This document shows, piece by piece, positions 1-48,060 of a stretch of DNA of 48,060 bases. The notes below the pieces were generated by a model that was not told the origin of the DNA, did not search any database, and worked only from the letters and a program-made list of their open reading frames with translations. Where the stretch lies: positions 1 to 48,060 of the forward strand of contig CADBIO010000002.1 of NCBI GenBank assembly GCA_902794835.1, given 5' to 3'. Within the stretch, counting starts at the first letter, position 1. Each line of letters opens with the position of its first letter. Position numbers and translations under genes: made by a program. This DNA comes from an uncultured Erysipelotrichaceae bacterium (GTDB taxonomy: Bacteria > Bacillota_I > Bacilli_A > RFN20 > CAG-826).

Positions 1-483
1 GATTATGAACGCTATGATACCCAGGCTCTCATGATCCAAAAAGACAAATATCCAGATGTTTCTTACTACATCGTCGATAACATGGTTCCTGAGAAATTGG
101 GACACGTCATGGTCTATTATCGTCGTTGGGAAGGTGAAACCGATCAGCCAATCGTCACCTACACTCTCCGTCACCACAAGACCTTTAATGGTGGCAAAGA
201 ACTTGACTATGAGAAGACCAAGAAGGTCGTTCGTGAGGATATGAACAAGGTTGGTGCAACCATCGATACCACACAAGGCAAAGATGGCGAAATTTATGAA
301 TTCCAAACCTATTATTTCCCACACGTCTATTCTGAAGACTACGCCGCTGGTTGGTATGACAAGGTCGAAGCTATGCAGGGCAAGAACAACACCTACTATG
401 CAGGTGAAATCATGTCCTTCGGCGATATGGATGAAACCGTTGAATACAGTCACGATCTCATCGAAAGATTCTTCGCTGATTAA
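1..483 (+). CDS. Polyunsaturated fatty acid (linoleate) isomerase, PAI-like FAD enzyme; C-terminal part, 5' end outside window
   Basis: Frame is open from base 1 (DYERYDTQALMIQKDKYP...). The blocks DNMxPExLGHVMVYYxRW and YYFPHVxSEDYxAGWYxKVExMQGxxNTxYAGEIMSFG...LIERFF closely match the C. acnes PAI C-terminus as I recall it. Confidence 0.85.
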   Translation, partial: DYERYDTQALMIQKDKYPDVSYYIVDNMVPEKLGHVMVYYRRWEGETDQPIVTYTLRHHKTFNGGKELDYEKTKKVVREDMNKVGATIDTTQGKDGEIYEFQTYYFPHVYSEDYAAGWYDKVEAMQGKNNTYYAGEIMSFGDMDETVEYSHDLIERFFAD

Positions 484-521
484 GATTTTGTTCATTTAGA
501 ACAAATTCGTAGTTTATAATT

Positions 522-556
522 GGGACGCTTAGGGAAATCTAAACGTCCCTTTATTT
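522..556 (+). terminator. Intergenic hairpin (weak terminator or stabilising stem)
   Basis: GGGACGcTTAG...CTAAaCGTCCC followed by TTTATTT. Confidence 0.55.
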
Positions 557-577
557 CAATAACGAAAGGAAAATACG

Positions 578-2137
578 ATGGCAGAAAACATCAAGTTTTA
601 CAAAGACCATTACGATGTGATCATCATTGGCTGTTCGTTAGCTGGCATGAGCGCTGGCATGACTTTGGCCAAAGAAGGCAAATCCGTTTTGATCTTAGAA
701 CGTCACAATTTGCCAGGCGGGCTAGCAACCTCTTTTGTGCGTTCCGGACATGAGATGGAGGCCACCCTCCATGAAATGATGTCCATTGGCAAAGAGGAAG
801 AACGACTCCCTGTCGGTAAATATCTCGACGATATGAAAGTTGCGATCGACTGGCTCCGTGTCCCAGAAGCATTCCGACTCTATGTTCCAACCGACGACAT
901 TGACATTTTGATCCACGCAGGGATTGATTCCGATGGCGTATACGTTGCTGCTAAAGAAATCGAAGAAAAATATCCAGGCAATTTAGAGAAAGTGAACAAG
1001 CTTCTCCATCTTTGCAAAGAGGTCATGGAATCCACCAACTATCTTAATGACCACACCGCCTCAAAAATCGAGCTTCTTAAAAATCACAGCGGATTAGCCA
1101 AAACAGCGGGCTATTCTGCAAAAGAAGTAATGGACGCCTTTGAGATTCCAGAAAAAGTTCAAGCTGTTTTGTCGGCTTATTGGATTTATGTTGGCCAACC
1201 AGTTTCCAGTCTTCCGTTCACGATTTTCGCCTTCTTGTTGGGCGACTATCTGACCGGCGGGTCTTTTGTTGCTAAAAATTTCTCTCATGGCATGTCTGTC
1301 GCGATGGCGGAAAAATGCTTAGAACTCGGTTGCCAAATCGAATATCGCACCGAAGTCACCAAAATCCTTGTCAAAGACGGAAAGGCTTATGGCGTGAGAA
1401 CAGCGCATGGTGAAGAAATTCACGGCCATTACATCATCTCTGGCGTTTATCCTGATGCAGTTTTTGGCCATATGATTGAACCACAAAGCGAAGTTCCTGA
1501 GAAGGCTGTCAAACTCTATCACGGACGCAAAATCGGTGTCACGTGTTTCTCGGTTGTCTTACTTTTAGACCAAACCCCAGAGCAACTCGGCATCAAAGAT
1601 TATTCTATTTTCTCTGGAACCTCCCATTTCGATACCGATGCCTATTGGGCGCAAGGAAGCAAACTCGGTGGCTGGGATTATCTCACCACGATTTGCTTAA
1701 ATTATGCCAACCCAGAACAAATCCCAGAGGGAATGACATCTTTATCGATCACCAATCTGCCACTTCCTGTCGCTTTTGAAGACGTGAAAGCGGACGATTA
1801 TTTTGCCATTAAACGCAAATACGGCAAAGAAATGATCGAATCTATCTCCAAGCTTCTTGGCGTGAACTTGTTAGATCATGTCGTGGAAGTGGAAATTGAA
1901 TCCCCAGCCACGATCTCGCATTATTCCGGCCAATACTTGGGTGGCATTTATGGCTATCAACACAGCATGGACGATGCTATCGCAGCCCGTCTTGAGACTT
2001 ATGGTAAAGAACATTACATCCAGAATTTAACCTGGGCGTCTTCTGCCACATTGGCAGGCGATGGCATGGCTATCAATATCAAGAATGGCCGTATCGCCGC
2101 ACAAGTTGTTGATACTTGGGAAAAGGAGGGCAAATAA
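578..2137 (+). CDS. FAD-dependent oxidoreductase, phytoene desaturase (CrtI)/retinol saturase-like family
   Basis: N-terminal dinucleotide fold YDVIIIGCSLAGMSAG...VLILERHNLPGG; EIESPAT...GGIYG; C-terminal G-D-G...NGRIAA; 519 aa; GGA-type SD. Confidence 0.8.
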   Translation: MAENIKFYKDHYDVIIIGCSLAGMSAGMTLAKEGKSVLILERHNLPGGLATSFVRSGHEMEATLHEMMSIGKEEERLPVGKYLDDMKVAIDWLRVPEAFRLYVPTDDIDILIHAGIDSDGVYVAAKEIEEKYPGNLEKVNKLLHLCKEVMESTNYLNDHTASKIELLKNHSGLAKTAGYSAKEVMDAFEIPEKVQAVLSAYWIYVGQPVSSLPFTIFAFLLGDYLTGGSFVAKNFSHGMSVAMAEKCLELGCQIEYRTEVTKILVKDGKAYGVRTAHGEEIHGHYIISGVYPDAVFGHMIEPQSEVPEKAVKLYHGRKIGVTCFSVVLLLDQTPEQLGIKDYSIFSGTSHFDTDAYWAQGSKLGGWDYLTTICLNYANPEQIPEGMTSLSITNLPLPVAFEDVKADDYFAIKRKYGKEMIESISKLLGVNLLDHVVEVEIESPATISHYSGQYLGGIYGYQHSMDDAIAARLETYGKEHYIQNLTWASSATLAGDGMAINIKNGRIAAQVVDTWEKEGK

Positions 2138-2138
2138 G

Positions 2139-3362
2139 ATGAAAAAATTGAAGATTAAAGGTTTCTTTAAAGACATTACGGGCTCGATGAGAGTTTCTAA
2201 ACGCCGTAATGCTAGCATCAAAAATGCCTCTCCAGTCAACGACTACAAGGACCCAATCAAAGAACTTGCGTTGGAGCTTCACCCGGTCGTGACCCATGTT
2301 ATCGTAAAGAAGGTGGAAGACGTTTCTCCTACCGCCAGAAAATTTACTTTCGTAGCTATCGATGGCGACAAACTTCCTCCTTTTGAGGCGGGACAATACG
2401 TTTCATTGGATTTAGAAATTGACGGCAAGAAAGCCTATCGTCCATATTCAATCTCTTCTGCCCCATTCCAAGCCAGAAGCGGAGAAGAGCCATTCTTTGA
2501 AATCACCGTTCGTAATGGCAGACCGGGACAAGGTTATGTTTCCAGCTACATTTATGCCAACCTGAAAGAAGGCATGAAATTAGAAGCCCATCTCCCTTAT
2601 GGACAATTCCACATCGAGCCATTGCGTGATAGCAAAAACATCGTCGCCTTGGCTGGTGGCAGTGGTATTACGCCATTCTATTCCATGGCGCAAGAGATTG
2701 CCCACGGCACCTTGGATGTTGACCTGACAATCCTTTATGGTTCCGTTTCCCACGATGACATTATCTTGGAAAAACAAATCCAAGCCATCCATTGCCCACG
2801 CGTGAAATTTATCAACGTTATCTCTGGTGAAGGCGCCAAACTCCTCCCAGGTGATGAAAAGGGCTTTATTTCTCGCGACATCATCAAAAAATATTCCGTG
2901 GATCAGGATCCGTCCAATGGCAAAACCACCTATTTCGTGTGCGGACCTCTTCCGATGTATCTCTTCATCAACAAAGAGCTTGAGGCATTGAAAGTCCCAT
3001 ATCGCCGCATTCGCATGGAAGTGTTTGGCTCAACGCCAGATGTGACCAAAAACGAAGGCTACCCAGCAGGAAAAGAAAAAGAAGTCTACAAGATTACCGT
3101 TAAACGCGGCATTCATGAAGACATTATCGACGCCAAGGGATCAGAAACCATCCAAAACGCGATGGAACGCGCGGGAATTCCCCACGAGACCCGTTGCCGT
3201 TCTGGTGCCTGTGGTTGGTGCCGTACTAAAGTCGAGAAAGGCGAATTCTTCGTTCCTTCTGTCGGCGATGGCAGGCGCGCTGCTGATAAGGAATATGGCT
3301 ATGTCCATGCTTGTGCAACCTATCCTCTTTCGGATATGGTGATCAAGATTGAGATTGAATAA
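2139..3362 (+). CDS. NAD(P)H-flavin reductase with C-terminal [2Fe-2S] ferredoxin (FNR-like, PaaE/PDR architecture)
   Basis: RPYSISS (FAD), AGGSGITP and VCGP (NAD), MEVF, then CRSGACGWC...C. True start is ATG 2139 after AGGAGG, 1 nt after the upstream stop. Confidence 0.9.
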   Translation: MKKLKIKGFFKDITGSMRVSKRRNASIKNASPVNDYKDPIKELALELHPVVTHVIVKKVEDVSPTARKFTFVAIDGDKLPPFEAGQYVSLDLEIDGKKAYRPYSISSAPFQARSGEEPFFEITVRNGRPGQGYVSSYIYANLKEGMKLEAHLPYGQFHIEPLRDSKNIVALAGGSGITPFYSMAQEIAHGTLDVDLTILYGSVSHDDIILEKQIQAIHCPRVKFINVISGEGAKLLPGDEKGFISRDIIKKYSVDQDPSNGKTTYFVCGPLPMYLFINKELEALKVPYRRIRMEVFGSTPDVTKNEGYPAGKEKEVYKITVKRGIHEDIIDAKGSETIQNAMERAGIPHETRCRSGACGWCRTKVEKGEFFVPSVGDGRRAADKEYGYVHACATYPLSDMVIKIEIE

Positions 3363-3373
3363 CCAACTTTCTT

Positions 3374-3401
3374 AAAAGGCGTCCTTCGGGACGTCTTTTT
3401 T
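3374..3401. terminator. Bidirectional intrinsic terminator
   Basis: AAAAGGCGTCC-TTCG-GGACGTCTTTTTT between convergent genes. Confidence 0.9.
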
Positions 3402-3435
3402 CAATTCAAGGGATGCGTGTATCTGTTTTTTATTT

Positions 3436-4299
3436 TTATGCTTGAATTGGATGATCCCCGTCGTTGATATAGAGGATACCAAGAACGTTTCGTCCTACAT
3501 AACAAGTAACAGTCGCCATCGGATTGGTATGATAGACTTTTTTAAAGCCAACTCCGTAAAGATAATCAGTTAATTCTTGGACTACCTCTTTTGGGATTGC
3601 TGATTCCGTGATGAAAACGACTTCATGATCGGGGTTATTGAATTCTTCTAACGTGGATTTGGCGTAATCCATCACCCATTTGCGGACAGGCCCTTTGAAC
3701 TTTTTATGGGACTCCAGCTTTCCTTCTTCATTCATCACAATCTGAGGGCGAATTTTCAAAAGATTGGCGCCGAAAGCAGCGACACTGGAGCACCTACCGC
3801 TTTTGTGAAGATAGTTCACGTTTTCAAAACAAAAAGTGGTGCATACTTTATGAGATCTTTCTTTCACGATATTTATCACTTCTTCAAAAGGAGTGCCTTT
3901 GTCTAGCAGACGTTTGGCATAAATGGCTAAGGTCGCTTCGCCTGTTGATAAGGAGCGTGTATCGATTATCGCTACTTTTCCTTGGAATTTTTTAGCTCCA
4001 TTTTCAGCGTGTTCATAGGTGCTGGAGATGCCCGAAGAAATCGAGAAATGTATGATTCGGTCATAGTCCTTAAGAAGGGCTTCAAAATAATTCTCATATT
4101 CTTTTGGGTTTAAGGCGGCGGTGCGAGCGACAGTACCCGTTAACTCCATAAATTCACAAATTTCCTTGGAAGTGACTTCGCCGTCGAATTTCATTTGGTC
4201 CCCGACCATAATCGGAAAAGGGATGAAATGGATGTCATATTCTTTCAACAATTCTTGATTCAAATCGATGGTGGATTCTGCACTGATTGCAATTCTCAT
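3436..4299 (-). CDS. DegV family fatty acid-binding protein (FakB-like)
   Basis: RIAISAESTIDL, ISSGISSTY, IIDTRSLSTG, YLHKSGR, LLKIRPQI motifs; 287 aa. Confidence 0.9.
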   Translation of the reverse strand: MRIAISAESTIDLNQELLKEYDIHFIPFPIMVGDQMKFDGEVTSKEICEFMELTGTVARTAALNPKEYENYFEALLKDYDRIIHFSISSGISSTYEHAENGAKKFQGKVAIIDTRSLSTGEATLAIYAKRLLDKGTPFEEVINIVKERSHKVCTTFCFENVNYLHKSGRCSSVAAFGANLLKIRPQIVMNEEGKLESHKKFKGPVRKWVMDYAKSTLEEFNNPDHEVVFITESAIPKEVVQELTDYLYGVGFKKVYHTNPMATVTCYVGRNVLGILYINDGDHPIQA

Positions 4300-4545
4300 A
4301 CGCTGACATTCCTTCCTGGCGAAATTATGGGCTACAAAAACATCAAAGTCAAACCTTAAATATCAAGATTTCATCGATAGTTTTTATAACTTCAAGAACT
4401 CGTTATGAAGACGAGGAACGAAATCTTTTTTTGCAAATTAATTGAATGTCCAGGCCTTATGCTTTTTAATTTACAAGTCCAAATATTTTATTTTCCCAAA
4501 AATTGGGAAATAAAAATAAGCGGAATCAAAAAAGAGGATAAAGGG

Positions 4546-7347
4546 ATGCTGAAACTAGACCACATTACGAAAATTTATCGCACCAAGGATATGCAGGTCG
4601 ATGCATTAAATGATGTTTCCCTTGCTTTCCGCAAAAATGAATTTGTTGCTATTTTGGGTCCTTCTGGATGTGGAAAGACGACGACTTTGAACATCGTTGG
4701 TGGGTTGGATCATTACACCCACGGCGATTTGGTGATCGATGGCGTTTCCACCAAAGATTTCAAAGATCATGATTGGGATGTTTATCGAAATCATAGGGTT
4801 GGATTTGTTTTTCAATCCTATAACTTAATTCCTCACGAAAATATTCAAGAAAACGTCGAATTAGCCCTAACGATTGCAGGTCTTAGCAAAGAAGAACGTT
4901 CCAAAATGGCGAGAGAGGCTTTAGATCGCGTCGGTTTGGCGGGAATGTATGGGAAAAAGCCAAACGAACTTTCTGGTGGTCAATGCCAAAGAGTCGCCAT
5001 CGCCAGAGCTTTGGTAAACAAGCCAGACATCCTTTTGGCAGACGAGCCGACTGGCGCCTTAGATTCTGTCACCTCGGTTCAAATCATGGATCTCATCAAA
5101 GAGATTTCTCAAGAAAAACTGGTCATTATGGTCACCCATAACCCAGACTTGGCCGAGAAGTACGCAAACCGCATCATTAACCTGTTAGATGGCAAAGTGG
5201 TGGGGGACACCAACCCCTATTCTTTTGAAGAGGAGGCCAAAGAGCGTGATGCCGTGACATCAAAATCTGAAGAGCAACTTGCCAAAGAACGGGCAAAGAT
5301 GTCCTGGTGGACCGCATTCAAACTCTCCGCTAAAAACTTGCTTTCCAAGGCCAAACGGACCTCTTTGATTGTTGTCGCCTCTTCTATTGGCATCGTTGGT
5401 GTTTCGGCCGTTCTTGCTGTTTCCCAAGGCGTGACTGGCTATATTGGAGGAATGCAGGATGATATGTTGTCGGGTTATCCGGTGACAGTTGCCGAATCTG
5501 CCTACGATTTGAGTTCGATTCTTTCGGGGACGAATTCTATGGAACAAGTCAATGCCGTCGCTCATTCCTGGAGGGACGGAAAGATCGACGTTCAATTCGT
5601 CACCGAAACTTTGGTGAACGTTTCTGACAGCATGAGTTCGGCTGCCTTGAAAAATGAAATTACGCAAGACTACATTCAATTCGTTGATGACATGCCCAAA
5701 AATTATTACGCCGCACTAGGAAAAGAATATGGCATCAACTTGAAAAACAATCTCTATACTCATTCGGACATTCACTTGAAAGATTACACCGAAGAACAAT
5801 TGAGGACCCAAAAATATTCCATCACCGCGATTACCTCCATCTGCAGCACCATTTTGGAGAACATCAACGATGGAGATTACTCGGCTTATTCTGCGATGGT
5901 GGATCAATATACCGACGCCATCAACCAATGTTTGCCAGAAAAAGAATACGTTCTTTCCCAATATGATGTGGTTTCTGGCAAATATGCCGAAGGTGAAAAC
6001 GAGATGATGATTGTCTTAAACCATCGGAACCAATTGACGGAATTTGTCCTTACTTTACTTGGATATTATGGCCAAGATGAATTCGCGAACGCGATTTATT
6101 ATTACTCTGACCAAAAAGAAAAAATGGATATGGATCTTTGGGAAAAGCAACAATCTTTCACCATTGATCAATTAGTAGGAAAAGAATACACGTATTACCC
6201 CAATAATTCCTTATACACTTATAACAGCAGCTATGATGCAGGCTCAACCACCAACCCTTTGGCGTGGCAGGCATATGATTATGCGTTCGTTGATGATGGT
6301 TCTTTAACCAATGGAGAAAATATGAAGGTCGTAGGAATTCTTGCCCCAAAAGAAGAGGTTTCCTATGGTTGCATGGATTCGGGTCTGTATTTTACCAAAG
6401 CCTTTGCTGAGCACTACCTTGAGCAAAACATGGAATCGGAAGTCACGAAATTCATCAGAGCTTATTGTGAAACCAATCCGGATGCTGATGGATTTACTTC
6501 CGCGGTCATCAATTTCTCCAATCACAAATTTATCTCCGGAATCGGTTTCATTTATGATGTCAACTTCCCAGACGGAATCGGATCTTCCAGCATCCAAACA
6601 TTTGAAGGCGCTGGCTTAATTGGCGAACAAAACGCCTTATCTGGCATCATGAGTTTAATTGGCGGTGGTGGATCAGGCGGTTCTTCCTCAAGCATCCTTC
6701 TACAGAAGATGGCATTATGCACCCTTAGAGATGTCGGTGGGAATTCTCTTCCAGGAACGATTAAGATCTATCCGAAGAGTTTTGCGGATAAATATTTGGT
6801 CACCGATTATTTAGATCGTTGGCAAAGCGAAGAAACCATTACTTTGTCGACGGGAACGGTTTTGACTCCCGACCAACGTAACGACATCAAATATACAGAC
6901 AATCTTGCCATCATCATCGCATTGATTAATGGGGTTATTAATATTGTCACGATCGCCTTGGTTGCATTCACCTCCCTTTCTTTGATTGTTTCCACCGTTA
7001 TGATCGGAATTATCACTTATGTGTCTGTTATGGAACGTGTCAAAGAGATCGGCGTCATTCGTTCTCTGGGTGGAAGAAAGAGGGACGTGTCTCATCTATT
7101 TAACGCAGAGACTTTAATCATCGGATCCCTATCTGGGGTGTTTGGATTAATTGTCACTTATTTATTTGAAATCATTTTGAACGCCACCATAGGGGTTTAT
7201 TATGGCATTGGCATGATTGCCAATCTCAGTTGGTGGACTGCCGTTGTAATTCTTGCGTTAAGCGTTGCCTTAACAATGATTGCCGGCATCATTCCGGCCA
7301 GAGCCGCGGCTAGACAAGACCCTGTTGTAGCGTTACGGACTGAATAA
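4546..7347 (+). CDS. MacB/FtsX-type ABC transporter, fused ATPase-permease
   Basis: Walker A GPSGCGKT, LSGGQ, ILLADEPTG, VTH; C-terminal ERVKEIGVIRSLG...AARQDPVVALR; start at ATG 4546 after AAGAGG. Confidence 0.92.
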   Translation: MLKLDHITKIYRTKDMQVDALNDVSLAFRKNEFVAILGPSGCGKTTTLNIVGGLDHYTHGDLVIDGVSTKDFKDHDWDVYRNHRVGFVFQSYNLIPHENIQENVELALTIAGLSKEERSKMAREALDRVGLAGMYGKKPNELSGGQCQRVAIARALVNKPDILLADEPTGALDSVTSVQIMDLIKEISQEKLVIMVTHNPDLAEKYANRIINLLDGKVVGDTNPYSFEEEAKERDAVTSKSEEQLAKERAKMSWWTAFKLSAKNLLSKAKRTSLIVVASSIGIVGVSAVLAVSQGVTGYIGGMQDDMLSGYPVTVAESAYDLSSILSGTNSMEQVNAVAHSWRDGKIDVQFVTETLVNVSDSMSSAALKNEITQDYIQFVDDMPKNYYAALGKEYGINLKNNLYTHSDIHLKDYTEEQLRTQKYSITAITSICSTILENINDGDYSAYSAMVDQYTDAINQCLPEKEYVLSQYDVVSGKYAEGENEMMIVLNHRNQLTEFVLTLLGYYGQDEFANAIYYYSDQKEKMDMDLWEKQQSFTIDQLVGKEYTYYPNNSLYTYNSSYDAGSTTNPLAWQAYDYAFVDDGSLTNGENMKVVGILAPKEEVSYGCMDSGLYFTKAFAEHYLEQNMESEVTKFIRAYCETNPDADGFTSAVINFSNHKFISGIGFIYDVNFPDGIGSSSIQTFEGAGLIGEQNALSGIMSLIGGGGSGGSSSSILLQKMALCTLRDVGGNSLPGTIKIYPKSFADKYLVTDYLDRWQSEETITLSTGTVLTPDQRNDIKYTDNLAIIIALINGVINIVTIALVAFTSLSLIVSTVMIGIITYVSVMERVKEIGVIRSLGGRKRDVSHLFNAETLIIGSLSGVFGLIVTYLFEIILNATIGVYYGIGMIANLSWWTAVVILALSVALTMIAGIIPARAAARQDPVVALRTE

Positions 7348-7365
7348 AATAAAAATGATCGTTTC

Positions 7366-7390
7366 AAAGGCGCCTTATCGCGCCTTTTTT
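7366..7390 (+). terminator. Intrinsic terminator of ABC transporter gene
   Basis: AAAGGCGC-cttatc-GCGCCTTTTTT. Confidence 0.85.
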
Positions 7391-7403
7391 CATTACGAGA
7401 AAG

Positions 7404-7429
7404 AAAAAAGATGCCATTACGACATCTTT
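7404..7429 (-). terminator. Intrinsic terminator ending the candidate sRNA
   Basis: Minus strand AAAGATGTC-GTAAT-GGCATCTTTTTT. Confidence 0.8.
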
Positions 7430-7553
7430 CGGAAATCAAGGTTTTCCTAGCCCCGTTTAACAAACGCGACGAGGCGAGGACTATATAGGCATATGGCGGA
7501 TCCTAAACTAACCCAACTATCCTTACGGTAGTAAGACCCACTTCTGTTCCTGT
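7404..7553 (-). ncRNA. Candidate stand-alone structured small RNA (family unassigned)
   Basis: Sigma-A-like promoter upstream, several stems with G-U pairs on the minus strand, and its own terminator; no plausible ORF. Confidence 0.65.
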
Positions 7554-7559
7554 GCAAAT

Positions 7560-7587
7560 ATTATAATCATTTTTTAATTGAATGCAA
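7560..7587 (-). promoter_or_regulatory. Sigma-A promoter for candidate sRNA
   Basis: Minus strand TTGCAT-N16-TATAAT. Confidence 0.7.
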
Positions 7588-7607
7588 GCGGTTTCATCAA
7601 AGTCAAT

Positions 7608-8168
7608 TTATCGCGGGTATTTTGCTCCTCTCGTTCCCGGATAAATCGTTTTGAGTCCTTCCTCCCCTAGAAGGTTTCTTACGATCGCTTCGGCAAACTC
7701 GATCGTGTAATACATTGAATGTCCTGTAATGATGTTTCCATCTACGACCGCCCCCGTTTCCAAATAAGTCCCTTTTCCGCATTGGAAGCCGGGGAAACAG
7801 GTGTATTTCTTGCCATCTAAATAACCTAATTCCCCTAAAATTGAAGGACCAGCACAAATGGCAAAAATCTTTTTCCCCTCGTTATGGAATTTTTTGATGG
7901 CTTCCATAGCGAGGCTTGATTTCTTGATGTTTTCCACTCCTAATTTACCACCAGGAATCACCAAAAAATCATAAGACCCAAAATCTGGCATATCTCCTAA
8001 AAGGCCCTGAGAGATCATTTCCAATCCCATAGAGGAAATGACATTCAAATGATCTGAAATGGAGAGGTACGTGACATCAATTTCATGGGTTCTTGTCAAA
8101 ATATCATGGGTGCCGATGGCTTCGGTTTCTTCGAACCCATCTGCCAATAACATTAATCCTTTGATCAT
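7608..8168 (-). CDS. DJ-1/PfpI (YajL/ThiJ-like) protein
   Basis: LADGFEETEA, LVIPGG, FAICAGP nucleophile Cys; SD AAGGGAG. Confidence 0.9.
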   Translation of the reverse strand: MIKGLMLLADGFEETEAIGTHDILTRTHEIDVTYLSISDHLNVISSMGLEMISQGLLGDMPDFGSYDFLVIPGGKLGVENIKKSSLAMEAIKKFHNEGKKIFAICAGPSILGELGYLDGKKYTCFPGFQCGKGTYLETGAVVDGNIITGHSMYYTIEFAEAIVRNLLGEEGLKTIYPGTRGAKYPR

Positions 8169-8188
8169 GTTTTCTCCCTTTTGAAAAG

Positions 8189-9088
8189 TTAGTAACTTCT
8201 ATCCCAGATAGCGTGCGCCGCATCTGGATTGTCAATAAACGGGTTGCGGTTTTTCTGGATGCCATATACGGCTTCGTTACGTTTTATTTCTTTCTCAGAC
8301 ACCGGATCTTTATCGTTCCATTCCAGGTAGGTTTGAATTGCCCACGAAGCCAAACTCGGGAATGAGTTTCGTGAAAAGGCGTCATAACTCCAATCCGCCA
8401 TTTTGTCTTGATAACGAGTGACGAAATAGAAATAGGTTCTCGCAAAATCGCCTTTGTATTCGTCAACAACTTCGAAGACGGTTTTGTTATAGCCGTGGTT
8501 GCTTCCTTTTCCTAATTTTCCTCCGTTATGAGAAGTGTAGGTAGCCGTAGAAACGTTTCCGTGTGGGTAATTGCTTCTTTTGTTATTGACGTAAGCGTCT
8601 GTCGGATAGACATGGAAGAGGTCCGAACGCATCGGAGAGTTTTTGCTGAAGATAGACTGAGGGATCGTGTGTTCGCGATTGAATCCATCCCCCTCCTCAG
8701 AATAAGAGCCGCAGAAACCAGAACTATAAACGTATCTTTCGTTGGAATACATATCCCATACCGTGCCGTTTGATGTGATGTCTGTCGTCTTATAGGCATT
8801 TAGCAATCCATTGTATCCGACATCTTTTGTGCCGGTGCTGATGGTTTTGAATAATGCGGTTTTCAAGGCAGCCCCAGTAAGACTCCAATCCACGTTTTTG
8901 TAATATCCTTTCGGTTCAGGGGAAGGGGTGGAAGAATTACTGGAGGAAGAGGTTGAGGAGGTCGTTGATTGCTCAGTGCTAATCGACTGGCTTTCCGTGC
9001 TTGCGGGTTGACTCTCTGGTGAGCAAGAACCCATGATTAAGGCAAACAAAGATAAGGTGGAAAAAAATTTAAGTCGATGCGGTTTCAC
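8189..9088 (-). CDS. Secreted lipoprotein nuclease, endonuclease I family (Bsn/YurI-like)
   Basis: Lipobox IMGSC, Ser/Thr linker, NREHTIPQS, SDLFHVYPTD..VN..RSN, KGDFAR, QKNRNPFID; likely GTG start at 9088. Confidence 0.85.
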   Translation of the reverse strand: MKPHRLKFFSTLSLFALIMGSCSPESQPASTESQSISTEQSTTSSTSSSSNSSTPSPEPKGYYKNVDWSLTGAALKTALFKTISTGTKDVGYNGLLNAYKTTDITSNGTVWDMYSNERYVYSSGFCGSYSEEGDGFNREHTIPQSIFSKNSPMRSDLFHVYPTDAYVNNKRSNYPHGNVSTATYTSHNGGKLGKGSNHGYNKTVFEVVDEYKGDFARTYFYFVTRYQDKMADWSYDAFSRNSFPSLASWAIQTYLEWNDKDPVSEKEIKRNEAVYGIQKNRNPFIDNPDAAHAIWDRSY

Positions 9089-9111
9089 GCCATTATCATA
9101 ACGCCCAAAAA

Positions 9112-9143
9112 GAAAAAGTGCCATTCTTGCGAATGACACTTCT
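9112..9143 (-). terminator. Terminator of eno
   Basis: Minus strand AAGTGTCATTC-GCAA-GAATGGCACTTTTTC. Confidence 0.85.
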
Positions 9144-9157
9144 TAAATCATTAACGA

Positions 9158-10507
<1,350 letters not shown>

Positions 10508-10642
10508 TTAGGTTTTAAACATGCTTACAAAGTAAGCGACTAGATTATAGAGCAATTTCTCCATTGACGGCACGAGAAATGATTAATTAACGATTTATCG
10601 ATATTATTTGTATAATAAAAAGACGAGAAGGAGACGGACAAA

Positions 10643-12082
10643 ATGACCAAAACAAAAATCTCGACGAAACAGCTTTTGATTTGGGTCGCTTTAGCTGCCA
10701 TTGCCTTTACGGCATTTGGGTTCGGCGGGACACGTGGCGTTTCTTTTGCTTCTGCGCTGATCTTTGTGCTGGGCGTTTTCATGTTCCTTGGCAAGAAAGA
10801 AAAGATGGCCAAAGGGGACAAGAAATCCTTTTTCATATGGGTGCTGCCCTTCGCAGTTTTTGTATTGTTGATTTCTTTTGGGCGTTTTTGGAGTACGTAT
10901 CATTACGATGCGGGAGCAGGGTCGATCCGTTGGTTTTCCTATTTTATCGCGGCGTTGTTTAATGTTCTTGGCGTTGTTGGCTATGCCATGGTCGGTCATT
11001 GTTTGTCGTTGGGAGAAAACTCGGAAGGCAAAACAAAAGAGAGACTTTTCGAAGTCATCTTGTGTGCTCTTGCCTTGCACGTTCTCATCAATTTGATTAT
11101 CACACTGGCTAATTATGGCCCGTTCTATCGAACGCTTTATGCGGGCAAGAGCTATTATTATGGTTCTGTTGAATACCCTGTCGCCAACGAAAGAATGATT
11201 TTGGACGGTTTTACTATCGCTACCGTTTCCACGCAGTATGGGGACATTTCTTCTTTTTTGCTTGCGGCAACTCTCCCATCCTTGCTTTTTATCTCTTTAA
11301 AAGAAAATAAAATTGGTTTCTCCATCGCCGCCGTTAGTGGAGGCATCGGTTTGTTGGATTTAGTCTTGATGCCAAATCATTTGGCTTTATTGCTTTTGAT
11401 CCCTGTTTTTTCGATTGCCGTTTTCGTTCGTTTTGTGAAAACAGGGATAAAAACCCCTTTGTGGGAAAAGATTGTTGGCTTTGCTATGCTGGCAATGGTC
11501 GCGATTGTGGTCTTCTTGATGATCGGTGTGGCTGCAAATGGTAATAACAACTATGGCCCATTAAGCAAAATTTTTAATAATGGCAGACTGACTCAACCGA
11601 TCAATCAAATCATCAACGCAGTCTTCAAAAACAACTATGCTTGGAATTGGAAAAGCATTTTCTTTGGCATGAACGTTTATTCCGGCTATAGTCCATTGTC
11701 TTTGAAAACTAGTTTTTGGATGCAGACAGAAATCACTTGGGTCAACATCAACCTTCACACTTTCGAATTTGTGGCGCTGATGGAAGGCGGATTTATCGCG
11801 TTTATTGCCCTTTGCCTATTTATGGCCAGCCTTTTCCCGATGTTCCGAAATCATTTGAGGAGAGAAGAAAAGGCAAATCCTTGGGTATTAATCAGCGCGG
11901 TTTTTGTCCTCGGCTATTTCTTATATCAAAGCCTTTTGTTCACAATGTTCCCTTATATTTATGATGTTGGTCTTTATGTGAGTGCATTTTCATCCAATGC
12001 GTTCTTCTATTTGACCGTTTTGCTTATCTTTTTCTCTTATCGGAAAATCTATTCCTTAAAAAAGAAAGGGGGCGTAGCATGA
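10643..12082 (+). CDS. Polytopic membrane protein, O-antigen ligase/Wzy-like
   Basis: About 12 hydrophobic segments; large late loop ending LHTFEFVALMEGGFIAF, resembling the H...ExGxxG ligase motif; lies next to glycosyltransferases. Confidence 0.5.
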   Translation: MTKTKISTKQLLIWVALAAIAFTAFGFGGTRGVSFASALIFVLGVFMFLGKKEKMAKGDKKSFFIWVLPFAVFVLLISFGRFWSTYHYDAGAGSIRWFSYFIAALFNVLGVVGYAMVGHCLSLGENSEGKTKERLFEVILCALALHVLINLIITLANYGPFYRTLYAGKSYYYGSVEYPVANERMILDGFTIATVSTQYGDISSFLLAATLPSLLFISLKENKIGFSIAAVSGGIGLLDLVLMPNHLALLLLIPVFSIAVFVRFVKTGIKTPLWEKIVGFAMLAMVAIVVFLMIGVAANGNNNYGPLSKIFNNGRLTQPINQIINAVFKNNYAWNWKSIFFGMNVYSGYSPLSLKTSFWMQTEITWVNINLHTFEFVALMEGGFIAFIALCLFMASLFPMFRNHLRREEKANPWVLISAVFVLGYFLYQSLLFTMFPYIYDVGLYVSAFSSNAFFYLTVLLIFFSYRKIYSLKKKGGVA

Positions 12083-13392
12083 AAATCAAGGTTTGTAGCA
12101 CAGCTATTTGCGTCTTGCTTCTGGCAAGTTGCGTGAAAACCAACGAACTTTATGATCGGGGACAATACATTGATGGAGCTGATTTCACGAAGATTTTCTA
12201 CACCGATCACGACCCTTTGTCTTCGCTAAGTATTAGCAAAGAATCTTCTGTTTCCTTAGATGCCTCTCAATACTGCAACGGAACTCGTGGACTATCTACA
12301 AAAACAAATAAGACGGGGTCGATTGATTTTACCCCAATGCAGATGAGTGTATCTGTTTCTCAAACGAAAGCGTTAGATGGCACCTTATCGTTGGATGTGA
12401 CCATCCCCAAATTAAACCCCTATGGGAGTAACTTGCCTGTTTCCATCCTCCTAGGAAAGACCTACGAGGGCAAATATGCCATTTCCTCCTCTAAGGGAGC
12501 TGACTTTAACGTCCAATCCTATTCTTTTGAAGTGACTGACGATGATATTGTTGACGTCACAATGGATGGCGCCAAATTTACCTTTAGTCCGAGCAAAATC
12601 GGCGAAACGACATTGACTTTGAAGGCCAATGTAACCGTGTCTGGAACCGATTATGAGCTTCAAACTTCAATCCAATTTACTTTTGCCAACCCATACGGAA
12701 CAAGAACTGGCTATTCCGAGAGATATCCCGAGGTTTTCTCTTATCAAGGATCTTACTTAAGCGCAGACCCGTCCGATGATTGGAATCTTTCTTATGCCAA
12801 AACCAACAACGACTCCTCCTTTATCGGAAAAAGCTTTGGGCGAAGCAAATGTTTGGCAACAACCGACGAATCATTTAAATCCGGCTATCTTTCAAAAATC
12901 TACGACGGACAAATGTATTGTGAGGGTTACCATTCCCGCGCTCTGGTGGCGTTAGACCAGAACGGCTACTCGGCCTTCTTCCCCAAAACACTCGACACTG
13001 GAGATTATTTCCTGATGTCGTTCCGGGGCGGATCGAATGACGATACTGGGAGCAATCATAATGCTGGCTCGCCACGGATCTCTTCTTTTGATCTTTCATT
13101 GGACTTTTATTACCGAGATTCTGAAGGTTATCGCAAGGTTACCGTCGTTTCTGACGATGTCATTGTCGAGACTGACAACGGCGGCGAGGGGTGCACCTTC
13201 TTTGGATTCAAATTCTCGGAAATTGGGGTCGATCCAAAAGGAATTCTTGGCATGGGCCTGCGATATAACGATTTCCAAGATCCTCAATATGCATTCGCGT
13301 CTGAAGAGACTTGCAATCAAAAAGAACCGAAACAATATTCTTGGGGCCTTTTGGTCTATGAACTGATGTTCCCGGATTCAACCTGGAAATAG
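12079..13392 (+). CDS. Hypothetical lipoprotein (Ser/Thr-rich, beta-rich)
   Basis: Signal peptide with lipobox LASC; ATGA overlap with upstream gene. Confidence 0.75.
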   Translation: MKIKVCSTAICVLLLASCVKTNELYDRGQYIDGADFTKIFYTDHDPLSSLSISKESSVSLDASQYCNGTRGLSTKTNKTGSIDFTPMQMSVSVSQTKALDGTLSLDVTIPKLNPYGSNLPVSILLGKTYEGKYAISSSKGADFNVQSYSFEVTDDDIVDVTMDGAKFTFSPSKIGETTLTLKANVTVSGTDYELQTSIQFTFANPYGTRTGYSERYPEVFSYQGSYLSADPSDDWNLSYAKTNNDSSFIGKSFGRSKCLATTDESFKSGYLSKIYDGQMYCEGYHSRALVALDQNGYSAFFPKTLDTGDYFLMSFRGGSNDDTGSNHNAGSPRISSFDLSLDFYYRDSEGYRKVTVVSDDVIVETDNGGEGCTFFGFKFSEIGVDPKGILGMGLRYNDFQDPQYAFASEETCNQKEPKQYSWGLLVYELMFPDSTWK

Positions 13393-13395
13393 TTG

Positions 13396-14304
13396 TTATT
13401 TGATGAATTGGGAGATATCCAACCACTCACCTTGTTCGAAGTCGGCTTGGTCGTCATCGAAAATCAAGGTTCCTTTCGCTGGCGTGAAGGTCATTTCGCT
13501 GAAATAAATTTTTCCATTCACGTTATAAAAGTCCACGCGGACAAACGGGAAAGGCTTTGCAATTTCTTCAGCAAAGCGCGCCATTTCTTCAAAATTAGAT
13601 GGTTTTTGCAGGGGTTTTTCTGTTTTTAGCCAACCATTGAATTGGCTGCCGTCAAAGGGAGTCCAATCAATATAATACTGGTTGTAACGAATATCTTTTC
13701 CTCTGCCGGTGACAACATAAAGATTCTTGGCTTTACCATTGAAGACGTGGATTTTGTATTCGGTCGGCAAAGAATCTGCGTCTCCAATATATTGTTCAAT
13801 GATGATTCTTCTTTTGATCGGAGAGTAGTGCCTCTCCACAGTCTTTTTCCCATAGTCGGTTCTCAACCATCGATGAAATTTCCTTTTAGCTTCCTTTAGG
13901 TCAAGGTTGCTTTTGTTTTTGACGATGAGATTGAAGCCAGAACCATGAGTACATTTCATGACAAAAGACTCAGGAAGCTTGTCAAAATCAATATCTTCAA
14001 ATCGGTCGTAAATTCCTAAACAAGGGATCAACAAATCTTTAAACCCTTTTTCTTGTAGATAATCACGAACTCCGATACGGTCGGTGCAGCGGATGACTTC
14101 TTTGCTTTTTGGATATACAAAAAGGCGAAGATATTGAAGCTTTTCCGTATAACGAATTGGATGACGCAAATTCAATTTGTGATGAGTGATGTAGCGATAC
14201 TGATATTTCACGTATAAAACAGGCGAAATCCATTTGATTATCCCACGGAAGGGCGTGACCAAAGCTCTTTTCAATTTGTTTTCGTGTAATCTTTTTGCCA
14301 ACAC
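13396..14304 (-). CDS. TupA-like ATP-grasp protein
   Basis: YTEKLQYL, FVMKCTHGSG, IIIEQYI, EYKIHVFNG, FVRVDFY..IYFSEMTFTP. Confidence 0.88.
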   Translation of the reverse strand: MLAKRLHENKLKRALVTPFRGIIKWISPVLYVKYQYRYITHHKLNLRHPIRYTEKLQYLRLFVYPKSKEVIRCTDRIGVRDYLQEKGFKDLLIPCLGIYDRFEDIDFDKLPESFVMKCTHGSGFNLIVKNKSNLDLKEAKRKFHRWLRTDYGKKTVERHYSPIKRRIIIEQYIGDADSLPTEYKIHVFNGKAKNLYVVTGRGKDIRYNQYYIDWTPFDGSQFNGWLKTEKPLQKPSNFEEMARFAEEIAKPFPFVRVDFYNVNGKIYFSEMTFTPAKGTLIFDDDQADFEQGEWLDISQFIK

Positions 14305-14361
14305 TAGTTAATTATAGCCTAATTGTAGAAAAAATTATTGGCAATGTGTGATAATTCTTAT

Positions 14362-15552
14362 ATGCGCATCCTGCTTGTTTGCCAATACTATTCTCCCGAA
14401 CCGATTTCTGTTTCGCGAATCGCCGAAGATTTGGTGAAACGTGGTCATGAAGTTACCGTTTTGACTGGACTTCCAAATTATGGTTTCGGAAGAATTCTTG
14501 AAGGCTATGAAAAGCCCATCACCGAGGAAATCAATGGAGTTCATGTTGTTCGAGTAAAGCTTAAGCCTCGAACTAATAGCAAAAAATCTTTGATTGCCAA
14601 CTATCTTTCTTTTTGGCGTTACGCGAAGAGAAAAGTAAATCATTTAGGCCGTTTTGATTTAGTCTATGGGATTCAACTCTCGCCGGTGATCTCGATGGCC
14701 CCAGCCATTAAATATGCAAAAAAGAGACACGTCCCTTTTGTTTTGTCCTGTTATGACCTTTGGCCAGAGAGCCCAGTGGCCTCTGGTTATATCAAACAGA
14801 ATTCCCTGGCTTATAAAATTCTTTATCGCTGGTCTAGGAAAATCTATGCCAAGGCAGATAAGATTCTGACCTCCTCGCCCGCTTTCGAACCCTATTTCAA
14901 AGATGTGCTGAAATTGGATAAAAATATTTCCACCGTTTATCAACCGCCTGTCGAGTTAGAGCAAGCAGACGCTCCAAAATCCTATGAGACAAAAACGAAT
15001 ATCGTATATGCTGGGAATTTAGGCAAACTCCAACGGGTCGATCAATTTGTGGAAGCGATGAAATTTCTCCAGCCAGAAGAGTCGATCCATCTTTGGGTCC
15101 TTGGCTCTGGCGTAGAAGGGAAAAGAATCGAAGAAATCGTTGAAAAATATCATTTGCAAGACCGCGTATCACTTATTGGGCTGGTAAGTCAGCAAGAGGT
15201 TGCCAATTATGTGGCGAACGCAACCGCTTTGGTCGTCTCTTTGCCTTTCAGTGATTCTGTTGTTTCGGAAACTATCCCTTCGAAACTGGTTACCTCATTA
15301 GGGTGTGGTAAGCCAATTATTGCGGCAGTCGGTGAATCTAACAAAAAGATTTTAATGGCAGCTAAAGGCTCTTACTTTACAAACCCCGATTCCAAAAATA
15401 TCGGAGACGTGTATCGAAAAATAGCCCAAGAAAGCAAAAATAATCTGATCAAGATGGGTGAAGACAACTTAGCTTATTACAAAATTCATTTCGAATTTTC
15501 CAAGGTTATGGACTCCTTAGAAAGAGAACTTAAATCTTGCAAGAAAGAATAA
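14362..15552 (+). CDS. Glycosyltransferase family 4 (WbuB/CapL-like)
   Basis: MRILLVCQYYSPE, VLTGLPNY, YDLWPES, YAGNLGKLQ, IPSKL; start moved to ATG 14362. Confidence 0.9.
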   Translation: MRILLVCQYYSPEPISVSRIAEDLVKRGHEVTVLTGLPNYGFGRILEGYEKPITEEINGVHVVRVKLKPRTNSKKSLIANYLSFWRYAKRKVNHLGRFDLVYGIQLSPVISMAPAIKYAKKRHVPFVLSCYDLWPESPVASGYIKQNSLAYKILYRWSRKIYAKADKILTSSPAFEPYFKDVLKLDKNISTVYQPPVELEQADAPKSYETKTNIVYAGNLGKLQRVDQFVEAMKFLQPEESIHLWVLGSGVEGKRIEEIVEKYHLQDRVSLIGLVSQQEVANYVANATALVVSLPFSDSVVSETIPSKLVTSLGCGKPIIAAVGESNKKILMAAKGSYFTNPDSKNIGDVYRKIAQESKNNLIKMGEDNLAYYKIHFEFSKVMDSLERELKSCKKE

Positions 15553-16610
15553 ATTCTTTGGCCTTGTGTTTTCAGGCCATATAACTCTTCTAATTTTTGT
15601 TGGGAATGGTTTTCTTTAAGGCCGATCAATTTCCTATTTTCATCGAGATGGGTGGTGAAAAAATCTAGTAATGTTCCATCAACCCAGTTCACCTCTTCAG
15701 GGAAAAGCTCTTTTAGTTTGCTATGAAGAGTACTGATCACTGGTTTTCCGGAGGCAAGATATTCCAACATTTTCGAAGGGACAGATTCGGCGTCTAAATG
15801 AAGGTCATAAGGGCGGGGGTTGATTAAGGCGGCGGCATGAGCTTGCAAAGCATAATTGGTCTGTTTGGAAACCTGCCCAACGAATTTAATTCTTGGGTTA
15901 TTAAATGGCTCAAGACTTGCTCCATGTCCAGCGATGACCAAATCATAATCTGGTTTTGTTTTTTCGTAAGCCTTGATGAGATCATAAATCCCATATCGAG
16001 GCAATAGTGCGCCGCCGAAATAAAGATAAGATCCATCAAGAAAATCAATTGGGGCATCCCCTCTTTCTTCGATGATGCCTTCGGTGACCCAATGAGGCTT
16101 ATTCACCATAGAGAAGGTTTCAAGCAGCCCCTCAGATAAAGCGATTGAGGCATCCGCCTTAGACACATTTCCGAGTATTTCTTTGACATAACCCTTTTTG
16201 GCATTGGTTAAATTTTTTGGATTGTCTGTCAGCAAAGCCACGATTTCGCTTTTTGAGTGAAAACGAAGTGCCACTTTGCCTAGATGGCGATTCAACGAAT
16301 CAAAAATCACCGAATCATAAGGACCCAACTCTTTTGCCCTTAAAAACAGTGATTTTTCCAAGAATACCTTATCCAATAAGTGGTCAGGATGCTCAATGTA
16401 ATGATAATTGCCATGGTCAACGATTTTCTTCCCTTGCGTCGAAAAAGGAACTAACGACAAAACGGTTACCTCAGCCCCTGTCAAAGCGAGGGCTCGAATC
16501 ATTTTAGAATGAAAATTTTGGTTCGATGGATTCCCGACAGGAAAAGATTTTCCAAGGAAATAGTCATAATTTGTTTCTTCTATTGAAGTGGTGAGATAAA
16601 GAATTTTCAT
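15486..16610 (-). CDS. Glycosyltransferase family 4
   Basis: YFGGAL..RYGI, LINPRP, PSKMLEYLASGKPVIS. Confidence 0.85.
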   Translation of the reverse strand: MKILYLTTSIEETNYDYFLGKSFPVGNPSNQNFHSKMIRALALTGAEVTVLSLVPFSTQGKKIVDHGNYHYIEHPDHLLDKVFLEKSLFLRAKELGPYDSVIFDSLNRHLGKVALRFHSKSEIVALLTDNPKNLTNAKKGYVKEILGNVSKADASIALSEGLLETFSMVNKPHWVTEGIIEERGDAPIDFLDGSYLYFGGALLPRYGIYDLIKAYEKTKPDYDLVIAGHGASLEPFNNPRIKFVGQVSKQTNYALQAHAAALINPRPYDLHLDAESVPSKMLEYLASGKPVISTLHSKLKELFPEEVNWVDGTLLDFFTTHLDENRKLIGLKENHSQQKLEELYGLKTQGQRIYSFLQDLSSLSKESITLENSK

Positions 16611-17701
16611 TTGGCCATTTCTTCAAAAACTTCGAGGTGTTCTTCGACCATGATTTCGAAGGTATTTTTAGAGGCAGTTTTCAACGCGGCCTCCCTCATT
16701 TCTGCGGTAAAAGGAGAAAGCAAGGCTTTTTCGATGGCGTTCTTATCCTGAGGATCGACCAAATAACCATTAATCCCTTCTTGCAGCAAATGATTTACCG
16801 CATTGCTCTTGATGCTACCAATCACCGGCGTCCCCTGACTAAGAGATTCATTTACGACATGGCCATAAATATCTTCGTTGGTGATAAAAATCGAGGCATC
16901 GGCGATGCGGAAATATTTAAGCACAGTCTCGTGTTTCTGATATTTCACAATTTGAACATTCGTCAACTGGTTATCGCGAATAAAACTCTTATATTTGTCT
17001 TCCAAGGGTCCATCACCAATGAGAAGAAGGATGTTCTCTTTGGGCTGAGATTTCCAAATCCGGAGAAGCATCATTTCATTTTTTCGTTTGATGAAGGAAC
17101 CCACCGAAACAAAAAGCCTACCTTCTGGAAGTCCTAGTCCTTTCCTTAGCAAAACTTTTTCTTGCTCGGACAAAGGAGAGGACAAAACCGATTCCTTTCC
17201 AATGGAAGAATAAGAATAAAGTTTGATCTTTTCTGTATCTGCCCCATAGAAGGAAAGATATTTTTTGCTATTGTTTTCAGGAGCTAAAAACAAGGTGGCG
17301 CCAGGGATGTATTTTTGTTTAAGATGTTTGATGAAAAAATTCTCTTTTTCCCTTGCAAAACCCCCATTAATAGCAAAAATATAGGGTATTTTGTGGCGTT
17401 TGAGATAACGAATCGCTTTCATCTCCGTGAAGCTGGACCAGCCATTGATCACCACAATATCAAAACGTTCTTTTCTTAGAAGATTCAAAACTCCGAAAGC
17501 ATAGTTGTTAGAATGGCCGAAATGGATGCTTTTGAGAATGATTGCTTTGAAGTTTTTCGTGCCCTCTCCATAAAACAATTTGTTTCTGTCGCTTTCGTTA
17601 GAACGTTCAAAAGCTACGGTGAGATCCACCTTGAGTCCTAATTGATTAAAGAATTTGACTTTATATGGCGCCGGATGGGCAAACAACCAGAAAACTTTCA
17701 T
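16607..17701 (-). CDS. Glycosyltransferase family 4
   Basis: PAPY, SVGSFIKRKN, IGDGPL, EDIYGHVVNESLSQGTPVI. Confidence 0.88.
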   Translation of the reverse strand: MKVFWLFAHPAPYKVKFFNQLGLKVDLTVAFERSNESDRNKLFYGEGTKNFKAIILKSIHFGHSNNYAFGVLNLLRKERFDIVVINGWSSFTEMKAIRYLKRHKIPYIFAINGGFAREKENFFIKHLKQKYIPGATLFLAPENNSKKYLSFYGADTEKIKLYSYSSIGKESVLSSPLSEQEKVLLRKGLGLPEGRLFVSVGSFIKRKNEMMLLRIWKSQPKENILLLIGDGPLEDKYKSFIRDNQLTNVQIVKYQKHETVLKYFRIADASIFITNEDIYGHVVNESLSQGTPVIGSIKSNAVNHLLQEGINGYLVDPQDKNAIEKALLSPFTAEMREAALKTASKNTFEIMVEEHLEVFEEMAK

Positions 17702-17749
17702 CGCGCTAATAGTATAACCTTTAAACTTTTCTTAGTTATAATACCTAAG

Positions 17750-18415
17750 ATGATAAAGGACTGGAAAGAGCTTTTTGACCATGTGAAAGGGGAAACCTAT
17801 TCTCGTTCCCTCAAACAATTTTTGGATGCCGAGTATCAAAAAAATGTCATTTACCCCCCGAGAGACATGGTTTTTCAGGCGTTTAAACTGACTGCCCCAA
17901 AAGACTTAAAAGTGGTCATTATCGGTCAGGATCCCTATCACAATCCAGGCCAGGCAATGGGATTATCATTCAGCGTTCCTCGGGGGATGGAAATCCCTCC
18001 CTCTTTGGTTAACATTTATAAGGAAATTCAAAACGACATTGGGATAAAGATGAACTTTGACAATGGGGATTTGACCCCCTGGGCCCAACAAGGCGTTCTT
18101 CTCCTAAATGCTTATTTGACCGTCCGCGCTGGAATTCCTTTATCCCATGAACGCCCAGAATATCAGCAATTCATCACCGACACCTTAAACTATATCGAGC
18201 AGCTGGACCAGCCCATTGTCTATATGCTGTGGGGCGGCTTTGCCAAACGTTATGCTTCAGCGGTCACCAACCCCAAACACTTAGTTTTGATGTCTTCTCA
18301 CCCCTCTCCATTAAGTGCCAATCGTGGAGGCTGGTTTGGCAATCATTTATTTAGCAAATGTAACACTTATTTGGCGGAAAACGGCCAAAACATCATCGAT
18401 TGGCAAATAAAATAA
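17750..18415 (+). CDS. ung: Uracil-DNA glycosylase
   Basis: GQDPYH, GLSFSV, GVLLLN, HPSPLS; start at ATG 17750. Confidence 0.97.
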   Translation: MIKDWKELFDHVKGETYSRSLKQFLDAEYQKNVIYPPRDMVFQAFKLTAPKDLKVVIIGQDPYHNPGQAMGLSFSVPRGMEIPPSLVNIYKEIQNDIGIKMNFDNGDLTPWAQQGVLLLNAYLTVRAGIPLSHERPEYQQFITDTLNYIEQLDQPIVYMLWGGFAKRYASAVTNPKHLVLMSSHPSPLSANRGGWFGNHLFSKCNTYLAENGQNIIDWQIK

Positions 18416-18479
18416 CAAATAAAGAATTACATTCTTTTTATTTCGTGCTATATTGCACATTGACCTAAGGAGGCAAATC

Positions 18480-19664
18480 ATGGAAGAAGAAAAGAAAACC
18501 CCTGAGGTAGAAGAAATTAAAGCTACCGAACAACAGCAAATCGAAGAAGAAAGCGATTTTGCTGATGAAATGAAACCAGAAGTCACTGAAGAAGCGAAAG
18601 TGGAAGAGCCAAAAGAGCCAGAAGTGAACCTTTATGCCGAACCCGCTCCTGAAAGCGAAGAAACAATGAAAGAAGAGCCAAAGCAAGAAGAGCAAGCTCC
18701 TGTCGAAGCGGCTCCAATGAAGAAAGGCAAAAAAAGGAAGGAAGTCGTCACATATGTCTACGATGACCCTGAACTTCAAAGCATCGAAGACGCCCGTAAA
18801 GTTTTTCATGAACAATATCACAAATTAAACGTCATCAAGTGGATCATCACGGGTGTCGGTTTGGTCTTGATCATCGCAGGATGGGTGATCCCATCTTTGA
18901 TTCAAGGCCTTGGCTCCAATATCACAATGTACGTTGCTTTAGGCGTTACCGCCTTGGTCTTGGTAGGAATTGCTATCTATTCGCATTTCTTCCGCAAAAA
19001 AACGGATGCGTATATGCGAATTTACTTTAAAGACTATTACATTCACTCCAACAAATACGTTTATGGCGACATGGTTGAAAATTTAACTGGAACGGTTGAT
19101 GACAAACTTCCACAAGATCTTCTAGTCCAATCCAACATTTATAAAGATGTTGCCAAGGTTGGAAGTCGCGCCTTTATGAATTTTACTTATAAGGATCACA
19201 AAGGCATTGTCGCCGATGCCGCCGCCCAAAAGAAAGGGGACAGACAATTAGAGACCCTTTTTGTTGGCAAATTTTTGAAATTCGAAGGCATCACCAGCCA
19301 AGACGAGGTCTTGATTTATCTAAAAGGCAACAAAAGAGCCCTCCCTCCTAATTCTTTGAAGGAAAGAAATTTGATTGAAGATAGCCGCACCATGGTCGTT
19401 TATGGAAGTGGCAAGGCGCGGACTCTTTTGACCAAGAAGGTTCGCGAGGCTCTCGCCGCTTTTGATACCAACAAGACTTTCATCGATATGGCAATCAGCG
19501 TGAATTCCAACGGCCTGTTCCTTGCTATGGGTTACGAAGATGATTTGATGGTCCTCCCATTAGAGAAGGCTTTCAATCCAGCGCCGACCACCCAAAACAA
19601 AAACGATATGGCGAAAGTCTTCGCTTTGGTGGATGCCTTCGCTAACCCACACGGCGAAAAATAA
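18480..19664 (+). CDS. Hypothetical membrane protein (acidic disordered N-terminus, two TM helices)
   Basis: AAGGAGG SD before ATG 18480; E/P-rich N-terminus; two hydrophobic helices. Confidence 0.75.
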   Translation: MEEEKKTPEVEEIKATEQQQIEEESDFADEMKPEVTEEAKVEEPKEPEVNLYAEPAPESEETMKEEPKQEEQAPVEAAPMKKGKKRKEVVTYVYDDPELQSIEDARKVFHEQYHKLNVIKWIITGVGLVLIIAGWVIPSLIQGLGSNITMYVALGVTALVLVGIAIYSHFFRKKTDAYMRIYFKDYYIHSNKYVYGDMVENLTGTVDDKLPQDLLVQSNIYKDVAKVGSRAFMNFTYKDHKGIVADAAAQKKGDRQLETLFVGKFLKFEGITSQDEVLIYLKGNKRALPPNSLKERNLIEDSRTMVVYGSGKARTLLTKKVREALAAFDTNKTFIDMAISVNSNGLFLAMGYEDDLMVLPLEKAFNPAPTTQNKNDMAKVFALVDAFANPHGEK

Positions 19665-19680
19665 AGTTTCGACAAACTCT

Positions 19681-19710
19681 AGCCTCTCCTTAACGAGAGG
19701 CTTTTCTTTT
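19681..19710 (+). terminator. Intrinsic terminator
   Basis: AGCCTCTC-cttaac-GAGAGGCTTTTCTTTT. Confidence 0.85.
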
Positions 19711-19793
19711 GAAATATTTGCTAACCTTAAAACGAAAAACCTTTATACTAAGTGCAGGATAGTTGTCTCTTATTGAACAACTACGCGCCGATT

Positions 19794-20366
19794 ATGGATG
19801 AACAAAAAAATATTTTTTCGAAATGGTTAATCGTTCAAGCTTATAAGCACGATGGATCATTGCATCGCCAATGGTCTCCTGGCTATGTGGTCTTAGAAAC
19901 AGATGAATATTGGGCCCTGGCGACCAAATCTTCTTTGGTCACAGAAGACGATGGAAGAAGATGGATGACCAAAGAAAACGCAATTTTTTTGCTTTTCAAG
20001 AAACAATGGCTCAACGTCATCTGCATGTTCAAAGAGGCTGGGGGCATTTGTTATTACACCAACATCGCTTCCCCAACCATTCTTGATGATGGTTATCTTC
20101 GTTACGTTGATTATGACCTTGATTTAAAACTCTTTCCTGACAAGGTCATCAAAAGTCTTGATGAACAGGAATTTTTGACTAACGCAAAACGTTATGGCTA
20201 TTCTCCAGACCTCATCAAAGCCATCCGCCGTTCATTCCAAGAAACGCGTGAAGCAATGGAAAAAGGGGTTTTTCCTTTTGCTGATTCGACTATCGAAAGC
20301 CTTTATCAGAAATTTCTTGCCGAGAACCAACCTTTTATCCCAAGACATTTTGTCCCAAGACATTAG
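19794..20366 (+). CDS. DUF402/YgaC family nucleoside tri/diphosphate phosphatase
   Basis: QAYKHDGSLHRQW, VTEDDGRRW, YYTNIASP, YVDYDLD, LDEQEF; start uncertain (19752 GTG or 19794 ATG). Confidence 0.85.
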   Translation: MDEQKNIFSKWLIVQAYKHDGSLHRQWSPGYVVLETDEYWALATKSSLVTEDDGRRWMTKENAIFLLFKKQWLNVICMFKEAGGICYYTNIASPTILDDGYLRYVDYDLDLKLFPDKVIKSLDEQEFLTNAKRYGYSPDLIKAIRRSFQETREAMEKGVFPFADSTIESLYQKFLAENQPFIPRHFVPRH

Positions 20367-20442
20367 TCTTTTCTTTGTTTGACTAGTAAGAATCTATTTA
20401 TCGTTCTATAATTTTACAGGTTCTTTAGAGAACCTTGTAATT

Positions 20443-20907
20443 ATGCAATTCACCTTCATTTCAACATCCAAAGAAACAACCCAGCGCCTCGGCGCTTTTA
20501 TTGCATCTCGTTTCGTTAGAGGGGACGTGGTTTTGTTAAAAGGTGACCTTGGCGCAGGCAAGACCACCCTTACTGGTGGCGTCGCCAAAGCCTTGGCCAT
20601 TCAAGATGATGTCATTTCCCCAACTTTTAACATCATGAAGTGCTATTTTAAAGGCACGCTCCCCCTATATCACATTGACGCCTATCGTTTGGAGGGCCAA
20701 AACATTGAACTTGGTCTGGAAGAATTCATCGAAGGCAATGGGGTGTGTTTTATTGAATGGCCACAATACATTGAACCTTTGTTGCCGGATGAATATCTCA
20801 CCATTACTTTAAAAAATGCCGGCGATGATCATCGAGAAATCACATTAGAGGGCAACAATGCGCATTTTGACGATATCGTTGCTGCTGTGAAAGGGGAATT
20901 CAAATGA
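20443..20907 (+). CDS. tsaE: tRNA t6A biosynthesis ATPase
   Basis: GDLGAGKTT, SPTF, HIDAYRL, IEW. Confidence 0.97.
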   Translation: MQFTFISTSKETTQRLGAFIASRFVRGDVVLLKGDLGAGKTTLTGGVAKALAIQDDVISPTFNIMKCYFKGTLPLYHIDAYRLEGQNIELGLEEFIEGNGVCFIEWPQYIEPLLPDEYLTITLKNAGDDHREITLEGNNAHFDDIVAAVKGEFK

Positions 20908-21491
20908 TCGCTTTACTCTTAGATACTTCTAACACAAACCTTTCCGTGGGATTGGCTCAAGACCATCATCTTTTGGATGAGATTCAATATGACGCTTGGC
21001 AACAACAATCGGAATTCTTGGTTCAAGAGATTGCCAATATCTTGGATAAAAACCATATTGAACGTAAACAAATCGATGAAATTATCGTCTCCAAAGGCCC
21101 AGGTTCTTATACCGGAGTTCGGATTGCAATGACCGTTGGCAAAACTATGGCCTTTGCCCTAAACAAACCATTATTTCTCGTTTCTTCCTTAGAGGTTTAT
21201 AAAAAAGGGAGTGACCGATCCGTTTGTCTGATGAATGCCCGTAGCAAAAGAAGTTACATCGGTGTGTATCAAGGTGATGAGATTTTGCTTCCTGACACCA
21301 TTATGGAAAACGATCAAATCAGACTTTATTTGGCCGCCCACCCGGACTATAAAGTTTGCGGCGATGTCTCTTATCTTCAAATGAAAGGAGAACAAGTTGA
21401 TCTTCTTGAGAATCTCATGAACGCCGACATTATGCGCAACAAAGTCACAGACGTGTTGTCCGCCAAACCAGTCTACCTGAAAGATTTATGA
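20904..21491 (+). CDS. tsaB: tRNA t6A biosynthesis protein
   Basis: LDTS, GPGSYTGVRI; operon context. Confidence 0.95.
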   Translation: MIALLLDTSNTNLSVGLAQDHHLLDEIQYDAWQQQSEFLVQEIANILDKNHIERKQIDEIIVSKGPGSYTGVRIAMTVGKTMAFALNKPLFLVSSLEVYKKGSDRSVCLMNARSKRSYIGVYQGDEILLPDTIMENDQIRLYLAAHPDYKVCGDVSYLQMKGEQVDLLENLMNADIMRNKVTDVLSAKPVYLKDL

Positions 21492-21943
21492 TGGAATATA
21501 TTATTCGCCCATTAAAAAAGAAAGACATTCAAGCTGTCGCTGATTTAGAGGCGGCTTGTTTTGTCAAGCCTTGGCCCCTTAATCAGATCGCTTATGAATT
21601 CAAAGGCAACCCTTGTGCCAAAGTTTTTGTTGCTGTTGCCCCAAGCGGCGAGATTCTCGGCTACTTGGATTTTATGATTACTTTTAACAGTGCTACCATC
21701 GATCGCATCTGCGTTTCCTCGGATTATCGTGAACAAGGAATTGCCAGCAGACTGTTAGACAAAATGGTTGAGGTCTGCAAAGCTCAGAAAGAGGCCGTTG
21801 AGTTTATCACCCTCGAAGTCAGAGCGTCCAATGAGAAGGCCATCAAGCTTTATCAGAAGTGCGGCTGGCAAAAAGTGGTGGTAAAACCGAAATATTATGA
21901 TGATGGCGAGGACGCCATTTATATGATTAGGAGCATCCTATGA
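21488..21943 (+). CDS. rimI: Ribosomal protein N-acetyltransferase (GNAT)
   Basis: LEVRASNEKAIKLY, YYDDGEDA; between tsaB and tsaD. Confidence 0.9.
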   Translation: MMEYIIRPLKKKDIQAVADLEAACFVKPWPLNQIAYEFKGNPCAKVFVAVAPSGEILGYLDFMITFNSATIDRICVSSDYREQGIASRLLDKMVEVCKAQKEAVEFITLEVRASNEKAIKLYQKCGWQKVVVKPKYYDDGEDAIYMIRSIL

Positions 21944-22956
21944 CCCGTATTTTAGCTATTGAATCCAGCTGTGACGAAACGGCTGTGGCAATCACAGAAG
22001 ATGGCAAACTATTAACTAATGTCATTTCTTCGCAAGTTGCCGTTCACGCCAAATATGGCGGTGTTATGCCTGAAGTCGCTTCGCGCTTGCACACGGAGAA
22101 TATTGCCGTCTGCCTTAAAGAAGCATTAGAGCAGGCCCATCTTAATTTTGAGGACATGGATGCGATTGCCGTCACCCGCGGACCCGGTCTGATTGGCTGT
22201 CTCCATGTCGGTTTGCAAGCGGCTAAAACAATTGCGATGCTTTATCATAAGCCATTGATCCCCGTCCACCATCTATGCGGGCACATTTACGCCAACGAAT
22301 ATGCTGGGGAATTTAAATTCCCGATGCTATGTGTCGTTGTCAGCGGTGGGAACACAGAATTGGTCTTAATGAGAGATCACCTCAATTTTGAAATCATTGG
22401 GGAAACCAAAGATGACGCCGTTGGAGAATGCTATGATAAAGTCGCTCGCGTTCTTGGCCTTCCTTACCCTGGAGGACTTCCCATTGATCAGCACGCCAAA
22501 AAAGGCAAGCACACCTATCATCTGCCCGAGCCTTTGATTGGGAAGGATGGATATGATTTCTCCTATTCCGGTCTAAAGACTTCCGTCATCAATTTGGTGA
22601 ACACCCTTAAGATGAAAGGCGAAGAAATCAATATCGACGATATGGCCAAATCCTTCCAAGATGTCGCTGTCGGGATGATTGTTGACCGAGCCACAAGAGC
22701 AGCTAGGGATTTTAAGGTCAAACAAGTTGTTTTGGCGGGGGGCGTGTCTGCAAATTCCTATCTTCGAGAACAGATGAGCAACCGTCTTCAAGGAACTGGA
22801 ATCGATCTCATTATTCCGCCACTTTGGTGCACGACAGATAATGCCGCAATGATTGCCAAAGTTGCCGAACGTCTCTATCAAGAGAAGGTGTTTGCCCCTT
22901 TGACCTTAGGGGTTGACCCAAACTGGAAAATTTCTGATTTCCGTAAATTTGATTGA
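21940..22956 (+). CDS. tsaD: tRNA N6-adenosine threonylcarbamoyltransferase
   Basis: IESSCDET, PEVASRLH, VSGG, DDAVGE, FSYSGLKT, TDNAAMI. Confidence 0.98.
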   Translation: MTRILAIESSCDETAVAITEDGKLLTNVISSQVAVHAKYGGVMPEVASRLHTENIAVCLKEALEQAHLNFEDMDAIAVTRGPGLIGCLHVGLQAAKTIAMLYHKPLIPVHHLCGHIYANEYAGEFKFPMLCVVVSGGNTELVLMRDHLNFEIIGETKDDAVGECYDKVARVLGLPYPGGLPIDQHAKKGKHTYHLPEPLIGKDGYDFSYSGLKTSVINLVNTLKMKGEEINIDDMAKSFQDVAVGMIVDRATRAARDFKVKQVVLAGGVSANSYLREQMSNRLQGTGIDLIIPPLWCTTDNAAMIAKVAERLYQEKVFAPLTLGVDPNWKISDFRKFD

Positions 22957-23001
22957 GTTTAACTTAGACTCAGCTACCATAACCCAAAGGAGAATTTAGA
23001 T

Positions 23002-24384
23002 ATGCAAGAGAAAGCCATCAGCATTCGCAACCTTTATGAATTAAGCGAAGACCAATTGAAACAATTAAAGACCGTCACCGTCGTAGGATGGGTGAAAAAC
23101 AACCGCAATTCAGGCAAGGTCGGTTTCATCGCGCTTCATGATGGGACCTGCTTCAAAAACCTGCAAGTCGTTTATGATGCCGACAAACCTTTCTTTAACG
23201 ATGTTTCCCGCTATAAGATGGGATCGGCCGTTCGTTTTGTTGGCGAATTGGTGCTGACGCCTGGCATGAAACAGCCATTCGAAGTTCACGCCACCGAGGC
23301 GGTTCTTTTGGGTGATGTGGCAGATGATTATCCTTTGCAGAAAAAGAAAACCTCCTTTGAATATCTCCGCGACTTAGCTTATTTACGTCCTAGGACCAAC
23401 ACCTTTGATGCCGTATTCAGAGTCCGTTCTGTTTTGGCAATGGGGGTTCACACTTTCTTCCAAAATAATGGTTTCGTCTATGTCCATACGCCAGAAATCA
23501 CCGGCAACGATGCGGAAGGCGCAGGATCTGTTTTCACTGTCATCACTGATTCCAAAGAAGATCCAATCAATGACTTTTATGGCAGGCGTGCCTCTTTGAC
23601 TGTCTCTGGACAACTTCACGTTGAAGCGTTCGCCTTAGCCTTCAAAGATGTTTATACCTTTGGACCGACTTTCCGTGCCGAAAAATCCAACACCCCGAGA
23701 CACGCTTCTGAATTCTGGATGATAGAGCCAGAACTTGCTTTTGCCGATTTGGACGACGATATGGATTGCATCGAAAGTTGCATTAAATTCCTGATCCAAT
23801 GGGTAATGGACAAATGTCCTGATGAGATGGATTTCTTCGATCGTTGGATTGCTCCGGGCGTTAAAGACAAACTCAATCATGTATTGAATAGCCCATTTAG
23901 AAGAATGGAATATACCGAAGGGATCAAAATTCTCCAAGAAGCCGTCAAAAATGGGCATAAATTCGAAAACAACAACATCGAATGGGGCATGGACTTACAA
24001 AGTGAGCATGAACGCTATCTCACGGAAGAATATGTTAAAGGTCCAACTTTCTTAATGAATTATCCTAAGGAAATCAAAGCCTTCTATATGAGAGAAAACG
24101 ATGATGGGAAAACCGTTGCCGCGGTTGATTTGCTAGTGCCTGGAGAAGGAGAGATTGTCGGTGGTTCTCAACGTGAGGAACGATATGACATCCTGAAGGC
24201 CAAAATGGACAAAATCGGCAACACGGAGGGCCTCGAATGGTATCTTAACCTTCGTAAATACGGTGGCTGTATCCATTCCGGGTTTGGTATTGGTTTCGAT
24301 CGTCTTCTGATGTATATCACTGGCATTGCCAACATTCGTGATACCGAGCCTTACCCAAGAACCTCTTCTGCGTTAAAGTATTAA
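23002..24384 (+). CDS. asnS: Asparagine-tRNA ligase
   Basis: LTVSGQL, FGPTFRAEKS, EFWMIEPE, KAFYM, GGSQREER, GFGIGFDR. Confidence 0.97.
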   Translation: MQEKAISIRNLYELSEDQLKQLKTVTVVGWVKNNRNSGKVGFIALHDGTCFKNLQVVYDADKPFFNDVSRYKMGSAVRFVGELVLTPGMKQPFEVHATEAVLLGDVADDYPLQKKKTSFEYLRDLAYLRPRTNTFDAVFRVRSVLAMGVHTFFQNNGFVYVHTPEITGNDAEGAGSVFTVITDSKEDPINDFYGRRASLTVSGQLHVEAFALAFKDVYTFGPTFRAEKSNTPRHASEFWMIEPELAFADLDDDMDCIESCIKFLIQWVMDKCPDEMDFFDRWIAPGVKDKLNHVLNSPFRRMEYTEGIKILQEAVKNGHKFENNNIEWGMDLQSEHERYLTEEYVKGPTFLMNYPKEIKAFYMRENDDGKTVAAVDLLVPGEGEIVGGSQREERYDILKAKMDKIGNTEGLEWYLNLRKYGGCIHSGFGIGFDRLLMYITGIANIRDTEPYPRTSSALKY

Positions 24385-24617
24385 TGATGAATAATTTTGA
24401 TCCAAACCAACCATCATTCCAACCATCCGCCCCTCTTAATCCTCAACAATCCCAACAGGCGCTGGACACTGAAGCTACCTTAAGCGATCAATCCGATGCC
24501 GAGAAGGAGAGGAAGAAGAATCTTTCTAAGAAAAGAATCTTTTGGGCGGTCGTCGGCGTAGATATCGCCCTTGTCGCGGTATTGGTATACGGCATCATCG
24601 ATTTGTTTTTGGCATAA
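24384..24617 (+). CDS. Small protein with C-terminal membrane anchor
   Basis: TAATG coupling to asnS; Q/P-rich N-terminus, basic patch, one TM helix. Confidence 0.65.
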   Translation: MMNNFDPNQPSFQPSAPLNPQQSQQALDTEATLSDQSDAEKERKKNLSKKRIFWAVVGVDIALVAVLVYGIIDLFLA

Positions 24618-24633
24618 TTAACCGGGCAAAAAG

Positions 24634-24692
24634 AAAAGAGCCTTTATTGAACAATGCCTTCTTTTAGGCAGAATTCAAACTGGCTCTTTTTT
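24634..24692. terminator. Long interrupted bidirectional hairpin terminator
   Basis: AAAAGAGCC..TTGAA..TGCCT-loop-AGGCA..TTCAA..GGCTCTTTT between convergent genes. Confidence 0.7.
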
Positions 24693-25407
24693 AATGCGGA
24701 TAATTAGGGTTGTTTGGATAATTCGGTGGGTTTTGTTGCTGAGAGGCTTGCTGAGGATTCTCTTTTCCTTCGCCTTGTATTTTATCGTCTTCAAAATAAT
24801 TAAAATCTTCCAAACTCTTTTCAAAAATTGAATGGCAAAGGCGATTTAATCTAATAGCACGGGCGATGTAGGCTTGAATGACAACGGCATACCAAATGAT
24901 TGCCGTAAGCCATAATGGTACGAGCAAATAAGAACCCCAGAATTCGCCTACCCAAGTTGGGGTGGACACCACAGCAGGCCATTGCCGCAATAAATTAATT
25001 CCCCAGAAAACAGCATAATTGTCGGGATTACCCCAATCGAAATTGACCAACAAGGTGGAGAATTCGCCAAAATAATTTCTTGCCCAACTATGGTAAACAG
25101 CAGAATAGATGATCCAGATAAGCAAAGAGAAAAGACCGATAAAGAAGGGGATTAAGGAAGCTTTGATCAAGAAACGATTGTTTTTCTCGCCCCCGTATTT
25201 TCTTAATTGTTCTGGCGAGGAAATAACACGATAAACAACCGCTTCGTGGACTTCATAATCCATACGTTTGCTGAAACGGATTGTTACGAAACGAATTAAG
25301 ACACCGATTAATCCGACGATGATAAAAAGCAACACCAAGATACAAAGCAAGACAATTAAAAGGCGCTTATCATTTTCTGATAACGTGAAGTCGACAAGGA
25401 ATCTCAT
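24691..25407 (-). CDS. Hypothetical membrane protein
   Basis: Three hydrophobic segments, Q/N/P tail; SD GGAGGAG; ATGA overlap. Confidence 0.75.
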   Translation of the reverse strand: MRFLVDFTLSENDKRLLIVLLCILVLLFIIVGLIGVLIRFVTIRFSKRMDYEVHEAVVYRVISSPEQLRKYGGEKNNRFLIKASLIPFFIGLFSLLIWIIYSAVYHSWARNYFGEFSTLLVNFDWGNPDNYAVFWGINLLRQWPAVVSTPTWVGEFWGSYLLVPLWLTAIIWYAVVIQAYIARAIRLNRLCHSIFEKSLEDFNYFEDDKIQGEGKENPQQASQQQNPPNYPNNPNYPH

Positions 25408-25979
25408 AGATCGTCTCCTCCTTCATCGTGTTCTGAAATATCAATTAGTTCTGGGCCACCCGTGGACTCGTTTTCAGAGGATTGATCATGAAAGTTGTTT
25501 GGCGAGTCGATTTGCGGATTCAAATTTTGCGGCTGTTCAATTTGTGGGTTCTCCTGAACGGAAGGGGTTGGAATTTCGCCATATTGGTTTGGGCTGAATG
25601 GCTGAGGCTGTTGGTAAATCGAAGTTGGTTGTTGAGGCTGAGTTGGCTGGCCAGGGAGAGGTTGTTGCCCTTGAGTTTGCGGCTGATAATAGTTTTGCTG
25701 AATATAAACATTGCTGTTGGTGCTTGGCTGCGTTGGTTGGGGAGCGGGGGCGTTAGCGGCCACCGAAGCACGGTATTCTTTGATCTCTTGCACACGAACA
25801 TCCTCTGGGATTGGCTCGAAGAATTTCTCTCCCCTGAAGAAACGGATGAGACCTTTTATATCCCGGTAGGCCATCAAGCCCAAGCCAAAGACAGCCACCA
25901 GAGCCACCAAAACGAGGAAAAACGGCAGTAGGAAAAAATAAACCAGTCCAAGTCCGAAATTTTTCAACGCTTGTCTCAT
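25404..25979 (-). CDS. Hypothetical membrane protein with Gln/Pro-rich tail
   Basis: N-terminal hydrophobic stretch, low-complexity C-terminus; ATGA overlaps both sides. Confidence 0.7.
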   Translation of the reverse strand: MRQALKNFGLGLVYFFLLPFFLVLVALVAVFGLGLMAYRDIKGLIRFFRGEKFFEPIPEDVRVQEIKEYRASVAANAPAPQPTQPSTNSNVYIQQNYYQPQTQGQQPLPGQPTQPQQPTSIYQQPQPFSPNQYGEIPTPSVQENPQIEQPQNLNPQIDSPNNFHDQSSENESTGGPELIDISEHDEGGDDL

Positions 25980-26890
25980 GCCTTATTTTTCCTTTCTTGT
26001 GTCTTAAATAATAAACTCGAAAGCAAACTTGATAAAGAAACGGATATAAAAATTGTCAAAAACAACAACGGAGACACCATAGGTGGCAAAGATTGGAAGA
26101 AGAAGGCAGAAAGATAAAACGAGGCCATTATCAGCAAACCGAGAATCAAGAACACCCACCAAGGATTCTTTCGAAAGAGATCTCTAGAATGAGTTAGACA
26201 AAGATAAATCCCTATTACGCCCAATAGATATCCAACCATCGGGGAAAAGAAGGACAAGATGATTGCTAAAACCAAAAAGAGCAGGGACGTACCCTCTCCA
26301 ACAAGAGAAAAAACCAGCGAATCTCTTTCCTCAATCTTCTCAATATTATGAATGCTGAAGATGATGACCAAGAAAGAAATCCCTGCCTCAATCAAAGCGT
26401 ATACGTAGAGGAAGGCGGGTACAATCTCGCGGATGTTCGCTTTTTCTTGCAAACCAAGCAATGTAAGAGCCGTTTCGATGACATCGACTCCATAAATCCC
26501 ACGAATTAAAAGGAGCATTAAATAATTGATCCCCAATTGTAACAAAGAGACCATCAAAACCGCCCAACTCGATGGGAACTCTCTTTTCAGTAGGAAGCCA
26601 AACAAAGCCCCAGTCAGAATCGTTGGCACAACATCAAACAGACTTGAGCTTAGGTCATAACAAGTAGAGGCAACGACAACAAGAATTGCTCCGACGACAT
26701 AAGGGATAATGTATTTCGGCTGACAATAATAGGCAGTCAAAGCGCTGATTAAAGGCAAAAAAAGCAAGATGACAAAGGCAGATAAAGGAACGAAGGTCGC
26801 TAAAATCGCCAAGGCGGTGATTGCCGCCACGGAGATTCCCATCAAAGCGATGTTCTGCGTTGGAGTGCTTCTTTCTTTCAAAAGTCTCAT
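25976..26890 (-). CDS. Polytopic membrane protein (possibly YybS/DUF2232 or ECF S-component-like)
   Basis: Many TM helices; family call tentative. Confidence 0.55.
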   Translation of the reverse strand: MRLLKERSTPTQNIALMGISVAAITALAILATFVPLSAFVILLFLPLISALTAYYCQPKYIIPYVVGAILVVVASTCYDLSSSLFDVVPTILTGALFGFLLKREFPSSWAVLMVSLLQLGINYLMLLLIRGIYGVDVIETALTLLGLQEKANIREIVPAFLYVYALIEAGISFLVIIFSIHNIEKIEERDSLVFSLVGEGTSLLFLVLAIILSFFSPMVGYLLGVIGIYLCLTHSRDLFRKNPWWVFLILGLLIMASFYLSAFFFQSLPPMVSPLLFLTIFISVSLSSLLSSLLFKTQERKNKA

Positions 26891-27021
26891 GCCCTTATAT
26901 TATCAAACGAAACGCTCTCTCTTTTAAAGAGAGGAATCAAAACGAAAACTTTTTTCTTTTTCCCTCTCCTGAATATAGAAGAAAACCCGGGGAAATAGTA
27001 AAATTAACTTTAGTTAAATTT

Positions 27022-31355
<4,334 letters not shown>

Positions 31356-31383
31356 AAAATTTTTTGGTAATTTTTGCCAAACA

Positions 31384-31412
31384 CCCCCTTATTAAAAGTG
31401 AGGGGGGTTTTT
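31384..31412 (+). terminator. Hairpin after ligA that contains the comFA SD
   Basis: CCCCCTTATT-aaa-AGTGAGGGGG-gTTTTT. Confidence 0.6.
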
Positions 31413-31414
31413 CA

Positions 31415-32560
31415 TTGGAGAACTTTATCTGCGAACGTTGCGGCAATCGAGATCCGCGTTATATCGGCTTTAAAAACGGAAAGCCATACTGCCGAAGATG
31501 CATCTCCTTCCAAGGCGAAAGCGTTTCTTATGAGAAACCCCTCCCTAAAAGAGCGCCTTTAAATCTGCATTATGGTTTATCTCAAGATCAAGCCCGCCTT
31601 AGCGAAAAAATCGTGTCCAACTTCAAAAACGGAATCGATACCTTGGTCTATGCTGTATGTGGGGCGGGAAAAACAGAGATCAGCTATGCCGTAATTTCTT
31701 ATGCCATCTCCCAAGGAATGACGGTTGGCTTTGCTTTGCCAAGACGCGATGTGGTTATCGAGCTTTTTTATCGCCTGAAAGAATCATTTCCGGAAAACAA
31801 AGTGGTTGCTGTTTTTGGTCAACATACCTCCGTTTTAAAAGGCGATATCATCATTCTTACCACCCATCAGCTTTTTCGCTATCCTAACTATTTCGATTTG
31901 CTAGTGATGGATGAGATTGATGCCTTCCCTTTCAAAGACAATCCCGTTTTAATCGCCATGTATCGAAGAGCTATGCGGGGGAGTTGCGTCTTAATGAGCG
32001 CAACCCCTTCAGAAAACGTAATCCAAGAATTCAAGAAACCTGATCATGAAATTTTGGAATTAAGGACGCGTTTCCACCACCAAGAGATTCCTCTCCCCCA
32101 AACAAAAATCATGCCCTCATTTCTGCAACCATTATTTGTTGTCGCCAAACTTCTCCATTACAAAAAAGAAGGGAAATGTTGTTTCGTTTTCACCCCGTCC
32201 ATTGAAGAATGCGAGATGCTATATCGTTTTGTCTCTTGCTTTGTGAAAGGAGGCTCTTTTGTGCATTCGAAAAAAGAAAACAGGCAAGAAACAATAGGGA
32301 TATTTAAGAAAAAAGGTTATTTCTACCTGATTACCACATCGGTTTTGGAGCGGGGAGTCACTTTTAAAAACCTCCAAGTGATGGTAACCCACGCTGACCG
32401 GGAATCGATTTATTCCTCCAGCGCTTTAATTCAGATTGCGGGGCGGGTGGGGAGAAAAAGCGACGCCCCAGGAGGAGATGTTATTTTCTTGGGAGAAGTG
32501 GAATCGAAAGCTATGAAGGACGCACATGATGAAATCCAATTCTGCAACACCTTTCTGTAA
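31415..32560 (+). CDS. comFA: Competence helicase ComFA
   Basis: CERC...CRRC zinc finger, AVCGAGKTE, PRRDV, DEIDAFP, SATP, LERGVT, QIAGRVGR; TTG start after GAGGGGGG. Confidence 0.9.
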   Translation: MENFICERCGNRDPRYIGFKNGKPYCRRCISFQGESVSYEKPLPKRAPLNLHYGLSQDQARLSEKIVSNFKNGIDTLVYAVCGAGKTEISYAVISYAISQGMTVGFALPRRDVVIELFYRLKESFPENKVVAVFGQHTSVLKGDIIILTTHQLFRYPNYFDLLVMDEIDAFPFKDNPVLIAMYRRAMRGSCVLMSATPSENVIQEFKKPDHEILELRTRFHHQEIPLPQTKIMPSFLQPLFVVAKLLHYKKEGKCCFVFTPSIEECEMLYRFVSCFVKGGSFVHSKKENRQETIGIFKKKGYFYLITTSVLERGVTFKNLQVMVTHADRESIYSSSALIQIAGRVGRKSDAPGGDVIFLGEVESKAMKDAHDEIQFCNTFL

Positions 32561-33170
32561 GGTATGCTTCCAACCCTTCTCACCGCCATCTTTGAAAACC
32601 ATTCTTGATCGCGATCCTTGCCTCTGTGCTAGGTGTTTTCGTGAGATGGGCCCCGTGAACCTTTGCTACACCCTCGAGGGGATTAAGACGATATCCCTTT
32701 ATCGTTACAATGAAAAAATCAAAGGAATGCTATTTGATTTAAAAGGATGCGGCGATTATGAAATGGCGAAAGTATTTTTAGTCAATCAAAAACCATATCT
32801 AAAACATCGTTTCCGGGACTATTATTTAGTGCCTGCGCCAAGCTTTGAGCCAAAAAACATAGAACGAGGTTTTAATCATGTCGAAGAAATCTTCACGGGC
32901 ATTGGGAAAGGATATATCCACGCCATCATGAAAATAGATGGCATTAAACAAGCTGATCTTAATTATCGCCAACGGCAACAAATCGGCGCTCATTTGACAT
33001 GGAACCCAAAGGCAAATGTGGTTGGCAAGAAGATTCTTTTTGTCGACGATCTTATTACGACCGGAGCGACAGCAAAAGCGTGTTGTCATTTGCTAATGAA
33101 GCATGGGGCAAAGGAAGTGAGGATTTTGTCTGTTGCAAAGACGCCATTACGTCAAAATCACCGAAAATAA
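32526..33170 (+). CDS. comFC: Competence protein ComFC (ComF family)
   Basis: CKVC..CARC, RGFN, PRTase motif VDDLITTGAT. Confidence 0.9.
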   Translation: MMKSNSATPFCKVCFQPFSPPSLKTILDRDPCLCARCFREMGPVNLCYTLEGIKTISLYRYNEKIKGMLFDLKGCGDYEMAKVFLVNQKPYLKHRFRDYYLVPAPSFEPKNIERGFNHVEEIFTGIGKGYIHAIMKIDGIKQADLNYRQRQQIGAHLTWNPKANVVGKKILFVDDLITTGATAKACCHLLMKHGAKEVRILSVAKTPLRQNHRK

Positions 33171-33215
33171 CGCGCGTTTAAGGAACTTCGCAACGGCGCT
33201 CACGCACACTCATAT

Positions 33216-33244
33216 TTGCTTACCATTTATGGTAATGGTAAAAT
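33216..33244 (+). promoter_or_regulatory. Sigma-A promoter of secA-prfB
   Basis: TTGCTT-N17-TAAAAT with extended TG. Confidence 0.65.
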
Positions 33245-33271
33245 CTCAAAGAACTTTTTAGGAGAATAATC

Positions 33272-35956
33272 GTGGCTAACATTATTGAAAAGATATTTCA
33301 TCTTGAAAAACGAGAACTGAACAAATACTATCGCGAATCTGAGCAAGTTTTGGCCTTTGATGAAGCGATGCAGAAGTTGAGTGATGATGAACTTCGCGCG
33401 AAAACCGAAGAATTCAAGGCAAAGCTGAAAAACGGCTCTTCTTTGGAAGACATCAAATACGAAGCTTATGCCGTCGCTCGTGAAGCTGCTTGGCGTGTTT
33501 TACACCAAAAGCCTTTCCAGGTGCAGATTATTGGCTCTTTGGTATTGAATAACGGCGATATTGCCGAAATGAAAACCGGTGAAGGTAAGACCCTTACTGA
33601 AACCATGGCGGTTTATCTTAATGCATTGACTGGCAGAGGCGTCCACGTCATTACCGTTAATGAGTATTTGGCTTCCCGTGACGCCGAGTGGATGGGCCAA
33701 ATCTATCGTTTCTTAGGACTTACTGTCGGCGTTAACCTTGCCTCGAAATCTCCTAGCGAAAAACGCGAAGCTTACGCTTGCGATATCACCTATACGACCA
33801 ACTCAGAGTTGGGTTTCGATTATCTCCGCGACAATATGGCCCCAGACCTTTCTGGCCGCGTTTTGCGAGGCCTTTATTTCTGTGTCGTCGATGAGGCGGA
33901 CTCCGTTTTAATCGATGAATCCCGCACTCCATTGATTATTTCCGGCGGATCAAGAACAGCCGCCTCTCAATACCAAGTCGCCGATCGTTTCGTCAAAGCG
34001 CTGAAGAAAGATGTGGATTTCACCATCGATATCAAAGAAAAGACTTGCTCTTTGACCGATGAAGGCAATACCAAGGCGGAGAGAATGTTTGGCATTCGTA
34101 ATCTCTATGACCCAGAATACCAAGATCTTGTCCATAGAATCCATCAAGCCTTGAAAGCCAACTACATCATGACGCGTGATGTTGAGTATATGGTCGATGC
34201 CGAACATACGATTCAATTGATTGATCAATTCACCGGTCGTATTATGCCAGGGCGTGAATATAATGATGGACTCCAACAAGCCATCCAGGCCAAAGAAGGC
34301 GTGGAAATCAAACAAGAAACCGTCGTCATGGCGACCATCACTTATCAGAATTTCTTCCGTCTTTATGAAAAACTTTCTGGCATGACGGGTACCGCCAAAA
34401 CGGAAGAAGAGGAATTCGAAACCATCTATAACATGAAGGTTATCGTCATCCCGACCAACCGACCGATTCAACGTATTGACGCTTCTGATTATATTTTTGG
34501 AACCCACAAAGAAAAATTGGAGGCCTTGGTCAAAGCAGTGAAAGAAAAACAAGAGATCGGACAACCGGTTTTGATTGGTACGGTCTCCGTCGAATCTAAC
34601 GAAGAAATCTCTGCCTTGCTCACCGCGGCAGGCATCAAACACGAGGTTTTAAATGCGAAAAACCAAGCCCGTGAAGCGGAAATTATCTCTCACGCTGGTG
34701 AAAAAGGCGCAGTAACCTTGGCTACTAACATGGCAGGCCGTGGCACCGATATTAAACTTGGCGAAGGCGTTAAGGAACTCGGTGGCCTTTGCGTTTTTGG
34801 AACCGAACGTCATGAATCTCGACGTATTGATAACCAGCTCCGTGGCCGTTCTGGCCGTCAGGGGGACCCAGGCTTCACCCGTTTCTTCATCTCATTCGAT
34901 GATGAATTGCTCCGTCGCTTTGCCCCAGACAATCTCCGTGAGCAATTCCAAAAGAACGCCGACGGCGAACCGATCGAATCTCGGTTGTTGACTAACGCCG
35001 TTACCAACGCCCAAAAACAAATCGAAGGCAAAAACTTCGACATCCGTAAAAATCTAAAGGATTACGACGATGTTTTGGCCAAACAAAGAGACATCATTTA
35101 CAAGAAACGTGATGCGATTTTAATGGCAGAAGACATTGTTAACATGATTCATGACTTCTTCAAACTGACGGGCCTTTATCTTTGCAAACAAGCACAAGAT
35201 AAGAACTCCAATCTAGACATCATCAACGGCGAACATTTAAAACGTATCGTTGAGCCACAATTTTTGCCCGAAGGCAGCATCGCCGTTTCTGCTTACGATG
35301 GTGCGCCAATCGAAGAGGCGGGAGAAGATTTAGGCGAAATTCTTTATGCACGCTATCTTGAAAAACGTAAGACGTGGCCAGCAGCGGATGCCGACAAAAT
35401 TGAACGGACCATTTCCTTGCGTGTCATCGATCGTAACTGGCAAGGCCACATCGATACAATGTCCCACTTGCGTGATGGCATCAATTTGAGAAGCTATGCC
35501 CAGAAAAACCCACTCCAAGATTATGTTAACGAAGGTTATGACCTCTTCGCGGAAATGAATGAGAAGGCCGCGGTCGATACCTGCTTCAATTTGTTGAATG
35601 TCAGAATCGCCCAAAAAGCTCCTGAAGCCCCAAAACCACAAGAGCAGCCGAAACAGCCAAGCCACGAGCACATTCAGGCTCAACCGCAAGAAGGAAAACC
35701 AATCGGGGCGATTAAACCAGAAAAAATCGTTGTTGCTAGACCAGCAGAAAAAGAACCCACTCCGGCTCCACGTCTCACCAAACCAGACCCATTGCCGCAA
35801 GCAACCCCAGACATGAGCCCGGAGCAACGCTTAAAAATCGCCGAAGGTAACTTACGTCGTGCCAATCGCGAATTAATCGGTGATGAAGCCTATGGCAAAA
35901 TCATCCGAGAATACAATGACGCTGTCGCCGCCGTGGAAGCGGCTCAGAAAAAATAA
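33272..35956 (+). CDS. secA: Protein translocase subunit SecA
   Basis: MKTGEGKT, DEADSVLIDE, ATNMAGRGTDI, ESRRIDNQLRGRSGRQGDPG; GTG start with AGGAG SD. Confidence 0.99.
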   Translation: MANIIEKIFHLEKRELNKYYRESEQVLAFDEAMQKLSDDELRAKTEEFKAKLKNGSSLEDIKYEAYAVAREAAWRVLHQKPFQVQIIGSLVLNNGDIAEMKTGEGKTLTETMAVYLNALTGRGVHVITVNEYLASRDAEWMGQIYRFLGLTVGVNLASKSPSEKREAYACDITYTTNSELGFDYLRDNMAPDLSGRVLRGLYFCVVDEADSVLIDESRTPLIISGGSRTAASQYQVADRFVKALKKDVDFTIDIKEKTCSLTDEGNTKAERMFGIRNLYDPEYQDLVHRIHQALKANYIMTRDVEYMVDAEHTIQLIDQFTGRIMPGREYNDGLQQAIQAKEGVEIKQETVVMATITYQNFFRLYEKLSGMTGTAKTEEEEFETIYNMKVIVIPTNRPIQRIDASDYIFGTHKEKLEALVKAVKEKQEIGQPVLIGTVSVESNEEISALLTAAGIKHEVLNAKNQAREAEIISHAGEKGAVTLATNMAGRGTDIKLGEGVKELGGLCVFGTERHESRRIDNQLRGRSGRQGDPGFTRFFISFDDELLRRFAPDNLREQFQKNADGEPIESRLLTNAVTNAQKQIEGKNFDIRKNLKDYDDVLAKQRDIIYKKRDAILMAEDIVNMIHDFFKLTGLYLCKQAQDKNSNLDIINGEHLKRIVEPQFLPEGSIAVSAYDGAPIEEAGEDLGEILYARYLEKRKTWPAADADKIERTISLRVIDRNWQGHIDTMSHLRDGINLRSYAQKNPLQDYVNEGYDLFAEMNEKAAVDTCFNLLNVRIAQKAPEAPKPQEQPKQPSHEHIQAQPQEGKPIGAIKPEKIVVARPAEKEPTPAPRLTKPDPLPQATPDMSPEQRLKIAEGNLRRANRELIGDEAYGKIIREYNDAVAAVEAAQKK

Positions 35957-35969
35957 GAAAAGGAATAGT

Positions 35970-37086
35970 ATGAAAGAGCTAGTCGAATTAAAACAAGAAG
36001 CCCAGGAAATCGGGAAACTTGTCTCGCAGCTCGGTGGTTCTCTTTGACCTCCCAAAGCTGAAAGATGAGATTGCCTCCCTTACAGAGGAGCAAAACAAAG
36101 AAGATTTTTGGAATGACCAGAAAGCTGCTTTAGCCGTTGTCGATCGTCTCAATGACGCCAAATATAAAGTCGACACTTACGCAACCATTCAAAGCGACTT
36201 CGAAGGTGTCAGCCTTCTTCTCGAAGATGCCGACGCCGATTCGCCAGATATGCGAGAATTAATTGAAGAGACGGAAAATTCTTTAAAAAAGAAAATCCAC
36301 GAACTCCGCAACGATCTCTTATTCAATGGCGAATATGATAGCCTCAACGCCACATTAGAAGTTCACCCAGGAGCTGGCGGCACGGAAGCACAAGATTGGG
36401 CTGACATGCTTTTTAGGATGTATGGCCGTTGGGCAGAAAAACATCATTTCAAATGGCAAGTCTATTCTTATGAAAACGGGGATGAAGCCGGATTGAAATC
36501 CGCGATGGTCAAAATCAGCGGGAAAAATGTTTATGGTTTATTAAAAGGAGAGAAAGGCGTTCATCGCTTGGTTCGTATTTCCCCTTTTGACGCCAACGCC
36601 AGAAGACACACCTCTTTTGCCTCAGTGAACGTCGTTCCAGAATTTGGCAAAGTAGCAGATGTCGTCATTGATCCAAAAGATCTCCGTGTCGATACCTTCC
36701 GCAGCGGTGGTGCCGGCGGTCAAAACGTCAATAAAGTTTCCTCTGCCGTCCGTATCACCCACATCCCAACCGGCATCGTTGTCTCTTGCGAGATTGAGCG
36801 TTCCCAACTTTTTAACAAACAAACCTGCATGGAGATGCTCGCCGACAAACTCATGCAGCGAAAAATCGAGGAACGGGATGCCCAAATGAAATCCATCGTA
36901 GGCGAGCAAAAAAATATTGAATGGGGTTCTCAAATCCGTTCCTATGTCTTCTGCCCTTATACTATGGTCAAAGATCACCGCACCGAATTCCAGACTGCCG
37001 ATGTCAACGGCGTCATGGATGGCGACATCGATGATTTCGTTTATTCCTATCTAGAGATGCTCGCAAGAACCGGAAAACAAAGTTGA
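35970..37086 (+). CDS. prfB: Peptide chain release factor 2, with programmed +1 frameshift
   Basis: ATG 35970 gives MKELVELKQEAQEIGKLVSQLGGSL then CTT TGA C; the +1 frame continues DLPK... with SPF and GGQ motifs. Confidence 0.96.
36033..36048 (+). promoter_or_regulatory. RF2 autoregulatory frameshift site
   Basis: GGTGGT-TCT-CTT-TGA-C (internal SD-like element, 3-nt spacer, slippery codon). Confidence 0.93.
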
Positions 37087-37096
37087 GGAGGATAAC

Positions 37097-38122
37097 ATGG
37101 ATGCTCAGATGAGAAAAATGGTCCGATCACCGCATTACCAAAGGGCTAAGGATATTTTGTTGATCCTTGTCGGATGCGTTCTTTTCGCTTTTGGCGATGC
37201 CGTTTTTCTTAATAAATGGGACATCGTTTCTGGCGGCGTTTCTTCTCTTGGCATCATCGTTGACTATTTTGTTGAGCCTTTGACTGGGTTCGGCATCAGA
37301 GATATCGTCGTTGCGGTCGCTCAGGTTGTCCTCTGGATCCTCGGGCTGGTATTTATGGGCAAAAAATTTGCTCTAAAGACCTTAGTTGCAATGATTGCCT
37401 ATCCAGCTTTCTATGCTTTGTTTTATCGTTTAGATTTAGGCGCCGTTCTTGGGTTAGGTCTTTTATATCCATCCGTCGGGGGCGCATCGTTAAGTTCATA
37501 TGAATTGTTGTCGACCGATGTTGGCAATTTAATGATTTGTGCCGCAATCGGCGGTGCTTTAGATGGTGTGGCCGTGGGAATGGCCTTTTTAGGGCACGCC
37601 TCAACTGGAGGCTTTGCGATTGTCTCCAGCATCTTGGCGAAATTCACCGCGATGAAAGAAGATGTTTCCAGTTTCTTAATCGACAGCGTTTTAATTCTTA
37701 TCTCTGCTTTAGCTCGTTTGAATCAGCCTAGCATTGGCATCTATGTTCTTGGCGGCATCATCTCCGCTTTGGTTTGCTCGATGGCGATTCAAGCGGTTTA
37801 TATCAATGCCGATCGTTTTGTCATTGCCGACGTCGTATCAGACCAATATGAAGAGATTGCCAAATTCGTCTATAACGAATTAGACCACAGTGTTACTTTA
37901 TTTGATGCTGTCGGCGGCTATACAGGCGAAAACCGTAAAATGATGCGAATCGTCATCAATAAATCCGAACAACTGGATTTAGAGAATAAGATTGCAGAAA
38001 TCGATCCATCAGCCTTCGTTTCCTTTACGAAAGCCAAATCCATCAACGGCGAAGGCTTTGTGCCTCTCCCGAAAATCAAAAAAGAAAAGAAACATAAGAC
38101 GGGAGACAAGGAACATGATTGA
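37097..38122 (+). CDS. YitT family membrane protein
   Basis: IVSGGVSSL, ASTGG, GGYTGE, IDPSAFV...INGEGF. Confidence 0.9.
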   Translation: MDAQMRKMVRSPHYQRAKDILLILVGCVLFAFGDAVFLNKWDIVSGGVSSLGIIVDYFVEPLTGFGIRDIVVAVAQVVLWILGLVFMGKKFALKTLVAMIAYPAFYALFYRLDLGAVLGLGLLYPSVGGASLSSYELLSTDVGNLMICAAIGGALDGVAVGMAFLGHASTGGFAIVSSILAKFTAMKEDVSSFLIDSVLILISALARLNQPSIGIYVLGGIISALVCSMAIQAVYINADRFVIADVVSDQYEEIAKFVYNELDHSVTLFDAVGGYTGENRKMMRIVINKSEQLDLENKIAEIDPSAFVSFTKAKSINGEGFVPLPKIKKEKKHKTGDKEHD

Positions 38123-40106
38123 TTCTTCTCATCCGTTCAAACTAGTTTCAAAATTCAAGCCAACGGGGGATCAACCCCAAGCCATCGAACAAGTTCTTAA
38201 AGGAGTGCGCGAAGGAAAACAATTTCAAGTTATCAAAGGGGCCACGGGCACGGGAAAGACTTTTACTGACGCTAATATTGTCGCGGCCCTGAATCGTCCG
38301 ACTCTTGTTTTGGTTCATAACAAAACTCTAGCCTCACAGCTTTATGGGGAATTCAAAGAACTATTTCCTGAGAATCGCGTCGAATATTTCGTCTCTAACT
38401 TCGATTTTTATCAACCAGAAGCCTACGTTCCGAAAACTGACACCTATATCGCCAAAGATGCGATGATGAACGACGAGATTGAGCAATTACGTACCAGTGC
38501 GGTCAATTCGATCCTTGAACGTCGTGATACGATTGTCGTAGCTTCTGTTGCTGCCATTTATGGTTTGACCGATCCGGCCGAATATAGTGGCCTTGTTTTT
38601 GAAATTCGCGAAGGGGAAACCTTGGATCGAAAGAAATTTTTCGCCCGCCTTGTCGATTCTCAATATTCGCGGAACAACTTCGATCTGAATCCAGGCAATT
38701 TCCGCGTTCATGGCGACATCATTGACATCTGTCCTATGGCGCCTAGCGATTATTACATCCGTATTGATTGTTTTGGGGATGAAGTGGAACGAATTTCCGA
38801 GATTGACAAAACGACGGGGGAATTCCATCGTTCCTACCGCACCTATGCCATCTATCCAGCCTATGACCACGCCTCGACTCGTGCCAGAATCAATATTGCC
38901 TGTGAGTCGATTTCGAAAGAATTAGATACACGTCTAGCCTATTTTAAGAAAGAAGGCAAACTTTTAGAGGCTGAGCGTCTCGAAATGAGAACCAGGCAAG
39001 ATATGGAATCCTTACAAGAATTCGGCCGTTGTCCCGGAATTGAAAATTACTCCGCCCACATTGATCAACGTAAACCTGGGCAAAGACCCTTTTGCTTAAT
39101 CGATTATTTCCCCAAAGATTATCTCCTTCTGGTAGACGAATCCCACGTTACCTTCCCTCAAATACGGGGCATGTATTTTGGCGATCGTTCTAGAAAAGAA
39201 ACTCTTGTGGAATATGGCTTCCGTCTTCCCAGCGCTTTGGATAATCGCCCTTTGAATTTTGACGAATTTGAACGCCTGATGCCTGCCAACGTGATTTGCA
39301 CCTCGGCTACGCCAGGTGATTATGAATTGAATCAGGCTGATGGAGAAGTGGTAGAACAAGTCATTCGTCCTACCGGCTTGCTCGATCCAGTCATCGAAGT
39401 TAGAAAGCCGCTCGGACAAATCGATGACATCATGCAAGAAATCAAGCAACGGATCGAAAAAAACGAACGTGTGATGATTGTTACTTTGACCATCCGTATG
39501 GCCGAAGATCTTACGGCATACCTTAAAGGGCAAGGAATTAAGGTCACTTATCTTCAAAATGAGACCAAGACCTTAGAACGCACGGAGATTATCTATCAAT
39601 TAAGAAAAGGAAAATACGATGTCCTGGTCGGCATCAATTTGTTAAGAGAAGGCTTAGACATTCCAGAAGTTTCTTTGATTTGCATTTTAGATGCAGACAA
39701 AGAAGGATTCTTACGTTCGAAGACCTCCTTAATCCAAATCACAGGACGCGCCGCCCGTAACGCCCATGGCAAAGTTATCATGTACGCCGATATTATCACG
39801 GATTCAATGGCGGCCTGTATCCATGAAACGAATCGCCGTCGGAGAATCCAAAACGAATATAATGAAGAAAACGGCATCATTCCAACAACGATCATCAAAG
39901 ACATCCGCCCTCCGCTTTCCAATAGCGACAGCGAGGAAGAGGAAATCACGAAACACATCAACAAAAAAGCCTCCCGCAAAGATTTGGAAACGCAAATCAA
40001 AAAGCTGGAGAAAGAAATGCGCGAAGCTGCCAAAGCCTATGATTTTGAACGGGCGGCTGAGATTCGTGACATTATCTTAGATTTGAGAACGGGCATGAAC
40101 CAATGA
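38115..40106 (+). CDS. uvrB: Excinuclease ABC subunit B
   Basis: PTGDQP, GATGTGKT, HNKTLASQL, FYQPEAY, DESH, GINLLREGLD, UVR domain; start ATG 38115. Confidence 0.98.
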   Translation: MIDSSHPFKLVSKFKPTGDQPQAIEQVLKGVREGKQFQVIKGATGTGKTFTDANIVAALNRPTLVLVHNKTLASQLYGEFKELFPENRVEYFVSNFDFYQPEAYVPKTDTYIAKDAMMNDEIEQLRTSAVNSILERRDTIVVASVAAIYGLTDPAEYSGLVFEIREGETLDRKKFFARLVDSQYSRNNFDLNPGNFRVHGDIIDICPMAPSDYYIRIDCFGDEVERISEIDKTTGEFHRSYRTYAIYPAYDHASTRARINIACESISKELDTRLAYFKKEGKLLEAERLEMRTRQDMESLQEFGRCPGIENYSAHIDQRKPGQRPFCLIDYFPKDYLLLVDESHVTFPQIRGMYFGDRSRKETLVEYGFRLPSALDNRPLNFDEFERLMPANVICTSATPGDYELNQADGEVVEQVIRPTGLLDPVIEVRKPLGQIDDIMQEIKQRIEKNERVMIVTLTIRMAEDLTAYLKGQGIKVTYLQNETKTLERTEIIYQLRKGKYDVLVGINLLREGLDIPEVSLICILDADKEGFLRSKTSLIQITGRAARNAHGKVIMYADIITDSMAACIHETNRRRRIQNEYNEENGIIPTTIIKDIRPPLSNSDSEEEEITKHINKKASRKDLETQIKKLEKEMREAAKAYDFERAAEIRDIILDLRTGMNQ

Positions 40107-40732
40107 AACATTACGACTATTATTATTTTGATTTTGACGGCACTTTGGTCGATACTTGGAAATCTTTGATTCGCCCCTTCCAGGTTGCTTATGGGCATTT
40201 TGGCTATCAACTCACCCCTAGCGACGTGCTTCACTTTACTCATATGGCGATGGTTCAATCCTGCCTTGAAGTCGGCATCACCAAAGAAGAGGATATGTTG
40301 ACGTTATATCAAATTCTTTCGGAAGAAATGAAAAACGAAGAAGATCTGAAGAAAATCGAAGTCTTCCCAGAAGTTTCAGAAGTTCTCGCCACCCTCAAAA
40401 AGAACGACAAAAAGATCGCTGTGGTCTCTGGCAACTCCGTCACCCATATCGGCCGTGTATTAAAAATCATCGGATTGGACCAATATTTCGATTTCTATGT
40501 CGGTGGCGACAGCACGAAAAACCCCAAGCCTTTTGCCGATCCCTTGTTGAAGGCGATGGAACTTTCAGGCAACCCATTAAAGGAAGCGTGTCTTTATATT
40601 GGAGATTCTCTGCAAGACCCAGAATGTGCAAAAAATGCGGGAATCGATGGCTTTTTATTGGACCGCAAAAATGAATACGCTAAGGAGAAGTGGCCCATCA
40701 TTCATAATCTCAAGGAGCTTTTAAATGACTGA
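40103..40732 (+). CDS. HAD-superfamily hydrolase (Gph/PpaX-like)
   Basis: FDFDGTLVD, KP, YIGDSLQD. Confidence 0.9.
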   Translation: MKHYDYYYFDFDGTLVDTWKSLIRPFQVAYGHFGYQLTPSDVLHFTHMAMVQSCLEVGITKEEDMLTLYQILSEEMKNEEDLKKIEVFPEVSEVLATLKKNDKKIAVVSGNSVTHIGRVLKIIGLDQYFDFYVGGDSTKNPKPFADPLLKAMELSGNPLKEACLYIGDSLQDPECAKNAGIDGFLLDRKNEYAKEKWPIIHNLKELLND

Positions 40733-41570
40733 GACCTCCCCGATTTGTATTCTTTGCTCAGCCGACTCCCATTGTTTCGATGGCGCCCTTATCACTTTGC
40801 TTTCAGCTCAAAAAGAAACGAAGCGCCCACTGCACATCTTTTTCGTGACTGGGGAGATCAAAATTAAGAAAAAACAATATCACGCCCTGCCTGAATCTGA
40901 CTTAAAATTCATCGAATCTCAACTTCAGCGTTACAACAAAAATGCTAAAATCACTTGCCTAGATTGGACGAACGAATTAATTGAAAAATTACATAAATCC
41001 AAAAGTTTCAAAACTCGATTTTCGCCTTTCTCGATGATGCGTCTTTTAGCTGATTTCCACCCGGAATTAGGGGACAGGGTCCTTTATATGGACATTGATG
41101 TCGTTGTCACTGGGGATTTAGAACAAATTTTTGATTGCGATCTAGAAGGAAATGATGTCGGTATGGTAAGGGATGAAGTCGGAAGCCATTGGCTGGGGAA
41201 AAATTATTGCAACAGCGGCGTCATCTTAATGGATTTAAAACGGTTAAGAGAAAACCATGACTTCGATTTGGTCCGTAAAAAATTGATCAAGAACTTTTAT
41301 TTCATGCCAGATCAGACGGCGATTAATCGCGCTTTGAAAAACAAAAAGAAAATCATGTCACCCAGATTTAATGACCAACATTATTTGCATGAAGATACGG
41401 TGATTCGCCATTATTGCCAATGGATCAAATTTTCCCAATTTTTCCGGAACGTCGCGAAAAAACCTTGGGATGTTGAAGCGTTTCGGAAATGCTATGGGCC
41501 AGAAATTCATCGCGACATCATCGAAGAATATTTAGCTTTAAAAGAGGAGTACGCAAAGATAAAATCTTGA
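40725..41570 (+). CDS. Glycosyltransferase family 8
   Basis: VLYMDID, NSGVILMDL, DQTAIN, HY..KKPW. Confidence 0.88.
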   Translation: MTETSPICILCSADSHCFDGALITLLSAQKETKRPLHIFFVTGEIKIKKKQYHALPESDLKFIESQLQRYNKNAKITCLDWTNELIEKLHKSKSFKTRFSPFSMMRLLADFHPELGDRVLYMDIDVVVTGDLEQIFDCDLEGNDVGMVRDEVGSHWLGKNYCNSGVILMDLKRLRENHDFDLVRKKLIKNFYFMPDQTAINRALKNKKKIMSPRFNDQHYLHEDTVIRHYCQWIKFSQFFRNVAKKPWDVEAFRKCYGPEIHRDIIEEYLALKEEYAKIKS

Positions 41571-41643
41571 TAATCTTTCATTGATAAAAAAGCGTTTCTA
41601 TAATAAAGTTATAGAGCGTTTTGAAAGAGCGCATCTTATTGAT

Positions 41644-41946
41644 ATGAAGTGGTACGATATTGTCTTTATCATCATAGCCCTGATCGTGATCGTCTTGAGC
41701 CTTCTTCAAGGCGGTAAATCTGAAGGTGCTTCCGGCGCCATCACCGGCGGTGGTCTCAACGTCTTCGCCAAAACTAAGGAAAGAGGGTCTGAGAAAATTA
41801 TTTCATGGATGACCTTCGGCTTTGCCGTCGTCTTCTTGTTTATGGCGTTGCTCATTATGTTGCTGAATTCCCGTGGCAGCGCACCAGCAGATTCGACTGA
41901 CTCCGCAACAGCGGCAATGGCTATCATCCCGTTATTAGGCTTCTAA
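41644..41946 (+). CDS. secG: Preprotein translocase subunit SecG
   Basis: LLQGGKSEGASGAITGG...KERG.EK between two TM helices; start ATG 41644. Confidence 0.9.
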   Translation: MKWYDIVFIIIALIVIVLSLLQGGKSEGASGAITGGGLNVFAKTKERGSEKIISWMTFGFAVVFLFMALLIMLLNSRGSAPADSTDSATAAMAIIPLLGF

Positions 41947-41962
41947 GCAGAACATGAATTTG

Positions 41963-41992
41963 AATCCCTTCTCGCAAGGGATTTTTCTTTTG
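41963..41992 (+). terminator. Terminator of secG
   Basis: AATCCCTT-ctcgc-AAGGGATTTTTCTTTT. Confidence 0.85.
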
Positions 41993-42030
41993 GTGCAATC
42001 ATAAACAAGAAGGGCTAAAATGAGCCCAAG

Positions 42031-42837
42031 GTGAAAACGATGACGATTAAAGAATATGTTGCTGCCCGCAAGGCAGCTTTAAAAGAGGAAATTGCTTCTC
42101 TTCCCAAAGTCCCAACCCTTTCGATTATCACAGTCGGGCACAATCCCGCATCAGAGGCGTATGTTCGAGGCAAGAAGAAGGATGCCGCCGAAATCGGAAT
42201 TAACGCAGTTCAGACTTTGTTTGAAGAAAACATCGCCGAAGAAGAGCTTCTCTCTTTTATTCGCAAACAAAACGACGACCCTGCTATTGATGGGATTATC
42301 GTCCAATTGCCTGTCCCTAAACACATCTCGGTCGAGAAGATCAATTTGACGGTTTCCCCGGCAAAAGATGTTGATGGTTTTACCGCTTTAAGTCAGTTTG
42401 ACCCTTGCACCCCCAAAGGCATTATCAATTATCTCACCGCAGAAGGCTTCCCATTCCGAGGAAAGAACGCTGTCGTGCTGGGGCGTTCGGAAATCGTTGG
42501 CAAACCAATGGCAAGATTATTATTGGAACGGGACTGCAACGTCGTCCAGCTTCACAGCAAAACCACGGAAGAGGATAAACGTTTCTACATGAAACACGCC
42601 GATTTAATCGTCTCTGCCATTGGGAGAATGTTTTTATGGGATGCCTCTTATGAATTCAAACCGACGGCATATCTTGTAGATGTCGGAATCAATCGCGGAG
42701 AAGATGGACATCTTCATGGCGATTTTGTTCCTAATCTTCCCGTTGCTTTGCAAACTCCGGTGCCAGGCGGCGTCGGATTGTTGACGAGATTGGCTCTATT
42801 AGAGAATTTGATGGAAGCAGTACGTAAAGAAAAATAA
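42031..42837 (+). CDS. folD: Methylenetetrahydrofolate dehydrogenase/cyclohydrolase
   Basis: YVRGK, GIIVQLP, KDVDG, PCTP, GRSEIVGKP, DVGIN, TPVPGGVG. Confidence 0.96.
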   Translation: MKTMTIKEYVAARKAALKEEIASLPKVPTLSIITVGHNPASEAYVRGKKKDAAEIGINAVQTLFEENIAEEELLSFIRKQNDDPAIDGIIVQLPVPKHISVEKINLTVSPAKDVDGFTALSQFDPCTPKGIINYLTAEGFPFRGKNAVVLGRSEIVGKPMARLLLERDCNVVQLHSKTTEEDKRFYMKHADLIVSAIGRMFLWDASYEFKPTAYLVDVGINRGEDGHLHGDFVPNLPVALQTPVPGGVGLLTRLALLENLMEAVRKEK

Positions 42838-42839
42838 TG

Positions 42840-42870
42840 AAATTGCGACCACCGGTTGCAATTTTTCTTT
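42840..42870. terminator. Terminator between convergent folD and yolD-like gene
   Basis: AAATTGCGACC-acc-GGTTGCAATTTTTT. Confidence 0.75.
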
Positions 42871-43183
42871 AATCATTATCGGGATATAAATCTGTTAACT
42901 GTCGGAAATAAATCTCCTCGCCCCCTATTCTTAAATATCCATAAATCGTGGACACTTCTTCAAGGTAGCCGTGAATGGCATAAATATAGCCATCATGCCA
43001 ATAACGAGCGACGATTTTCTCTCCTTTGTAATTGGTGAGCAAATCATTAATTTCCTCAGCTTTGTCATTGGACATTTGAGGGCAAGGTCGTTTATTTCTT
43101 TCATAATCCATGCGAGCTAAAAAATCCGCTTGTTGATCCAATGATTTGTAAGGAGCCCATTTTAACATTCCGCGATCTTTCAT
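42869..43183 (-). CDS. YolD-like protein
   Basis: DRGMLKWAPY signature; ATGA-coupled to Y-family polymerase. Confidence 0.85.
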   Translation of the reverse strand: MKDRGMLKWAPYKSLDQQADFLARMDYERNKRPCPQMSNDKAEEINDLLTNYKGEKIVARYWHDGYIYAIHGYLEEVSTIYGYLRIGGEEIYFRQLTDLYPDND

Positions 43184-44421
43184 TCTCTGTGTCCTCCAAT
43201 TTGTTCATGTCTTCTCCGAATGGTGGAATTAGGCAACAACGAGGAACATCGAAGCACACTGTTGCGCCCATATATTCCATGAATTTGATCTAAGGTGCGA
43301 TCCAAAGACCTTCTCTCTTCTTGTTCTTTTGGATCGATAAACAAAGAAGTTTGCTCCATCTTCGGATTACTTAATTTCCCGAAGGAAATCCCCAAAGCGC
43401 ATATTGGTGCTTCTTTGATTCCCGAAAAGAAGGCTTCTCGGATATAGGCGAACAACTCATAAGTGGAATCGGTAGCGATGGGAAGCTGCATTTGACGGGA
43501 ATATCCACCAAGCGTTCCATAAGAAGCCCAAACGGATATTTTCTGTGTCAGAAAGCTCTCTTTTCTTAATCGTGAAGAAAGATCATCAACCATCTCTCGA
43601 AGCAAAAGCTCGCATTGAGAAGGGACCAATGGCTTGATTAAAGTTTGTCCATTAGACAAAGAAGGGGATACGGGGGTGTATTTTTGAGGGATTTCTGATT
43701 CGTCTTTGCCATTGGCTAAGGCTTTTAATTGAGCCCCCATAATACCAAATTCTTTGGCAAGCAAAGTGTCATCAGCATGAGCTAATTCCTTTAAGGTATT
43801 GATACCGATCCTTGAAAGGTGAGAAGCAGTGCCTTCAGCAATCGACCAGATTTTGGTCATCGGATGGATTTTCCACAATTTCGCAGGTACGTCTTGTTCA
43901 TCCCAATGGGCGATAAATGGTTTTTTCTTTTTGCCTTCGTTATCTAACGCCGTTTTTGCCAAAAACATATTGGGGCCGATTCCTGCTGTGGCGACGAGCC
44001 CCAGCCGATCCCATATCTCTTTTTGAATCCTTTTCACAATGGTTTCAGCCGATCCGCCATATAACTTAAGATACGGGCCTAAATTCAAAAAACTTTCATC
44101 CACGGAATAAATGTGGAGATCTTCTGGTGCGACATATTCTAAAAAGATCGACACGACCTTCGCGGATATGGTCAGATAATAAGACATGCGGGGGACGGCA
44201 TAAATCATCCCGGGAACGTTTGGCAAATCTCTTTTTCGGCAGACGTTCCCACAGCCATATTTTTCTTTTAAATAAGGCGTGACTGACATCACGATGGAAG
44301 AGTCGGAGCGATAGGGGTCACAACAAACCAAAGGCGTTTTAAAGATGTCCAGATGACGGACTGCGCACTCACAGGAGGCATAGAAACTTTTTAGGTCAAT
44401 GATGGCTATCGTTCGTGTCAT
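43180..44421 (-). CDS. Y-family DNA polymerase (UmuC/UvrX-like)
   Basis: IDLKSFYASCE, YSVDESF, GIGPNMFLAK, C-terminal IGGH. Confidence 0.92.
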   Translation of the reverse strand: MTRTIAIIDLKSFYASCECAVRHLDIFKTPLVCCDPYRSDSSIVMSVTPYLKEKYGCGNVCRKRDLPNVPGMIYAVPRMSYYLTISAKVVSIFLEYVAPEDLHIYSVDESFLNLGPYLKLYGGSAETIVKRIQKEIWDRLGLVATAGIGPNMFLAKTALDNEGKKKKPFIAHWDEQDVPAKLWKIHPMTKIWSIAEGTASHLSRIGINTLKELAHADDTLLAKEFGIMGAQLKALANGKDESEIPQKYTPVSPSLSNGQTLIKPLVPSQCELLLREMVDDLSSRLRKESFLTQKISVWASYGTLGGYSRQMQLPIATDSTYELFAYIREAFFSGIKEAPICALGISFGKLSNPKMEQTSLFIDPKEQEERRSLDRTLDQIHGIYGRNSVLRCSSLLPNSTIRRRHEQIGGHRE

Positions 44422-44757
44422 GGGACCTTATTAAAAAGGGAGATTCAAACAAGAAAAAGCCTTGAATTTTCAATGTTTCGAAGCAATGGGCAAAGTAGGT
44501 TAAAAACTTTACAATTACAAAGAAAACGGCCTTATACGATGTCATAATGAAAGCGATAAAAACCAAACGCCATCGCCAAAATAAATATTTTGAACAAATA
44601 AAGGAAAATGGCGATAAAAGCCTTCTTCCAAATGCATTCAAACGGGAAAACGAGGCAACGCGCGTGGAATTTTTGGAAACTTTACAATTGCAAATTGAAA
44701 TTGTTCTTGAAAAAGCGTTTTCTTTTTCTTTCAGGATTACTATAATAATAACCCGTT

Positions 44758-44833
44758 GGGACATTAGCTCAGCTGGGAGAGCGCCTCGTTCGCAACGAGG
44801 AGGTCGACGGTTCGATCCCGTTATGTTCCACCA
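44758..44833 (+). tRNA. tRNA-Ala (anticodon CGC)
   Basis: Cloverleaf: GGGACAT/ATGTTCC acceptor with G3:U70, CCTCG-TT-CGC-AA-CGAGG anticodon arm, TTCGA T-loop, A73, encoded CCA; TATAAT at 44741. Confidence 0.97.
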
Positions 44834-44845
44834 ATAAGCATATAT

Positions 44846-44951
44846 TTGTCGTCGTCCAAATCCGATCGTCCTCAGTTGGACAAAACGGATCGACCTCGGC
44901 GGTTTGAATAGAAGCCGTCAGGAATGGCGGCTTTTTTCGTATCTCGAACTC
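44846..44951 (+). repeat. Repeat module copy 1 (inverted boxes, terminator, conserved tail)
   Basis: TTGTCGTCGTCCAAA-N15-TTGGACAAAA ... hairpin 44912-44937 ... CGTATCTCGAACTC. Confidence 0.75.
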
Positions 44952-44983
44952 GCCGAGCTTCCTTTCGCTTAGAAGTGGGTGCA

Positions 44984-45012
44984 TTGCGAATTAATCAAAA
45001 GTATACTAAAAT
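44984..45012 (+). promoter_or_regulatory. Sigma-A promoter (leaderless) of XRE-GNAT gene
   Basis: TTGCGA-N17-TAAAAT, ATG 6 nt downstream. Confidence 0.7.
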
Positions 45013-45018
45013 TAAACC

Positions 45019-45762
45019 ATGGCAAAAGAACTTGGTAGAAAAATAAGGTCCATACGTCTTAAAAGGAATTTAAGCCAGTCTGAAATGGCAGATATTTTAG
45101 GATATTCCGGAAAAGGAATGATCAGCCGTTTGGAAAACGATTCGGCGGAAATGAGCTACGAAAAACTAATGCTCTTGCTGTCGCGTTTCGGCGAAGATTT
45201 TGAAGGGGAAACGATCGAGACCCTTGCTCCAAAGGCTGATTCCACAGTGATCAAGTCAGCTAACCTTGTTCTCAAGGCCATTGGTTTCGCAGAACTTGAC
45301 GACGTGTTGTCTTTAAAGGTTGCGCCTCATCAACGTGACTTTGTTGCGGAAAACGCGCTCGCTATCGCGGAGGCCTATGCTGCCGAACACGAAGGTGGGA
45401 AAACGCAGTGTTTTGTGGCCTATCACAAGAACGCTCCGGTTGGTTTTGCTTCTATTGCCTTAGGCTCGATAGGAGCCAAAAGAGAAAAAGAGTGGATGAA
45501 AAAATCCTATTGTCTGTGGCGAATCATGATAGATATGAACTATCAAGGCAAAGGTTTTGGCAAAGAACTGCTTACCAGCGTCATTAGGTGGTGCGCTACA
45601 AAGCCCCTAGGCGAAGCCGATGCCATATACACAAGCTGCGATGGAAAAAACGAGGGGGCGATATCCCTATATCAGGCGGCCGGCTTTGAAGTCACGGGCG
45701 AAAAGATCGATGGAGAAATTGTTCTTAAGCGGAGTTTAATGGGAGGGCATTTGGATGAATGA
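45019..45762 (+). CDS. XRE helix-turn-helix plus GNAT acetyltransferase fusion
   Basis: IRLKRNLSQSEMADILGYS..ISRLEN; RIMIDMNYQGKGFGK, N..A..LY...GF (diamine acetyltransferase-like). Confidence 0.85.
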   Translation: MAKELGRKIRSIRLKRNLSQSEMADILGYSGKGMISRLENDSAEMSYEKLMLLLSRFGEDFEGETIETLAPKADSTVIKSANLVLKAIGFAELDDVLSLKVAPHQRDFVAENALAIAEAYAAEHEGGKTQCFVAYHKNAPVGFASIALGSIGAKREKEWMKKSYCLWRIMIDMNYQGKGFGKELLTSVIRWCATKPLGEADAIYTSCDGKNEGAISLYQAAGFEVTGEKIDGEIVLKRSLMGGHLDE

Positions 45763-46627
45763 TAAATATGAATTGGTTCGATTCGAAAAAGACGGTCTGA
45801 TTCTTGACGTTAATGTGTCTCCAAGCGAGGACACTGTATGGCTTTCTTTGAATGAGATGTGCCTTTTGTTCGGGCGCGACAAATCGGTTATTTCAAGACA
45901 TATCAAGAATGTATTTAAAGAAGGGGAGTTAGACTCGAAACGAGTTGTTGCAAAAAATGCAACTACTGCTTCAGATGGGAAGGTTTATGAAGTGACGTTT
46001 TATAACCTAGATGTAATCATTTCGGTTGGCTACCGCGTGAAATCTAAAAACGGGGTGGCTTTTCGAAAATGGGCAAACTCTGTCCTAAAAGAGTATTTGT
46101 TACGTGGGTATGTAGTTGATAGTAGCCGCGCTCTTGTGACCAACGAGAATTACATTAACCTTCTAAATAAGGTTGAAAGTATCGACACGAGGTTGACCAA
46201 AATCGAGGAAGAACATATCCCGGACTTAGAAAAGGTTTTCTTCGACGGCGAATATTTAAACGCTAGAGTATTTATAAAAGAACTGTTTTCTAAGGCAAAA
46301 ACAAGCATTGTGGTCGTCGACCCTTATGCCGACGCAAAGGCGCTTGGTTTTCTTTCGAGCAAAGACAACGCGATTCCGGCAAAAATAATCGTTTCATCCA
46401 AGACCAAACTTACGCAGGGCGATGTTGATGCATTTGTCCTTCAGTATGGAGCATTAACTGTTAAGAGTGACGATTCGTTCCACGACCGCTTTGTCGTCAT
46501 AGACGGCAAGTCTTTATATCACCTTGGAACTTCGTTGAATTATGTCGGCAGGAAAACATTTGCGATTTCGGAACTGACGGACGAGCGGCTTGTGAAAAGC
46601 GTGATTGATAGGATAAACGCCAATTAA
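45755..46627 (+). CDS. RhuM family protein with C-terminal PLD-like domain
   Basis: TVWLS...VISRHIKNVFKEGEL, YNLDVIISVGYRVKS..G..FRKWA; C-terminal VVDPY...FHDRFVVID..YHLGTSLN. Confidence 0.8.
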   Translation: MNDKYELVRFEKDGLILDVNVSPSEDTVWLSLNEMCLLFGRDKSVISRHIKNVFKEGELDSKRVVAKNATTASDGKVYEVTFYNLDVIISVGYRVKSKNGVAFRKWANSVLKEYLLRGYVVDSSRALVTNENYINLLNKVESIDTRLTKIEEEHIPDLEKVFFDGEYLNARVFIKELFSKAKTSIVVVDPYADAKALGFLSSKDNAIPAKIIVSSKTKLTQGDVDAFVLQYGALTVKSDDSFHDRFVVIDGKSLYHLGTSLNYVGRKTFAISELTDERLVKSVIDRINAN

Positions 46628-46716
46628 GGTTCGCGAACGTCTATAAACATGACAAAAAGGCGGATAGATCAAGCTAGAGAGGGAAGCTGCGTCTGGCGAG
46701 ATTCGATAGTGGGGGG

Positions 46717-46747
46717 AAGCCGAGTGAAATATCTCGGTTTTTCTTTT
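46717..46747 (+). terminator. Intrinsic terminator
   Basis: AAGCCGAG-tgaaatat-CTCGGTTTTTCTTTT. Confidence 0.8.
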
Positions 46748-46809
46748 GCCTTCTAAGGACGAAGGATTTTGGACAAAATAGGATGGATTGACTTAGACAA
46801 CCACACAAA

Positions 46810-46905
46810 TTGTCGTTGTCCAAAGTCACTTATTCAAAATTGGACAAAAAGACTTATCCAGCATAGATTAGGCCTCTTCGGAGGTCTTTTCTCGTGTCTT
46901 GACTC
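46810..46905 (+). repeat. Repeat module copy 2
   Basis: TTGTCGTTGTCCAAA-N15-TTGGACAAAA ... hairpin AGGCCTC-TTCG-GAGGTCT-TTT ... CGTGTCTTGACTC. Confidence 0.75.
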
Positions 46906-46910
46906 TTTTT

Positions 46911-46961
46911 AAGTGCAAGTTGCACTTTAAGATTGCACTTTAAAGCATTTTATGATAATAT
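46911..46961 (+). promoter_or_regulatory. Fic promoter with adjacent operator-like repeats
   Basis: Palindrome AAGTGCAA-G-TTGCACTT, direct repeat TTGCACTTTAA x2, TTGCAC-N17-TAATAT. Confidence 0.7.
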
Positions 46962-46967
46962 TTTCCT

Positions 46968-47942
46968 GTGGAAAATAATTATACAAACCGTTACATATTG
47001 GAAACTGGCATTGGTCTTCAAGATGTCGACCATTTAAAGAATTCATCATATTTCCTTCAGGAATCCGAAAGATATTTAAAAGGCGAAATCTCGCTAGATG
47101 AATTAGATGACATCGTGAACTCCTATTACAAGAGTAAACCAGCCGTGGGAGATAGAAGCGAGGAAGCTGATAAAGTCTCGATTAGAATAGCTAGAATAAT
47201 CAATGAGGATTATTTCACTTTTACCGTTGGGCAGCTACTTTCTATTCATCGAATTTTATTTGAAGGTATTTTGGAACACCCTGGCCAATTAAGAACCTAC
47301 AATTTCTCAAAAAAAGAATGGGTTCTTGATGGCGCATCGGTCATCTATGGGGACTATCGTGAATTAGAGGCGACGCTTCAATATGATTTTGATATCGAAA
47401 AGCGGTTTGATTATTCAAAACTTTCCATGGATGAAATCGTTGAGCATCTTGCAATCTTTATTGCCAACCTTTGGCAAATTCACGTTTTTGAAGAGGGCAA
47501 TACCAGAACTACTGCGGTATTTACCATTAAATATTTAAGGAGTTTAGGCTTTGATGTAACCAATGATACATTTGCTAAAAACGCGTGGTATTTCAGAAAC
47601 TCTTTAGTGAGGGCAAACTACACAAACCTACAAAAAGGAATTTATGAAGATAGAACGTATCTCATTAAGTTTCTCAAAAATTTGTTATTCAATGAGAATA
47701 ACCGGTTGGAAAACAAAGAATTGCATATTGTTCCTCTTTCTTCTGTGTTTAATGAGACAAAAGAAGCTAGATTACTCCGTTTGTTAAAAGGTAATCCGAC
47801 TCTGAGAACAGACGAACTAGCGAGGGAATTAGGCGTTTCGTTAAGGACGATTAAAAGCATTATTGCCGCCTTAAGAAAAGACGGGAAACTAGAGCGCGTA
47901 GGCGGAAAGAAATATGGTCACTGGGAGGTAAAGCAACTATGA
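46968..47942 (+). CDS. Fic domain protein with VbhA-like N-terminus and C-terminal HTH
   Basis: Fic motif HVFEEGNTRTT; N-terminal TGIGLQDVD helix; C-terminal ELARELGVSLRTIK...ERVGGKKYGHWEV. Confidence 0.88.
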   Translation: MENNYTNRYILETGIGLQDVDHLKNSSYFLQESERYLKGEISLDELDDIVNSYYKSKPAVGDRSEEADKVSIRIARIINEDYFTFTVGQLLSIHRILFEGILEHPGQLRTYNFSKKEWVLDGASVIYGDYRELEATLQYDFDIEKRFDYSKLSMDEIVEHLAIFIANLWQIHVFEEGNTRTTAVFTIKYLRSLGFDVTNDTFAKNAWYFRNSLVRANYTNLQKGIYEDRTYLIKFLKNLLFNENNRLENKELHIVPLSSVFNETKEARLLRLLKGNPTLRTDELARELGVSLRTIKSIIAALRKDGKLERVGGKKYGHWEVKQL

Positions 47943-48049
47943 AAACTTATTGCGGAATCGATTGTTGCAAAGATTGTGACAAATTATCCGAATGTGGTGG
48001 CTGTGAGAAGTGTCAGGGGCACCCTGTAGGAGCGGTTCAGCCGCTCTAA
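47939..48049 (+). pseudogene. Truncated Cys-rich DUF3795-like gene
   Basis: ATGA-coupled to Fic; MKTYCGIDCCKDC..CGGCEKCQGHP then VGAVQPL* from a GTAG-hairpin sequence. Confidence 0.55.
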
Positions 48050-48060
48050 TCATTACTATT

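Follow-up and report, generated by a model that had tools for sequence, protein, structure and literature searches.

The window analysed here, a stretch of 48,060 nt that forms the start of contig C2, opens with what we take, with a probability of roughly 60%, to be the right half of a conserved cluster of six genes in which an isomerase, a two-component reductase and a carrier module would act together on unsaturated fatty acids. From the sequences, the most likely function is to isomerize linoleate or linolenate into a conjugated acid and then to saturate one of its double bonds at the expense of NAD(P)H. We infer every enzyme activity assigned to the cluster, as well as the part played by the carrier protein and the trans-10 regiochemistry. 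A preliminary description of this DNA had recognized genes for a PAI-type isomerase, a CrtI-family flavoprotein and an FNR-[2Fe-2S] protein, the last two 1 nt apart, and a terminator shared with a convergent DegV gene. Open reading frames, profile searches and folding all agree with this layout, which is as follows:

1 to 483, plus strand: C-terminal 160 codons of a PAI-type isomerase gene, with its 5' end open at the start of the contig.
484 to 577, plus strand: spacer of 94 nt between the PAI-like and CrtI-like genes.
578 to 2137, plus strand: gene for a CrtI-family FAD flavoprotein of 519 aa, the proposed catalytic subunit of a conjugated-fatty-acid C=C reductase.
2139 to 3362, plus strand: gene for an FNR-type NAD(P)H:flavin reductase of 407 aa with a C-terminal plant-type [2Fe-2S] domain, the proposed electron-donor subunit.
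3374 to 3399, no strand assigned: bidirectional intrinsic terminator hairpin, common to the operon and the convergent DegV gene.
3436 to 4299, minus strand: gene for a DegV/FakB-family fatty-acid-binding protein of 287 aa (Pfam DegV).

The fragment encoded at 1-483 is identical at 160 of 160 positions to residues 327-486 of the 486-aa database protein P0124, from which the intact protein is expected to measure about 486 aa. A single nucleotide separates the stop codon of the CrtI-like gene from the start of the FNR gene, whose ATG at 2139 is backed by an N-terminus kept in all 12 aligned homologues. The hairpin at 3374-3399, with A and T runs on its flanks, folds at -16.4 kcal/mol (z = -4.3), and none of 200 shuffles folded as well; it was recognized by folding and is absent from the output of a consensus terminator scan. 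The same scan, which missed this hairpin, returned no terminator-like site in the spacer at 484-577. An RNA-library contig of 1485 nt (X16) bridges this spacer, beginning 156 nt before the window and ending at position 1329, and positions 544-3122 are covered by an RNA-library contig; such contigs may have DNA as their source and are no proof of a single transcript. The X16 and X17 tables were identical and were counted as one data set. The DegV region and positions 3150-4500 were barely covered in the RNA-library contigs, which is not evidence of silence.

To place these genes in a wider context, we surveyed the best 80 CrtI-like loci of the genome collection and a separate set of loci from relatives. 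An FNR-[2Fe-2S] gene lies directly 3' of the CrtI-like gene in 78 of the 80 best loci, the other two stopping at a contig edge, and the same adjacency was found in 14 of 14 loci in relatives; the gaps between the two genes are mostly -4 to +30 nt. A PAI gene precedes the CrtI-like gene in the same orientation in 59 of the 80 best loci, corresponding to 59 of the 73 that have room for it. The three genes whose co-conservation the preliminary description had put forward as a check are co-located across many taxa, and its proposal survives this computational test. The complete arrangement consists of two divergent arms, one reading from an AMP ligase through an acyl carrier protein (ACP) to a thioesterase, and the other from the PAI-type isomerase through the CrtI-like flavoprotein to the FNR-[2Fe-2S] protein. 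The full six-gene set is present in 42 of the 80 best loci, and FadR-like GntR or TetR regulators occur near the cluster.

Among the CrtI-like loci with room, 14 of 73 lack PAI. They are scattered over the tree, where 11 changes are needed to account for them, and in two genomes of the same genus (G020 and G015) the CrtI-like/FNR pair lies 22 kb away from PAI. Such loci could be explained if the pair acted on a plant lipid that is abundant in the rumen and not a fatty acid, for example phytol or phytenic acid, carotenoids or other isoprenoids, with the PAI adjacency marking a lipid-detoxification regulon. Isoprenoids are indeed the usual substrates of the CrtI family, and distant paralogous CrtI-like/FNR pairs elsewhere adjoin other genes, namely TetR, an OYE-type enoate reductase and PlsY. 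We nonetheless consider this explanation quite unlikely, as the PAI-less loci fall among PAI-linked ones, only very short distances away on the tree, and the same cluster contains an acyl-ACP thioesterase and a fatty-acid-type ligase.

The DegV gene fared differently from the three operon genes. Its product matches DegV with 184 bits against a Pfam cut-off of 27, DegV proteins bind fatty acids, and the gene is convergent with the operon and shares its terminator, all of which would suit a component that delivers the substrate. However, a DegV match was found near only one of the 80 best loci, and a weak one (22% identity), and near none of 20 loci from relatives, while the gene in the window is one of five in its genome. 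A delivery role is thus highly improbable, and DegV, which the preliminary description had counted in the system, was rejected as a cluster member on conservation and paralogue count.

The chemistry of the CrtI-like protein is not readable from homology, since its scores fall far under every curated family cut-off. Its best profile match, carotenoid isomerase (TIGR02730), aligns over residues 12-464 with 76.5 bits against a cut-off of 586.9, and crtI_fam (TIGR02734) reaches 55.8 bits, below its curated threshold of 238.1. The names of the corresponding ESM Atlas clusters are generic (“phytoene desaturase”, “prolycopene isomerase” and “retinol 13,14-reductase”) and serve as leads only. In a tblastn search of plasmids, aimed at Butyrivibrio chromids, the protein retrieved only two 25% matches, from unrelated genera. 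An AlphaFold2 model (pLDDT 80) has CrtD 4rep (E 1.8e-25, TM 0.77/0.82) and CrtI 4dgk as its top Foldseek matches, so that a CrtI-type fold is assigned on the basis of the predicted structure. The protein thereby resembles retinol saturase and CRTISO, which are FAD enzymes of the same fold, and carotenoid isomerase is its best profile; it differs from them in scoring far below the family cut-offs and in its proposed substrate, a fatty acid. To our knowledge, neither retinol saturase nor CRTISO enzymes have an obligate FNR-[2Fe-2S] partner. Retinol saturase reduces a C=C bond of a conjugated polyene, and the sole pointer to a similar two-electron saturation by the CrtI-like protein is its NAD(P)H-type partner.

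This partner, the product of 2139-3362, contains FAD_binding_6, NAD_binding_1 and Fer2 domains, all with Pfam scores above the cut-offs, and displays the PDR/PaaE-type pattern (C-x4-C-x2-C...C, RxYS and GGxGxxP). Cysteines C353, C358, C361 and C392, the NAD(P)H motif GGSGITP and the RPYS motif are each invariant in the 12 aligned FNR sequences, and an N-terminal extension of about 50 aa is conserved among the homologues. In domain order and cofactor motifs the protein agrees with Class I FNR-[2Fe-2S] reductases of the phthalate dioxygenase reductase/PaaE/GbcB type. Whereas the known partners of those reductases are oxygenases of aerobes, the partner here is a CrtI-like flavoprotein of strict anaerobes, and the conserved N-terminal extension, a predicted docking element, sets the protein apart from them.

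Structure prediction for the CrtI-like protein together with the FNR protein gave a complex score of 0.95, compared with 0.01 for the best control; 58 of 80 solved complexes attained the mark applied to this score, as did two of 110 mismatched pairs. At least 96% of the contacts are shared between prediction runs, the partners have pLDDT values of 90 or more, and the predicted interface involves the invariant N-terminal extension and the [2Fe-2S] loop of the FNR protein. The two proteins are thus predicted to form a tight complex, and we know of no solved complex of this CrtI-like/FNR-[2Fe-2S] kind. FNR-[2Fe-2S] proteins pass electrons from NAD(P)H to their partners, and NAD+ is a strongly unfavourable acceptor for C-C desaturation; taken together, these points indicate that the reaction would run in the direction of reduction. 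The FNR module would accept a hydride from NAD(P)H and send single electrons through the [2Fe-2S] cluster to the FAD of the bound CrtI-like subunit. The reduced flavin of that subunit would then saturate one bond of a conjugated diene, as retinol saturase does, to yield an 18:1 acid.

The reduced flavin could also be put to another use. The CrtI-like protein might be a reduced-flavin-dependent isomerase similar to plant CRTISO, catalysing for example cis/trans isomerization or double-bond migration of a conjugated acid, while the FNR partner only keeps the flavin reduced. This would fit the carotenoid isomerase profile as the best NCBIfam match (residues 12-464) and the properties of CRTISO, which requires reduced FAD without any net redox change. 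We find it unlikely, given that a stoichiometric, translationally coupled and, by prediction, tightly bound reductase subunit in 78 of 80 loci exceeds the needs of priming, and that the cluster already includes an isomerase. If saturation is indeed the reaction, an enzyme of CrtI fold served by its own FNR-[2Fe-2S] subunit would constitute a new type of anaerobic C=C reductase.

The first step of the proposed pathway is assigned by similarity to PAI, the polyunsaturated fatty acid isomerase of C. acnes, known as a stand-alone enzyme that converts free linoleate to trans-10,cis-12 CLA. The fragment in the window matches residues 280-423 of this enzyme (PDB 2b9w, E 6e-41), P0124 aligns with it end to end (E 6e-115), and a full-length homologue from G017 does so with E 3.8e-138. 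Overall, the PAI homologues of the cluster are about 50-57% identical to the C. acnes enzyme. The residue aligned to Arg88 is kept in 54 of 54 full-length homologues and the Phe193 position in 53 of 54, two residues that we take to be the carboxylate gate of C. acnes PAI; both are present in P0124, and the region is cut off from the copy in the window. The cluster homologue thus shares with C. acnes PAI its full-length homology, the FAD-binding N-terminus and the gate-aligned residues, and differs in belonging to a cluster of six genes that also encodes a reductase and a carrier-protein module. As a FAD enzyme of this type, it would convert a free methylene-interrupted cis,cis acid (linoleate or alpha-linolenate) to a conjugated acid, and the 18:1 product of the subsequent reduction would be trans-10 18:1, by way of t10,c12-CLA as the preliminary description proposed, should the isomerase share the regiochemistry of the C. 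acnes enzyme.

The same enzymes could instead follow the trans-11 pathway (18:2 to c9,t11-CLA to t11-18:1), or act mainly on alpha-linolenate or longer PUFA. Identities of 50-57% to the C. acnes enzyme would allow this, Lachnospiraceae, Oscillospiraceae and Anaerovoracaceae from ruminants fed on forage and grain commonly carry the cluster, and C. acnes PAI itself forms several products from 18:3, according to a passage of PMC7339423. On the other hand, the gate-aligned PAI residues are invariant, there is no Butyrivibrio record among the best 80 loci, and the classical Butyrivibrio isomerase is described in a section of PMC12254105 as membrane-bound and is unlike PAI. We regard this alternative as doubtful.

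An even draw across the phylum further showed how PAI occurs outside the cluster. A PAI-like gene is carried by 10 of 399 genomes, and none of these 10 has a close CrtI-like orthologue, two having paralogues of 32-33% identity on other contigs. The ligase/ACP/thioesterase module adjoins one of the 10 PAI genes, a 900-aa Fe-S flavoprotein is found instead beside three, and the rest have none of these neighbours or lie on a short contig. PAI does not depend on a CrtI-like partner. The earlier interpretation is partly supported: co-location and predicted binding speak for its core, a PAI isomerase working with an FNR-fed CrtI-like reductase, the presence of PAI without a CrtI-like partner speaks against it, the adjacency of DegV is not conserved, and a further module of the cluster had been missed.

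The second arm of the cluster comprises a fatty-acid-type AMP ligase, a small acyl carrier protein and an acyl-ACP thioesterase, with Pfam domains AMP-binding, PP-binding, and Acyl-ACP_TE N and C; all three genes adjoin PAI in 42 of the 80 best loci. The PP-binding scores are near the cut-off (20.0 and 23.6 bits against 20.8), and at least 90% of 27 sequences retain the DS motif with the carrier serine. Matches in PDB and NCBIfam describe the ligase as a generic ANL enzyme with no specific assignment. In the genome of the window the module resides on a contig separate from C2, C91, which ends 137 nt past the ligase start; the corresponding ligase spacer in L052 measures 133 nt, and the end of C91 fits the expected spacer. 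A DNA contig of run X1 extends 1088 nt upstream of the window. Judging by gene order, the ligase/ACP/thioesterase module belongs to the cluster, and it was invisible to the preliminary description because the contig ends. Ligase, dedicated carrier and acyl-ACP thioesterase would load the fatty acid as a thioester and release it, the carrier most likely presenting a hydrophobic, toxic substrate to the reductase. The conserved gate arginine, which points to a free acid, is at odds with the carrier module, which points to a thioester.

Ligase, ACP and thioesterase together are a biosynthetic motif, and CrtI enzymes, a family to which the fold matches 4rep and 4dgk point, are typically desaturases. 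The cluster might accordingly produce a conjugated polyene acid through carrier loading, CrtI-like desaturation, PAI-like conjugation and release. Such a role is very improbable: the partner is an NAD(P)H-type donor whose NAD motif is intact, NAD+ would be an unfavourable acceptor for desaturation, the hosts live by anaerobic fermentation, and that of the window is apparently incapable of fatty acid synthesis. Its 91.6%-complete genome, which has the five DegV genes, yielded no ketoacyl synthase. Since this host is apparently without fatty acid synthesis, the 18:1 product of the proposed isomerization and reduction could also feed the membrane.

Milk and meat owe their fatty-acid composition to biohydrogenation in the rumen, and milk-fat depression arises from the trans-10 shift. 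Which organisms and enzymes carry out particular steps is still poorly resolved, as stated in part of a 2026 review (PMC13464031), and of 28 cultured rumen species tested only C. acnes yielded trans-10 intermediates, according to an excerpt of PMC7339423. Like our proposal, the Butyrivibrio pathway outlined in a passage of PMC4478896 isomerizes and then reduces with NADH-derived electrons; its isomerase, as noted above, is described as membrane-bound and is not PAI-like. The same passage lists the sequence of the Butyrivibrio CLA reductase (Fukuda 2007) as absent from KEGG, COG and Pfam, and this enzyme is the only CLA reductase known to us to have been sequenced. Lactiplantibacillus plantarum likewise uses a multi-gene route from linoleate to CLA and 18:1 (CLA-HY, CLA-DH, CLA-DC and CLA-ER), which a section of PMC13365329 describes as passing through 10-hydroxy and 10-oxo intermediates by means of a hydratase, an SDR, a decarboxylase-like isomerase and an enone reductase. 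None of these enzyme families is represented in the cluster, and the hydratase (MCRA) was not found in this genome. Full-text literature searches returned no description of a PAI/CrtI-like/FNR cluster or of a CrtI-type fatty-acid reductase; the preliminary description, too, knew of no account of this gene combination.

The isomerase and two-protein reductase cluster is a strong candidate for encoding the hydrogenation of dietary fats in ruminants. More tentatively, it may supply the genetic basis of ruminal biohydrogenation that has been missing for uncultured Bacillota, with its carriers, rather than C. acnes, driving the trans-10 shift; in this joint reading, which we hold as possible, PAI-type conjugation would be carrier-assisted and a new CrtI-fold/FNR-[2Fe-2S] two-component ene-reductase would saturate the product. 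The cluster provides genes for expression, markers whose metagenomic counts can be compared with trans-10/trans-11 ratios, and cultured carriers on which to experiment. Two such carriers are Lachnospiraceae bacterium YH-ros2226, which has the full six-gene set (L068), and Stecheria intestinalis, in which the CrtI-like/FNR pair occurs without PAI (L070). A passage of PMC8355377 reports a trend (P = 0.054) towards more Solobacterium in lambs richer in trans-10 18:1, which is too weak to use. The carriers of the cluster include many uncultured rumen Bacillota and some Actinomycetota, and rumen or ruminant labels appear in the record titles of 46 of the 80 best loci. The host of the window is itself a gut bacterium of cattle and sheep, and the stretch was found in bovine and sheep gut runs from 10 studies.

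A PAI-type isomerase gene, a CrtI-like flavoprotein gene and an FNR-[2Fe-2S] reductase gene (FNR-Fdx) lie co-oriented at the left end of the window, facing a convergent DegV gene. PAI is the Cutibacterium acnes polyunsaturated fatty acid isomerase, which converts linoleate to trans-10,cis-12 conjugated linoleic acid (CLA). ORF calling and hairpin folding returned this layout and every coordinate of the preliminary description:

1..483, + strand: 5'-truncated ORF of a PAI-type isomerase (ORF call)
578..2137, + strand: CrtI-like flavoprotein, 519 aa (ORF call)
2139..3362, + strand: FNR-[2Fe-2S] reductase, 407 aa, starting 1 nt past the preceding stop (ORF call)
3374-3399: terminator hairpin between the two stop codons, with A and T runs on either side (RNA folding)
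3436..4299, - strand: DegV, 287 aa, convergent with the three-gene set (ORF call)

The terminator proposed between the FNR-Fdx and DegV genes was borne out by its folding energy (-16.4 kcal/mol, z = -4.3), equalled by none of 200 shuffles. The host genome comprises 1.39 Mb in 96 contigs and is 91.6% complete; the window forms the first 48,060 bases of its contig C2.

The isomerase fragment aligns to residues 280-423 of C. acnes PAI (PDB 2b9w; E 6e-41), and Pfam and NCBIfam searches returned no model matching it. Since all 160 of its residues are identical to the C-terminus of the full-length database protein P0124 (486 aa), the gene is cut by the contig end rather than broken. P0124 itself aligns end to end with PAI (E 6e-115). 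Alignment places counterparts of PAI Arg88 and Phe193, which we take to be the carboxylate gate, in 54/54 and 53/54 homologues, respectively. Another PAI homologue, P0168, is 67% identical to the protein of the closest relative's locus (L052) and is listed in NCBI and UniRef as a protein of the anaerobic rumen fungus Anaeromyces robustus; the gene may have been exchanged between rumen bacteria and fungi.

The CrtI-like protein has an FAD fold at its N-terminus. Its best NCBIfam profiles were weak but full-length (carotenoid isomerase, 76.5 bits against a cut-off of 586.9; crtI_fam, 55.8 against 238.1), and the top Foldseek matches of its AlphaFold2 model (pLDDT 80.3, pTM 0.81) were the carotenoid desaturases 4rep (TM 0.77/0.82) and 4dgk. 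Based on these sub-cut-off scores and fold matches, the protein has a divergent CrtI-type fold, and its chemistry is not given by homology. Its partner carries the Pfam domains FAD_binding_6, NAD_binding_1 and a C-terminal plant-type Fer2, with an RPYS motif, a GGSGITP motif and four cysteines invariant in 12/12 homologues, and a strongly conserved N-terminal extension of ~50 residues. Databases name both proteins only generically, as “FAD-dependent oxidoreductase”, “phytoene dehydrogenase-like” or “protoporphyrinogen oxidase”.

When alignments of both proteins were supplied, their predicted complex scored 0.95, the best of three controls reaching 0.01. In calibration, 58 of 80 solved complexes attained this mark, against 2 of 110 mismatched pairs, counts that apply only approximately where own alignments are used. 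Agreement between runs extended to 96% of contacts or more, with a partner pLDDT of at least 90. The confidently predicted interface joins residues 4-48 of the N-terminal extension and the cluster-cysteine loop (357-362, 376-388) of FNR-Fdx to residues 44-59 and 443-474 of the CrtI-like protein. This modelling supports binding between the two proteins, and as no solved complex of this type is known to us, it seems unlikely that the score stems from the predictor's memory.

To examine the conservation of gene order, we turned to relatives. Among 41 relatives' genomes, the CrtI-like gene was followed by an adjacent FNR-Fdx gene in all 14 loci fetched. A broader scan, with one genome per species, yielded 310 relatives, and we analyzed the best 80 loci. 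FNR-Fdx lay directly downstream of the CrtI-like gene in 78 of these best 80 of 310, the other two loci ending at most 2 bases from the CrtI-like gene, and 59 had a same-strand PAI homologue upstream (7 had no room for one; 14 had room but no PAI). The co-conservation of the three genes, on which the preliminary description had staked its biohydrogenation reading beforehand, thus held. Its inclusion of DegV, in contrast, did not: DegV gave one weak match in the best 80 of 310 loci and none in 20 loci from relatives. As its adjacency is not conserved and it is one of five DegV genes in the genome, we dropped it from the cluster. In a tree of the CrtI-like proteins (FastTree, local supports only), PAI-less loci were scattered among PAI-linked ones (11 changes), so that PAI linkage is the common state, repeatedly lost or moved. 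Families and phyla are intermingled in this tree, with Atopobiaceae, for instance, falling within an Erysipelotrichaceae/Lachnospiraceae group, which points to horizontal spread.

Clustering the neighboring ORFs of the best 80 of 310 loci enlarged the locus to six genes. Immediately upstream of PAI, and divergent from it, Pfam and NCBIfam identified an ANL (AMP-binding) ligase of ~450 aa, a PP-binding carrier (ACP) of ~85 aa and an acyl-ACP thioesterase of ~235 aa. Of 27 carrier sequences, at least 90% have the DS phosphopantetheine motif. The complete set was present in 42 of the best 80 of 310 loci, many of the remainder being cut by contig ends; in one locus (L112), the six genes are co-directional. 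Several loci contain or adjoin FadR-like GntR or TetR regulators. In five PAI-less loci of Anaerovoracaceae/Clostridiales (L100, L110, L114, L116, L131), the AMP ligase and CrtI-like genes retain their divergent arrangement, and DUF5692 and 2-hydroxyacyl-CoA dehydratase (HGD-D) genes are recurrent neighbors. In the host genome, the module lies on the 3.4-kb contig C91:

1955-3280, - strand: ligase
1689-1943, - strand: ACP
985-1686, - strand: thioesterase

C91 ends 137 nt past the ligase start, fitting the 133-nt ligase-PAI spacer of L052; the likely layout is therefore reversed C91, ~1 kb of absent PAI 5' sequence, and then the window.

Beyond the observed families, arrangement and conservation and the predicted complex, we infer a route of four steps. 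The PAI-type enzyme would conjugate free linoleate or linolenate, sequence not telling trans-10 from trans-11 products. NAD(P)H would reduce the FNR flavin, and the [2Fe-2S] cluster would relay the electrons to FAD in the CrtI-like subunit; thus reduced, this FAD would saturate a single double bond in the conjugated diene. The divergent module (ligase, ACP and thioesterase) would tether and later release the acyl chain. The reductive direction is favored because, to our knowledge, FNR-[2Fe-2S]-type partners always act as NAD(P)H-to-acceptor donors, and because desaturation against NAD+ is energetically unfavorable. The gate and the module appear to conflict over substrate form, the former pointing to a free acid and the latter to a carrier-bound one.

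The reading is weakened by a draw of 399 genomes, spread evenly over the phylum and each at least 90% complete. CrtI-like matches at E ≤ 1e-60 occurred in 15 genomes, including the host's own; the other 14 were just 29-35% identical, so that no close orthologue was found in the draw beyond the host genome and close orthologues are taxonomically patchy. PAI-like genes occurred in 10 of the 399 genomes, none with a close CrtI-like orthologue and two with distant paralogues on contigs other than that of PAI; the isomerase is therefore frequently found without the CrtI-like/FNR pair. One of these 10 PAI genes had the ligase/ACP/thioesterase module nearby and three were accompanied by an Fe-S flavoprotein gene (homologous to one of 939 aa), the rest having neither or lying on short contigs. 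In two genomes of the same genus (G020 and G015), a distance of 22 kb separates PAI and the module from a CrtI-like/FNR pair of 48% identity.

Distant paralogous pairs (29-35% identity; L046:8088-13446 in G028, L048:5969-11317 in G031, L050 in G023 and L045 in G006) occur in varied contexts: after TetR and ahead of a 685-aa OYE + Pyr_redox_2 enoate-reductase-like gene, beside PlsY, or beside a FadR-like GntR. The two-component enzyme therefore seems to represent a broader family that acts on several substrates.

The Fe-S flavoprotein (770-980 aa; Fer4 + Fer4_20 + Pyr_redox_2, GltD/NfnB-like) has ~300 N-terminal residues without a Pfam match. Its genes include:

L124:12724-15543: Fe-S flavoprotein
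C30 (L133:1519-4467): Fe-S flavoprotein, host genome
C45 (L134:4102-6402): Fe-S flavoprotein, host genome

In 22 of the best 80 of 310 loci, it is encoded no more than 10 kb from the CrtI-like gene, and in 17 of the 22 its gene is the next one past FNR; it also adjoins PAI in 3 of 10 PAI-anchored loci without a CrtI-like gene. Both host copies are flanked by HypB-like (CobW/HypB/UreG) and HypA genes. The protein may be an alternative reductase, an electron-input module or a nickel-linked enzyme.

A full-text literature search found no description of the PAI/CrtI-like/FNR cluster, in agreement with the preliminary description. The novelty of the CrtI-like reductase would depend chiefly on whether the Butyrivibrio CLA reductase belongs to the same family. 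Passages of PMC4478896 describe the Butyrivibrio enzyme as missing from KEGG, COG and Pfam, despite its sequence being reported in 2007. An excerpt of PMC7339423 attributes trans-10 intermediates to C. acnes only, among 28 cultured rumen species, and part of a 2026 article (PMC13464031) calls the hosts and enzymes of particular biohydrogenation steps still poorly resolved.

Among the 80 record titles for the best 80 of 310 loci, 46 bore a rumen or ruminant tag (RUG, hRUG, ruminal_MAG, or RGIG with host and organ), and the other 34 gave no host. Near-identical sequence was found in bovine and sheep gut runs from 10 studies, six being RNA libraries. Two RNA runs with identical contig tables, X16 and X17, were counted once; they are filed under different studies and years and are probably one data set deposited twice. 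One RNA-library contig (2579 nt) spans 544-3122, across the CrtI-like/FNR junction, though contigs alone cannot prove transcription; another (1485 nt) begins 156 nt ahead of the window and extends to 1329, across the PAI/CrtI-like junction, a single transcript likewise not being provable from contigs.

In the 91.6%-complete host genome, we found no oleate hydratase (PF06100) and no ketoacyl synthase (PF00109), the control search for the latter being positive in 14/14 reference genomes. Given the missing synthase and the five DegV/FakB genes, the host is probably a fatty-acid auxotroph dependent on free fatty acids of the gut.

Chromosomal housekeeping genes make up the remainder of the window, among them enolase, TsaBDE, PcrA/UvrD, LigA, SecA, PrfB and UvrB. 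Five ORFs of 191-479 aa (within 10643-13392 and 24691-26890) had no Pfam match at E ≤ 1e-5. Just past DegV, on the opposite strand, 4405-7347 encodes a 980-aa MacB-like fusion of an ABC ATPase and an FtsX-type permease. At the right end (45019-47942), where GC drops to 39%, HTH-GNAT, RhuM-family and Fic/DOC genes may form a mobile or toxin-antitoxin-like islet.

Follow-up and report, generated by a model that had tools for sequence, protein, structure and literature searches.

What is encoded in the gap between a DJ-1/PfpI gene and a convergent gene for a fused ABC-FtsX protein, where neither neighbor's reading frame extends and yet promoter and terminator signals are readable? An earlier note on the window (the whole 48,060-nucleotide stretch of DNA analyzed here) had placed there, on the minus strand, an orphan structured RNA some 150 nt long, equipped with a promoter and a terminator of its own. 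The source genome of the window, referred to below as G000, measures 1.39 Mb and is 91.6% complete. The genes and signals on which the answer depends are the following.

7608-8168, minus strand: DJ-1/PfpI gene, identified by Pfam, with its stop codon TAA at 7610-7608
7582-7587, minus strand: -35 box TTGCAT, read in the sequence (TTGCAA in most relatives)
Between TTGCAT and TATAAT, minus strand: promoter spacer of 16 nt, read in the sequence
7560-7565, minus strand: -10 box TATAAT, read in the sequence
7402-7553, minus strand: predicted small RNA transcript of about 150 nt, both ends placed by inference
7400-7430, minus strand: intrinsic terminator from the terminator scan, with stem 7421-7430 paired to 7406-7415, loop GUAAU, then a U run
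4405-7347, plus strand: fused ABC-FtsX gene, identified by Pfam, convergent to the RNA

The two flanking genes are arranged as the earlier note had described, and the promoter that it had read on the minus strand, TTGCAT-N16-TATAAT, is present in the sequence with both boxes kept in the relatives. The likely start is A7553, a purine located 7 nt after the -10 box, in agreement with the transcript previously predicted from about 7553. About 125 nt of GC-balanced sequence separate A7553 from the terminator stem-loop, and the 3′ end would fall in the U run near 7402. The terminator was rightly taken to be separate from that of the ABC-FtsX gene, since the latter lies at 7366-7387 on the plus strand and that of the RNA at 7430-7406 on the minus strand. 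Furthermore, no minus-strand terminator was found between the DJ-1 stop codon and the RNA element, so that the RNA's terminator probably closes the upstream operon as well.

With only three of six positions of TTGCAT agreeing with TTGACA, the promoter of G000 escapes a consensus scan; the scan does call the orthologous TTGCAA-16-TATAAT (10/12) in two relatives, G015 and G022. Among the 16 aligned loci, TTGCA of the -35 box is invariant and the -10 box is TATAAT in 14 and TATATT in the other two (G056 and G059), unlike the 16-nt spacer and the flanks, which vary freely. The loci of all 16 relatives have a terminator hairpin, with energies between -8.6 and -13.3 kcal/mol and a tract of six or more U behind it; the stem sequences vary by lineage and are wholly different in G056/G059. 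Altogether, promoter boxes, transcript region and terminator are conserved in 16 genomes and 5 metagenome contigs. A promoter and an intrinsic terminator of its own, conserved apart from the flanks, are what distinguishes a stand-alone small RNA gene, and both were found here, for a gene that is single-copy in the 1.39-Mb G000 genome. We therefore consider it highly probable that 7402-7553 on the minus strand is a real, separately signaled, structured RNA gene.

The comparison with metatranscriptomes comprised four runs, with assembled contigs throughout. Two contigs from RNA runs (X18 and X19; two runs, one sample) match the window over 7589-9001 with 95-99% identity; their resemblance to it stops exactly at 7589, at the -35 box, and some 190-220 bases unlike the window follow. 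This hints that a close strain differs structurally at the RNA promoter, by a strain-level rearrangement. Another RNA-run contig, X20, carries parts of the DJ-1 and enolase genes, and contig X16, probably of DNA origin, spans the RNA with a depth like that of the flanks. The RNA-run contigs skip 7383-7556, and contigs cannot show transcript ends.

How widely is this element distributed? By BLAST, full-length homologues with 75-82% identity occur in 16 of the 78 genomes of the genus, G000 included, together with five further short matches at chance level (E 0.001-0.005). The covariance model R1, built from the 16 homologues, returned the same 16 genomes with one copy each (135.8-177.8 bits; in G000, 7404-7555 at 151.8 bits). 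Another five copies came from a metagenome scan, each confirmed by a model score of 136-178 bits, and the homologues cluster in about five lineages. An exact motif scan in which each prokaryote species was represented by a single genome picked out the 15 relatives and no other. In a sample of the order (151 genomes, 47 genera, 8 families) there were two model matches, G000 and one genus-mate; no copy turned up in 140 genomes of the order that are not carriers, nor in the other 46 genera sampled, and no homologue was found in the phage and plasmid collections searched. Several public records that carry the locus (L052-L066) are titled with unrelated taxa, and these labels are unreliable.

Ranked by their match to G000 enolase, the top 15 genomes of the genus (857-901 bits, 86-92% identity) are precisely the 15 other carriers, the next genome having 830 bits. 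The RNA is present in all 16 sampled members of this subclade, even in assemblies that are 62-71% complete, a pattern consistent with an RNA that is inherited vertically and retained. No match to the RNA was obtained downstream of enolase in ten non-carrier genomes, of which five were searched under default filters with a cut-off of E≤1 and the other five with the filters off; in the filters-off search, which covered the syntenic region of the five next-closest genomes, the best score was 8.6 bits (E 2). Moreover, in DNA identity between G000 and G015, the RNA (80.6%) is, on this measure, as conserved as the enolase gene (81.4%), with the flanking genes at 69-70% (endonuclease I 70.2%, ABC-FtsX 69.2%).

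A single-sequence fold of the minus strand reaches -46.4 kcal/mol, with a z score of -1.59 and 13 of 200 shuffles as good; the z score of the plus strand is +0.27. One sequence alone is weakly more stable than chance, and the case for structure rests on the comparison between species. RNAalifold and all 16 single-sequence folds converge on a common architecture, whose elements are listed here.

7487-7551, minus strand: 5′ domain, from RNAalifold and per-species folds
7549-7551 with 7487-7489, minus strand: helix P0, 100% paired
7542-7548 (AACAGAA) opposite 7490-7495 (CAUAUG), minus strand: invariant internal loop inside P0
7533-7541 with 7496-7504, minus strand: helix P1, 9 bp, 100% paired in 20 distinct sequences
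7508-7531, minus strand: inner hairpin P1b/P1c, CUACC-G-UAA with UUG-GG-U-UAG, 100% paired
7517-7522, minus strand: hexaloop GGAUAG of the inner hairpin
7445-7480, minus strand: P2 hairpin, with an outer and an inner stem and a 12-nt loop at 7457-7468
7477-7480 with 7445-7448, minus strand: P2 outer stem UCCU/AGGA, whose register shifts between lineages
7469-7475 with 7450-7456, minus strand: P2 inner stem GCCUCGU/ACGGGGC, 7 bp
7431-7444, minus strand: A/U-rich linker from P2 to the terminator, unpaired in 16/16 minimum-energy folds and partly conserved

When 21 sequences (20 distinct) are aligned with the model, standard pairs occupy 99.2% of the cells, a value biased towards the model by the way such an alignment is made; in a MAFFT alignment, with a slightly larger structure model, 92.7% are paired. 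Six pairs are changed on both sides (30 cells), and none of 500 shuffles reaches the covariation score. As a control, sliding the partners by one to three columns lowers pairing to 30-47%. Compensatory changes from several lineages exist only in P1 and in the P2 inner stem: the former has three compensated pairs (A-U/G-C, U-A/C-G and U-A/C-G), each arising in different lineages, and in the latter one pair is C-G in 14 sequences, U-A in 5 and the intermediate U-G in 1. The inner hairpin has one pair turned from C-G to G-C, in the G056/G059 lineage, and support for P0 is weak because its single compensatory change comes from that lineage alone; for both elements the comparative support, as read from the alignment, is thin. 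In turn, an all-against-all column scan makes many non-helical column pairs appear to covary. These signals are spurious, since the G056/G059 lineage differs at many sites, and with one lineage driving the signal the scan is unusable for pseudoknots or long-range pairs.

The strand can be decided from the same data. Invariant U-G pairs in the RNA would be A-C mismatches on the other strand, and the functional strand is therefore the minus strand. The earlier note had reached this strand by G-U pairs and by a GNRA loop; the former argument stands, fitting the minus strand alone, and the latter finds no support in the relatives.

Indeed, when the pairings proposed in that note were counted on the 16 aligned sequences, they fared unevenly. 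Its 10-bp helix, GUGGGUCUU/AGGAUCCGC, is retained as nine pairs that are 100% paired, three of them compensated, with the tenth (A-U) formed in only 3/16. The hairpin CUACC-GUAA-GGAUAG with its GNRA loop has its top two pairs failing or gapped in six of the 16 (two G-G mismatches, two C-A mismatches and two deletions), unlike the inner hairpin, in which CUACC takes a partner further 3′ and is paired in all 16; the GNRA version is broken and the inner hairpin intact because the first loop base is variable or deleted in 4/16 sequences. UAGUCC/GGGCUA is paired in 72.9% of the cells and its register differs from that of the conserved P2. CGUUU/AAACG (58.8%) is specific to G000, and the closing pairings GGAA..AAG/CUU..UUCC (73.4% and 67.9%) lack covariation. 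Finally, the possible pseudoknot UGGGU/GCCUA has 93.8% of its cells paired and shows no double change; it is disrupted in G056/G059, and it is in competition with the better-supported helices P0 and inner hairpin.

Does the element belong to a known family? A cmscan search of Rfam 15 (4227 models), the check that had been suggested at the outset, finds no family over the RNA at the gathering score or at E≤10. At the gathering score, the whole window contains a tRNA at 44758-44830 and nothing else. At E≤10, the region 7300-7700 yields just STnc40 (28.3 bits) and isrK (14.5 bits), on the plus strand at 7303-7390, which are look-alikes of the ABC-FtsX terminator and not homologues. Across four orthologous loci, the sole match touching the RNA is a sub-threshold Moco riboswitch (RF01055) in one of the four, with 20.1 bits (E 0.65) where at least 36 are needed, spanning only the promoter and the first 58 nt or so of the RNA; this candidate was discarded. 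ARAGORN reports no tRNA or tmRNA gene over 7000-8000. A blastn-short search of the RNA against the G000 genome returned chance 12-14-mers and no long match or complement, which speaks against a tracrRNA, an antisense pair or a repeat family, and there is no indication of a self-cleaving ribozyme. Four sequence words taken from the RNA do not occur in the readable supplement tables of PMC8040213, and no description of it was found in Rfam 15, in the part of the literature consulted or in those tables. The view of an orphan structured minus-strand RNA of about 150 nt thus holds, with signals and fold conserved and without a known family.

What could such an RNA do? The explanation that we favor as a whole, and to which we give about even chances, is that of a stand-alone structured small RNA gene, restricted to one lineage and acting in trans. 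A housekeeping-type promoter, TTGCAT-N16-TATAAT, would start the RNA near A7553, and a constitutive intrinsic terminator would end it near 7402. The transcript would fold into a long irregular 5′ hairpin comprising P0, the AACAGAA/CAUAUG loop, the 9-bp P1 and the inner hairpin capped by GGAUAG; next would come the P2 hairpin with its 12-nt loop, then the unpaired A/U-rich linker and the terminator. The RNA would have arisen in, or be recognizable only within, one subclade of an uncultured genus of gut and rumen Bacilli, and would regulate in trans, its partner most likely being bound by the invariant unpaired segments, namely the 5′ ACAGGAACAGAA, the CAUAUG strand and the two loops.

As to the nature of this partner, our first guess, which falls somewhat short of an even chance, is base pairing with an mRNA in trans, independently of Hfq; some other function, or none, takes up what remains beside the readings weighed here. 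Genes for Hfq and CsrA (PF02599) were not found in G000 at its completeness of 91.6%, and any base pairing would therefore be Hfq-independent, as it is for small RNAs in other Firmicutes. When five conserved segments were compared by RNAduplex with 1,223 crudely defined start regions of G000, none went beyond dinucleotide shuffles (10, 3, 10, 1 and 11 of 20 shuffles as good, per segment). Pairing with the start region of a GH2 beta-galactosidase gene, which neighbors the RNA in most carriers, was inconsistent over 13 species, in which between 2 and 88 of 100 shuffles did equally well.

The strongest competitor, though on the unlikely side, is that the RNA has a protein or a small molecule as its partner in place of an mRNA, serving as a decoy, a scaffold or a free-standing aptamer, the near-invariant internal and hairpin loops being the predicted binding surface. 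About 60 positions of the RNA are invariant, loops and inner hairpin stems included, which is more than pairing alone demands; the RNA is conserved as strongly as enolase, and the RNAduplex search gave no convincing mRNA target. Nevertheless, at a divergence of only about 20-25%, invariance is weak evidence, no gene for an RNA-binding protein is kept beside the RNA, the RNA has just one or two conserved GGA motifs, and neither CsrA nor Hfq was found in G000. A CsrA/RsmA sponge in particular is unlikely, given that no CsrA gene was found; a single invariant GGA is unpaired and the GGA of the loop varies.

The genomic surroundings raise a different possibility, that the RNA works in cis, as an attenuator or riboswitch-like leader controlling read-through into GH2, the G000 copy being an orphan left behind after GH2 moved. 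In 13 of the 16 loci, GH2 is on the same strand and begins 49-64 nt after the U run of the RNA terminator, its identity being confirmed by Pfam in G015 and G022 only. In G015 the order is enolase, endonuclease I, RNA, GH2 beta-galactosidase (975 aa) and the convergent ABC-FtsX gene. GH2 is not directly downstream in G000, G056 and G059. In G056, where enolase, DJ-1, a lipoprotein of the tyrosine phosphatase family, the RNA, a convergent gene of 263 aa, an HTH gene and GH2 follow one another, GH2 is still about 1.6 kb downstream, which can be counted in favor of a leader, although the intervening convergent gene, one of two genes in between, separates it from the RNA. G000 has enolase, endonuclease I, DJ-1 and the RNA, then ABC-FtsX directly. 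Its GH2 orthologue (63% identity) is on another contig (C33:1153-4077), 21 nt behind a gene for a 322-aa membrane protein and with no RNA upstream; the GH2 gene has changed place in this genome, and the RNA has kept its promoter, fold and terminator without it.

Other observations also speak against a leader, and we regard this reading as improbable. The 5′ half of the terminator has no conserved competing partner: in folds of all 16 sequences truncated before the 3′ half, it is unpaired or engaged in weak, non-conserved pairs, so that no alternative antiterminator pairing is apparent. The terminator stems change among lineages whereas the upstream RNA does not, and there is no riboswitch match in Rfam. 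A terminator-type riboswitch or attenuator accordingly fits poorly, with GH2 following in 13/16 loci and not in all, and the antiterminator pairing absent. A softer argument is that the gap between RNA and GH2 has, by eye, a promoter-like pair TTGnnT-N17-GAnAAT in 13/13 loci; being below the threshold of the scan, this pair is weak enough to be cited on the side of the leader too.

A related idea, to which we give slightly less credit still, is that of a sensing RNA, with a compact aptamer-like fold for a metabolite or a protein, once located before GH2 and now also free-standing and acting in trans. A sugar-linked RNA sensor of this kind, if true, would be without close precedent.

That the transcript is a small mRNA, in which AGGA-N6-AUG/GUG at 7541 would begin a short peptide, is barely credible: a Shine-Dalgarno-like AGGA does stand 6 nt before GUG (AUG in 13/16 relatives), but the frame has 12 residues in G000 and its like, its stop does not survive a change of the P1 partner (UAG to UGG, compensated on the opposite strand), a 1-nt deletion shifts it in G001 and G081 (2/16), substitutions track helices rather than codons, and no other plausible or conserved ORF of at least 20 aa exists in 7390-7600.

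Equally far-fetched is a divergent housekeeping RNA (6S, SRP, tmRNA or RNase P) missed by the Rfam models, for which it can be said that the 6S model RF00013 has no match in G000. The RNA is present in merely 16/78 genomes of the genus, ARAGORN finds no such gene, and the SRP RNA of G000 (RF00169) is elsewhere, at C12:23643-23740 with 66.1 bits, none being detected at this locus. Sub-threshold 6S-like matches occur away from the RNA in 11 of the 78 genus genomes, the carriers G087 and G042 among them, at 22.8-39.2 bits against a cut-off of 46.4 (e.g., G053 C13:5770-5925 and G051 C1:100722-100877), and are probably a short, divergent 6S RNA that belongs to this lineage. In the folds, the RNA examined here forms two distinct hairpins and leaves its ends unpaired, in place of the 6S rod with a central bubble. 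The earlier statement that the RNA is not a tRNA, a tmRNA, an SRP RNA or a typical 6S RNA is thus borne out by ARAGORN, by Rfam and by the fold.

Returning to the trans-acting small RNA that we favor, the nearest systems would be RoxS and RsaE, which we take to be Hfq-independent trans-acting small RNAs of Firmicutes. The likeness includes a length of about 100-200 nt, an own housekeeping-type promoter, two or three stem-loops, an intergenic location and an unpaired segment before the intrinsic terminator. However, the present RNA has neither sequence nor covariance-model similarity to that type, lacks C-rich seed motifs and is restricted to one subclade of one genus. The raiA motif RNA, a free-standing, conserved and structured RNA of Firmicutes whose internal loops are conserved and for which no biochemical function is known, offers another comparison, sharing these traits with the RNA described here; the latter is shorter, has a simpler fold and a far narrower distribution, and matches no Rfam model, the raiA family being presumably among those scanned. 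Terminator leaders and riboswitches have the same succession of promoter, structured RNA and intrinsic terminator, with the GH2 order in 13/16 loci, but this RNA has no antiterminator and no known aptamer, and in G000 it is kept without the downstream gene. The abundant 6S RNA resembles it as a stand-alone regulatory RNA of 150-200 nt, and differs as a closed rod with a central bubble.

We read the RNA as a new family-level case of a lineage-restricted bacterial small RNA. Such RNAs, without known function, are common, and this one constitutes a solid, unsurprising addition. Its hosts are uncultured gut and rumen Bacilli with reduced genomes (1.0-1.9 Mb), whose regulation is almost uncharted. 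Retained in the whole subclade and conserved like enolase, it would be a concrete candidate regulator, and the 21 sequences, the structure and the covariance model provide seed material for a new RNA family. Furthermore, the putative ancestral position beside a beta-galactosidase gene supplies a first testable guess at the pathway.

Some additional observations concern the surroundings of the gene. Upstream of the -35 box, most carriers have direct repeats of TTTAC (or TTAC) with an 11-bp period, in two or three copies, about 45-70 nt upstream of the RNA start (L023-L035 and L038; e.g., G083 C6:36568-36600). G000, whose DJ-1 gene lies directly against the promoter, lacks these repeats, which may be a transcription-factor site. 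A Pho box was considered and rejected, TTTAC-N6-TTTAC not being enriched relative to the reversed pattern in five carrier genomes; a triple TTTAC-like copy found elsewhere in G081 and G014 precedes a membrane-protein gene and not a phosphate gene. Overlapping the -35 box, ATGAAACCGCTTGCA (7583-7597, minus strand) fits what we take to be the degenerate consensus of the catabolite-responsive element, a resemblance that may be due to chance, since L067, the closest metagenome copy, no longer has the central CG. As for enolase, in nine non-carriers (G002, G013, G016, G018, G046, G047, G048, G060 and G061) it is matched in two adjacent pieces, query 1-229 and 210-433, within one open frame of 471-579 aa, which suggests an insertion or a local duplication.

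Follow-up and report, generated by a model that had tools for sequence, protein, structure and literature searches.

What is the short module that recurs in front of successive gene groups downstream of a tRNA-Ala gene at this locus, and how did it come to be there more than once? A sequence-only reading had taken its inverted arms and fixed-length spacer for an integron-like recombination site, at which cassettes are stacked one after another behind the tRNA. We examined the window (the whole stretch of 48,060 nucleotides that was analysed, from an uncultured Erysipelotrichaceae bacterium) together with other genomes carrying the module. The module is the left end (L-end) of a cassette, and not a stand-alone recombination site. 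Such cassettes, which contain no transposase, lie head-to-tail behind tRNA-Ala in uncultured ruminant-gut Bacilli, and the arrays are an integron-like store of defence-type genes. The stacking of cassettes was supported by our analysis, while their membership of the integrons was not.

The module was found at both positions described earlier, 44846-44885 and 46810-46849, where it reads TTGTCGTCGTCCAAA-N15-TTGGACAAAA and TTGTCGTTGTCCAAA-N15-TTGGACAAAA, respectively. The pattern GTCCAA-N14-18-TTGGAC matched twice in the window against 0.03 matches expected, and none of 100 shuffles reached two matches. Copy 1 starts 12 nt after the CCA of tRNA-Ala(CGC). As had been read, each copy is followed by a terminator of different sequence (a G+C-rich hairpin and a T-run), by a tail (CGTATCTCGAACTC in copy 1 and CGTGTCTTGACTC in copy 2), and by a two-gene unit, encoding an HTH-GNAT and a RhuM-like protein in one case and a Fic-HTH protein and a 36-aa Cys-rich ORF in the other (Table 1). 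Complementarity between the start of the spacer and the bases after the right arm is present in both window copies (ATCCG/CGGAT and AGTC/GACT); it spans at least 4 nt in 42 of 67 unique copies, the other 25 having fewer. The 15-nt length given for the spacer also held, but its free variability did not, and few alleles were seen among the 67 unique copies.

Table 1. Features of the tRNA-Ala locus and its cassettes, with positions in the window.
Feature	Position	Strand	Evidence and description
tRNA-Ala(CGC), array landmark	44758..44833	+	ARAGORN; Rfam tRNA 62.9 bits
A+T-rich gap, tRNA to cassette 1 TGT terminus	44834..44846	+	last 5 nt, ATATT, are the sequence duplicated around the extra L101 cassette
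L-end, cassette 1 (copy 1)	44846..44937	+	terminal inverted repeat TTGTCGTCGTCCAAA..., subterminal repeat TTGGACAAAA + CGGATCGACC, intrinsic terminator (stem 44914-44928 + T-run); nhmmer L-end model E 2.6e-13
Inverted tRNA-Ala remnant (the tail)	44938..44975	-	decayed; T-arm towards anticodon arm
Promoter-like TTGCGA-17-TAAAAT	44984..45012	+	ends 6 nt before ATG at 45019
Cassette 1 gene 1, HTH(XRE)-GNAT acetyltransferase fusion	45019..45762	+	Pfam PF00583 1.8e-13, PF01381 5.8e-8
Cassette 1 gene 2, RhuM-family N-terminal domain protein	45755..46627	+	Pfam PF13310 1.1e-22
R-end, cassette 1	46628..46805	+	inner TTCGCGAAC...ACATGACAAAAAGGCGGATAG repeat, terminator 46719-46737 + T-run, subterminal TTGGACAAAATAGGATGGAT, terminal TGACTTAGACAACCACA inverted relative to L-end terminus
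Junction spacer CAAAT	46806..46810	.	between cassette 1 ACA terminus and cassette 2 TGT terminus
L-end, cassette 2 (copy 2)	46810..46905	+	terminal inverted repeat, subterminal repeat, terminator 46870-46887, 13-nt inverted tRNA tail relic; L-end model E 9.8e-16
Cassette 2 gene, Fic/DOC with C-terminal HTH	46968..47942	+	Pfam PF02661 5.9e-13, PF08279 3.2e-8
Cassette 2 36-aa Cys-rich ORF	47939..48049	+	overlaps Fic stop codon; no Pfam family

The sequence-only reading had made its case depend on further copies, and these exist. A third copy lies about 470 nt beyond the end of the window, on adjoining contig C41 (99-nt overlap with the window end); L140 and a contig of 33,660 nt from run X1 confirmed this join (C2-C41). 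Many more copies occur in other genomes. L-ends were detected in 30 of 401 sampled genomes of the order, spread over 11 of 70 genera, and the reversed control pattern gave no matches. The strict pattern had given no match outside the own genome among 60 relatives, a misleading result, as one mismatch hides G069. Neither the L-end nor the R-end pattern matched any viral contig, and a blastn search with the junction found no match in plasmids and phages. Ten viral-contig matches to GTCCAAAGTCACTTATYC were rejected as chance matches, all from one phage coding region and with neither a second arm nor an R-end.

Alignment of these copies revealed the larger unit to which the module belongs. Internal copies abut the right end (R-end, ~70-110 nt) of the preceding cassette across ~5 nt. 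The outermost ~28 nt of the two ends, at the start of the L-end and the close of the R-end, form a pair of inverted repeats terminating in TGT...ACA. An R-end model built from 16 sequences matches L-ends read on the other strand (as at C7 30106-30055, E 1.5e-6), and identified the R-end of cassette 1 at 46763-46807 (E 1.2e-6). The left arm of the module is part of the terminal inverted repeat (TIR) common to both ends, and the right arm is a subterminal repeat. With this anatomy, the few spacer alleles, and no intI or attC-type core found, the reading of the arms and spacer as an integron-like recombination site was not supported.

The anatomy of the R-end was read from an alignment of 20 R-ends, in which a terminator is followed by two GACAAAA-nn-GGATrrrT repeats and a terminal repeat ending in ACA; the inner terminator of the cassette 1 R-end is kept in other R-ends. 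Two repeats are present in the L-end and three in the R-end, the orientation of the GACAAAA motif differs between the ends, and most ends have a ACTTATCC motif that is missing from the type-A L-end of cassette 1. Terminators are located at both ends of each unit. The boundary consensus in the alignments is ...CAACyACA / N5 / TGTCGTyGTCC, and the R-L spacer measures 5 nt in 10 of the 16 junctions with both termini readable by eye. Cassette 1 extends from 44846 to 46805; cassette 2 runs off the window, from 46810 to C41:564, with its R-end at C41 (L003) 502-564, and is followed by a truncated third unit with an L-end at 568-about 650 of the same contig. Sixteen complete L...R units span 171-2070 bp, including an 'empty' unit of 171 bp, and arrays close with a lone R-end against non-cassette DNA (L123, L104, L106, L120, L030 and C7).

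The tail behind the terminator is a relic of tRNA-Ala in inverted orientation. A reverse-complement match to the tRNA was obtained for 8 of 74 unique tails (E<0.01), and a forward match for none. Almost the whole remnant persists in L133 and L021, and that of cassette 1 is recognisable only through alignment to these two copies.

Serial stacking of cassettes immediately past the 3' end of the tRNA, as proposed earlier, was supported; the stacked units share one orientation. L-ends lay 11-17 nt past the tRNA in all 29 tRNA-proximal cases, the distance from tRNA to TGT being 13-15 nt in 25 of them, and not one was in the opposite orientation. Elsewhere, the tRNA was Ala(CGC) at 27 of 29 tRNA-proximal L-ends; rarer sites are behind tRNA-Ala(GGC), tRNA-Leu(CAG) or rpsR. 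The genes upstream of the window tRNA encode a Y-family polymerase and a YolD-like protein. Eighteen tRNA-Ala(CGC) loci of the same genus were compared: the L-end is missing at 15, most of which read directly into a plain terminator, two have an L-end, and one was not assessable.

Inserts of another kind also occur behind tRNA-Ala, and those at L026, L036 and L113 have classic att-type repeats of the tRNA 3' end. True pseudo-tRNA 3' halves are confined to some other loci (L026, L029, L030, L036 and L040).

Comparison of strains allowed us to observe gene content switching precisely at the modules, as the sequence-only reading had anticipated. Locus L101 is 98-99% identical to the window and contains one extra ~1.8-kb cassette in the tRNA-proximal slot, with a 5-nt duplication, ATATT; it reads tRNA-...GCAT[ATATT]-TTGTCGTTG...CAACTACA-[ATATT]-TGTCGTCG. 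Comparison of L033 with L018 revealed an extra 500-bp unit flanked by TCTCC/TCTGT, and the empty site is TCTCT. The 5-mers beside TGT were identical in 4 of 29 within-array pairs compared to 14 of 751 between-array pairs, and agreed at 4 or more of 5 positions in 7 of 29 and 73 of 751 pairs, respectively. Most arrays contain no matching 5-mers, including the window itself (ATATT, CAAAT and ATGTT), and no 5-nt duplication was seen at the lone cassettes of C7, L123 and L104. Flanks that vary from array to array, with a tendency to agree inside a single array, fit transposition better than recombination at a fixed core.

Mosaic L-ends, with spacer and post-arm parts from differing alleles, were found in L009 and L011, and deletions between the two internal repeats in L024:5853, L024:8239 and L120. 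Cassettes 1 and 2 were unchanged in contigs of four runs from four studies. No cassette-removing joint was found in these contigs, which drop rare variants and are uninformative on excision. One X1 contig skips 46754-46906 (depth 8.9).

Cassettes carry 0-3 cargo genes, and the array cargo includes RhuM, GNAT, Fic and toxin-antitoxin genes. A promoter and a leaderless start for the cassette 1 genes are plausible from the promoter-like site and its distance to the ATG; promoter-like sites in the region were not enriched over shuffles (6 compared to 5.8). The 313-aa ORF of the newly inserted L101 cassette was considered as a transposase and rejected, as it belongs to no Pfam family and appears by eye to be an acidic protein.

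The absence of a recombinase from the vicinity, remarked on earlier for the window, extends to the other arrays. Pfam searches assigned none of 201 array-side ORFs to the tyrosine or serine recombinases or to Tn7-type proteins (PF00589, 0/201), and the only enzyme matches in arrays were secondary insertions, a DDE_Tnp_1_6 insertion sequence (IS) in L117 and an IS200 in L105. In the own genome, PF00239 had no matches and PF00589 had four, all on other contigs, two being contig-end fragments, and neither L- nor R-ends were found beside any transposase. Of 16 array-bearing genomes, 6 lack the rve family, and the remainder have only IS-sized ORFs (up to 536 aa). TnsA, TnsB, TnsC and TniQ were not found in the arrays or own genome, in searches of incomplete MAGs that for TnsA and TniQ were without a positive control; TniQ was above cut-off in none of the 401 genomes of the order, in a search that also detected none of 14 control genomes. 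Two candidates for a helper in the own genome were rejected. The rve matches are IS3-like orfAB copies at contig ends, whose readable right ends are unrelated and whose left ends are unassembled. The integrase fragment, located where contigs C11 and C79 end, is a remnant that has lost its N terminus; it lies in an assembly bubble and is unlinked to L- or R-ends.

We consider that the modules are probably the left ends of small non-autonomous cassettes, or mini-transposons, mobilised in trans. Each cassette comprises an L-end (a ~28-nt TIR starting from TGT, one subterminal repeat, an intrinsic terminator and the inverted tRNA-Ala relic) and an R-end, between which lie 0-3 cargo genes with a putative promoter of their own; the terminators would insulate each unit. 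It would insert in a single orientation, 13-15 nt downstream of tRNA-Ala(CGC). A newcomer would land against the L-end of the resident cassette and duplicate 5 nt of target, so that units would come to be stacked head-to-tail. The 5-bp stagger and the TGT/ACA ends, as in the Tn7/Mu group, suggest DDE-type transposition, and the enzyme may act in trans from an element outside these bins. Counting against this explanation are the lack of any transposase match other than secondary insertions, the many arrays whose 5-mers disagree, the lone cassettes that have no duplication, the head-to-tail abutment of units, the ACTTATCC motif missing from the cassette 1 L-end, and the unchanged state of cassettes 1 and 2 in the four runs.

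The observed arrays may alternatively indicate integron-like site-specific recombination, which we regard as unlikely. Here the palindromic R-end/5-nt/L-end junction of a circularised cassette would play the part of attC, and a trans-encoded tyrosine or serine recombinase would join it to the tRNA-proximal site, with the 5 nt as the crossover. The junction is indeed an imperfect ~60-nt palindrome of attC-like size, the product (L...R with 5-nt repeat flanks) would be identical to that of transposition, and new units enter the proximal slot, as in integrons. The toxin-antitoxin pairs, GNAT proteins and small unassigned proteins resemble the cargo of chromosomal integrons, and att-type repeats at the three other inserts behind tRNA-Ala are also in keeping with recombination. 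However, no recombinase adjoins any array, and the PF00589 matches of the own genome, which has none to PF00239, are all away from the array. The 5-nt spacers vary by array and tend to match the local target, as would not be expected of a crossover that is part of the element; no similarity to the R-end is seen in the tRNA-side half of the proximal site, and the boundaries are TGT/ACA and not G|TTRRRY.

It is less likely still that no dedicated mobility is involved, and that the ends are conserved terminator or insulator modules whose arrays are reshuffled by homologous recombination alone after ordinary gene transfer. That no enzyme was found, the mosaic L-ends, the deletions between internal repeats, and the stable arrangement in four runs all agree with this explanation. 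It leaves unaccounted for, however, the inverted-repeat relation of the two ends, the modal 5-nt spacing (10/16), the 5-nt duplication at the L101 insertion, the fixed distance and orientation to three different tRNAs and rpsR, and the 171-bp empty L-R unit. A structured RNA, formed by a hairpin or pseudoknot and the terminator and acting like a riboswitch or as a 3' trailer of the tRNA transcript, is very improbable. In its favour, the predicted GUCCAA/UUGGAC hairpin is preserved in 54 of 67 unique copies, L027 and L125:1540 having G-U variants, the window copies have folding z-scores of -3.4 to -3.9, and a terminator always follows the hairpin. Against it, an Rfam scan of 44400-48060 with E up to 10 passed only the tRNA (others scoring less than half the gathering score), folds differ among the three own-genome copies, the proposed second helix is below 4 nt in 25 of 67 copies with its pairing accounted for by the internal direct repeat, internal copies are preceded by a terminator and R-end and not a promoter, and the arms never co-vary.

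Extending the account of cassettes mobilised in trans, we tentatively suggest, with more doubt than confidence, that the arrays represent a transposition-built gene-capture platform in Bacillota, analogous to integrons in function. Terminator-insulated, transposase-less cassettes of 0.2-2 kb would be homed to the tRNA-Ala flank by trans-acting machinery other than the canonical TnsABC-TniQ set, tolerating or preferring an existing cassette end as neighbour and perhaps using the inverted tRNA relic in the L-end. If this is true, ruminant-gut Bacilli with small genomes keep a dedicated 'safe-harbour' slot for defence, toxin-antitoxin and stress genes, to which genes are added in pre-assembled units with an insulating terminator at either end, and integron-like cassette arrays can arise by a second route that differs in mechanism. 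The cassette ends are short and well defined and the target is a single tRNA flank; the helper is missing. Its discovery would establish a new system of homing transposition (or recombination) and could give a compact tool for site-specific insertion. Because cassette arrays lie behind tRNA-Ala, assemblies of these genomes break there.

Our literature search, which included the article text of PMC8649781 and PMC11014353, found no description of this cassette family, and several known systems share part of its features. With integrons, the cassettes share small units, most of one or two genes, arrayed in a single direction, entry at the proximal slot, palindromic junction elements and similar kinds of cargo. 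Integron cassettes are promoterless and use the common Pc promoter. The cassettes described here have their own promoter-like sites and terminators, inverted TGT/ACA termini and target-derived 5-nt flanks, and are without intI, attI or attC core; direct reading of the alignments showed no RYYYAAC...GTTRRRY core.

Mobile insertion cassettes (MICs), such as MIC231 of Bacillus cereus and the qnr-bearing MICs, contain passenger genes between terminal inverted repeats, have no transposase and are presumed to be mobilised in trans. Our cassettes likewise have terminal inverted repeats and passenger genes and no transposase, as do cargo MITEs. MICs are dispersed and share their repeats with a known resident IS. 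In contrast, nearly all cassette copies are at one tRNA flank, and no matching IS was found; the IS3-like copies of the own genome have unrelated ends as far as assembled.

CIMEs are tRNA-targeting integrative islets without integrase. Tycheposon islands of Prochlorococcus are reported to contain recombinase-less cargo satellites that accrete in tandem beside a tRNA (10.1101/2020.12.28.424599). The cassettes are also recombinase-less units accreted in tandem beside a tRNA. Units of those islets have direct repeats of the 3' portion of the tRNA at their borders. At the window cassettes the borders are inverted ends, with no tRNA repeats, and the tRNA is untouched.

The remaining comparison is with Tn7-like elements. 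These differ in that units are tens of kb, compared to 0.2-2 kb for the cassettes, and in the TnsA, TnsB, TnsC and TniQ genes, which were not found in the arrays or own genome, TniQ also remaining below cut-off in the 401 genomes. The target duplication of Tn7 is 5 bp; one of this length is exact in L101, was more frequent within than between arrays, and is absent at C7, L123, L104 and the window junctions. Head-to-tail abutment of cassettes runs against Tn7-type target immunity, which discourages a second insertion, as described in PMC11014353. PMC8649781 and PMC11014353 describe for Tn7-like elements TGT/ACA termini (the terminal bases being named in PMC11014353), arrays of end-binding sites, insertion at safe sites downstream of tRNAs, and defence cargo. 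The cassettes share with Tn7, Tn6022, tRNA-homing CAST and TniQ/TnsD elements the TGT...ACA termini, several subterminal repeats per end that are asymmetric between ends and are here putative binding sites, insertion in one orientation, a short and constant distance past a conserved gene (for example a tRNA), and a cargo of defence and toxin-antitoxin genes.

Both copies of the module in the window consist of TTGTCGTYGTCCAAA, a 15-nt spacer and TTGGACAAAA, and in both the tail CGTRTCTYGA(A)CTC lies 3' of the hairpin and T-run, as the sequence-only reading had described. GTCCAA-N14-18-TTGGAC occurred twice against 0.03 expected, and at least twice in 0/100 shuffles, confirming the two-copy module; the copies aligned over ~160 columns with a mean column identity of 74%. 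Further copies had been predicted downstream, and a third was found on contig C41 of the same genome. The window is itself an entire contig (C2). Since the first 99 nt of C41 repeat its end, and the join is bridged by metagenome contig L140 (98.9% identity) and by a 33,660-nt contig from sequencing run X1, the array extends past the end of the window. Upstream, the synteny of the polymerase and YolD-like genes is conserved in relatives with and without arrays.

Features of the window and of other contigs (C) of the same genome
Feature	Position	Strand	Remark
Y-family polymerase (IMS, IMS_C) and YolD-like gene	42869-44421	minus	upstream of tRNA
tRNA-Ala(CGC)	3' end 44833		12 nt before copy 1
Cassette 1	44846-46805		HTH-GNAT and RhuM-like genes
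Module copy 1	44846-44951
Terminator-like hairpin and T-run, copy 1	44914-44928		sequence unlike copy 2
Inverted tRNA-Ala relic	44938-44975		3' of L-end terminator
Inner terminator of R-end	46719-46737		GCCGAGTGAAATATCTCGG and T-run
Cassette 2	46810 to C41:564		Fic gene and small ORF
Module copy 2	46810-46905
Terminator-like hairpin and T-run, copy 2	46870-46887		sequence unlike copy 1
Module copy 3	C41:568
Complete cassette behind rpsR	C7, L-end 30056, R-end 31773		cargo: CitMHS transporter gene
R-L junction	C60:2826-2868		beside HepT-GNAT/MNT genes
Lone R-end	C24:42-101		at start of contig

A stretch of ~45-70 nt 5' of the module is common to copies 2 and 3. Alignment of 20 sequences from related loci defined this stretch as a conserved right end (R-end), ...AACACGACA(A/T)AATAnnGGATAG...ATTTAGACAAAAnnGGATrrrT...yAGnCAACyACA, which a short spacer separates from TGTCGTyGTCC. 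The spacer was 5 nt long in 10 of the 16 junctions with both termini legible, judged by eye, and 3-7 nt in the remainder. The R-end closes with ~28 nt that repeat, in inverted form, the ~28 nt with which the module opens, and a profile built from 16 R-ends matched left ends (L-ends) on the opposite strand in the same genome (C7, E 1.5e-6; C41, E 0.006; the window, E 0.008) and at many other loci (1e-4 to 1e-6). This identifies the module as a cassette L-end. Its left arm is part of the terminal inverted repeat, and its right arm, TTGGACAAAA with the next ACTTATCC-type bases, repeats GTCCAAA and the spacer directly in a subterminal position. R-ends start with TTCGCGAAC and contain an inner terminator.

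A search for L-ends yielded 80, of which 67 were unique. The arms and spacer noted earlier were present, but the spacer was not freely variable, with few alleles among the 67. The proposed complementarity between spacer and post-arm bases reached at least 4 nt in 42/67 and was shorter in 25/67; it arises from the internal direct repeat, and mosaic L-ends such as those of loci L009 and L011 disrupt it. Among deletion variants (L024:5853, L024:8239, L120:~6760, L025:3419-3462 / L009:7198), some lack the 15-nt spacer or have an R-end fused to the right arm, and RUG266 has its right arm TTGGACAAA fused to the middle of the HTH-GNAT gene; these forms suggest breakage or slippage at internal repeats. 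A contig of low depth (8.9) from run X1 omits 153 nt, 46754-46906, which include the entire R-L junction of copy 2.

The tail is the beginning of an inverted tRNA-Ala relic. The reverse complement of the tRNA was matched by 8/74 unique tails (E<0.01) and the forward strand by 0/74; in L133 and L021 (L-end at 8074) the relic reaches the tRNA 5' end and is approximately full length. The relic is also present in L106, and its homology to the tRNA often ends at GCGAAC, the anticodon loop. In L105, a near-identical strain, a 712-bp IS200/IS605 element (Y1_Tnp, E 1.1e-36; L105:9232-9944) has its insertion point precisely where the T-run of the copy-1 terminator ends (44936/44937), and run X16 has loose ends at this point with the same flanking letters.

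Gene content had been expected to change at the modules, and this was borne out in two comparisons. L101 matches the window at 98-99% identity, with ~1.8 kb of additional DNA separating the tRNA from cassette 1. This unit has its own L-end (another allele), its own R-end, and cargo of a small ORF and a 313-aa protein that matches no Pfam family; ATATT flanks it on either side, where the window has one ATATT. L033 carries a 500-bp extra unit between TCTCC and TCTGT compared to TCTCT in L018. Downstream cargo moves together with its L-end: the cassette 1 allele is the same in the proximal slot (window, L105) and the internal slot (L101), and full-length RhuM cassettes have a post-terminator segment in common. 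After exclusion of loci duplicating another (L010, L017, L027, L036, L112, L115, L132), the 5-mers at TGT were identical in 4/29 within-array pairs against 14/751 between arrays, and matched at 4/5 or more positions in 7/29 against 73/751. Counting against matching flanks, the three 5-mers of the window (ATATT, CAAAT, ATGTT) are unlike each other, and no duplication surrounds the lone cassettes at C7, L123 and L104. Complete units (n=16, one length-1 artefact excluded) measured 171-2070 bp, the 171-bp unit being empty. Arrays terminate in a lone R-end adjoining non-cassette DNA at L123, L104, L106, L120, L030 and C7; in L014 the last R-end has a decayed L-end behind it.

The strict L-end pattern matched 39 stretches of species-representative genomes. 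Of these, 12 were chance matches in unrelated taxa and 27 were true copies, all in MAGs of 'Bacilli / Erysipelotrichaceae / Bacillales' from the ruminant gut. The pattern also matched 42 metagenome loci, of which the L-end profile confirmed 30 and not the other 12. Arrays with 2-5 L-ends were common (L024, L039, L014, L120, L125 and L101 among them). L-ends directly 3' of a tRNA (n=29) followed Ala(CGC) in 27 cases, Ala(GGC) in one and Leu(CAG) in one, with 11-17 nt between tRNA end and TGT terminus (13-15 nt in 25/29), and 0/29 lay in the opposite orientation. The 3' flank of rpsR (ribosomal protein S18) is a second site, at C7, L019 and L104; the C7 locus counts as a second array of the host genome. 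L-ends (up to 2 mismatches) were present in 30/401 genomes sampled from the order and 11/70 genera (28/264 in the family of the host, its own genome not counted, and 1/67 in one other family); a reversed control pattern matched none of the 401. At 18 tRNA-Ala(CGC) loci of the same genus, two had an L-end, one reached a contig edge and 15 had none; because most of these continue directly into a plain terminator, we regard them as empty sites. The host strain is common (20 runs, 8 studies, bovine and sheep gut, at least 75% of sampled words present), and cassettes 1 and 2 were unchanged in contigs of four runs from four studies.

Other elements occur at these loci. Compared to L042, L113 has a distinct, G+C-richer 2.8-kb insert (7151-9983) that separates the L-end from the tRNA 3' end and has CCACCAAA(G) on its flanks. 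Its ORFs are small, basic and repeated (MSNKKK...EIGVSYTDREGRRRYVYRSDF) and match no Pfam family, and it encodes no integrase; L117 has a shorter version. Decayed tRNA-Ala 3' halves, not R-ends, lie 5' of internal L-ends in L026 (~5950), L029, L030 (~2830) and L036/L040 (~5960). These genuine 3' halves show that a second, att-type element family uses the same tRNA, displacing the old 3' half and L-end. Contig C15 carries five copies (3344, 6104, 8190, 22892, 26036) of another ~37-nt repeat, AAAACACGTATTTTTACGTACGTGTCTYGACAATCGA, a possible shared operator or promoter.

Pfam scans of 109 + 80 + 12 array-side ORFs identified, among other families, RhuM, HTH-GNAT, Fic, AAA_14-DUF4143, DUF4256, Phd/ParE, YoeB, HepT/MNT, DUF4160/DUF2442, NUDIX, Nif11-like peptides and transporters, with metabolic genes in long units. 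They detected no tyrosine or serine recombinase or Tn7-type protein, in agreement with the earlier remark that the window holds no recombinase; one IS1182-like DDE gene in L117 is a secondary insertion. In the host genome, rve genes are IS3-like only, PF00239 had no match, the four PF00589 matches are not close to arrays, and TniQ and TnsA had no match, a weak negative in an incomplete MAG. A tyrosine-integrase fragment lacking its N-terminal part lies at an assembly bubble (C11:1-318, C79:1-99), the two contigs having its last 99 nt in common, with no link to cassette ends. Among 16 array-bearing genomes, rve was absent from six and limited to ORFs of at most 536 aa in the others. TniQ exceeded the cut-off in 0/401 order genomes and 0/14 controls; because these controls were silent and the MAGs are incomplete, the negative results of the helper search are weak.

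The inverted TGT...ACA termini, subterminal repeats, modal 5-nt junction, the clean 5-nt duplication around a recently inserted unit, flanks differing between arrays, and fixed distance from and orientation towards the tRNA are consistent with a DDE transposon of the Tn7/Mu kind, stripped of its own genes and moved in trans. A site-specific recombinase working on the palindromic R-L junction would yield the same product structure as transposition, and we consider it an improbable alternative; the integron-like recombination-site model proposed earlier is superseded by the transposon-like ends. Passive reshuffling through homologous recombination, which we judge less probable still, accounts for the mosaics and internal deletions but leaves the end symmetry and the duplication unexplained. 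An RNA role of the module found no support. Another part of the sequence-only reading, that putatively insulated cassettes are stacked at the 3' side of the tRNA, is supported, the extra L101 unit sitting in the proximal slot.

No description of the cassette family was found in the literature, as covered mostly by abstracts. It comes nearest to safe-site transposons like Tn7, to cargo cassettes of the MIC type, to integrons and to integrase-less islets linked to tRNAs, and the cassettes lack at least one defining feature of each. In PMC8649781 and PMC11014353, Tn7-like elements are described with safe sites downstream of tRNAs, arrays of end-binding sites, TGT/ACA termini and defence cargo. 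Unlike Tn7, the cassettes are wholly devoid of the machinery and are very small units, and they abut head-to-tail, although target immunity is described for Tn7 in PMC11014353.
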